Source of the DNA: Trichosphaerium sp. ATCC 40318
Taxonomy: Eukaryota > Protista > Tubulinea
NCBI GenBank assembly: GCA_038496445.1
Contig: JALMLS010000375.1
Coordinates: 1-52,651, forward strand
DNA: 52,651 bases
Reading direction: 5' to 3'
The position numbers and the translations under genes are program-made. Below, piece after piece: positions 1-52,651 of this stretch. The notes beneath the pieces are model-generated. The model did no database searches. It was not told where the DNA came from and was given only the letters and a program-made list of their open reading frames with translations. Within the stretch, counting starts at the first letter, position 1. Every line of letters starts with the position of its first letter.

Positions 1-49
1 AACTGCACCTTGGCTAGCGCAAGAACCTGGCAAATTTCCAGGTGCAATC

Positions 50-2351
50 ATGACACTTGTTTGGATATGTATATACGCCTAACATTTTCTGAACGCAGTT
101 TAATTGAGATTTATGCAGTGTGTGCACTAGTCGCCTTATCATATCAATCCACGGCTTGATTTTGGTCCCGTTACATTTAATCCACAGTTTGCGAGCAAAG
201 AAGGAGTTGTGGGTGTTGCATGGGTACAAGGTAATGTATCTGGCAGTAGAACTCTTCAATTTACACATGACAAAGCGTAAGTGGCTATATTCAACATGAC
301 AGAGTTTTTAATTTGTTTTAGACAATTCCCTGTAGTGCTGTTTAGCGAAGCCGATGTAGGACCAAGATTAGAAGATCCTACGCCTGAATTTGAGCGTGTT
401 TGACAATAGATGGGTTATTAACTACGCAATTTCGGACTCAATGGGTAACACTCGCGTTTTAGTTGCACGGTACGTTTTGAGCGGACAATGGAGATCTCCA
501 AGTTAACTTTATTTAAAGTTCTCCTACAAACAATGTAGGAGAATGGGAAACAATAGACATTACGCCAGTGTTGCCGTATACATCAAAGATATATACATTT
601 AAAACATTTGGGACGAAACTGTAATAACAGTTCAAAACGAAACACAATACAGAGTGGCTATCCTCACTCAGGACGCAGTGACGTTTGAATATAGTGAAAA
701 ACATCCAGTGATAGTACCATAGTACGATACAGTTTAGTCATTCGTTAACAGATCTGCTTTGCTTTTGTTTTGTTGTCTAAATGAATTCCTTTGTAGCGAT
801 GCATTTCTTATAGAAGTTTCCGATTCTAAGATAGCGTTGTTGTGTATAAAAGAAAAAAGCAACAATGATGTACCATCTGCCCTATTTATAAAGGATTTCG
901 GAGTGGATAGCATGTGGACTCAAAGTGAAGCGCCGGATGGGTACAAAACTAACAATCGATTATATGCAATGATAGTAAGGTAACCTCATTCCAGACAACC
1001 TCGTCTGTGCTTTCTTGTGAAACAAATCAGTCATCTAACACTGTGCAAAACAGGCCAATGTATGTTCTAATCGCTCACATTTGGGATATTGAAGTAGGGC
1101 CTAAAAATATAGAGCTAGTGCAAGTCTAATTAAAGCTTGTTGCTTTGTGTTTACCTATTTGTAGATTCTGGCGATATGATATGCTAACTGAAACAAGCAC
1201 AAGCTTATCAACGTCTTTTACAGCTCATCCTAATGGTATTTATTACGACCCAGCACTAACTTATCACAATGGAACAATTTACTTAATGACGCACAAAAAG
1301 TAAGGCTACATTGTCCAAAATGACAAGTTTTGATTGACTTGTAATAGAACTAAAGGGCAAGAAATACGACATCTTTACCTTGCTACAACTACAGACAACG
1401 GAGATACTTGGTTGGGACCAGATGCACTACCTAATCCTGAAAACATAATATCAAGGAGAAGCAGATATATTATACCAAGCGGAGATGAGTTGTTGTACAT
1501 TTCAAAAGGAGACATGAGTTACTACTTCCAAACAGAATATCAAACAGATACAACTACCTTAACTTTACGGGTATTAACTTCGAACCTGAACCAACTGCAT
1601 CCCCTACCACGAATACCCCTACAACAATGAGTCCTACAACAGTTGCACCAGTATTTCAACAGTGCGCGAATTGTTTACTAAAAAATACTAACAATTGACA
1701 CTAGTGAATGTAATGTACCTTTGTCTGTTGGTGAATGCAGAGATGGCGTATGGTTTATAAACAAAAGTGTTATTTTCCCAGCAGACGCTGTATTACCTGG
1801 AACTATCATTGTAAATGGTTAGTTAGTAGTAATGGTAAAGTGGTTTATTTATAACTATTTTAGGTACTCTGTTCGGTGATGCGTTCGAAGGCGATGAGAC
1901 TACAAATATTACTGTATTGGGGTGCATCGAATCTGATGATGTTAGCATAGACCTCTTTGTAAACAAATCAAGCTTGCCTGAGGGAACAACAGAGATCACA
2001 TTGCTATCTTGGAGCACTATTGTAGCACACCACGTTTTAACGTTGATATCTCAGGTTCTAGATGTATTAAACAAGAAACAAGACGCACGTGATTAATGCA
2101 AGTACTCTGAAAACTCTAACACTCCATTAGTATCTTCCCTTATTATTGTTTTTGGCACTGAAACATCCTGTGTGCTCAGTTTAGAGGGGGATAAGGACAT
2201 TTCAACAACTACTATTATATGGGCTTCAGTTGTTGGTGGTACTCTTCTCATTGTATTTTTAGTAGTCGTCATTGTTGTGTCTGTGAAACCTGCTTGTATA
2301 TTCCCATTTGCAAAACCTCCGAATAGAGTTTATGCCCAACACAATGCGTAA
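50..2351 (+). pseudogene. Frameshifted copy of Asp-box membrane protein A (or sequencing-error copy)
   Basis: Same gene as 16711-19011, but the first splice donor is altered (TATATACG vs TAGTACG) and there are indels near 150, 388, 610, 1569 and 2010. Confidence 0.75.
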
Positions 2352-2461
2352 ATAAAAAATGCACTGTTAATCCACATAACAAAGGTCAATCTGAGATCCC
2401 AACAACATGTCCATTGTTAGTCTAATATGTGCGGCTTTTTTATTTTTACAATGCATTTTGG

Positions 2462-3982
2462 TCATTCGTATGGTTGGGCTATGCGAGCTGACAGTGGCCT
2501 TTTTGGTGGCTTCGAATAAGGGAAAATACATTCTGGTCGTACAACGACAAGTATGACGCCAACGATAACAATGACAAGCACTATAAGTCCTACACCAATC
2601 AGTGTAAGAATTTAATAAACAAAACAAGCGACTTACCAACAACAGCAATCCAGACAATATGGGCACTATTTCCGATCCCACTGTCTTTGTCTTCACACTC
2701 ATCTCCATAAGAAAATACTGCAACGAGAGAAGAACCTTGACATTCAACAGTAAGTACAACATTCAGAAACAATGAACAATATAAAGTACCCTCAATCATT
2801 GACTTATCACAATTTGCCGAAATGAACTTGACGCTTAGGTCAGGTACATCACAATTTGATCTCCATGTCAAGAGCTTCTTGTTGCGGTTGTCGAGAGTAT
2901 CTGTCATGTTTGCAAATACGACCACATTTATTGTATTTGGTGATAAAATACAACCATATGTTGTTATATTGGATTGTTCATCAAGAATAAGTCTTGGTGT
3001 AAAAATATTTCCTAAGAATCAACGTAAGTAAAGCTGTTACAACGGTTTTCCAACGTGTACAATACATACCTGTTACTATTATATTACCAGATAGTATCCT
3101 GTCAGCGGGCAACGTACTGTTACCTTCTAATACCCATGTACTGCCTATACAAGTAGCTCCATTAAGAGCAAGGGAATTGCAAGAACTTGTATTGGGAGAT
3201 GTTGTCACATAAGTTGGCACATAGGTTGGTACAACTGCAGGTGCATCGGTTGGCGGTACATCTGTAGGTGCATATGTTGGCGTAGCTGTTGTTGGTGTAT
3301 CCGTTGTTGTCCCGTTTGCAGTTCTCTGCATGGTTGGTGCGGTCACTATTGTAGGTTGTTCGTATGGTGGAAGACTGGTCATCGAGGAGGTCCTTCAAGT
3401 TCATCTATTTGGATGGTATTTGACAGTATTGTTAAGGTGACATTACTATCGTCACCAGCGGCCAAAGTATATTATATCATCTCCATATAAACCAACGCCG
3501 TAAGAACGCATGTCCGTGGCTGATAGCACCAAGCTATCACCCCATGTATTGCCAGATCTGTGGAATTACACTACGAAGTAATCGTACATTTGAGCTGATT
3601 CTGAAAAACAACCAATTAGTACGATGATATTTTGTTATGACGTGCTTTTCGTGGTATAGCAATATAACTTTATTGTTAATATATGCCAATCTAGGATTAA
3701 AGTAGGAGTGCCCAAGTGGTGGTACTAGCTCGTTTTGTATTGCTACATCTGTATTGCCTGTTAAGTTATGTCTCCAGAATCTATCCAAAAAAAAAAGTGA
3801 GATAAATCAAACGAAAAACGAAACTTGATGTCTTTTAACAACTTACGCTATTATGGCCAGTGCCTCATGGTTAAACCCTATCAATAGTACATCATCTCTT
3901 CATATTTTGTGAGTGGGTATTATTTTACAAATGATTTGTAACGTACATGATTACCAAGTCAAACAAGCGATTAAAAGTGTAA
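2462..3982 (-). pseudogene. 5'-truncated, frameshifted copy of Asp-box membrane protein B
   Basis: Matches the 3' part of 19122-21588. The continuous reading frame 19697-20449 is broken here by indels at ~3383, 3465, 3551 and 3570. Confidence 0.75.
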
Positions 3983-5329
3983 TCCTACAATATCACATTT
4001 AGACGCATAATTAACAAGGTTGAGGCGTACTGTAATACTTGTAAGTGACGTGTGGATAATGTTTGGGTATTTCAGTTGCGTCATCTGCTGGTAATACATA
4101 TAGTTTTACAGTTCCCACAACAAGTGTACTAGGTGCTATACAATGTACCGCACTATTTTCGATGTCTAGTACCGCAGGAGAGGTAACAGCACCAAAAAGA
4201 CCTTAAAACAAAAATTAACTTTCCAAAAATGGGTTTACAAGCAGCGTACATATGTATCCAACACTACGCATATCTGAGCGTAAACTATCTGCTGTCACTG
4301 TAACATTGGTGCGTCCACTTATAGGCCCAAGTAGCGGTGATATTGACTTTACTCTCGGAACGCCTACAACATCGTCAAACCAACTTAAACTCCTATACAA
4401 ATTTTGCACAAAAAAAAAACTAATTCTGTTTGGGTAAAATGACATACGACGCCATGCGTGTACAATAATCTTGGTTGAAGATAAACAAATATCATTATTT
4501 TCCAGGTCAAAAAACATTTGATTAGAGGATCCATACGCATACTGCGGCCAACCTATCCGCGAAAATTAGATTCAAAAACGAGCCACACTGCATTATACCC
4601 AGAGGAGGTGTAAACATATTGTCAGACTCTACCATGGTTTCAGCAATACAGTTTGGACACCGTAAGCAGTTAAACTGGAAGTCAACTGGAAGCACGTGTT
4701 TCCTTTTAACCACAGACGTTTGCATGCTCTACAACAAAAATTACAATTGCAATAAATAAAATAAATATATCTCGCTGTTTTTTGACATTTACGCACAATA
4801 GTTAACAAGGCAGTCTCGCTCGGCAAATCACACTTGAAAACGCCCCTCAGAATTACTGTTATGCCCGCTACGCGATAACCCGGAGGTGTGGGATCGTCAA
4901 ATGATCTACAATAACGCTGAGCGTGGGATACCATCAAATGATTTGACAGGTGTAAAGACATTTTTTGAAGCAACAATCAAACACAAAACGCAAAACGCCA
5001 AGCAATTGTCTATCTCGCCAAAAACTAGAGTACGTACTTAGAGATGGGATTCCAGCCCGAGAAAGAGCAAGCATAATTGTTAACATGCATCAACCCAGTT
5101 GGGCACTCGCTACAATAACGTATGCCGGCCGTAGAGTTCCACAGCAGCGTTACATTGAACTTCTCGTAATCAATAGGTTCAGATGGAGCGACTTGAACAG
5201 GGAAGGTTACCATAAGTGTTTTAAAACCAATCGCATACCTGGTGGAGCTGTTATGAGGGCGTACACTGGCGGACAAACGCATAGAACAAATAACACCGCG
5301 AGCGAAGTGCGGTGCGATGTAAAAAACAT
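3983..5329 (-). CDS. Secreted/receptor-like Cys-rich protein with IPT/TIG domain, 3'-truncated at the duplication junction
   Basis: Signal peptide MFFTSHRTSLAVLFVLCVCPPVYA, Cys-rich exons, then IPT-like VPRVKSISPLLGPISGRTNVTVTA...FGAVTSPAVLDIENSAVHCIAPS. GT-AG introns; the frame ends just after the 3982 junction. Confidence 0.6.
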
Positions 5330-5802
5330 TGGATAACCAATATTGGTCTGTTTGAGGGTAAACAAAGGCGTACAAAATAACAATAGTGGTGTGTTGACCA
5401 ACAAACTGCGTGTCAAAAAAAAAAACTTCTAACCGCTATTCATTGCTAGTTTCCTCGCGTTTTTAAACATTTGTGGACCTATTAACGTTTGTGGTGCTGT
5501 TTAGTGCCAAAAACATCCGTCACTGGCGGCCGCACGTGACGGTGCAATCTTGTTTCAAGAACGAGCAATTCAGGACGTGGCAATTACAAGTGTTCACCGT
5601 TTTGCATCACGTTCAGGTGAAACAAGGCCAATAAATGAAGCGTAAGGGGTTCTTTGCATCTTCATGAAGATTCGATTCGCTAATCTGCTCACACGCCCCT
5701 AAAAACCCGAACGAGAGATTGAAAACGCTCACAATCCACGTACAACTTAAAACAAAAAATCGTACCTTAAACGCGTTGCCACGTCAGAGAAAAACAGCAA
5801 AG

Positions 5803-7816
5803 ATGAACCTCGCAGCTTCTCTAGTAGTATTCCTTTTGGTCTGCGCCTCCGCATACGCTGATGACGTCGATGAGAGTGACGTAGTTGTACTCACCTCAGA
5901 CAACTTCCAAAGCACCATCGATGAAAACGAATTTGTACTAGTAGAGTTCTACGTACGTAGTTGTTTCGTGTGCTAGAAACGAAAAGTTTTCTTTGTTGGA
6001 TAAACTTGTCTAACACTTCAACCAAAACAGGCCCCATGGTGTGGACACTGTAAACGTCTTACTCCTGAATACGCAAAGGCCGCCACAGCCTTGAAAGCTG
6101 ATGGTGTTATCCTCGCCAAAGTAGACGCAACACAAGAAAGCGAACTCGCACAATCTCACGGCGTCCGTGGGTACCCAACTCTCAAATTTTTCCGGTACGT
6201 TAAACGCGATCGCGGTTAGATCTCTTTCTAGCGACTAAAGCGGGTTTAGTGGCGGTAACGAAGCCGAGTACGACGGTCCTAGAGACGCTGAAGGTATCAC
6301 CAAGTGGGTACAAAAGAAAACAGGTCCACCAGCTACAGTTCTTGATGGACAAGAAGCCGTAACTGAGTTCGTCGAGAAAGCCGGTACTCAAGTTATCGGT
6401 GTTTTCGCTGAGGAAGACGACGACTGTACGTTTTGTTATTTCTCGTTTTGATTGTTTTTTTTTACCAAGCTCGTAAAGTCAGTTTAACACTAAAATTATT
6501 CCCACCTCGACCTTGTTGTGCTATCGCGACAGCGTTAAAGGTGATGAGTCATCATTTTTAACGTTTGACCAGATCTTTGTTTTTTTTTGTATTTTTACTT
6601 CTTCTCCTATCAATCTGGAAGTTTTACCTTCTTACTCTGTATGTAGCCCACAAAGCTTTCATTGAAGCCGCTCTCAAAAGCGAACTTGGTGATTTTGAAT
6701 TTGGTGTCGTATTCAAAGCTGGTTCCAAACCAACATACACCATTTACATTGACAACAAAGACCCTGTCATCGCTGCTGATCATCACGATGCTGATGCTCT
6801 CACTGAATGGATCTTGAACGAGGGATTCCCAGTTTTGGTACGTCACCTATTTCTAGGTTTTTTTTTTTTTTTTGAAACAATTGATATCATAAAAAATCAT
6901 TCAACTAAACCTGTGCTTAGGCTGAATTCGGTCAAGCTACCTTCCAACGTGCCCAAAAACTCTCCCTTCCTTTGGCTGCTCTCTTTGCTGCTGAAGATGA
7001 TGAGGGCGCACTCAAAATTGTTGAAGACATTGCCCTCGAATACAAGGGTAAAGTCATCTTCACACCTGCTCTTGGTGAATCCAACGAGAAAACCGCTGAA
7101 CAATGGGGTGCTTCCGGCACAAAATTCCCAACTATGGTCTTCATTGACTTGCGTCCTGAAGCTGCTGGTGGTACAAGACCAGTCGCTTTCAGAGAGGAAG
7201 ATGAGTTCACCGCCGAAACTGCTGCCACATACATCAAAGAAGTTATGGCTGGCGAATACTCTGGTACGCTTCTCGTTTGACGAGTTATTTTTTTTTTGCA
7301 TTTTTTTTGTTGTTAAATCTCGACCTCCTTCTTTCAAACCGCCTTGACACTAAATGTTATCCAACAGGTTTCAGAAAATCTGAGGCTGTACCAGAAGACA
7401 ATGACGGTCCTGTCCGTGTTATTGTAGGATCTGTATTCGAAGAAGAAGTTTTCCAAGCTGACAAAGATGTTTTTGTTGAGTTCTACGCACCATGGTGCGG
7501 ACACTGCAAACGTCTCGCTCCAACTTGGGAAAAACTTGGTGAAGCTCTCGCTGAAACTGAAGGTGTTGTCATCGCTAAGGTTGATGCTACCGCCAATGGT
7601 TACCCTGATGAGATTGATGTCCGTGGATTCCCTACTCTCATGTACTTCAAAGCTGGCGAAACAGAACCAATCCCATTCAACGGCGACCGTGCTTTTGACG
7701 ACATTGCTGCTTTCATTGCCTCCACCACCGATCAAACTCTTCCAGAAGGTTTCGGAGAACCAACTGAGACTGAAGAAGAAGTTGAGGAAGACGAAGAGGG
7801 CCATGACGAGCTCTAA
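5803..7816 (+). CDS. PDI: Protein disulfide-isomerase (a-b-b'-a'), ER resident
   Basis: Signal peptide [19 protein letters not shown]; two [13 protein letters not shown] thioredoxin sites (the first split by intron 5953-6030); acidic tail ending HDEL*; 5 GT-AG introns. Confidence 0.96.
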
Positions 7817-8001
7817 ACTGTCCAAATCTTTTTTAACAAAAAGAGCTCCCCATTTTTCGGATACCCAAAAAAAACAACTTATGTACCCTTGTTTGAGGGG
7901 TAAATGATCTAGTAAAATATCCCTTTCAATTACTTGCGCGTCAGTATTATAATTTACCGGTAATGTCGTTTGTTGCAATGTCATTTATTTCAATCTTTAT
8001 T

Positions 8002-9734
8002 TTACAATAAATCCCTTCCCAAAGCACTGAGAATAAGCTCCATACCCATAGCTACTGTTGTGTTTACAGGTGCGCCCTCATAACTACCAGTAGCACCTAA
8101 TTTTAAAAGCGTTACTTGCAGTGCTAACTAAAATAGAAAAATCGTACATCTTAGCATTTGTGGTGAAATGGTTGGGTTAATCTCAGAGATGTCCATCGAG
8201 CGTAAAAGTTTGGTTTTTGCAATCTCTTCAAGTACGAATCTACTCTCTCTGTATGTCAAGCCTCCAAGTACCTTAGTACCTACCCAATGTATTAAGTAAA
8301 ACCAACTATAGTCAACATGGCTTTGAGACATTGTTTTTTTTTGTCAAATGAGTGAACACTTCGCTACATGACTGTCACAGTGTCGTACCGGTACCAGGAG
8401 CAACTAAAGGATCGATTGCTGACATGTCGAATATAACGTGAATTTCTTTATCTCTTCCTGGGTTAATAGCATCCAAAGCTAAATCCAAAACCTTTACAAT
8501 TAATTAACACCATAAAATGTTTTTTTTTTTTGCTATTTCAATTTGGTACCTTAGCTATACCGTATTTGTCGATGTGGTGCATGCTAAATACATGTGTGTT
8601 CTTTGCCTTGAGTTGCTGTTTTTCTACAGCATCTAAATCACGCACACCAATCATGGCCTAATTTTTTTTGTTAGTTTGTCACGACATACAAAAAAAAAGA
8701 AAAAAACCCATACAATACTATCATTATCTAGACCTGCGTATTCCTTCATAAAAGAAAATCCTGGTAGACCAGAGGCATCAAATGACTTCAATAGAGCGCC
8801 ACCTACCATACCATGCATAAATCTACACTCAAAGTAAATACGTAGGTAATCTTTGACTGAGGAAGTAAGATGAATAGTACCCTGTTTTTGAAGTGTCAGG
8901 AGTGTGCATATCTGCAAATGCAGATATCCATACTACACACATACTTGGATTAGCTTCGCGTAAGCTATAAGAAATAGGTCAGAAGCAGCGCTTGAAAAAA
9001 AAAACCAAATTTTTCTTTGTGCATTGATTAAAAAATTGATTACATATGTAACTACGCACGCAGATACAGTGCCAATACTAATGGTGTGGTCACCGCCAAT
9101 AGTTAAAACGAAATTGTCTTTGTTGCCGTCTTTACGCGCTAACTTGACTCTATCGTATATTTGCTTACAGGCATCGCCCACAGCTTGTGCATGTTGTACT
9201 TTTGACGCTCCTCTTGTCTGTTGTGGAGTAAATTAGTGTAAAGAACAAAAAACCTAAACTGTTCGTTTTTCTGTTTACAAAAATTAGAAAGTTTTTCTGT
9301 ACACGTTCGAATTGGTAAAAAAGTCATACACCGGTTATTGACGCATTGTTTGCGCTCTCAACTTGAATATTACAGTCGTGTGTCACAGGCCAGGCCATTT
9401 CTTGCAGGCGGTCTTTTATACCCAATTGTCTCATGACTTTTGGTCCTAATTCGACGCCTTGATCGCCAGTTAATATGTGTGAACTACAGGAAGGTGCAAA
9501 ATGGCGACATGAAGACATAGAGTGGTATTTTTCCGCTTTTCAGAATTGTTTGGTTACCTATCATTCCTTGCCCAAGAGATATTGGTGCACCAATGATAGT
9601 GCATGTTCTCTTGGTTCCAAAAACTTTGGAGACGCCGGAGGTTCTAAAAAGGTTAGTTATATGGTCCAGTATCATCAGCAAAGCTACTAGAAAGCGAATT
9701 TTTGAAAAGCGGTCATACGGTGTAACTTGGCCAT
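8002..9734 (-). CDS. Arginase/ureohydrolase-family protein with degenerate Mn-binding motifs
   Basis: Spliced motifs IIGAPISLGQ-GVELGP, TIGGDHTISIG, WISAFADMHTP, MHGM, IGVRDLD, FDMSAIDP, GGLTYRE, SEINP, ending SALGRDLL*. Confidence 0.9.
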
Positions 9735-10159
9735 CTTGTTCAATTGTTGTTGCCTACAAAGCTGTTACAAACGTATAAATAATGCGTCAAGACAAACCTT
9801 GGACATGATTATTTGCTCTGGATGTTGTTTGAAACGTTTTTTTTGACGCTTTTTTTTTTTTTTTTTTGTCGTTTTTCAGAAGTCAAACGCAGTATTTAAA
9901 AACGTCTGTCTCACGCGGCTAAGTCTCTTGTCAGTACGTACAATTTTGTCTGCGCTTGTTCTTTTGCGTTTTAAACGCGTTTGTGAGTCTTACCTTGGCA
10001 TAACTAGAGCAGACTCTTTTTTAGTTAAATTTTGTTTGCGCGATCAATGCGCTTGTTGTTTTCTCTTGTTAATGCGTTATGTAGTTGTAGCAATTGTGTG
10101 TCCAACGCAGCGTTTTTTTGTTTGACAGCCACAAATAAAAACCGAAATAACTTATCACA

Positions 10160-13100
10160 ATGGAGGTTGAGGTACATTTATAGCCTAAGATTGATTGTTC
10201 TGTACTTGGAGTTAAATTTAACTAAACCACTATCGAAGGGCGAATGGAGCGGCGTTACTGCCGGCGGTTGCGTCAACCACCCTACCTGGGTGTTTAACCC
10301 AAAGTATTTGTTTACTATACGACACAATCGCACTGTGACTTTAAAGATCCAGCAAGCTAAATCAGGAACTGCAATTGGATTCTACTTGTTCAAGGCTAAC
10401 GGTTGGTGCACTAAATTAAAGGCTATTTAAAAACTAATTTAATACAAAAACGCAGAAAATGGATTACTGGACCTGCATGACACAGAAACTAATTTAGTCA
10501 CTAAGAGCGGTTTCAAAACGTACGTAGGAAGTTGTCAAACTCCCGCTTTAGAAAACTCAGGAAAAAAAAAATCATACTCGCAGTACTATGCGCCATACTG
10601 CGTCTAACTCAAATTAGACGCAAGACAATCACTTGCACAGTAGATTTACAAAGAAATATAAAGTACATCTTAATGCCTTGTACTTTTGCACCTGGCGTTG
10701 CATCTTCCTACAAACTCATCTGCGACTACGGTAAAGGTAGTATGGTACCATTACCTAAAGAAAATCAATGGGAATACACTGAGGTTGAGGTACACTTTTT
10801 TTTTCGGAATTGTGCGAGCGATGGCTGGCACCTTGTTTTATTTTCCTACTGAATACTTGTTTAGGGCGAATGGCGTGATAACACGGCAGGAGGATGCAAA
10901 AATAACAAGTCCTTCAAGTACAATCCGCAGGTACAGCATACTAATTGATTGGCTGGTTTTATAACCTGTTTTTATCTTACATGAGTTTTTTTTTTAGTTC
11001 CATTTCTTGGTTGAGGAAGATGTAGACTGTACAGTCATTCTGTACAAAAAAGAAGACGATGAAGAAGAGAGTGACGAGGAAGAAAACTCAGATTACTTGG
11101 GTGTATATGTAGCAAATGCTCCTGGTACATAAATTATCCTTTTGTAGGAGCTACAACGTATTAACCTATAATTTAGATGAAAATGATTTGACATCATTTC
11201 CTAGCAAATCACTCGCTGTCACTCATGAATTTGTACAAGATGAAAGCGAAGAAAGTACGCGGTTGGCAACGCCTTCGAGTAATTATATTTATCGTCCTTA
11301 AGCTGCCCGCACATTCAAGCTATCGCCTGGACATTATAGCTTTGTTCCTTGTACTTTCAAGAGTGGCACAGAGGCTTCATTCGGCTTAATGGTGTTCACA
11401 ACAGCACCAATCAAATACCTTAAAAAGGATAAGCAAGCTGCACTCGCAGGTGCCGCTACAGAGGCCCTAGAAGTACGTATTGTTATTCTTTCGGTAAACC
11501 TATTTTAATTCCCTTTAGGAACTTGTTGCTGAAAAGAAACAACACTTAAAAACACAGCAAAAACTCACAGAGGCTGATGGCAAATTGGGTGAAGCCAAGG
11601 AAACTATTGAAGAACTTAATGTACTTTTTTGAGGATTTCTTTTTGTTGTTCTTAACAAGCTCTAGCAAACAATTGAGCTACTCAAAGATCAGCAGGCACA
11701 ATTGGCCGGAAACACTGGATCAGGTGATAGCAGCGGTAAGCTAAACGCAAAAACAGTAGGCGCATTGAACACAACGATGAAAGAGATTGTGACGGTACAT
11801 CAAACATGTTTATTTGTGATGTTGTGAAAACTCAGTGTTGTTAAGGGTATGCAACAAAATGCTAGAAAAGCTACTGTCAATGAATGGAAGGCAGAGAGGA
11901 AGAATTTTGCTGATTTCTTGCTTGCTCTCAGACACAGCTTTTTGGAAGATGCCGAAGAGGTAGTTGAAGAAAAACCTACAATCTGGAAGGAAACAAAGAC
12001 TGCTGAAGGTAGAGTGTACTACTACAACGTCATCACTCGCGAAACATCTTGGAAACCACCGGTCGCTATTCCTTTAGTGCCAGAAACAGAAGACGAAGAT
12101 CCAAAGGAAGAACAAAAGTACCATTTACCCCTTTTTTTACCAACTAATTTTCACAAAGGAAACCTGAATCTACCAGCCAAGCTCTTGTAGTTAAAAAGAA
12201 AAATCAACCGGGCAGTGTTGGAGATGGTGTGAAACAAAAAACAGTCCCTGTTACAGGTAACAAAAGGTTTTTGGAATGTCCAATATTTACGGGTGATGCT
12301 TAGGAAAGGAGATGCGTATAAAGGGCTCATTGACAGGCAGAAGTGCTGGTGGTTGTATGAACTATCCTACTTGGCGTTGGAACCCTCAAATATTTGTCAG
12401 TACCCCATCCGACACACGCATGACCGTAACGTTCGTATTTTTTTGCTTAAATGGTTTACTGGCTAACTCTCTTTCAACTTTAGTTTGAGCCAACCAGCAT
12501 CTAAGAATTTGCAAGATATATCATTCTATGTATTACACGAGGATAGACGTATGTCTGGTAGGCGTTTCGTAATGGCCAAAGATATAGAGGAGTCTACTAT
12601 CGCAAAGGGCGCCTTCAGACCCCAAGAGTCTTGCTCACTTGATGTTAACTTGCCAGGGTCTAAGCATCCTTATATCGTAATGCCTTGCACATTTGCACCA
12701 AACAAAGTACGCTCTTTCTTCAATCAATCACGTTTGTAAATCATATCTTTTAACTTCGTTGTACAGGAAGTTGACTATACACTTGATATTAAATCACAAG
12801 ATCCTTTAACTGTACAAGAAATTTGTAGAGAGGAACATGAATGGTTTACTGAGACTGTTGAGGTTTGCTGTCTTTCTTTTAAACACTCGTTGCTTATGAG
12901 GACTTCTTTTAGAGCGAATGGAAAGATGATACTGCTGCTGGATGTGCAAACCATGCTACATTCCTCAATAATCCTCAATATCAAGTTACAATCAAAGAAA
13001 AGTGCTGGCTACATATTCTTCTATTGCAAACCGAAGATGAGGACTTTGAAGAAGCCATAAACGTGTATATCCTTAAAGGAGACGGTACAATATCAGATAG

Positions 13101-16044
13101 GCTCACCCTTGGTTTAATTTTTGGATAGGTCTTGTATCCAAGCTCACAAAGTTTGTCAAGAGTGATATTGTATCTAAGGGGTCATTCAACCGACCTGATG
13201 AAGGCAAGTCGGTTATTTTTATCTTTTTTTATGCTGTGTTGTGCTCACAATCTACACCATAGTGAGTCTGTCTGTTGAACTTCTACCAGGACAATATGTC
13301 TTACTACCTTGCACTTTTGACCCTAAGCACCCAGCTAAATATACAATGCATACTTTCAGTAATGAGCAATTCAACATTCGCGCTCTTGGTAAAGCTGACG
13401 AGATTACGCTTAAAGTATGTTTGGCCACATTTTATGGTTTCTTAAATTCTTTCTAGGGAGAATGGAAAGGAGAGACAGCTGCTGGTTGTATTACATCCCC
13501 AGCCACCTTGTGCGTTAAACAATCAAACTAAAGGACTTATGTTGTGTAGCCGTAATAACACTCAATATCTCTTGCATGTCAAGGAAGAGATTGAGCTTGA
13601 TATTCGTTTAAGACAACCTGATGAACAAAAGAGTAAAGTGTCAATTGGTCAATACGTTTTCAAAGGAAAAGGTATACTTGCCTGTTTAAACTAGCCCTGT
13701 TGCTAAGTTAAGTATTAGGTAAACGCAAGTTCATCTTTAAAAAGAGCGCTAGAGTTGCCAAGTCTGGCTTTGGTAAAGTTCGTGATGGTAAGGGTTTTTA
13801 CAATACAAAGAAGTTATGTCAACATTAATGAAACTACACAGCTATGATAACAAAGACATTCGAACCTGGCCACTATGTCATTGTGCCTTGCACATATCGC
13901 GGTATGTGAAAAAAAGCTTCTGTTGACTGAATAGTTAATCTAAGTATTATTTAGTTGGTAAAGAGGGAGAGTATGATTTGTCCCTGTTTTCTCAGGATCC
14001 AAAATTCAAAGACAAGGTCACGTTGGTGTCTGAGAGTGATGATGACTTCTCTCGATTTGTATTCGATAGCGAATGGAAGGGTATGTAGAACCGTTTGTTA
14101 ATTATTGTTGTGCTAATTTCTTGTCAAGCCATATCCGCTGGAGGTTGTTTGAATCATGCCTCTTGGAGAAACAATCCACAGTATCAAATCAAAGTCGAAA
14201 AAGACAAATCCTTGGTTTACATGCTTCTTACTCAACCTGAAACAGAAGACCATTTCCCTTACAGCATGGGTTTCTACGTTGTAGCTGCACCAGGCAAGTA
14301 ATAATAAGCTTAAAAATATGTGTTATTGATGGTAGTGGTTAGGCGATGGTGGTAGAACTGTAGATGATATTAATCCAAAAGAAATTGTGACAAAAGCAAA
14401 GTTCAGCAAAAAGAACGAGAGTAAGCACTTATGCATTCAAAAGTTGTTTCTAAACAATCTTTTTCAGTTGTTGTTGAATGGGAAGCTGAGCCAGGAACGT
14501 ACAATGTCATTCCTTGCACCTTTGAACCAAAGAAAGAGACTATCTTCCAATTCAAGATATTCTCAGATGACATTGCAGGCACTACAGTAAAGAACCTGGA
14601 TGCTAAGCGTATTAGCTTTGATGTACGTCCAATGGTCAAAGGCAAGTAACTAACCAAGTTGATATAGGGCGAGTGGAACGCTTCTAATGCTGGTGGTTGT
14701 CCTAATGATCAAGGTGCAGCAAGGTGGCTCACTAACCCACGTTACTTCTTGTCTGTGAAGCAACCTGTGCAAATTGCAATGGTTTTGGAGCAATCGCCAG
14801 AGAAAGACGTACCTGAGGAAGATTTGCTTGCTGTTGGTTTCTATGTCACTAGAGCTGATAGTACGATATAATTCTTAAATTATTAAGGTCGTAATAATTG
14901 TATAGGTGATGGTACACCTCTGACACGTGGTCTTGATGATCTTATTGCCAAAGCCGATTTTGAAAAGATGAACAATGGTGAGAGTTTTTATTTTTCACAT
15001 GTATGTTAACAATTGCCTAGTAAGCGCTGTATTTGAGTTACAGCCAAGCGAGGATGGAACACCGTATGTGGTCGTACCATCTACATTCTTCGCGGATAGG
15101 GAAGCTAGCTTCAAGCTATCGCTCATTACAAACCCTGAAGTGCGTGTCAATTCATATATTGTTAAAACTGTTCAATGTAAAATACTCACAGTTGGCTAGA
15201 ATGCGGACTACATTGAGTTCTCCACTCAACCAATTGGTATGGACGTCCACGAATACCAACGTAAGATGCAAGAAGGGGTATTCCAAAACTACCTCCAAAG
15301 AAGAGCTGATAGAGCAGCGGATGAAATCATTCAACTCGTAGAAGCTGCAGTCAGCATGGTATTGCTTTTTTTTTATACCTCTTTATTGTAGTTTAAAGGA
15401 ATACTCATTATACTATGTACATAGGGTATCTCAAGTTTAACACCAACAGCCACAGAGCTCAGAAAGAACTTGAGAAAGTTGCAAATGGAACTAGCGACTG
15501 TGAAGATTTCGATTGCACCGCTTGATGATGACGATCTAGAGCTGTTAGCTGGTGGAGGTACTTTTCGCTATTTATTTAGTTGAATTTTATTGCTCACTTC
15601 TTTTAGCGCCTGCGCCACCACCACCGCCTCCTATTGGCGGAAAGCAAGTTGCAAAGGTAGATACAGATGAATTGATGCTTGGTAAAGCTATTCTTAGGTA
15701 AGATAGTGCCAAAGTTTGCTATTGTTTTGCTTATTGTTTCAATCTTTAGAAAAGTGGATGCTACTGAACGGTTACCTCCAAAGCGTGATCCAACATCAGA
15801 GATGATGGCCCTAATTTCCAAGGGAAAGATCAAGTTGAAGCCTGCCAAAGAGCGTGTACTTGCCGAGAAAAAAGAGGATCCAAAAGAAAAAGAATCATTT
15901 TTCAATGTTGCCAAAATTATGGCAAGAAGAAAAGTACGTAACTTTAACGTAGCACATTGTCCTTATGGGTTCTAGGCAATCGAGATGGATCAAGAAGATG
16001 ACGATGATGACGATTGGAGTGATGACGATGATGACTGGGAATAA
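10160..16044 (+). CDS. Seven calpain domain-III (C2L) repeats + coiled coil + WW + poly-Pro + C-terminal WH2-central-acidic (WCA) module
   Basis: Seven GEW..(T/S)AGGC.N....NPQY / Y.(V/L)(M/V)PCTF units starting ~10240, 10866, 12320, 12913, 13457, 14070 and 14668. WW: [27 protein letters not shown]. Then [39 protein letters not shown] and [16 protein letters not shown]. About 30 introns spliced in frame by eye. Confidence 0.85.
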
Positions 16045-16710
16045 CTATTTGCTAGAGACCAAAAGTAAAGCTTTTCTGTGCCAAATATTTATGCTTCCTG
16101 ATTGTACTGTGATGAAGATGTACAGTAAGTGCTCCTTGGTTGTCTAAAATAAAGTTTAAAAGTCTAAACGAACTACTCACACAGTTGTGTTTTAAAAGGC
16201 CACTCCCGATTTGTAAGGATACACTGAATGATACCTTGCAAATTGCATGAGGCTAACTTTGTCACAAACAATCTTCTTTCTGTTGTTTACAATGAGTTCA
16301 AACAAGATACAAAGGTCATCACACAATACGTCCGGCGATGAAAGCATCGGCAAGACCTAGAAATATTGTGAGCTGGAACAGCCTACAATAACCTGTGTGG
16401 GTGATAGTACCTAGAGCAGAACGCCAACACATCTTGGAGTAAAACTGTGGATCGGGAAAAATAAGGTTTTAGCGGTTATTTCGGGTAACTTTTAAACATT
16501 TGATGGCATCCAGGAAGACCAAACAAACCCTAATTAGCAGGAGAATACCCAAACGGCTCTTACATTGGCCATTTTACATCAAAACGTTTTTGTTTGTTCA
16601 TCCTACCGATTTGGATTTACAAAACGGGAAGGTGGCTATAATAAAGGCTAAAGTTTCCTTTAACTGCACCTTGGCTAGCGCAAGAACCTGGCAAATTTCC
16701 AGGTGCAATC

Positions 16711-19011
16711 ATGACACTTGTTTGGATATGTAGTACGCCTAACATTTTCTGAACGCAGTTTAATTGAGATTTATGCAGTGTGTGCACTAGTCGCCTTATC
16801 ATATCAATCACGGCTTGATTTTGGTCCCGTTACATTTAATCCACAGTTTGCGAGCAAAGAAGGAGTTGTGGGTGTTGCATGGGTACAAGGTAATGTATCT
16901 GGCAGTAGAACTCTTCAATTTACACATGACAAAGCGTAAGTGGCTATATTCAACATGACAGAGTTTTAATTTGTTTTAGACAATTCCCTGTAGTGCTGTT
17001 TAGCGAAGCCGATGTAGGACCAAGATTAGAAGATCCTACGCCTGAATTGAGCGTGTTTGACAATAGATGGGTTATTAACTACGCAATTTCGGACTCAATG
17101 GGTAACACTCGCGTTTTAGTTGCACGGTACGTTTTGAGCGGACAATGGAGATCTCCAAGTTAACTTTATTTAAAGTTCTCCTACAAACAATGTAGGAGAA
17201 TGGGAAACAATAGACATTACGCCAGTGTTGCCGTATACATCAAAGATATATACATTTAAAACATTTGGGGACGAAACTGTAATAACAGTTCAAAACGAAA
17301 CACAATACAGAGTGGCTATCCTCACTCAGGACGCAGTGACGTTTGAATATAGTGAAAAACATCCAGTGATAGTACCATAGTACGATACAGTTTAGTCATT
17401 CGTTAACAGATCTGCTTTGCTTTTGTTTTGTTGTCTAAATGAATTCCTTTGTAGCGATGCATTTCTTATAGAAGTTTCCGATTCTAAGATAGCGTTGTTG
17501 TGTATAAAAGAAAAAAGCAACAATGATGTACCATCTGCCCTATTTATAAAGGATTTCGGAGTGGATAGCATGTGGACTCAAAGTGAAGCGCCGGATGGGT
17601 ACAAAACTAACAATCGATTATATGCAATGATAGTAAGGTAACCTCATTCCAGACAACCTCGTCTGTGCTTTCTTGTGAAACAAATCAGTCATCTAACACT
17701 GTGCAAAACAGGCCAATGTATGTTCTAATCGCTCACATTTGGGATATTGAAGTAGGGCCTAAAAATATAGAGCTAGTGCAAGTCTAATTAAAGCTTGTTG
17801 CTTTGTGTTTACCTATTTGTAGATTCTGGCGATATGATATGCTAACTGAAACAAGCACAAGCTTATCAACGTCTTTTACAGCTCATCCTAATGGTATTTA
17901 TTACGACCCAGCACTAACTTATCACAATGGAACAATTTACTTAATGACGCACAAAAAGTAAGGCTACATTGTCCAAAATGACAAGTTTTGATTGACTTGT
18001 AATAGAACTAAAGGGCAAGAAATACGACATCTTTACCTTGCTACAACTACAGACAACGGAGATACTTGGTTGGGACCAGATGCACTACCTAATCCTGAAA
18101 ACATAATATCAAGGAGAAGCAGATATATTATACCAAGCGGAGATGAGTTGTTGTACATTTCAAAAGGAGACATGAGTTACTACTTCCAAACAGAATATCA
18201 AACAGATACAACTACCTTAACTTTACCGGGTATTAACTTCGAACCTGAACCAACTGCATCCCCTACCACGAATACCCCTACAACAATGAGTCCTACAACA
18301 GTTGCACCAGTATTTCAACAGTGCGCGAATTGTTTACTAAGAAATACTAACAATTGACACTAGTGAATGTAATGTACCTTTGTCTGTTGGTGAATGCAGA
18401 GATGGCGTATGGTTTATAAACAAAAGTGTTATTTTCCCAGCAGACGCTGTATTACCTGGAACTATCATTGTAAATGGTTAGTTAGTAGTAATGGTAAAGT
18501 GGTTTATTTATAACTATTTTAGGTACTCTGTTCGGTGATGCGTTCGAAGGCGATGAGACTACAAATATTACTGTATTGGGGTGCATCGAATCTGATGATG
18601 TTAGCATAGACCTCTTTGTAAACAAATCAAGCTTGCCTGAGGGAACAACAGAGATCACATTGCTATCTTGGGAGCACTATTGTAGCACACCACGTTTTAA
18701 CGTTGATATCTCAGGTTCTAGATGTATTAAACAAGAAACAAGACGCACGTGATTAATGCAAGTACTCTGAAAACTCTAACACTCCATTAGTATCTTCCCT
18801 TATTATTGTTTTTGGCACTGAAACATCCTGTGTGCTCAGTTTAGAGGGGGATAAGGACATTTCAACAACTACTATTATATGGGCTTCAGTTGTTGGTGGT
18901 ACTCTTCTCATTGTATTTTTAGTAGTCGTCATTGTTGTGTCTGTGAAACCTGCTTGTATATTCCCATTTGCAAAACCTCCGAATAGAGTTTATGCCCAAC
19001 ACAATGCGTAA
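16711..19011 (+). CDS. Type I membrane protein A: Asp-box (BNR) propeller-like ectodomain, PT linker, Cys-rich domain, TM helix
   Basis: Spliced signal peptide MTLVWICMCALVALSYQS; Asp-box TTDNGDTW; PTASPTTNTPTT linker; TM IIWASVVGGTLLIVFLVVVIVV; tail KPACIFPFAKPP...HNA*. Confidence 0.75.
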
Positions 19012-19121
19012 ATAAAAAATGCACTGTTAATCCACATAACAAAGGTCAATCTGAGATCCCAACAACATGTCCATTGTTAGTCTAATATGTGCGGCTTTTT
19101 TATTTTTACAATGCATTTTGG

Positions 19122-21588
19122 TCATTCGTATGGTTGGGCTATGCGAGCTGACAGTGGCCTTTTTGGTGGCTTCGAATAAGGGAAAATACATTCTGGTCGT
19201 ACAACGACAAGTATGACGCCAACGATAACAATGACAAGCACTATAAGTCCTACACCAATCAGTGTAAGAATTTAATAAACAAAACAAGCGACTTACCAAC
19301 AACAGCAATCCAGACAATATGGGCACTATTTCCGATCCCACTGTCTTTGTCTTCACACTCATCTCCATAAGAAAATACTGCAACGAGAGAAGAACCTTGA
19401 CATTCAACAGTAAGTACAACATTCAGAAACAATGAACAATATAAAGTACCCTCAATCATTGACTTATCACAATTTGCCGAAATGAACTTGACGCTTAGGT
19501 CAGGTACATCACAATTTGATCTCCATGTCAAGAGCTTCTTGTTGCGGTTGTCGAGAGTATCTGTCATGTTTGCAAATACGACCACATTTATTGTATTTGG
19601 TGATAAAATACAACCATATGTTGTTATATTGGATTGTTCATCAAGAATAAGTCTTGGTGTAAAAATATTTCCTAAGAATCAACGTAAGTAAAGCTGTTAC
19701 AACGGTTTCCAACGTGTACAATACATACCTGTTACTATTATATTACCAGATAGTATCCTGTCAGCGGGCAACGTACTGTTACCTTCTAATACCCATGTAC
19801 TGCCTATACAAGTAGCTCCATTAAGAGCAAGGGAATTGCAAGAACTTGTATTGGGAGATGTTGTCACATAAGTTGGCACATAGGTTGGTACAACTGCAGG
19901 TGCATCGGTTGGCGGTACATCTGTAGGTGCATATGTTGGCGTAGCTGTTGTTGGTGTATCCGTTGTTGTCCCGTTTGCAGTTCTCTGCATGGTTGGTGCG
20001 GTCACTATTGTAGGTTGTTCGTATGGTGGAAGACTGGTCATCGGAGGAGGTCCTTCAAGTTCATCTATTTGGATGGTATTTGACAGTATTGTTAAGGTGA
20101 CATTACTATCGTCACCAGCGGCCAAGTATATTATATCATCTCCATATAAACCAACGCCGTAAGAACGCATGTCCGTGGCTGATAGCACCAAGCTATCACC
20201 CCATGTATTGCCCAGATCTGTGGAATTACACGTACGAAGTAATCGTACATTTGAGCTGATTCTGAAAAACAACCAATTAGTACGATGATATTTTGTTATG
20301 ACGTGCTTTTCGTGGTATAGCAATATAACTTTATTGTTAATATATGCCAATCTAGGATTAAAGTAGGAGTGCCCAAGTGGTGGTACTAGCTCGTTTTGTA
20401 TTGCTACATCTGTATTGCCTGTTAAGTTATGTCTCCAGAATCTATCCAAAAAAAAAAGTGAGATAAATCAAACGAAAAACGAAACTTGATGTCTTTTAAC
20501 AACTTACGCTATTATGGCCAGTGCCTCATGGTTAAACCCTATCAATAGTACATCATCTCTTCATATTTTGTGAGTGGGTATTATTTTACAAATGATTTGT
20601 AACGTACATGATTACCAAGTCAAACAAGCGATTAAAAGTGTAACCCACAAATGGAGTTAAAAATGTTGACCATTCACTGACGTTTGTTCCGAGTTTTCGT
20701 GTTTCCAGACGTGCTGTAAACGTGCCCTTTGAATGCACCAACACAATGACAGTATCATTTGTAGCATAAAATAAGACCGATGGTCTACAATTGAAAAGGG
20801 TTAGCATGAACCACGGAAATTAAGAAAAAAGCAAAAAAATGTTGTTACTAAATTGAGTCATTCGTACTCCACTCCTGTTGAATAACTTAATATTTCCTTG
20901 TCTGTGTAAGTTCCACTATCTTCTTGTATATGATTCACGCTTGTTGTCGTATCATCGTGAAAACCAACGAATGTCTCATTACCAAATGTTTTTATGCTTC
21001 TAGGCTCTTGATTGTAGCTTGTTTGTGTAAGTTTCACTGTTGACCATATTTCGCCGTCTGCAGACCTAAAAAAAGCAAAAAAGTTGAGAATTTCACGAAT
21101 ATCCTAAAAGACGTACTTTGCCAAATATACGTCGTATACGCCAATTGATTCTATGGCGTAGTTTATAACCCATTCGCCACCGTATGAGCATAGTGATAGA
21201 TATTTAATTGTATCGGGCGCAGTATTGTTGTACAGTATTAACGTAGCACTAGAATTGGCGTTTAGCAATGATTCAAGAGCAATACAAATCATTTTAACAA
21301 CCAAAACGCTAGATAAAACTACAACAACTCCAATTCGCGTTAAAACCGTTGCTCACCTGTTTGTAGCTCCAAATTTCACAAACGAGCCATTATTTGTACT
21401 TTGTACCCAAGCCAAGCCAAATTCTCCATTTAAAGTAGCGTACAAAGGGCGCATTGTGAGATTTCCTGAAATAGTGTATTCGTTTGCATACGTGAACGAA
21501 ATAGCAACTTTCGGCGTGTTAGGAAACAAAACAGATGGGAATATCACTACGTACGTAATATTATCAATGTGAGGTGTATTGCCCACAT
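19122..21588 (-). CDS. Type I membrane protein B, paralog of A
   Basis: Spliced signal peptide MWAIHLTLIILLAISFTYA; motifs shared with A (G.AWVQ, WVINYAI, FWR); Asp-boxes SADGEIW and STDLGNTW; PT linker; TM; tail RPECIFPYSKPP...PYE*. Confidence 0.75.
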
Positions 21589-21975
21589 GCTATTCTCGTA
21601 GCTTTACACCAAATTTGACTGAGGCAGCTTTTTAGTTGTTTTCGTATTTTCGGACAACAATAACCATCTTATCCCCAAATTAAATTTCAATGGTTATTAA
21701 GGCGTCTTGTTTGGTGTAAAAACTCTTATAATGTACACACTGGGTTTCGATTCAAAGTTGTTTTTGCAGAAAAAGTCAAAAAGCTCCGGTGCGTTGTTTA
21801 CTATGCAAAGTTAATTGCTTTGTAGTCTACAGTTGTGGTTAATACTTGAAGGCGGGAAATATATTTTACGTGCCTAATGATGTACCATCACAGCTACATA
21901 ATTCTTGTGTTGCTGATTAAAAGAACAGCTAGTTTGCTGTGTTTGTTAAGTACACTTTTATTTTTTGTTGTTACA

Positions 21976-24055
21976 TTATATTGCTTCACATACTTCGGAT
22001 GGTATGCACCTATGTAAATTGTTTCCTTCTTGATATCTACAAGTACCTAAATAATGCATTAGCTAACCAAAACACTCCTGTTAAAAAAAACGACATCAAG
22101 ATTCTATCCAAAAAAAGGTACCAAGATAGGGAGGTTGCCAATCATTACAAACACACGTCTCTGCATCGTCACATGATACATTTGCACCTCCTGTAAAAAA
22201 CATACTTGCACTAGGAGAGTTTTGGGCATTTGCCTGTAACGTCACAGATCCTTCGTGGCCAAAAAGTATAACTGCACACTGTAACAACTTGTCAACTTTG
22301 TGAACAAACTACATCGACTTACATAAGAAGTACCGCATTCACATTTGTAGTTTCTTGTCGGAGGACTACAAGATTGAGTCTGCGAAACGAGCCAGTAACA
22401 CCTACATGTTCTATCTGTACTTGCATTACATCTTAAACAGAGTTAAGCACAGATATTCAGACCAGCAACAACCGCACCTGCATACATCTGTATTTGTTGT
22501 ACTGTTGTATGTGATTATACCTTCAACGCATCCTGTAATAACACACTCATTCAGTGGTGGATCAGAAGTTGGCTCTAATGTTGGAGCTTGAGTGATAACG
22601 TCACTAGGAGCTTCTGTTGACGGCGGAGATGTTGTGGGTGCTTGTGTAGGGGTTTCTGTAGTAGGAATCAATGTTGGTACAGGCGTTGGAGCTTCAGTAG
22701 TAGGGGGTGCTGTCATAGGTGATTCTGTAGTAGGAGATGCTGTTACTGGTGGTGTTGTTACAGGTACCAGTGTGGTTGGAGGTGCTGTCGCAGGTGCCAG
22801 TGTTGTCGGTGGTGCTGTCATAGGTGATTCTGTAGTAGGAGATGCTGTTACTGGCGGTAATGTTACAGGTACCAGTGTAGTTGGAGGTGACGTTATAGGA
22901 GGTGTAGTTACAGGTACCAGTGTTGTGGGCGATAATGTAGTAGGTGTAGATGGAGGAAAATCTACAAGTTGTATAGAATACAGTCTAGCCCAAAACTTTC
23001 CAGTTATATACACTATATCTGTTGCAGAATTATATGCTATTCCATTGAGTACATCTTGACTTGGGTTAAGGATACGTGCGGCATTGGTCAGAGGAGTAAG
23101 ATCGAGTCTGCCTGGTATAAAAGTTAGGTACAGATACATGGGTAGTATTGTATTTAGTACCAATGACTGTGCCATCAGCAGGATCGATAATGACGATAAT
23201 GTTCGTCAACCAAACGTTTGCAAAAATGTACCCGTAGATGTATTCTAACTCATTTAATCTCATTACTTCCGCTCCATCCTCCCTTACAGTTATCGTCCGT
23301 ATTTCTCCAAACGTTGTGGCATTAACAAAACGAATCAGGCTAGTACCATCGCTTATAATTAACACAGAACTAGTTCATGTGTTACCACGTGGTAAAGGCA
23401 TAACTGGTATAAAATAAAATAACAAACCCGTCGTTGGTGATTCCCCAGCCCTAGTTGATGTCAGGAATATTTACTTCAACATTAGATACCTCATGAGTGT
23501 AGCTCCACGAGCCAGTCAGATTGAATTGAGTGTCCCATATCAAACCGATTTGATCTTGCCATGTCAATTGCAATAGCCGCCCTTCAAACAAATCCAAACC
23601 TGTAAAGAGTTGTAAGTAATAACACGTGAAATTCTAAATTGTTTATTATTGCCTTCAGCGAAATAATCGTTTCCTGTGACAACTTCAACGGAGCGAAAAT
23701 CAAGTACTACCGACGCATCATCTCCACGTAGTCTGCGAATTTGTGATCGACCCCCAGTTAGCCCTGTAGATTCATAAAAAATCTTAAAACAGACCACAAG
23801 TCAATATTTCTGATTTCCACGCATGTATTGTGACGTTACCTGTTCTGATAGAACGTACAAAAGCCCTTGAGTAAAAGCTGTTGTATCGTGAGGTATTTCT
23901 CCAACAGAGGTCCAAAGAATGGTAGGCGCTTTAGCTGGTTAATATAGTACCGTTTGGTAAAACGTGATAAGGTTATTAGCAATTTATTTACCTGTATTAG
24001 CTGCTACAATAAACAACAACGCTATTCCTGTAATATAGGCTGTGTAGCCTTTCAT
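21976..24055 (-). CDS. Secreted glutaminyl-peptide cyclotransferase (plant/bacterial type I QC) + mucin-like PT stalk + Cys-rich C-terminus
   Basis: Signal peptide MKGYTAYITGIALLFIVAA; hallmark motifs PHDTTAFTQGL, YESTG, YFAEG, QLTW, EGWGIT, SDGTS, LNELEYI, ANVW, VLNGIAY, ITGKFW. The 3' end is approximate. Confidence 0.88.
22600..22960 (-). repeat. Pro/Thr-rich coding repeats (e.g. PVTASPTTESPMTAPPTT x2, PPTTLVPVT)
   Basis: Visible in ORF 22426..23175. Confidence 0.85.
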
Positions 24056-24647
24056 GTGTTAAAGGTTAAGGTAAATCAATTTACGCCGGAGATTTAAGGT
24101 AGTCTTTGGCTTTCAGTTTGAAAAATTGTGCAATTACATGTCACGCGATGAGCACGGTGTTGAGGCTTTAGTAGCACCTTTTAGGTCAATTATTATAAGG
24201 GAGTCAGGCTTACGCCAAAGCCGGTCAAGACCTTGACTCCTTGGTGTTCACCTATCACCTTGTGAAACGATGTGACTATACACCAATGGCGGTTCTAGTT
24301 CAAGGGCAATGATATACGGTCCCAACAGCAACAGATTTCAGCGAGTCTATAAACCACTGTTTTAAGTTAGAAAGGACCGTTGGAAGCTCCTTTGCTATTC
24401 CTCACGTATCTAGAATTAGTACAAAAGAATCAACAGTAGTCAGGCCCAGATAAACAACCCAATTTGGCTTGCATTACAACATATGTTGTGTTGTTATTTC
24501 AATTTAGGGAACTCCAAACTGTAAATCTGACCTTATGCAGTTACTATGATTGTTTATTTATGTACAATAAAATCACGGCGAGTACCAAGATCCATGAAAC
24601 TCATTGTAATTGTTGAAATAAGTACTGGTATGCTTTAGCAATAGGTT

Positions 24648-24900
24648 TCAAGCATGCAAAGCACAGCCACCTTCAATAACGGAACATTCATCAAGGATAT
24701 AAGCATCATAACCCAGAAATATTTTTTCTTCTTTTTTACAGGTGTTCTCAAGTGTGAGTTTGAACGTTACTGTATCGCCTTTACGAATCTCTGTCTTATC
24801 AGACGTCAACTCTTTTATGATGCAAGGAACAATTCTTATTTTGTACTTTTCTTTCCACGTGGTGGCATTGAGATTGTTCAAAATTGCATTTTTTGTTTCA
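24648..24900 (-). pseudogene. Gene fragment with DUF11/Ig-like strand motif
   Basis: KELTSDKTEIRKGDTVTFKLTLENT resembles the DUF11 pattern; I found no intact start or upstream exon. Confidence 0.3.
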
Positions 24901-25104
24901 ATTCAAAATGTAATTATCTCTTGTACACTTTACAAAAATTAGGTGACAAGAACAGACTTGGAAACTCAACAATAGCATTCGTACTCGCTATATAAGCACA
25001 ATCTAAAACTACTCGTAGCTAACAGGGGCCCGATAATCACAGGAAAAGGATTGTGTAATCTTGACTAATTTGAAGAATACAAAAAGAATACAAGTTGAAT
25101 CAAT

Positions 25105-25545
25105 TTATTTCTTATCATTACATGTCCCTATCCTTTTCACGAGTGTCTTACTACCCACATACATTTTGAATACTTTGCTTCAGCGAATGCAAGAGAAGGT
25201 CCTATTGGATCTTTTCCTTTGACATGCATGGCCATATACTTTTCATTAACTTTATCATTTCCTCCATTCTCCATCGCTTGTTTATGCTCTTCTTTAAAGA
25301 GATCTAAGCGTAAGTGCCTCACCTGGCTTATGTGTACGCCAAGGCAACGGTGATGTCCAGCGCATTGTAAACATATAAGTATGCCAAGTGAAACTGAAGC
25401 CCAGGTTGGAGCTTTTACAATGTTATTAACAGTGTTTGAACGGTTTCGTACATTTTGCTGTACAGTCTGCACATGTTTTATTTCCAGGTAGCTCCAGCAT
25501 TCGTTTTAAACGGTCTGGTTGCCATTGGGTACGGTTATTTGCCAT
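25105..25545 (-). CDS. Stand-alone ArfGAP domain protein
   Basis: Spliced [63 protein letters not shown] gives an intact CX2CX16CX2CX4R, followed by GGNDKVN and EAKY. Confidence 0.88.
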
Positions 25546-26387
25546 TTGAGTTATAATTGCTTGTAAGGTTCCACCTCACTCCGCTAGTCTGTATAATACG
25601 CTTTCGGCGCCTAAATGGTTTATAGATGCGACTTCTGACAATAATTCAATTGTTTCAACGAAATGTCAACGTCAGCTAATACTACTGGAATTTCTCGTGT
25701 CAAGCAAATCAAAAAAGGAAGTTAAAAGCTCAGCTTCTAAAAGGTATGATGTTGTTTTATTACTTCATTATTCTTGAACACATGTATCAGCACAACATGT
25801 TGTACCGCTCAAGGCACATCGTACGAGGTACTCCTTTTTTGACGCATTAGACCAATCGAGAAAATCAGTAAAAAACACCCAAAAAACCGAAAACCAAAAG
25901 AAGGGCACGTGTTTTTGTACATGTCACCTTTCCGACTTTAAAGTCAACGCCACAAGCAGCAGAGCTTGATTTAAGATAGTGTAAGACATTAAACAGCAAA
26001 AAGGAGGAATGCGAAGAGAAATAACTGGCAAAGTACCATGTTACTACCCAAACACATGGTAAATTTTCATAGGGAACTGAAAATATAAAGCACTTGAGTA
26101 TAAAAGGTTCTTTGCAAGCTGCTTGGTTTGCGGCGCTCAAAGTGCGTAGGACAAGTACAGAGGCGAGTTGCATCCTGCTTTAGGTGCTGTTGTCTTCTAA
26201 ATTCACATAATAATCATGCTTTTTGGTTTTTTCCGCCCGTTGGCATTGTCATAAAATGGACTTTCAGTTTTACGAAAATTGCCACGTGGAAGTAGTACGC
26301 AGAAACTTTTTCTTGAGATCCTTCAAACCAATACCTAATTTATTTACAATAAACTTCAAAAGTTTTTAATACTTGAGCGCTCAACTA

Positions 26388-27490
26388 TCATTCAACGACT
26401 CTAGCCGTAGTAACAATGACTGGATCTAAAGGCACGTTCTTGTGGCCGTGGCTGTCACCTGTTGGAACAACCTAAAAACAAGTGTCAAGTAAGAAAAAAA
26501 ACCAGTTCGTGAATGAAAATAGACATATTGAAAAAAAAGTGTAAAACCAAATTACAAGCGTACTTGGATCTTATCAACTACATCCATGCCTGAAATAACT
26601 TTTCCAAAAACCGCATAAGCAGCACCATCCCACTGTGGTTTATCCAAAAACGCATTATCAACAACATTGATGAAGTACTAAACCGAAACAAATGAGCAAA
26701 AAATCATAAAGTCAAGTTTTAAAAAAGAGTGCTTACCTGGTTTTTACCAGAGTCTGGTTGTCCACCAACACGCTTAGAGTATGTTAAACATGATGTAGTT
26801 TTACATAATATTACGTACTGCCATGGCAATGGTACCTCTATCATTCTTTAGACCTATGAATGGTTTAATAAGAAAATATAAATAACTTTCATAAAAATAG
26901 AAATTATTTTACAAGATTCCTATGAGACTCGAACTCACAACCTCCTGTGTGTTAGATAAGTGCTCTGCCCTTGAGCTAAGGAATCCATTGCATGTAAATA
27001 TAGCATTGGGCGCGTTACGGCGGTCGAAAAGTGGCGGTAGTAAATTTAGCAAAAAAATCAGAAAATATTTGTTTCACAATAAGATTGTTCAAGTTACCGT
27101 TTTGCCATTCGTTTTTGATGCCAGGGAGTGTATGCCTTGGCTTAAAGTTCTTATCAAAGTTTCCACCTAAATCAGTTAGTTTCGGGCGGACTGGGTGACA
27201 TTTCTTATAGAATACGCCCAGATACCTTGAATCATGAAGTCTTTTATGACCTACAACATTGTTAATGAAGCGGTTTTTATTGTATGACGAACCCGATGAA
27301 AGATAGTGCCATCAAAACCAGTTGGTCCTTTATTAACGTAGTAGAGGAAGTTTTTAGTAGATATTGGGGCTTTCTCGCTGTTTAACTCGATCAATATTTC
27401 TCCCATGGTGGTATTGAAACGAACGACTGGATCCGCGGATATAATTACAACAGCCGCAACCAATAGTAAAAATACGCTGTAAAATTGCAT
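26388..27490 (-). CDS. Secreted cyclophilin-type peptidyl-prolyl isomerase, bacterial PpiA-like
   Basis: Signal peptide; [81 protein letters not shown]; 6 introns. Confidence 0.93.
26914..26985 (-). tRNA. tRNA-Val(AAC)-like gene, possibly pseudo-tRNA, inside cyclophilin intron 3
   Basis: GATTCCT TA GCTC AAGGGCA GAGC A CTTAT CTAACAC ACAGG AGGTT GTGAG TTCGAGT CTCAT AGGAATC T. The 7-bp acceptor stem is perfect and the D and T arms are present; the anticodon stem has one mismatch. Confidence 0.8.
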
Positions 27491-27823
27491 GTGACTCTAA
27501 ATACGTATATTAGCGACTATTCAGCACAACAGACAAGCTACACGTACAACCAATGCTATAAAGTTGTAACAAGTCAAGAAGAGTCCTTTAAATAAACATG
27601 TCGTTGTTTGAAAGCAAATACTTGGCGATGGTGAATAATAAAGAACATCATTGTACGCACAAGCGCAATACAACATGTCACACGATTGAAACAAAGTCTG
27701 TTGGTACTTGATTTACTTATTACATTTTTTTTTGTTATGTCAACATTTCCGCGCACCATAAAAGGGAAAAAAAATACAGTGCGAAGGTAGTTTCTCCCAC
27801 AAGATGATAAAAATCAATTATTT

Positions 27824-28776
27824 TTAGAATACTTTTTGGTGTTTCAAGTAACGTGTAATGTAGAAAGATTGTACAATGCCTGAAACGATCACACAGCCAA
27901 TAGAAAATATAGAGAACCACATAGTACGTGAGTTATTGTCATTTGATAGCTTACTAGAAAGAAATATTGAGAATGGTCACAAAAGCAGTTTAAAAAAATG
28001 GTTCATCTACTGACAACGTGTAAAGCATCAATTGTAAGCGCGTGAGGCCATTTTAAAAAGAAGTCATTTCAAAAAATTTGTTTTTTGTTTTTTTCAAAGT
28101 GACAACGTGGCGTACCTTTGACGTTGCTCTCTGTCCTTCATAGAGTGATACTCAGTTTTTACCATTTCAGCAAGGTCTTTAAAACGCGTTTAGAGAGTGT
28201 CATGTCATGATTTTCGAAAAACAAAAAAAACTTACCACGTAATTGTGCTACAGTATCTTCTACAGGGATCAAATGCTCCTTACGAGCAACATTTCCGCGG
28301 TTATTTGCTTGTTGGTTGTTGTTTTTACTCTTAACGCTGTGAAAGGAAATTTGTACTCTTCGTTGAGAGTCTAATGACGTTTTAACCGCTGAAAAAATAT
28401 CTACAAGGTAATACGTACACGCTCCACCACCTTGTTGGCGTCCTGCGCGATAATTATCATAGAAACAGATCCAGTGTTCTCCTGTTGCGCTCATTAGCTA
28501 AAGAACAAGTGTGGTATTGCGTTTACCATCTTCATTTGCCGTTATACCGAAAGTGCCATACGTTGCGTCGTCTCTGCGAAAACGCTCTTCATGAGATGGT
28601 CCATGGATGGTCATCATCATTTGGTACTGGTTATTATCGCCTTTTATTGTAAACTCGCCGCTCAGTGTCTGATGTATGTCCACGTCGACACGCATGCACT
28701 TTTGCTGTCTGAAAGGCACATCAAATTCATACGCGCTTGAAAGCGCAATTAATAGCAAGACAAGCAACGCTCTCAT
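27824..28776 (-). CDS. p24/emp24/gp25L (TMED) cargo receptor
   Basis: Signal peptide MRALLVLLLIALSSA; GOLD domain (QKCMRVDV...GEHWICF); ARKEHLIPVE coiled coil; NSRTMWFSIFSIGCVIVSGIVQSFYITRYLKHQKVF*. Confidence 0.9.
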
Positions 28777-29595
28777 CCTCGCTTTTTGTAACGGCTTAAC
28801 GCAAATCGTGGTTAAGTTTGATTGCAAATGCAATATGTCGTGGCATCTTCATTAATTGATGTCAGTTGTTGATTGGGCGTGAAGGAGTGCGTTGACATAT
28901 TTAAAGGGTGGAAGTATATGGATGTTAGGCCTTGTGCCACATTTCAAACAAAAAAAGATGATCTACTTGCCACTAGCTCCGGCACGCTACGTAGTCCATT
29001 CACCTGTCATTATGTAGTAGTGGAAATGAGTTCCGTAAGTAGTGATGATCTTTTTTATTGATGTTTGTTAGCAGGTTTTTCTCACGTGATTGTGGTCTTT
29101 TTGTCCGAAACGTGGTATTTACCCAATTTCAGCTCTCAACTTTGTCTCTCTTGTGAATCGCAAAACCCTTAAGTACCTACCACGCTCTATTGGACCCAAT
29201 TAGACCACATAAGTTCTTATTACCTACGTGACAACATGAACAACTCCGAGGGTTTCTGAAAGCTAGGAATAACCTTTAATTAACTCTGAGGCGTATCACT
29301 TAAAAAGGCAAGACATAAAAGATCTCTCGTAGCTAGCGTTAGGAAACAATGACGCGGGTACACAATGGCGGAGAGGTTTTCTAACTTTCCTCACTTATCG
29401 CGCTATTCTTGAAATCTCGTTTTTTAATACCCGCCTACAATTGCTAAAAACTATCACAAGAAAAAACGTGCTAATGCTACGCAATTTGCTACATAGCTCT
29501 CGTTTTTGTATTGGTTTAAGTCACAACTCATGACAATTCACAACCATACATCTCCGTTATAAAGCCAAGCAAGCACTTCGTGCGTTCTAATTTAC

Positions 29596-32500
29596 ATGTC
29601 TAGTACAGCGCTATTCTATGCGCTTATAATAGTAGCGCTACTGTCTTATTATCAAACAGACGCTACAAGGATACCTCGTACGTCCCTACTGTATACTATA
29701 TACCTTCTCTACGCGAATCAAGCGTATCGATAGGCAATCCTGAACTCTACGCCGGTGGTGTGCCGGCACGCTTTTTATTTTCTCGTGGAAAGTCATCCTT
29801 TCATTTGTCTTATACCTTATGTAGTATCCAACCACACCCGAGTGACGTACACTTGGCACGATGCAAGCAAGATAGACTTTACTAATTTTACACGTCCCTC
29901 GATGGAAGCTCAAAAGGCCAAAAGGTAACGTTTTAGCGAAACGGGGAAGGCTGCAGTGTCGCAGTTTTACTTTGGCTTTTTGATTGGTTTGTTATCTTTT
30001 TTTATTTATCTATTACGATAGAGCAGCGAACGCAGAGTCTAGATTGATTATAACTACAGTTATCACTGATGAAGCTCAGGAAGTAAGTTAGTAAAAAAAA
30101 AATATCTGGTTAGGTCAGATCTCCACCTTTTTTGGTTAAAACGTTTTAATACACGTGATAAATGCCACCAAAAAGGGGCTGCTCATTTCTGAAATTTCTA
30201 TCTCTCGTTTTTTTCAGAATTCAGAGTTAAAAAACTTACTGGGTTTATCTTATAGCGTGAAGATATCGTAAGCGCTTTTAATAACGCTCTGGATGTTTGG
30301 GTACACATAAATACATTTAAAGATGCTTCTTTTTTTTTTTTCAAAACGATTTTTTTTTTGATTTACAATATCGTTCTATTGCTGACCCACGTGATTAAAG
30401 AGAAGTTATATTTTTGACGAGACTGCTTTGGAGATTCATTTGCATGTAGCAACAATACCAGAACTTGCAGTAACAGATCTTGTGAGGTTATATAATTTCG
30501 GAACTGTCAGAATGACGTATGTGAAGTAATTTGATTCTTTTTATTTTCTACTTTGTAATTTCTCCACTTTTTTTTTAATGCGAATGTTAACCAAGTACTT
30601 ACTTCTGGTGATTTTTTAGATCTCAGCTGAATTTCAAACTTGCTACAACCCAACTCTTTTTCGGTACTCTATTCGATAGACCAGAGTATGCCTTGGATGA
30701 AGGATATCCTACAGTTGTTGATCACGGTCCTTTGAAGTCAATGATAAAGGTAAAAAAAAAACCGGAAGTTCCCACTCACAAAATTAACAAAAAAACACGA
30801 CTTGTTATCTCTTATGTACTTGTAGAATATCTTTCAAGAAACAGATATGTTTGATGAACCAAATGGACCTCGCGATGCTACAATAACAGTATCAAACAGA
30901 AGAAATATTGACTGGGACATCTCTGATGGAATAACTCCTGTTCGTTTTGACACATTTCATTTTTTTCTCCCTTCATTTTTGTTGATTGACCTTATTTTTT
31001 GAACACAGGGTTTACTTGACGGACACGCAATTATGGTTCACGAATTAGCACGTGTTTTCGGATTTTCAAGCGATATTGGAAGGAGTGAGCGTTTTTTTTG
31101 TTCATTTTTTTGACTATTGAAATGTCCGCCAGCTAATTTCTTTCTAGTGACTGAGTTCATTAATTCCCCAGGTGACATACCTTTTGGAGTTCAACCTACT
31201 ATACTTGATTATTTACGCTTCCCTACACCAACTACTAGTGTCTTTAGAGGACGTAGTTTGGAGCTAGGTACTAAATAATAATCAACTAAACAATCACCGT
31301 ATACTAATTCATCAAAAGATGTACCTGCCTTCTTTATAAGTCCTTTAGTAAGAATACCAACTGTAGAATATTCTTCTGTACTCGGTCAACAGGACAGTTG
31401 GGCAGATGAGAGCCTTGGTACTGTTTTTTTAAAAGAAAAAAAAGACACTTAACATAGCTGACTTTTACGTTTAGGTATTATCGCTCCATTAAACGAACTT
31501 ACCCCAGAATCTCGTATTGGTATTACCATAACGGATATTCTTGTCATAGATACTCTTGGATGGTTTATAAATGGTACGTGAATCGAACCGTTTAGGAAAT
31601 TTTAAATTGAAACTCACAACTAAAAAATAGCTGTTGGATTACCTTGTCCATATGTTTCATATACTGATAGAGACTTTGCAACTATTGGTGATGTTATTGG
31701 TGTACGTGGATATTACTTTTTCGAACAAGTACGATGTCTGTACGGTGGATTTGCAGGCCTAATTATTGGAGATGCACGAGTAATCAGTGATTCATACGTT
31801 GTATGTTTTGACTTCATTTTTACTGATGGAAATGCCTCGTCTATCGTCTATCACTAGTTAACTTGATTGTTTAGGAATGTGTTGTACCTGTATTTCCTTC
31901 AAACAGAAGATTAACTGGTATGGAAATTAGTGCTAATGGTGGACAACAAAGTAACTTTTTTGGAAATATTCAAATATCACCAGTACGACAATCAATTTCT
32001 CGCTTGTTACTCATTCATATTCATAGATATCACCAAATCCAACAGCTGCACCTCCTACGCAAGCCCCAACAATGGCATTTACACCTCCACCGACTACAGT
32101 ACCACCAACGGTTGCTCCCACGATTGCCCCTACAACACAGCGTCCGACAGTAGCACCAACACCACAGCCAACACCAGCCCCAACTAACCCTCCTACACTA
32201 CCTCCAACAAGAGCACCAACAGTTGCACCAACCCCACAGCCAACACCAGCCCCAACTAACCCTCCTACGCTTCCTCCAACAAGAGCACCAACAGTTGCGC
32301 CAACACCACAGCCAACACCAGCCCCAACTAACCCTCCTACGCTTCCTCCAACAAGAGCACCAACAGTTGCACCAACACCACAACCAACACCAGCCCCAAC
32401 TAACCCCCCTACACTACCTCCAACAAGAGCACCAACAGTTGCACCAACACCACAGCCAACGCCAGCCCCAACTAACCCTCCTACACTACCTCCAACAAGA

Positions 32501-34002
32501 GCACCAACAGTTGCACCAACACCACAGCCAACACCAGCCCCAACTAACCCTCCTACACTACCTCCAACAAGAGCACCAACAGTTGCTCCAACCCCACAGC
32601 CGACACCAGCCCCAACTAACCCCCCTACGCTTCCTCCAACAACAGCACCCACCACGCAAGCTCCAACACCAACTCCTACAACTCTTCCGCCTGTTGTTGT
32701 ACCAACGACTGCATCTCCAACACCTGTTCCAACCTCACCGCCTACCATTGTACCAACTACTGCACCTCCTACAGTTGAGCCAACTATGGCGCCTACAACA
32801 GAACCACCAACAGTAGCCCCAACAACTGATGCACCTACACCTGAACCAACTATGACTCCTTCAACAGAGCCTCCAACAGCAACTCCTACAACACCGGCAC
32901 CTGTTGTTGTACCAACAACTGCGTCTCCAACACCTGCTCCAACCTCACCACCACCTGTTGAAATACCAACTACTGCACCTCCAATGCCTATACCAACGTC
33001 ACCGCCAACTATGGCACCTACCACTGCGCCACCAACACCTGAACCAACCCCTCAATCTGCAGAGCCTACCATAGCTCCTACAACAGACTCTCCAACAGCT
33101 CAGGCCACTGGTACCAGAAACGTTTTAACCAACATTATTCCTAATCATTTGTAGATGCGCCAACATCACAACCGCCTACTGATGCTCCGGCTGATGCCCC
33201 TGTAGATGCTCCTGCTGAAGCTCCGGTAGATGCTCCTTCAGATGCTCCTTCTGATGCACCAGCTGATGCCCCTTCGGACGCTCCAGCCGACGCACCTGCT
33301 GACGCACCTATAGACGCACCAGCTGATGCCCCAGCTGATACTCCTTCTGATGCTCCTGTCGACGCACCAGCTGACGCACCTGTTGATGCTCCTGCTGACG
33401 CACCAGCTGACGCACCTTCTGATGCACCTTCTGATGCACCAGCTGTTACTCCTTCTGACGCCCCTGTTGATGCCCCAGCTGATGCCCCTGTTGATGCTCC
33501 TGCTGACGTACCTTCTGACGCACCAGCTGACGCACCTTCTGATGCTCCTTCGGAAGCACCAGCCGATACCCCTTCAGATGCACCAGCTGCCCCACCTGTT
33601 GATGCTGATACTCCTTCGGACGCTCCAGCTACGTCACCTACATCTGAACCAGTAACAACTGCACCGCCAGTATCTGTCGCTCCAGCTGCTGTAAGTGTAA
33701 ACACAACCATGTCTCATTTTTATAACTCATATAAAACCATAGCTTCCTGTCTTACTTGGATTCGGACAAGCAACAAATGAAGATGAGGAAGAAGCAACAA
33801 GAGAAGCTTTGGCTTTAGCAGAAGCAGATTGCCAAGGGTTAGAGAGTTCTTATAGCTCGAAACAGTTTTCTGACTTTATTCTCTTTTTAGGTGTTGTGTT
33901 GCTATTAAATTCCCTGGCCAATCATCAATAATATCATGTTCTTCTTCTAGTAAAGGAGACTCAACAATATCAGCACATTGCTCATGCAGATGTGCATTGT
34001 AA
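29596..34002 (+). CDS. Large secreted protein: degenerate zinc-metalloprotease-like domain + IPT-like domain + PT and DAP repeats + Cys-rich tail
   Basis: Signal peptide MSSTALFYALIIVALLSYYQTDA; DWDISDGITPGLLDGHAIMVHELARVFGF, PTILDYLRF, SWAD, TDILVIDTLGW; IPT-like GDVIGVRG..VRCLYG..ECVVP..EISANGG; ends AHCSCRCAL*. Confidence 0.75.
32143..32646 (+). repeat. 72-bp coding tandem repeat x7 (PTVAPTPQPTPAPTNPPTLPPTRA)
   Basis: Period 72 nt (e.g. GAGCACCAAC at 32211 and 32283), with mainly synonymous differences between units. Confidence 0.95.
33181..33630 (+). repeat. 12-bp coding tandem repeat (DAP[A/S/V]) about 35 copies
   Basis: GAYGCNCCN-NNN units in the exon after intron ~33111-33153. Confidence 0.92.
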
Positions 34003-34731
34003 TTTATAATTTAGAATTGAAATAAAAAAAAGTCAGACATTCACCCTTGTAATAGCTCGTTTCTAGTTGCTTGATAATTTGTTAGTCACAACCATGCGAA
34101 TATTCAATGCTACAATATTGTATGGTATCAATGTCAGCTTAAAATGGTGAGCACTATTTCCTTCTTGCTTTTCACGTGGTTACGACAAAATCTTTCTGGT
34201 TTTTTTTTTGCTAATGCAGTCAATAGTTTTCTTTTGATAAGTTTTCTCACAGAAAGAGCTCGGTTTTAGTTGCAATTCCACCGAAAAGTAGGCAGTGAGC
34301 ATGGATCATACTGGAGGAAGTAAAAAACGAAGCAAACAGGCGTCTAACGCAAACACTCCGAATAAAAGGTAAAAAATTAAATACAATGTCTAGAGATGTT
34401 CGTATCAACATTAAAGCACTAAAAACATCAACAACAAATTACGTAATTTTGCGTTAATTCTGGTTGTGACCTAGTTTGACCATAAATAGCACTCTTTTTA
34501 TAACACAAGTTGCCTTAACACACTGCAAGCTATATCCTTATTGATAGTTTAAAGTGATTGTAAGGGCAGGAAGTCACGTGCTTCTTACTATTCAGAAGGC
34601 CTTTTGAAAATAGCTAAACTGAAAAAGAGCATTATTTTAGGTCAAACACAACCACTGCTGTTATCAAGAACCTCGTTTTGAACATTTTTTGTTGTTTGAC
34701 ATCATTCTAAAATACTGGTAGTAATAAAACG

Positions 34732-35949
34732 ATGTTATTGGACATACCTGTTGAGATTCTAGTAGATATCTTAGCAAATACAACGAAAGCTCGATTTGCA
34801 GCTTGTCAAACATGTCATCTCTTTTATTCAATTATTCATGATATTATCGGGTATCATAGTGTATACTTACGGACAGATGAACAAGCAAAAGAAGCTGTTA
34901 AACACAAAGGAATCATGAAACACACAAAAATCAAGTTGATGAGTGGTTATGGTAGAGGATTTCCGTCGAATGAGATTCTGGAACAATTTGTAGGAGTACA
35001 TAACATTGACCTCAGTGAAACTTATTTTATCAAAGCAGAAGGTATGAAGTGGCTTGCTGGAGTGCATACAATCGACCTTACTATGTCTCATGTTGATGAT
35101 CAATCTATCAAATTACTTGCTGGTGTTCACGAGATTAATCTTGAAAGTGTTGCTAGTATTAGAGATGAAGGTATTATGGCGCTTGCTGGTGTTCATACAA
35201 TTGATCTTTGTTTCACACATGTAACAGATTACGGCGTATATGCCCTTGCTGGTGTTCATACTATTAATCTGGAGGGTACACGAGTGACAGATATAGGTGT
35301 TAGCACACTTGCTGGAGTGCATGCTATTGATTTATCGGACACTCAAGTAACTGATAGAGGTGTTAGAACACTTGCTGGAGTGCATACTATTTCTTTGAGA
35401 GAAACTAAAGTAACTGGTAAAGGTATAATGTCGCTTGCTGGAGTACACACGATTGATCTTAGTAGTGTGCATGTAACAGATGAAGCTATTCAAAGTCTTG
35501 TTGGTGTACACACAATTAAGCTTATTGATTGTACACAGTATATTACCGTTGAAGCAATCAAGGCACTCAAAGAAGTTCATGAGATTCATCTTACTGACCC
35601 GAAAGATTTGTGGCTTGGAGAACTTTGTAATGTGCACTCAGTTTGTATTATTGATGGTGGTAAAAACAATACAACAGACGATGGAATCAAAACATTGACC
35701 AATGTCAAAATCCTTCATCTTGTTCATTCATCCGATACACTAACAGACTTGGGTTTTACTACATTGATCAACCTCAAACACCTCCTAATGTGTGGAGGCG
35801 ATAATATTACTAATAATTGCTTGAAGTACCTTAAATCTCTAAAATATGTTACAAACATTTTTTCTGGAGTTACAAAAGAGGGTGTTGAGTCAATGGGTAT
35901 TGAATATATTAACTATTTAACTATAACAACTAAATCCATTATAAAATAA
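34732..35949 (+). CDS. F-box-like + ~22-aa leucine-rich repeat protein (uninterrupted ORF)
   Basis: LLDIPVEILVDIL...ACQTCHLFYSII, followed by repeats of LAGVHTIDLSDTQVTDRGVRT. Confidence 0.9.
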   Translation: MLLDIPVEILVDILANTTKARFAACQTCHLFYSIIHDIIGYHSVYLRTDEQAKEAVKHKGIMKHTKIKLMSGYGRGFPSNEILEQFVGVHNIDLSETYFIKAEGMKWLAGVHTIDLTMSHVDDQSIKLLAGVHEINLESVASIRDEGIMALAGVHTIDLCFTHVTDYGVYALAGVHTINLEGTRVTDIGVSTLAGVHAIDLSDTQVTDRGVRTLAGVHTISLRETKVTGKGIMSLAGVHTIDLSSVHVTDEAIQSLVGVHTIKLIDCTQYITVEAIKALKEVHEIHLTDPKDLWLGELCNVHSVCIIDGGKNNTTDDGIKTLTNVKILHLVHSSDTLTDLGFTTLINLKHLLMCGGDNITNNCLKYLKSLKYVTNIFSGVTKEGVESMGIEYINYLTITTKSIIK

Positions 35950-36257
35950 ACATCATCTGAATACAAGTTGGCTCGGGTGTTGTGTTGTTAACTTCCAATG
36001 TAGAATAGTTTTCAAGTATCATTAGTGGTACGATGGTACTCCACTTCTGCATCTTACGCTCAATCCTAAGTATCACATGCCTGAAACAGGCCAAGGGGCA
36101 TTTAAGTGGACCACCTAACCAAAACACTTTACATCCAAGTGCAAAATCTGTTCAAATTTTTGTTCAAATATGAAGTACTTGCTAGTCACGTGTTGTCAAC
36201 AAAAAACAGGTTTAAACATTTGAAAACCCGCGTTACGCTAGATAAACAGAATATTCA

Positions 36258-37511
36258 ATGGACACGTCATTAGAGCATACGTAAGAAAGCGTCGAAAAAT
36301 CTTTACAACAAAAAATACTTAGTTCCACCTTTATCTCACTCTAGTCGCTTAGAAATTCACCTAGTAGACTCACTGTGCTACCTACAGAAATATTGGCTTT
36401 AATTCTATCCTTTGTATCAAACTCGCGGAAATCCGCCGCTAACACGTGCTCACACTTACTAAAAATCATACGCGATATAGTAGGGTTCAAAAGCATTCGC
36501 ATTAAAACTGCGGCACACGCAAATCTTCTTCAACGATACAGCGGTGTAGTACACCATACAACCGTTAGAGTCGATTCTCCCTCCGACGGAGTATTGATAC
36601 TCCTCAAAGGCGTCAAGAACGTCATACTCACGTGTAGGTACATAACAGCGCCACTAAATATCTCTGCTCTCGCTGGTGTGCACAGGGTATCTCTAGACAA
36701 CTTGGTTAGTCTACGTGATGAAGATGTAAAGTCACTCTCTGGCGTTCACACGATCAGTATGCGAAACTGCTCTTCGATTACGGATAAGGGGATAAAACAT
36801 CTTGCTGGTGTTCACTCCATCTGTCTCTCTAAGACGGCTGTAACGGATGATGGTCTTGTAGCGCTTTCAGGCGTACATACTATTGATTTGAGCAAAACTG
36901 AGGTAACGGATAAAGGAGTTAAGTGCCTAGCTGGTGTTTCTTGTATTAACTTATCAGGTTGTAAAATAACTGACGAAACACTTCTTGCTCTTAAAGATGT
37001 TCGTGATATCAACTTGATGACATGTCTTGACATCACAGACATAGGAATTAAAGCTTTAAAGAACGTGAATACAATATGCTTAGTACTTAATCCGCACGTG
37101 ACTATAGAAGGTATTAAGTCTTTGTCTGGAGTTTCATCGATTTATCTATGCAATGACAATGTCACAGATAACGATATTATCGCACTAAAAGGTCTTCATA
37201 AAGCTGTTATTTATTGTAAGAGCATTACAGATGTTGGTGTTAAAGCACTCAAAGGTATTCATGCTGTTTCTCTTGCTGTAATGAACAAAATTACAGATGA
37301 AGGGGTTAAGGCTCTTGCTGGTGCTTCTCTGGTAGAGTTGTATGGATGTGATAACGTTTCTAAAGATGCAGTCAAAGTACTACGGGATAGTGGTACAGTA
37401 GTGGTTCCAAGGCAGTGTCGTCAGCTTGAAGATTTTGCCCTTGAGGCAAATCCTAACCATGTCAGTGTAGAAAAACAAATTGAAAACGTCTTTGAGGTAT
37501 TCGGGTCTTAG
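36258..37511 (+). CDS. F-box-like + LRR protein, tandem paralog
   Basis: ATG at 36258 with one short intron joins in frame to VLPTEILALILSF...ANTCSHLLKII; repeats LSGVHTIDLSKTEVTDKGVKC. Confidence 0.88.
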
Positions 37512-38911
37512 GGATGGAATGTTAGAACCACCTGTGATCTAAACGCACCAATAAATGTCCAGTTAGTTAAAATGGTTTTTGGTATCTACCAATACACGTT
37601 CTTGAAATCCAAACAAAGGAGCTAACGAGACTGTTTTAAGCGATAATCTAACTTGTATTGCAACGCTTGTTATCTGCCTTAACATGTTACACCATATGCT
37701 TCACTATGTGAAGTAAAAGTGTGGTGCTCATGGCCCTAATGATTGATACTTGTACTCTTCTGTCTTTAATACTTCGTGAACAGCATTGTATTGGTGCAAG
37801 TTCAGCGGAACTTATCGTTTGCCACTGATATTTCAACTCTGACAAAAGCAATAAGATCTAAAGGGTCCAGGTGATACAGTATCGTTCACCCTTGACGAAT
37901 TTCTTTCATATCAGTCGTCAACTCTAGCACTTACATCTTCATTTTCAGGAAAAAGAATGTACTACAGGTGTTAATATTGACGGTTTGATGGTACTTGAAA
38001 ATACTGAAAAATTATAGGAATACTTGGCCGGGAGAAAACGTGTTTAAGTGTAGTTCAAAGGACTGTTTTAAACATCTTGTTACCCAAAGTTACAAGAGAA
38101 AGTAATGCGAATGTAAGAACCAGTTCTCCGGCAAACCTAGAAGAGATGGTTTCGACTATTTGTGAAAGTAGATCTCCTTTTGGAAAAGTGTAAGTCTACT
38201 CTGTAACACTATGTACTTACAATTTACCTTATAAATAGATATTATGCATCCAACTTGTGTACGCTAGCATACTTGTGAGAAGCCCGCTTTCCAACCTCCT
38301 TCTACATTCTTACAGCTTACAGTAATGCTTACGCATGGCTGTACAAGTGTTTTACTCTATTACAGACGTTTGGGTATACTTCAGTTGACTTTGTATAAAT
38401 TAACAACAACCTACAAACTTATCAACCAAAAACGTTTGAACAAAGGTAAAATGACAACTAAGGAGGGTGTTAATAGTCCAATCATAGAAGTGCCAAACTT
38501 ATTTTCTCGGCCAATGAGATACTATTAAATATTGTTAATAACGACATGGCAAAAGATTTAGCATCAGTAACCACAAGCCATACGCTATTAATGAAGCTTG
38601 TTGTACACCAGTGGCTAGGCAATATCCTTTCATACTAAGTAGGTCTTGTTCTTAAGATCCTAATATTTTGCTTGTTTTCAAGGAGATTGTGAGGGCGCTT
38701 ATACGCAGCTTTTAGGCTCCTATGTACATCTACAAGTTTCTGTATATTTAAAAGAAAGTGTCACAAATACAAGTCCATGAAGAAGTGCACCTATTAACTA
38801 CGAGACCGAAATACAAGTATTTGTTTATTGTACATTTGGACATTGCTATGAAAAATTGTGGCTCTTTGTCCACCTTCCTGAAGAGCTACTTAACCCTCTG
38901 GCAATGTTGTT

Positions 38912-39672
38912 CTACATCATAGTGCAACGTCTCTTTCGTTTAATAGGTTTTGGTAAACCTGAATCTTGCTCCTTCCTTATCTCTCGTACAAGTTGATAAA
39001 AAGCTTCTTCAACATTTTCACGTGTTTTAGCTGATGCCTCAAAAAAAGGAACGCTGTAATGCTTTCCAAGCTCTTCTCCTTCTTCTTTACTAACTTGTCT
39101 GTCTTCTTCTAAATCAACTTTATTCCCAACTATTACTGAAGGGACATAATCTAGATCCTTGACGCTAAAATGAATCAACCATTTTTGATAAAATAATGCG
39201 AAAATTGGATTATCAAGTTGTCAAGTGTTCCGTACCTTCTAACTCGGTCATAGAAAGCTGGTAGTTCCTCAAAAGATGTGCGGCTTGTAATAGCGTAAAC
39301 AAGTAAAAATCCTTGCCCTGTTCTCATGTACTGTACGGTAACGAATAAGTTAGTTATGCACGGCAGCAGACAAAGCCTTACTTGATCACGCATTGCAGAG
39401 AACTCTTCTCTTCCTGCTGTATCAAGAATATCCAAGAGAAGCGTCTCGTCGTCCACAATACATCGTTTACGATACCTACATAAGAGTTATAGCGCGTTTG
39501 AACAAGGAGTAAAGTAAAATGCGTAAAAAGTGTTTTTAATTGATTAAAACGCTTACGAATCTTCTATGGTAGGGTCATATTCTTCAAGAAAGTGGTTTTG
39601 AATAAGTTGTATTGTAAGTGCAGATTTACCAACACCACCGTCGCCAATAACAACTATCTTATATTCAGTCAT
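38912..39672 (-). CDS. ras: Ras GTPase (natural Q61R), CaaX CTMM
   Basis: [40 protein letters not shown]...[25 protein letters not shown]...GNKVD...EASAK...KRKRRCTMM*; 3 introns. Confidence 0.96.
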
Positions 39673-40039
39673 CCAAGGTGCTTCCCCGTTACGTTATAAA
39701 TTGCTGTTTTTGTTGTACTTGACTACGTTAGAAATAATTGGTTGATAAAAATAGAATTCAATGCATTTTATTATTAGAAATGTCAGTAGGTGACGAAGAA
39801 TCCGCTCTATCTGTCAACAACCAAATGAAATTGGGTAATCTCCAGTCGTTTAGCAGCAAACTTTGGACCATCAATCACGTACCAGGTAGACAGAGTCAAT
39901 TGGAGTACAAACCTTCGCAACTGATCTATCAAGCTCAAATTCAGCTTCGTATTTCCAACCGTCAGTGGTAAAAACAATACTATTGTTGTCAAAAGTTTTT
40001 TGCGACCTACCAATACAAGACTAGTTGGTTTTTAGATGT

Positions 40040-40680
40040 ATCTTTGAACGTTTCTACTAATGCCCTTCCGTTATGTCTTTTGTTACATTCCAACAACCTT
40101 CTTAATATCTTTACACCAGAGAGTTTAGCGGACCCACGTTTTTTCCGATTTTTTCGAAAGAAAAAATTCGATACAAAAACCGAATGCCTATCAATGGATC
40201 ACTATATGTGAGCGAAGGTCGGGTTCTAGTTCCGAGCACAGCGAGGACCCGACCGTAAGTGAACCAGGCGCTTTTTAGTTTAGTGGACTGCCCTAGCTAT
40301 GCATCTTTCTACGAATTCTATTTTTTCGAATTTTTGTTTTCGGAAAATTCGGAAAAAACTATGGCCCCGAGTTTAGTAAGGCACTCATTTGCTACGTTTG
40401 TCCATGATAGATCAACTTTACTCAATGAAACTGTAGTTATAGTCTTTCTGGTATTTTGATCGCAACTGTTACTCTTGGTTCAATGACCATTTTGCCTTGC
40501 ATGGATCCGAAACTTGGTTTCAAAAGTACAACATCTTTCATAATTCAAGCTATTCAAACTTTTAATTCCATTCCATTCCACAAATGTCTATGTATTATCA
40601 CTTCCTTTAATTTAACACACTGCTTTGCAGTGGTATAGTTTTGTTGTAATAGCTCTTTAAGTAAAGTATTGATTGTACCC
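40040..40680 (-). pseudogene. Decayed LRR gene of the same type as 34732/36258, interrupted by the MITE
   Basis: Removing the MITE and one TSD restores SKVDLSWTNVANECLTKLSGVKIL; the flanks contain stops. Confidence 0.5.
40129..40369. mobile_element. MITE (~240 bp) with ~50-bp imperfect TIRs and a 7-8 bp target-site duplication
   Basis: Left end CGGACCCACGTTTTTTCCGATTTTTTCGAAAGAAAAAATTCGA; right end reverse-complemented CGGGGCCATAGTTTTTTCCGAATTTTCCGAAAACAAAAATTCGA; (G)AGTTTAG on both sides (40121-40128 and 40369-40376). Confidence 0.88.
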
Positions 40681-40779
40681 TATACAGACACATCTATCAA
40701 GTATTTTATTGTACATTTGGCTTAAAAACATATTGCCCATGTTCCTGAAGCTATGTAACCTTCTACCAAGTGATTTTTT

Positions 40780-41547
40780 TTACATCATAGTGCAACGTCT
40801 CTTTTGTTTAATAGGTTTTGATGTAACTGGATCTTGCTTCTTCCTTATCTCTCGTACAAGTTGATAAAAAGCTTCTTCAACATTTTCATTTGTTTTAGCT
40901 GATGTCTCATAAAAAGGTATGGAGTAATACTGCTTTCCAAGCTCTTCTCCTTCTTCTTTAGTAACTTGTCTGTCTTCTTCTAAATCAACTTTATTCCCAA
41001 CTATTACTGAAGGGACATAATCTAGATCCTTTATCCTAAAATAAATCTACAAACCTATTTGATAAAATGCAAAAATTGGACTATCAAGTTGTCAAGTGTT
41101 CCGTACCTTCTAGCTCGGTCATAGAAAGCTGGTAGTTCCTCAAAAGATGTGCGGCTTGTAATAGCGTAAACAAGTAAAAATCCTTCACATGATCTCATGA
41201 ACTGTACAGTAACGAATAATTTAGTTAATTGGCTGACAGAGTGCTTACTTGATCACACAATACAGAGAAGTCATCTCTTCCTGCTGTATCAAGAATATCC
41301 AATACAAGAGTCTCATCGTCTACACTGCATTGTTTACGATACCTACATAAGAGTAATATCGCGTTTGAACCAAAAAGACAAGAAAAGCGTAAAAGTACAT
41401 AAAAAGTGTTTTAATTGATCAAAACACTTACCAATTTTCTATGGTAGGGTCATAGTCATTAACAAAGTTACCGCTTATTAATTGTATTGTAAGAGATGAT
41501 TTCCCAACACCAGTGCTTCCAATGACTAGTATCTTGTATACAGACAT
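40780..41547 (-). CDS. ras: Ras GTPase paralog (G12T- and Q61R-equivalent), CaaX CTMM
   Basis: [43 protein letters not shown]...[25 protein letters not shown]...KQKRRCTMM*; same intron positions as 38912-39672. Confidence 0.93.
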
Positions 41548-41699
41548 TCAATTGCCTTCCGTTTCGTTATAAATTGCTGTTATTGTTGTACTGACCCATT
41601 AGAAATATTGGTTGATAAAAAATAGAATTCAACAAAAAACTGTTTGACAATTGTTGGTCCGTCACAGCACAATAAATTGTCAAATTGTTGCTGAAAGGA

Positions 41700-42625
41700 T
41701 GACGTACAATATGAAGCTTTGTAACAGCTCTGTCAAGCTCAATTAATGCATGATAGTTACAAACAGATTGCTGAAAAACAAGTCAATATTTGGAAACAGT
41801 TTCTTGTCACTTAACATGTAAGCTTATGGTTATTTGGGTACTTTGGTTGTACCGCACAATAAGTGTATTCCAATTACATATTATTGGAGAAGTTCTTCTA
41901 GAGTGAACGCAAAACATATGTTGCTTTTCCGTTCACTAGTAGTTGTATCAGGTACATAAAAAAAACCTGAAAAACATATTAAACACGATTTTGCTACGAA
42001 CCCTTTTCAGTTAAGATTTACAACAATTTGACAACTATTCATTATGATAAAGTCACGTGTGTGTTAAAAAAAGTAATAAACTAAAACGTTACAAGTAATA
42101 TGTTTTGCAACTCACAGAAATGAAACATGCTCCCCATAGCTTGCACGTTCTATACCTTCAGATTCAGTTACTTCTCTTTCATCTTCTAGATCACACTTAT
42201 TCGCAACCTACATAGCGAGTGGCTGGATAGTCTAAAACAATTAAAAAACCAAAAGTGCATACCAATATCATTGGGTAATGTCTTGACATGCTAAACACGC
42301 ATGATCTGTTCTAAAAATAAAAACTAGAGTGGCAATACTGTTATGCCAGACGATATGGCTTTTTGTATGGATGGCTGTGACACTTCCTTCTTTGATATGT
42401 AATCTTTGGCTTCAGTGGGGAGATTACTGGAGCGATGTTAGGTACTATCACGAAATTGTAATAGTACATTGGCAGAAGAAAAAGTTATCAGCTGTAAATG
42501 ATCTAAAAGACTTAAAAGTAGCGCCAAGAGCTACCAAATGTTCCACATCGAGGTTATAGATGATTAACAAGTATTTCACGCGGAAACGATTCAAGAGGTA
42601 ATACATCGGCTTCCTCCTTCTCCAT
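41700..42625 (-). pseudogene. F-box + Ras-like GTPase fusion pseudogene
   Basis: MEKEEADVLPLESFPREILVN(frameshift)IYNLDVEHLVALGATFKSFRSFTADN, then EQIMRV* and VANKCDLEDEREVTESEGIERA; G1-G3 not found. Confidence 0.55.
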
Positions 42626-42683
42626 GGACTGTATTAACAATCTCAACGGGTTTTATTTGTTGATATTTTAGCAAAAACTAACA

Positions 42684-43671
42684 TCAAATTCTATGCCCGT
42701 GTTCTGTTTCTATTATGGCAGATACTAGTACACCAAAAGCTTCGTTTACTACAAACACAAGTAAGAAACTACATTAAAATGATACTTATGTTCTAACATA
42801 CCGTTTGTGCCATCTTTGGCTGATGCTTCTATGAACTTTATCTTCAATTTATCAGCAAATGCCTGAGGTGAATATCAAAAGACCGTATTTTCTTTAGAAT
42901 ACAACTTATTGACTTTACCTTGGCAACAGCATAATCAATTTTACGGTCATATATAAGATCACTTTTTGTTCCAACAAGTATTATTGGAATATTGTGCATT
43001 GCATATCGTTCAACCTCTCTTAGCCACAGTATTACATTATCAAAAGACTGATGGCATGTAATATCATAAAAAACCAAAACACCTTTAGCAGCTCTAAATG
43101 GACGTAGCATATCTTGTGTGATGAATCGGTGCTGACCTATAGAAACATGTTTAAAACAAACCCTCATATAGCAACAAACACACTGAAAGTATCCCAAACG
43201 TTGAGTTTTACTTGGTGGCCGTCAACTTGAATTGTTTTAAACTTCTACGAAAACATGAGCTAGAATTTCTAACACGTGATGTTAAACTAAAATGTAAGCA
43301 GCGTATTGCTGGGAGAACAACGTTTTGGGCATTGTTTGCATGTTGCACGTATTACGTAATAATGATCACCCAATGTGGCTTCACTTTCTGAAAATGTGTT
43401 ATCAACGAATCTCAGTACAAAGTTTGTCTTTCCAACGCCAGTATCACCAATAGTAATGACTTTGTACGATAGTTCTCTACAACTCAATGTAAGCTATGGT
43501 AACAAGCCTAAAACCGAATGTACTGTTCTACATTCGACGTCTTAGTATTCGCTGGAGGGTTTGAAGGGGCTACAAATGCGTAAGTCAATCAATTCATACG
43601 CTTTGATAACCGCAAGGTTGGCATACTGACTTACCTTTAATTTTTGTATCTTTGCTGCTTTTACTTCCCAT
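42684..43671 (-). CDS. Divergent Rab1-like GTPase with an N-myristoylation motif and no C-terminal cysteines
   Basis: Spliced MGSKSSKDTKIKAPSNPPANTKTSNVEQELSYKVITIGDTGVGKTNFVLRFVDNTF...VKLNVWDTFSQHRF...WLREVERYA...VGTKSDL...FIEASAKDGTNVNEAF...ETEHGHRI*. Confidence 0.8.
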
Positions 43672-44519
43672 TTATTTGATTTTAGTAAATCTGCAGTTTT
43701 ACGTTTCCAGTTTAAGTTAATTGCTGGCTTGTTTAAGACAGGCTTCCAAAGAGTCCTCACTATTGGAGGCAAGAAGGCGCTGCCTGTACATACAGGACAG
43801 TTTTATGATTTTCTGATACAAATTGGAAAAGCAGTTTTGTCTTCTAGCCCAAAGGCTAGTTCAACACGTGATTCAGAGGCACGGTATTTTTTGCGCCATT
43901 TACCTTTGTAAAAATTGTTATCAAGGCTAGCGTGTGTATTGACATTTCTCTAGTCCGTTTTAATGTGCTGCTGTCGATTGTATCATCTATTTTGGATTGA
44001 TATTTATTACGGAATAACGAAATTGTTTGATAACAATAGCATCCTTCCTTCTCAAAGTGCAAACAAAAAGGACTACCATTAAATTGCACTTATAATTTCC
44101 TGACAATGATCCTGATATATTCTTTTCAATGTGCACATCCAGATAAACAGTTCAATATCACTTCGACATTTGTTTGACTTTTTCTTCGACATTTTAGTAT
44201 AACCCAGATAAACTGAACAAAGTCAGAAAATGAAGTATTCCGTAATGTGAATCAAATGTATGTTATTAATAACCTGTAGTGCTACTCAGAAGCGTTGTGA
44301 ACACCGCCCTGCTTATAAGTTAACTTTATTCCACGTGATACTTGTATCAACCACTAAACAAATTTTGACCAAGGCCATGTATGAGAACACTACCAACAGA
44401 TGAAAAAAAAATACTGTGTGAACAAAAATGTAAGCCATTTGGCTGACTTTGTTTTGTTCCATTTGGCACGCAAATAGTTTTTGCTAAGCCATTAGCCGAC
44501 AATCACAGGTATAGAATTA

Positions 44520-46600
44520 AAATTTATTACAGTAACTACACCTTGATGTGATTGCTGACAAGCGCTGATGTTTGATGTGATGCAATAAACTAATTTGATG
44601 AGCATGTAAGTACTACCAATGATGTACTTGGAACTCAGGTGAAATGAAGCAGACTATTTTTTTCTTATACTATTGTATGGTAATACTTGTGACATTTTTA
44701 GGTTACAGGCGATTCTGGTTTGCCTCTGGTAGTCGTTGAGTAGGCAGAGACGTAAAGGTTGGTAAGCTGGTTATTATAGGTAGTGTTACTGGAGGAGCTT
44801 GTGGCTTCAATCCGGGTTGTTTTGCCGATTCAATAAATCCTGCTTGTAGCAATTCTGTTTGGTTTCTGGTCAGAGAAGGTGCTGTTACGCTTGGTTTTAA
44901 TCAGGAAGGAATTGTTGGAGTAACTATCTTTGATTTGTTAGTTGGTTTGTCCTGTATATACAGGGCTACTGTATCTATAGGTATTGAAACAAGCAGGTTT
45001 GGTGCATCAGCTATTTTTCGGTGTTTCTTGTTCGTTGTGGGTTGAGTAGTTGTATTATCCACTCTTTTCCTTTTGAGTGTTGGAAGTGCGTATTGGGTGT
45101 CAATGGCAGATAGTTCGTTTCTAATACGTTTCAGTTCTTCTTGATCTTTCTTATACGCAGCCATGCGCTGAAAAATAGGACTACACTTGTGTTCTGTATG
45201 AACTCGAAATGTTTCTTTTGTTTCTTTGTCAACGCATTTGTCCTCACCGTCTTCATTGTGCTGGTTTAATGATTTTCTTTCATTGCCTATGGTATCAATT
45301 ACTATGAGTGTTTGGAACAATGGTACAAATGAGAAAGGTTTCAAAGAATTATAGGATTGAAGAAAAAATGTGAGAAAAATAAGTTAATTGTCATTATTAT
45401 TGTTCGTCTCACCTTTTGCATAGTCTTCCTTGTGACTGTCTAGATTATTTTGTAGTTCTTTTATTATAGAATCAGCTACAGGTATTTTATTCTTGCGTCT
45501 AGCAGTTTTGAGTGCTTTTGAGTACAAGTTGGCCAGTTGCATTGCTATTATATGTTAGTCGTAAGAGGCACCCTTAAAATAAACTCACATACCCAAATCG
45601 AATCGTGTTGGGTACATCTCTAAAAGCATTGCTTGAGCAGTGTACCCACAATGCATACAATTCCAATAGTATTTTGAGTAATTGATCTCCAGCCCATAGA
45701 TGGTATCTTCAAATACACCTTTATTGAATAAAAGATCATAATTAAAATTCATCACAGCGTTGTAAATGCTTAGATCTCCCACGTGATCAGGTTTTTTGAA
45801 CTCAAGACCGTTCTTTGATAAAAACTGTTTCAGCTAATTTTTTTGTTAGAAGCATTGTTTGTTATTTTCCTTTACCTTTTCCTGTACTTTGTAGGCATTA
45901 GAAAACATAGAAACGTGACTCTTTGCCCCAAAATTGTGCGAGAAAAAACGTTGGCGCATGGCCAAAAAGAGCTTGGAACAGGAACAATTATTCAAGAGAA
46001 CAAGAAGATAATGAAAATAACATACTTGGTTTCTTGCCTTTTTGTTTTCTATGAAAACCATCGTACTATATATATACTTCAGTTCTGTGACCTAATACTT
46101 CACCCCCAACTCGTTCCATCTAATTTGTAATCAGTAAAAGATAGCAAGCCTCAGTAACACAACGCAGCATCACGCTCGTAGGAACTAGTAAAAAAAGCAT
46201 ACTTCCTTTATGGCTGACAAATGCTGTTTAAACGCATCCACATCTTTCTGTATTACAATGTATGTTTTAAAATACTCCTTGGCGTGTATATCAGAATGTA
46301 CCTAGATTCCCCTTTATTACACTCAGTGGCGAGCTGCTTCCATTCAGTTGCGGATAAAAAAATCACGTGGAATGAACTTTGTAACAGACTTTAGATCAAT
46401 CTTGTGCTGTCGCGGTTTTGAGTGGTGTAACTTTAAGGCTTTATGAGCAAACTCGGTGATCTCTTCTAAAAAGTCTACTTCATCTAAAACTCAAAATAAG
46501 ACAGAAAGCACAAAAGAAAACCAAAAAGCTAGCCTGAAAGTTCGCGTGACGACCCATCCGAGGCACACAAACTTCCATTCGATTCTCTCTCAATATCCAT
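44520..46600 (-). pseudogene. Unknown family, paralog 1 (apparently disrupted)
   Basis: Shares LLFNKGVFEDTIYGLEINYSKYYW..HCGYT.QAMLLEMYPTRFDL and MAAYKKDQEELKRIRN with paralog 3. It has an extra base at ~46360, an intron/exon deletion at ~46290 and an early stop at 44901. The 3' end is approximate. Confidence 0.6.
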
Positions 46601-47419
46601 TGTGGCTTTACTGTTTTTTGTCTGAGAGCAAGTTTGGAACAGGTGTACTTGGTTTGTCTGTATCGTATTAATTCAAGTTGTTACGCCTGAATATGAGTGA
46701 GTCAGTTTAAAATAGCGTACAATATCGAAATTACGTAAATCTCATTCGTACCTCTTTTGTTTGTTCCACAGTAGTTAATAAATTTAATGTGTGGTGCTGG
46801 TCGCAAAGATAATTACATGGTTTTTCTTATTAAATATGAAATGTCGCTTAACAACTCACGTTTACAATTAAAACGTGTATCTACACCAGGCCATGCAATT
46901 GTACTTATTACCTATAAAAACGAGGAGGTCATATGTGTGGTAGCAATCACGTGATTTATTTGACATGATTGGTCAACTTTTACTGCAGTGACACAATCTT
47001 TTTAGAAATGACATTCTGGTATCTTTTTCTGAAAAACATTTTGTGTTTTGTAGCGTTGGCAGTAACGACAATAATCACGTGGTGCCTCTACCAATCAAAA
47101 AGGTTAAGTTTTTTCAAATCGGAGCTTGCAACAGTCGCTTTTTGCCGTGCCTATTTTATGATGACTTAGCCATATTGAGTAATAGTTGAACACTCTTGCA
47201 GGGCATGGATCGGTTGTTTAGTACAGGATTATTGCCTTTAAGTTGAGTTAAAATTTTTGCGTTTTTATAAAAACTACTATAATAACACGTGGTACCATCT
47301 CATCGCATCTAGCTACATAGTTCGCGTGTTCAGTAGAAACTAAACAATAAACGGTAGTAAGCAACAGATTCATTCAACGACGCTACTGTGCACTTACCTG
47401 GTACTAGGCCTATTAAATA

Positions 47420-49815
47420 ATGGACAACAACAACAAAAACAGCGATAAAAACGTACACCAATCAGTTTTTTTTCTTTTTTTCTTCATATTAATGCTGTTC
47501 AGGATGTAGATCACGTAATTACAATTACCAAGCCGCCAGTGTTGGATGATCAAAGTGCGTTTTAAATTTTAAACGAGTACAGTTTCCCTGGACTAAGTGT
47601 TTGGCCTTCTGTTCGCGAAACTGGGCTACAGCGTGTTGTATTTCGTAGAAACACGTGTGTTTTGGCGCCATTTGTCCGACATTTCCATTAAACAGCTCCT
47701 TCAAGTTGAGCTATAACTCTATAATTGTGAACGCTCAAAACAGTTCTAACCTTTTTTACAGGCAATGACCAGTTGTTTAACGAAGTTATGGCTTTTGCTA
47801 AAAAGGCCATAAAGATGCACAATTCGAAACCCAGGAATCCCCAGATTAACCTAAATGATGCCACACAATTCAAAGCATGTGAGTATTTATCAAAGGGAGA
47901 ATGGAAAGAGCTTGTTAACAGTGATAACAAACTAAGTAAAAAAACTGAAAGACGAAGGTAAAATTTTTGATTTGTTTTGGTTTGGATTGTTCTTATTTAA
48001 CCTTACACGAAAATGAACTTAGTATACGAGATGCTGCAAATATGGTTAAAATGTATATCGTAATACAAAAAGATCTACAAGGGTTTAAAAAGCACCTGAA
48101 AGAACTGAATGCAGTACACTTTTTTTTTTTTGTTTTCATAAAGTGATATGTCCACATTGCTTATGATTTTAGACTCGAACAAAACGGGGAAACAAAGTAC
48201 CAGGACACTTTTTGAGAACCTATTCTGCAGCAGTCTTTATGAAAAATGATACAGCGAGAAAGCAGGTAGTGTTGGGTTTTTTTTTTAATGTTTTACAAAT
48301 TTATTTGTTTTTTAAGTTACTCGTTGCTCTCTGTAGATGCTTGTTCTCAGGGATAAATGCCCGCAATGGCGGAATGTTTTCCAATGCTCAAATGGCACAA
48401 GATAAGGTACAGATAAGGAGGTTTTAAGTAGTGTCTTCAAAGGTATTGACGAAAAAATTAGTTGAAAGAGTTTTTGCACATGAACGGCCTTGTATTCAAA
48501 GAGCCTGAACAATTCAAGCCAGATAGCATATACAAGGCTGTTACAAGCTTCGATTTAGATCTGTTATTCAATAGAGGTGGCTTTAAAGACACTGTGTATG
48601 CGTTGGAGATATACGACACGAGAGTGTCTTGGAAGTCGTTACATTGTGGGTACATTGTTCAAGAAATGCTACTAGAAATGTACCCAACGCGATTTGATTT
48701 AGGTACTAGCCTCACGTGTTTTTTTTCCCATCTTGTTTGCCTCATCTAAATAAACGTAGCAAAGCAGTTGCTTGAACATTACAAAAAAGCACTGAGTGTA
48801 ACGGATTGCAACAAAATGAAGACAGCTATCTTAACAAAAGAAAAACTACTAGCGCATGCGAAACATCAAGCAGAAGACTATGCTCAAAGAGAAAAAATGT
48901 ATATAGCGAAAAAATCAATCAAACGAGAGAAGGAAATACAACAGGAGGGTAAGAACCGTGGTGACACAGAAGTTACACTAAATAGGAGATCATACATTGG
49001 TTTTTTTCCCTCTTTTCTTTCTTGATCCAGAAAACAAAACTAACAAGTTGTAGATCCTATGGACTGTGAAGATTCTAGAATAGGTGATCCAATATTGAGT
49101 CCTCCTGTTATTAAAGACAATCAAACTGTTCATGCTTGTTTTGAGTGGCTTAAACAAAATACAGGTAGTTAGTTTTTTTTTGTTCTTAAATGACTTCTAA
49201 TAATGGTTTGCAGTCATGGGTGAAATTTACAACTCTAAGAACCTGCAACAAAGTAATGAACAAGGAGAAGATCATGATGATTCAAGAATGAATGATTTGG
49301 AACCTGAGCAAAATGTCTCTGAAGAAAAAAATGCAGAAAAGTCAGACCAAGACATTGTGATAAGAAAAAGAAAATCAAGAGTTACGGCAACTACAAGTAC
49401 CAAGAAACAGCGAAAAAAACCACCATTGCGGTATACATTTGATGTAAATCACAAGGCCGCTGTACAAATTAAAACAGAAACGCCAGACACAGTACCAATT
49501 GCATTCCTCGCAAAAGAGCAGTTGCCATCAACTCAACCAACAAATAATGACTTTGGCAATGGTACCTGGGATATATTGTTATTCTTTATGAATAATATCT
49601 CTGTAGATGGTTTACCCGACAATTTTGAAGAACTAGACACGGATTATATAATGGTAGTTCGTTTTAGTAAGTCATTCTTCTTTAATCACTGTTTTTTTAT
49701 TAAAAAGTTGGATTAGGAGGCAAAAGCTATTTCAAGACACCAGCAACTAAGAAGTTTATTAAAGAAAAAGATCTACCGAATGTCAGGATCTAGAGACAAA
49801 AAGATTTATCAGTGA
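47420..49815 (+). CDS. Unknown family, paralog 2 (helical N-domain, basic NLS-like stretch, small conserved C-domain)
   Basis: Multi-exon frame MDNNNKNSDKN...AKKAIKMHNSKPR...YIVIQKD...SLHCGYIVQEMLLEMYPTRFDL...RKRKSR...LPDNFEELDTDYIMVVRF...KKIYQ*. Confidence 0.75.
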
Positions 49816-50219
49816 TAGCAATCGATCATGTCAAGTAAATCACGTGATTGTTATATATTGAACGTGGACTTCCCATCACTTTTCTTGAGCTTGCTATATC
49901 CGGTTATCACCTTGCGTATGTTTGCTAATTTTTCCACTTTTGTCACGTGATCACTGTGTTTTAAATACAAGTTGTTAAGCGACAAATTGACAAGAATAAA
50001 ACATTTCATAACGTTTACTCAGCGCATCACCTATTATTAAGCTATTATCTCTCTGCTGTAAGGTACACATGAGATTTATCTAATAGCAACACTGTACGCT
50101 ATTATAACTCACTCACTCAGTCAAATTCAGGCGTTACAAGTTAATAATTAAGAGGATACAGCAAACTGTCATATAGGAAAAAACCGTTGGTGTGAATTCT
50201 CAAACAAAGTTAAAAGACA

Positions 50220-52481
50220 ATGGATACGGAAAGTTCGCGATCTCCTGATGAGTCGTCATGCGAATCTAAAGGCAAGTAACTGGTTTTTCTTTTGTGCGTG
50301 CTTAAGTGTTTGTGAGTGGTTTTAGGCGAAGCAGACTTTTTTGAGGACGTAATTGAGTTTGGTCGAAAAGCCATAAAGCTACACCACTCGAAACCGCGAC
50401 AACATAAGATTGATCTAAAATCCGCTACGATATTCCCAAGAGAATACTTGTCATCACGTGAGTGGAGGGACCTTGCCTCTGCATGTAATAAAAGAAAAAA
50501 ATCCGGGTAAGTACAAACTGCTTGGGTTCTTACTTGCTAAATGGTTGCTAGTAAACCTAACAAGAACGACGCCAAGGAGTATTTTAAAACATATATTGTA
50601 ATACAGAAAGATGTGGATGCGTTTAAACAGCATTTGTCCACCATAAAGGAGGTAGGCTTTTTTGTTAAGCCATTACCAAAAAATCTTGCTAGTTTTATGG
50701 AGCCACCCTCACTTCACGCTTACTGTTTTAGATGGAAAGTGATGGTAGTATATTTTACGGTCACAGTACTGAAGTTTATAGTAAGGCAGTTTTCTTGGCT
50801 AACAAGAAAGCAAGAAACCAAGTAAGTGCATTCTTTTATTTTTAGTGTTTTTGGGTATAATGTTTTATTAAAGTTGTTCTTGGCCATACGTCAAAGATTA
50901 TTCTCAAAAGGTAATAGACGATGCAATAGCTCAATGTTTACAAACGCCCAAAACATACAAGACAAGGTACTGAAAAGTCATATAGCAACCCAGTTTGTAA
51001 TTGACAAAAAATTAGCTGAAACAGTTCTTAACTTCGAACGGTCTTGAATTCAAAAAACCTGATCACGTGGGAGATCTAAGCATTTACAACGCTGTCATGA
51101 ACTTTGATTTAGATCTTTTATTCAACAAAGGTGTATTTGAAGATACTATCTATGGGCTGGAGATCAATTACTCAAAATACTATTGGAAGTCGTTACATTG
51201 TGGGTACACTGTTCAAGCAATGTTACTGGAAATGTATCCAACACGATTTGATTTAGGAACTTTGTATTTTTTCTTGTTCCTCGTTTGTTTTTTTTTGGCA
51301 CTTACAAGTAATAGCAACGCAATTACTCGACATGTATACAGACGCATTGAAAACTGCCAAAACCAAGAATAAGTCAGCTGCTTTGATAATAAAAGAACTA
51401 CAAGATAATCTGGAAAGTCACAAGAAAGACTACACGCGAGGCAACGTGAAGAATACTGAACGAGCAATTACACCAAAAGGTAACTTGGTTTTTTCTCACT
51501 TTTTTCTTCATATACGCATTTATAATATTTCCTAACACTCATAGTACCTTACTTCAGATATGAATCTGAATCATTAAGCCCACATGATGTTGAAGAAAGT
51601 GAGGACAAAAGTGTTGATAAGGATGCGAACGAAATCATTTGTATTCACACAGAACCCAACTGTAGTACTATTTCTGAGCGCATGGCTGCGTACAAGAAAG
51701 ATCAAGAAGAATTGAAACGTATAAGAAACAAACTGTCTGCCATTGATACCCAAGACACACTTCCAAAACTCAAAAGGAAAAGAGTGGTTAATACAACTAC
51801 TCAATCAACAATCAACAAGAAACAAAAAAGAGCACCGAAAATAGATATGCCTGCTACTTCAACGAATATTGTTGATTCAATGCAAGTTGATACAACACTA
51901 GCTCCTCACACAACTAACCAAGAGACCAACATAATAGACCTACCAGCAATGCCTCCCTTGATACAACCAAAAATTCCTCAAACAGTAAACAAATCAGCAA
52001 GATTTGAGCCAATGTTGCTTCCAAAATCACAAAATACGACACCATTGCCTCCACTCACATTGCCAACATTATCACCTCCGAGCATTCAACAAGTAATACC
52101 AGAACCAGAATCACGTGTGACAGAAATACAACAAATGACAGAAGTACAACAAATTTCCTTAACAACCTTAAATGATGATAGCTCAAGTGAAGGTACAACA
52201 TTTAGTATTACACGCTTACTATACCTAAAAAGTCTATAAAGAATTACCTGAAGACTTTAAGGATATTGGAGAAGATTATGTGATGATTGTTAGTTTCAGT
52301 AAGCAGCTACTACTCTAGGACTAATCCATTGAACCATATTTTGAAAAACTGAAACTAAAACTTTGTTCAGGAGGCAAGTACTATAAACAAACGTCAAAAA
52401 CTGGAAAGTACATTGAAGAATGCATTAACCTGGACAAATGATGGTAAACCACTGGACATGTTGTATTTACATGGTACTTAA
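50220..52481 (+). CDS. Unknown family, paralog 3
   Basis: MDTESSRS...GRKAIKLHHSKPR...YIVIQKD...SLHCGYTVQAMLLEMYPTRFDL...LKRKRV...LPEDFKDIGEDYVMIVSF...LYLHGT*; core intron positions shared with paralog 2. Confidence 0.78.
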
Positions 52482-52651
52482 TAAAGTATTGTGACTGTCA
52501 CAAACAATTGCTCTTATAAACCTTCAGTTTATATACTATCTCATTATGCAGTTACACAAACTGGTTGTTTAGTCTACAGAATTGAAGGGTAAGTTGTTTT
52601 AACAGTAATCTCAATTTTGGCACATTATGGCCACAACCGTAGCTTCAGAAG

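Follow-up and report, generated by a model that had tools for sequence, protein, structure and literature searches.

A calpain domain III array joined to a WASP/WAVE-type tail in a probable new amoebozoan subfamily of nucleation-promoting factors

The gene described here raises the question of whether an array of calpain domain III (C2L) repeats and a WASP/WAVE-type WCA tail belong to one protein and, if so, what that protein does. It lies in a window of 52,651 nucleotides, the whole stretch of DNA that was analysed (contig JALMLS010000375.1, positions 1-52,651, assembly GCA_038496445.1, Trichosphaerium sp. ATCC 40318). In the most likely reading, to which we give a probability of about 0.7, the product is a cytosolic class-I Arp2/3 nucleation-promoting factor of an amoebozoan family in which a C2L array replaces the WH1, WHD or WAHD domain as the targeting or regulatory part.

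The gene model was built by hand and then corrected with RNA contigs, and has the following parts:
10160..16044, + strand: complete CDS, 34 exons, 1381 aa plus stop
10160..10171, + strand: start codon and exon 1 (MEVE); the frame is closed 12 nt before the ATG by TAA at 10148
10160-10171, 10239-10401, 10456-10519, 10618-10789, 10865-10930, 10998-11124, 11177-11254, + strand: exons 1-7
11303-11472, 11519-11620, 11666-11794, 11846-12117, 12159-12256, 12304-12430, 12484-12706, + strand: exons 8-14
12767-12862, 12913-13084, 13129-13203, 13263-13414, 13457-13509, 13550-13671, 13719-13787, + strand: exons 15-21
13842-13901, 13955-14080, 14129-14293, 14343-14420, 14468-14622, 14668-14860, 14906-14977, + strand: exons 22-28
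15021-15139, 15200-15358, 15425-15557, 15607-15697, 15750-15933, 15976-16044, + strand: exons 29-34

The frame is open throughout, as the sequence-only reading had proposed with the same CDS limits, and all 33 introns (41-98 nt, two of them GC-AG) have GT/GC..AG borders. Spliced RNA contigs back no fewer than 17 of these 33 junctions. One contig of 1184 nt runs with 0 mismatches from 14575-14622|14668 through eight junctions to past 16080, covering the end of repeat 6, the whole of repeat 7, the WCA exons and the 3'UTR, including the junction 15933|15976; because one RNA joins all of these, a separate transcript for the WCA exons is refuted, in line with the single transcript suggested earlier. 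A second contig of 912 nt extends from the end of exon 11, the WW exon, through exon 16, linking the WW exon, which is spliced to exon 12, to repeats 3-4. Further RNA junctions fall within repeat 5 (13414|13457, 13509|13550 and 13901|13955) and in repeat 6, where the junction reads 14291|14341 and, given 4 ambiguous letters, is the same as 14293|14343, a GC-AG intron. Of the exon borders first drawn, the end of exon 19 (13509) and the start of exon 20 (13550) had to be corrected from RNA.

Exons 3-10 (10456-11794) found no match among the RNA contigs listed and are supported by their open frame and splice signals and by how they align with the domains and with orthologues; across exons 1-8 the alignment with orthologues is gap-free at the junctions. 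Judging from the depth table and the contig remainder, a 239-nt RNA contig probably continues across exon 1, to a point some 57 nt upstream of 10237. Orthologues have the same start, M-x-E-V-K-G-S-W (M-S/T-E-V-K-G-S-W), leading straight into the first C2L domain. The gene is a real, expressed amoeba gene.

The N-terminal part of the protein, up to aa 1268, opens with two C2L (Calpain_III) domains; a heptad-rich helix and a WW domain separate these from five more C2L domains, which a helical region follows:
10239..10789, + strand: C2L repeat 1, aa 5-137; Pfam Calpain_III 1.4e-5 on exon 2; local HMM
10865..11472, + strand: C2L repeat 2, aa 138-276; Pfam pieces 1.2e-3 and 2.1e-5; local HMM
11519..11794, + strand: heptad-rich helical segment, candidate coiled coil, aa 285-361
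11975..12061, + strand: WW domain in exon 11 (11846-12117); Pfam WW E 1.2e-10, 41.6 bits
12304..12862, + strand: C2L repeat 3, aa 487-633; Pfam pieces; 912-nt RNA contig
12913..13414, + strand: C2L repeat 4, aa 634-766; Pfam 3.9e-6 and 7.5e-5; local HMM; GC-AG intron 13204-13262
13457..14067, + strand: C2L repeat 5, aa 767-905; most degenerate repeat; local HMM
14068..14622, + strand: C2L repeat 6, aa 906-1042; Pfam 1.3e-4 and 1e-4; GC-AG intron 14294-14342
14668..15139, + strand: C2L repeat 7, aa 1043-1170; Pfam 1.8e-5; RNA contig
15200..15557, + strand: conserved helical region, aa 1171-1268, between the last C2L domain and poly-Pro

On the exon translations, Pfam matched Calpain_III piecewise in six repeats (1, 2, 3, 4, 6 and 7), with scores above the gathering cut-off or close to it. 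A local HMM trained on the repeats themselves delimits seven (aa 5-137, 138-276, 492-633, 634-766, 767-905, 906-1042 and 1043-1186), with pairwise identities of 24-35%. The count of seven agrees with the sequence-only reading, as does the lack of a protease core: Pfam Peptidase_C2/CysPc had no match anywhere in the 1381 aa. In AlphaFold2 models of orthologues the C2L sandwiches reach pLDDT of about 90, and their best PDB matches are calpain structures (Foldseek: 1kfu, 1qxp, 2qfe; TM 0.75 to the calpain-7 C2L domain). Repeat 2 carries a long inserted acidic loop, and aa 277-284 then run into the helix; in the family consensus the acidic loops of the C2L domains vary, and the repeat 7 loop SDG..P.T...DLIAKA.F is kept family-wide as invariant columns of the orthologue alignment. 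Between repeats 2 and 3, as expected, lie a candidate coiled coil and a WW domain, a crude heptad score being maximal at aa 294-341. The heptad-helix motif also occurs in the inserts of orthologues, and the equivalent segment of P0010 is modelled as a single 45-residue helix. For the helical region after repeat 7, matching helices are modelled in P0002 (293-330 and 333-355) and P0010 (822-896); no Pfam family exceeded the gathering cut-off there, the sub-threshold match being DUF6918 (E 0.015, exon 30).

The C-terminal end continues with poly-Pro, a degenerate and a clear WH2 motif and a WAVE-like C helix, and closes with an acidic stretch that holds two Trp:
15607..15697, + strand: poly-Pro (six Pro in A-P-A-P6, aa 1271-1276) and first, degenerate WH2-like motif
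15750..15933, + strand: main WH2, linker and C helix; phmmer, tail alignment, tail profile
15976..16044, + strand: C-helix end (AIE), acidic tract with two Trp, stop at 16042-16044; sequence, RNA junction

Poly-Pro and the C-terminal letters are exactly those first quoted, and the WH2, C and A motifs stand; the earlier list had left out the degenerate motif, which ends in LRKV across the exon 32/33 junction and is placed by the family profile on the first WH2 of N-WASP. The C helix carries the WAVE-like signature RR-x-A-I-E. In a phmmer search of 1.8 billion proteins the main WH2/C-helix stretch matched orthologue P0001 at 3e-5. Against a profile of 18 orthologous tails, from which the window tail was left out, the latter scored 70.8 bits, compared with at most 10.1 bits for 1000 tail shuffles, aligning from profile position 6. 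Among solved structures, the only significant matches of the tail profile were VCA regions of N-WASP (6uhc_H at 1.7e-7; 7t5q and 2vcp at about 3e-5) and WAVE1 (3p8c, 7usc and 4n78 at 4e-5 to 1e-4), and orthologue P0002 matches, through its tail, an environmental WAVE protein at 3.3e-7. Against the assignment, the Pfam WH2 model gave no match at E 1 or better on exon 33 and matched just 3 of 19 family tails, phmmer with exon 33 alone found no match among solved structures, and the first WH2-like motif is short as well as degenerate.

Searches with P0002, P0004 and P0023 yielded at least about 25 amoebozoan proteins with 4-7 C2L domains, poly-Pro and a WH2-C-A end, from Arcella, Nolandella, Rhizamoeba, Echinamoeba, Balamuthia, Stereomyxa and environmental amoebae. 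The family plan is two C2L domains, an insert, five C2L domains, helices, poly-Pro and the tail; like the window protein, the orthologues place a WASP/WAVE-type WCA on an N-terminus that is not WH1, WHD or WAHD. Transcriptomes give this architecture end to end in single ORFs, and in P0016 it is encoded by 3741 nt of a 19.9-kb genomic contig, as one ORF that has no intron. Among the matches listed, none came from Dictyostelium or Acanthamoeba, so the family does not extend to all Amoebozoa. None of the orthologues examined has the WW domain, which is specific to the window lineage; therefore, WW/poly-Pro binding cannot be the core regulatory principle of the family. The autoinhibition suggested on that basis is unsupported, and AlphaFold2 models of orthologues neither dock the tail confidently on the folded body nor display an autoinhibited conformation.

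The tail could bind actin monomers, and maybe Arp2/3, without activating branching, either nucleating or sequestering actin through tandem WH2 motifs like Spire, Cordon-bleu or JMY, or tethering or competing for Arp2/3. The pair of WH2-like motifs fits this, as do the next PDB matches below N-WASP and WAVE1, which are WH2 motifs of Spire and Cordon-bleu, and the WH2, thymosin and Cobl clusters that a language model rates as similar to exon 33, whose scores serve as leads only. We consider it unlikely, however: the significant N-WASP and WAVE1 alignments extend beyond WH2 through C and A, and the C helix with its RR is the most conserved part of the tail, whereas Arp2/3-independent WH2 nucleators need neither this helix nor the acidic Trp. 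The family alignment has RR, one P and the L of LK as invariant positions, with G, F and the terminal acidic W nearly so.

It is more doubtful still that the protein serves chiefly as a C2L-array scaffold or signalling adaptor, with a minor or vestigial WCA-like end of little activity. Amoebozoan C2L arrays do carry other effectors, namely protein kinase (P0024-P0037) and RhoGEF (P0039, P0061), and the tail is missing in some isoforms or fragments, such as P0014. Every full-length member of the WCA clade nevertheless keeps it, and across some 20 orthologues the constraint on it equals or exceeds that on the folded domains (majority-residue fraction 0.66 for C, 0.58 for WH2 and 0.56-0.58 for the C2L domains), a pattern at odds with a vestigial tail. 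In a tree of the last four C2L domains the WCA proteins form one cluster, to which the RhoGEF-linked arrays are sister; the kinase-linked arrays fall elsewhere. An artefactual fusion of a C2L-array gene with a small neighbouring WCA gene is scarcely credible: no RNA contig listed covers the whole 4.1-kb CDS or exons 3-10, but the contigs tie the WW exon to repeats 3-4, and the end of repeat 6 with repeat 7 to the tail and 3'UTR, which refutes a fusion in the C-terminal half, and orthologue transcriptomes and the intronless genomic ORF repeat the architecture.

The nucleation-promoting factor favoured here resembles SCAR/WAVE proteins (WAVE1-3, Dictyostelium SCAR) in the order of poly-Pro, WH2, C helix and acidic Trp end, and its C helix is closest to that of WAVE (RR-x-A-I/V-E). 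It differs in its single clear WH2 with a degenerate second, in its 1170 N-terminal residues of C2L, helix and WW, and in lacking the WAVE homology (SCAR) domain, which leaves no evident way for it to join the pentameric WAVE regulatory complex or to come under Rac control. With WASP/N-WASP it shares upstream poly-Pro, two V motifs before CA and the best PDB match (6uhc_H, N-WASP VCA on Arp2/3); it has no WH1/EVH1, basic region or CRIB/GBD, and the known autoinhibition by a GBD clamped onto the C helix is therefore without counterpart. Precedent for a WCA on non-canonical N-terminal domains in restricted lineages, several amoebae among them, comes from WAML and WAWH, proposed by Kollmar 2012 (PMC3298513), and from WHIMP, an animal WAVE relative (Kabrawala 2020, as cited in PMC10330494); PMC3298513 describes WAML as bearing an IMD domain and WAWH as a WASP that lacks WH1. 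Calpains (m-calpain, the tandem C2L of calpain-7) share the Pfam Calpain_III family and fold; the window protein differs from them in its seven tandem copies and in having neither CysPc core nor EF-hand domain. The C2L-array kinases and RhoGEFs (Dictyostelium purpureum DICPUDRAFT_93560; P0061) have homologous arrays of 4-5 C2L domains, with a protein kinase or DH domain as effector, not poly-Pro-WH2-C-A.

In WASP-family VCA regions, poly-Pro, WH2, C helix and acidic Trp act in Arp2/3 activation. By analogy, the window protein would activate Arp2/3: its poly-Pro would recruit profilin-actin, its WH2 motifs would hand over actin monomers, and the C helix and acidic Trp would bind the Arp2-ARPC1 and Arp3 sites, setting off branch nucleation. 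More tentatively, the conserved helix before the five-domain block might make the protein a dimer whose two CA segments would reach both Arp2/3 sites, and the C2L array might place or gate it at membranes or on a partner. Calpain domain III has been reported to bind Ca2+/phospholipid, and C2L targeting could conceivably work in the same way. In the window lineage, the added WW domain might recruit a Pro-rich ligand.

The family is probably a new subfamily of WCA-type nucleation-promoting factors. The sequence-only reading knew of no description of the architecture; we found none of the family in the literature, nor any paper that combines calpain domain III with a WCA. The word calpain has 0 occurrences in the WASP-family survey of Kollmar 2012 (PMC3298513), and a 2023 review does not mention it. 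A calpain survey (PMC3563603) required CysPc, so C2L arrays without protease would drop out of it. In databases, all family members are named "hypothetical" or "calpain domain-containing".

The gene model was built by linking open segments through GT/GC..AG sites and reading phase, with RNA being used to correct one junction. The final model runs from 10160 to 16044 on the forward strand; its 34 exons are separated by 33 introns of 41-98 nt and encode a product of 1381 residues. Ahead of the start codon (ATG, 10160) the frame is closed by a TAA at 10148, and the stop codon occupies 16042-16044. On its upstream side the gene adjoins an arginase-family gene of the opposite strand, so that it begins at 10160, where the sequence-only reading had placed its start.

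Annotated features of the window
7277-7816, forward strand: last exon of a thioredoxin-fold (PDI-like) gene with an HDEL end (Pfam Thioredoxin, 1.8e-26)
8936-9181 and upstream, reverse strand: arginase-family gene, head-to-head with the candidate NPF gene (Pfam Arginase, 1.8e-5)
32011-33710: stretch of high GC (0.50-0.54) and strong skew, with repeats of a 72-nt period, encoding on the forward strand a Pro/Thr-rich, mucin-like ORF of 360 aa
34732-35949 and 36375-37511, forward strand: two intronless LRR_6 genes (Pfam), an F-box-like domain being present in the first only

Near-identical contigs are present in three public RNA runs. One RNA contig of 1184 nt, with zero mismatches, starts at 14575, reaches the 3'UTR and contains the junctions 14622|14668, 14860|14906, 14977|15021, 15139|15200, 15358|15425, 15557|15607, 15697|15750, and 15933|15976. 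This single spliced contig holds the end of repeat 6, the whole of repeat 7, the helical region, the poly-Pro stretch, and the entire WCA tail. In a second contig of 912 nt, the WW exon is spliced to exons 12-16, which confirms, besides other junctions, the weak donor GTTCGT at 12431. RNA further confirms the junctions 13414|13457, 13509|13550, 13901|13955, 14293|14343 (GC-AG), and 14420|14468, and the loose end of an RNA contig confirms 10401|10456. Exons 3-10 lie outside the listed RNA contigs and are based on their translation into two complete C2L domains and on ungapped junctions in comparison with orthologues. Because one contig splices the end of repeat 6 and repeat 7 to the tail and exons 3-10 fit the orthologues, the alternative that the WCA exons form a separate transcript, which would have refuted the sequence-only reading, is rejected.

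Two introns are of the GC-AG type, 13204-13262 (intron 17) and 14294-14342 (intron 24), with the donor G|GCAAGT, the latter being confirmed by RNA. GT donors for both were rejected because they gave the wrong phase, and a candidate exon 19/20 junction at 13484|13534 was discarded since the RNA gives 13509|13550. Among the other donors of the gene many are GTAC.., and the acceptors are mostly TAG. RNA contigs under a second organism label carry net 3-nt insertions or deletions at 16013-16019, in the GAT/GAC acidic tract, which suggests either in-frame variation of acidic-tail length among strains or contigs derived from a paralogue.

Pfam searches with the exon translations detected Calpain_III pieces (PF01067) in six of the seven repeats (1, 2, 3, 4, 6, and 7). 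All seven domains were delimited by a profile made from the repeats; their mutual identity is 24-35%, with G-E-W...A-G-G-C-x-N...N-P-Q-Y, I-G-F-Y-V, and P-G-x-Y-x-x-V-P-C-T-F as common landmarks. The PF01067 match and a calpain-like AF2 model identify them as Calpain_III/C2L domains, for which an eight-stranded beta-sandwich is the expected fold. Orthologues contain 4-7 Calpain_III stretches each (Pfam, E 1e-63 to 1e-105). A CysPc core with its Cys-His-Asn triad is absent, there being no Peptidase_C2 match in the exon translations, and the orthologues likewise start with C2L. The interval between repeats 2 and 3 is occupied by a heptad-rich helix (residues about 294-341), the WW domain, and a charged linker. 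The WW domain, defined by two Trp residues about 22 residues apart and x-x-Pro after the second, is encoded in exon 11 and matches PF00397 with an E value of 1.2e-10 and 41.6 bits against a cut-off of 26.9. Repeat 7 is followed by about 95 helical residues, six consecutive Pro residues (1271-1276), a short motif with LRKV at its end, a clear WH2 motif of 16 residues, a C helix of 14 residues, and an acidic C-terminal tract with Trp at positions -2 and -9.

In the exons and in eight orthologues, the Pfam output was limited to Calpain_III, plus WW in the window protein. These searches gave no WAVE homology (SCAR) domain, the part of SCAR/WAVE on which the WAVE regulatory complex is built, the protein opening directly with C2L, and no match to WH1/EVH1, to CRIB/GBD, or to WAHD1 and the WMD/N-terminal domains with long coiled coils of WASH, WHAMM, and JMY. 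In place of long coiled coils there is only a short helix (about 45 residues).

A phmmer search of 1.8 billion representatives with the 61-residue WH2-C exon yielded one match, an environmental fragment of 254 residues (E 3e-5, 55% identity), and a 493-residue cluster mate of this fragment carries the same tail behind two C2L domains. With the cluster mate and the proteins from Arcella and Balamuthia as queries, about 25 family members were retrieved; the longest has 1389 residues, and they contain 4-7 Calpain_III domains. The C-terminal ends show poly-Pro, WH2, C helix, and acidic-Trp features throughout, the poly-Pro being in the same place in every full-length member. Named sources are Arcella intermedia, Nolandella sp., Rhizamoeba saxonica, Echinamoeba exundans, Balamuthia mandrillaris, and Stereomyxa ramosa, which according to the NCBI taxonomy represent Tubulinea, Discosea, and one unplaced amoebozoan, and the remaining members come from environmental or Logan contigs. 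All are labeled in the databases as "hypothetical protein" or "Peptidase C2 calpain domain-containing protein". One member is an intronless 3741-nt ORF on a genomic contig of 19.9 kb, which excludes a splicing or assembly artefact as the source of the architecture.

In long members, two C2L domains precede an insert (100-150 residues, including a conserved helix), after which come five C2L domains, the helical region, poly-Pro, and the tail; the shorter ones begin at the helix and have five C2L domains. Within the family, the WW domain occurs in the window protein only, no counterpart being found in the orthologues by a pattern search or by Pfam on eight of them, and it is a lineage-specific addition. 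The full-length window protein itself was not recovered from the protein collections, where the closest matches were the family members P0002, at 48% identity, and P0048, at 44% across the final four domains. Starting from the Balamuthia protein P0023, no member was found for Acanthamoeba or Dictyostelium among 8000 word-sharing candidates that were scored. In the ESM Atlas, the look-alikes of exon 33 belonged to clusters of WH2, thymosin, Cobl, and SCAR (scores of 0.6-0.84) and are treated here as leads only. The orthologue P0058 retrieved only generic Calpain_III clusters, indicating that no large Atlas cluster represents the family.

An alignment of 19 tails revealed an invariant L of the LK motif, one invariant Pro, and an invariant RR of the C helix, with the WH2 G, the F preceding the C helix, and the terminal Trp being near-invariant. 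In the family profile, the WH2 consensus E-M-L-x-x-I-x-x-G-x-x-x-L-K aligns with the WH2 motifs of N-WASP and WAVE1, and the C helix consensus F-N-x-x-K-I-x-A-R-R-x-A-I-E aligns with the C regions of WAVE1 and N-WASP. When all PDB chain sequences were searched with the tail profile, the only significant matches were the VCA regions of N-WASP (6uhc_H, the VCA in an Arp2/3 cryo-EM structure, E 1.7e-7; 7t5q, 2vcp, and 3m3n) and of WAVE1 (3p8c, 7usc, and 4n78; E 4e-5 to 1e-4). The profile alignments span WH2, C, and A, and a degenerate first WH2 pairs with the first V motif of N-WASP; the next PDB matches were the WH2 repeats of Spire and Cordon-bleu. Against a profile from which it had been left out, the window tail reached 70.8 bits, compared with a maximum of 10.1 bits for 1000 shuffled versions. 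The tail of P0002 matches an environmental "WAS protein family member 1" (E 3.3e-7). The Pfam WH2 model recognized three of the 19 tails and gave no match at an E value of 1 or below with exon 33 of the window, and a phmmer search of solved structures with exon 33 alone found nothing. Since the Pfam WH2 model is weak here, the evidence for a WCA module rests on the family profile. Among 22 orthologues, conservation is highest in the C helix (majority fraction 0.66), WH2 (0.58) is on a par with the folded C2L domains (0.56-0.58), and the poly-Pro linker is variable.

AF2 predictions made with family alignments gave C2L sandwiches with a pLDDT of about 90, whose best PDB matches were m-calpain, mu-like calpain, and the C2L domain of calpain-7. 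A helical hairpin is predicted after the last C2L, and a single 45-residue helix opens the five-domain block. The poly-Pro is predicted to be disordered, with short helices of low confidence at the WH2 and C positions. An autoinhibited state in which the tail docks on the body found no support, the WH2 and C helices having pLDDT values below about 65 in models of the C-terminal 493 residues and of a 1030-residue full-length orthologue; this is a weak negative.

The window tail contains WH2/V, a C helix, an acidic-Trp end, and a Pro-rich region upstream of V, as in class I NPFs. In that class, V pairs a short amphipathic helix with an LKKV-type motif, the C helix has a conserved hydrophobic face and Arg, and the Trp falls among the final residues. 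Since every one of these sequence features is present and under constraint, we take activation of Arp2/3 as the most likely function of the protein, with a probability of roughly 70%. The underlying observation is borne out, and the initial interpretation, a WCA-type NPF with a C2L array, stands as a supported candidate. By the established WASP-family mechanism, the poly-Pro would recruit profilin-actin, the WH2 motifs would supply actin, and CA would occupy two sites on Arp2/3. The conserved helix may serve for dimerisation, which in known NPFs greatly raises potency because two CA segments bind to Arp2/3. The C2L array probably serves to localise or gate the protein. Binding of Ca2+ and phospholipids has been reported for calpain domain III, but we rate it as having low likelihood for this array, because acidic loops are not conserved in the family.

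The C2L array also occurs in other contexts. Amoebozoan proteins combine 4-5 C2L domains with a protein kinase, including proteins of Dictyostelium purpureum and a Trichosphaerium transcriptome entry, and others carry a RhoGEF (kinase- or RhoGEF-linked arrays P0024-P0037, P0039, and P0061-P0064). A maximum-likelihood tree was computed from the last four C2L domains of 37 rows, a set without redundant cluster mates or fragments that had under four long domains, and was midpoint-rooted for drawing only. Kinase-linked arrays split off from the rest with support of 100/99, and the WCA-tailed proteins all grouped together (88/89), the RhoGEF-linked arrays being their sister. Three rows labeled "other" fall inside the WCA group: P0009 and P0011 are WCA proteins missed by the pattern, and P0014 is a truncated isoform. 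The Dictyostelium kinome paper does not mention calpain, and no description of kinase- or RhoGEF-linked C2L arrays was found. A broader and rather doubtful proposal is that the WCA-tailed proteins might be unrecognised, Rho-GTPase-independent Arp2/3 activators of lobose amoebae, in which C2L arrays dimerised by a coiled coil would sense Ca2+/phospholipid or a cortical partner and release a constitutively exposed V(V)CA tail; with the sister C2L-RhoGEF and C2L-kinase proteins, they would mark out the C2L array as a portable cortical targeting module.

WCA-bearing NPFs determine the place and time of branched-actin assembly, and to our knowledge only a handful of N-terminal architectures exist, namely WASP, WAVE, WASH, WHAMM/JMY, WHIMP, and the proposed WAML and WAWH. 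The word calpain is absent from a broad survey of the WASP family (Kollmar et al. 2012, PMC3298513), and a 2023 review names only WASP, N-WASP, WAVE1-3, WASH, WHAMM, JMY, and WHIMP. In a survey of the calpain family that required CysPc, neither WH2 nor actin is mentioned (Zhao et al. 2012, PMC3563603). Full-text literature searching for calpain with WH2/WCA/Arp2/3, amoebozoan taxa, or the organism name retrieved nothing relevant. Within the limits of the literature searched, the family is undescribed and would be a subfamily of WCA-type NPFs, not a new kind of system. A conserved WCA tail on a C2L array would add a new input route to Arp2/3 in the organisms that rely most on branched actin for crawling and phagocytosis, including the pathogen Balamuthia and many free-living amoebae. 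The calpain C2L domain would gain a role outside proteases.

Several duplications were observed in the window. A direct duplication of 4 kb (1-3990 and 16662-20650, 99.6% identity, period 16661 nt) flanks the candidate NPF gene and may reflect either a genuine segmental repeat or duplication in the assembly. Internal duplications were also detected between 38866-39761 and 40733-41632 (84% identity) and, in inverted orientation, between 45022-45843 and 51006-51824 (78% identity).
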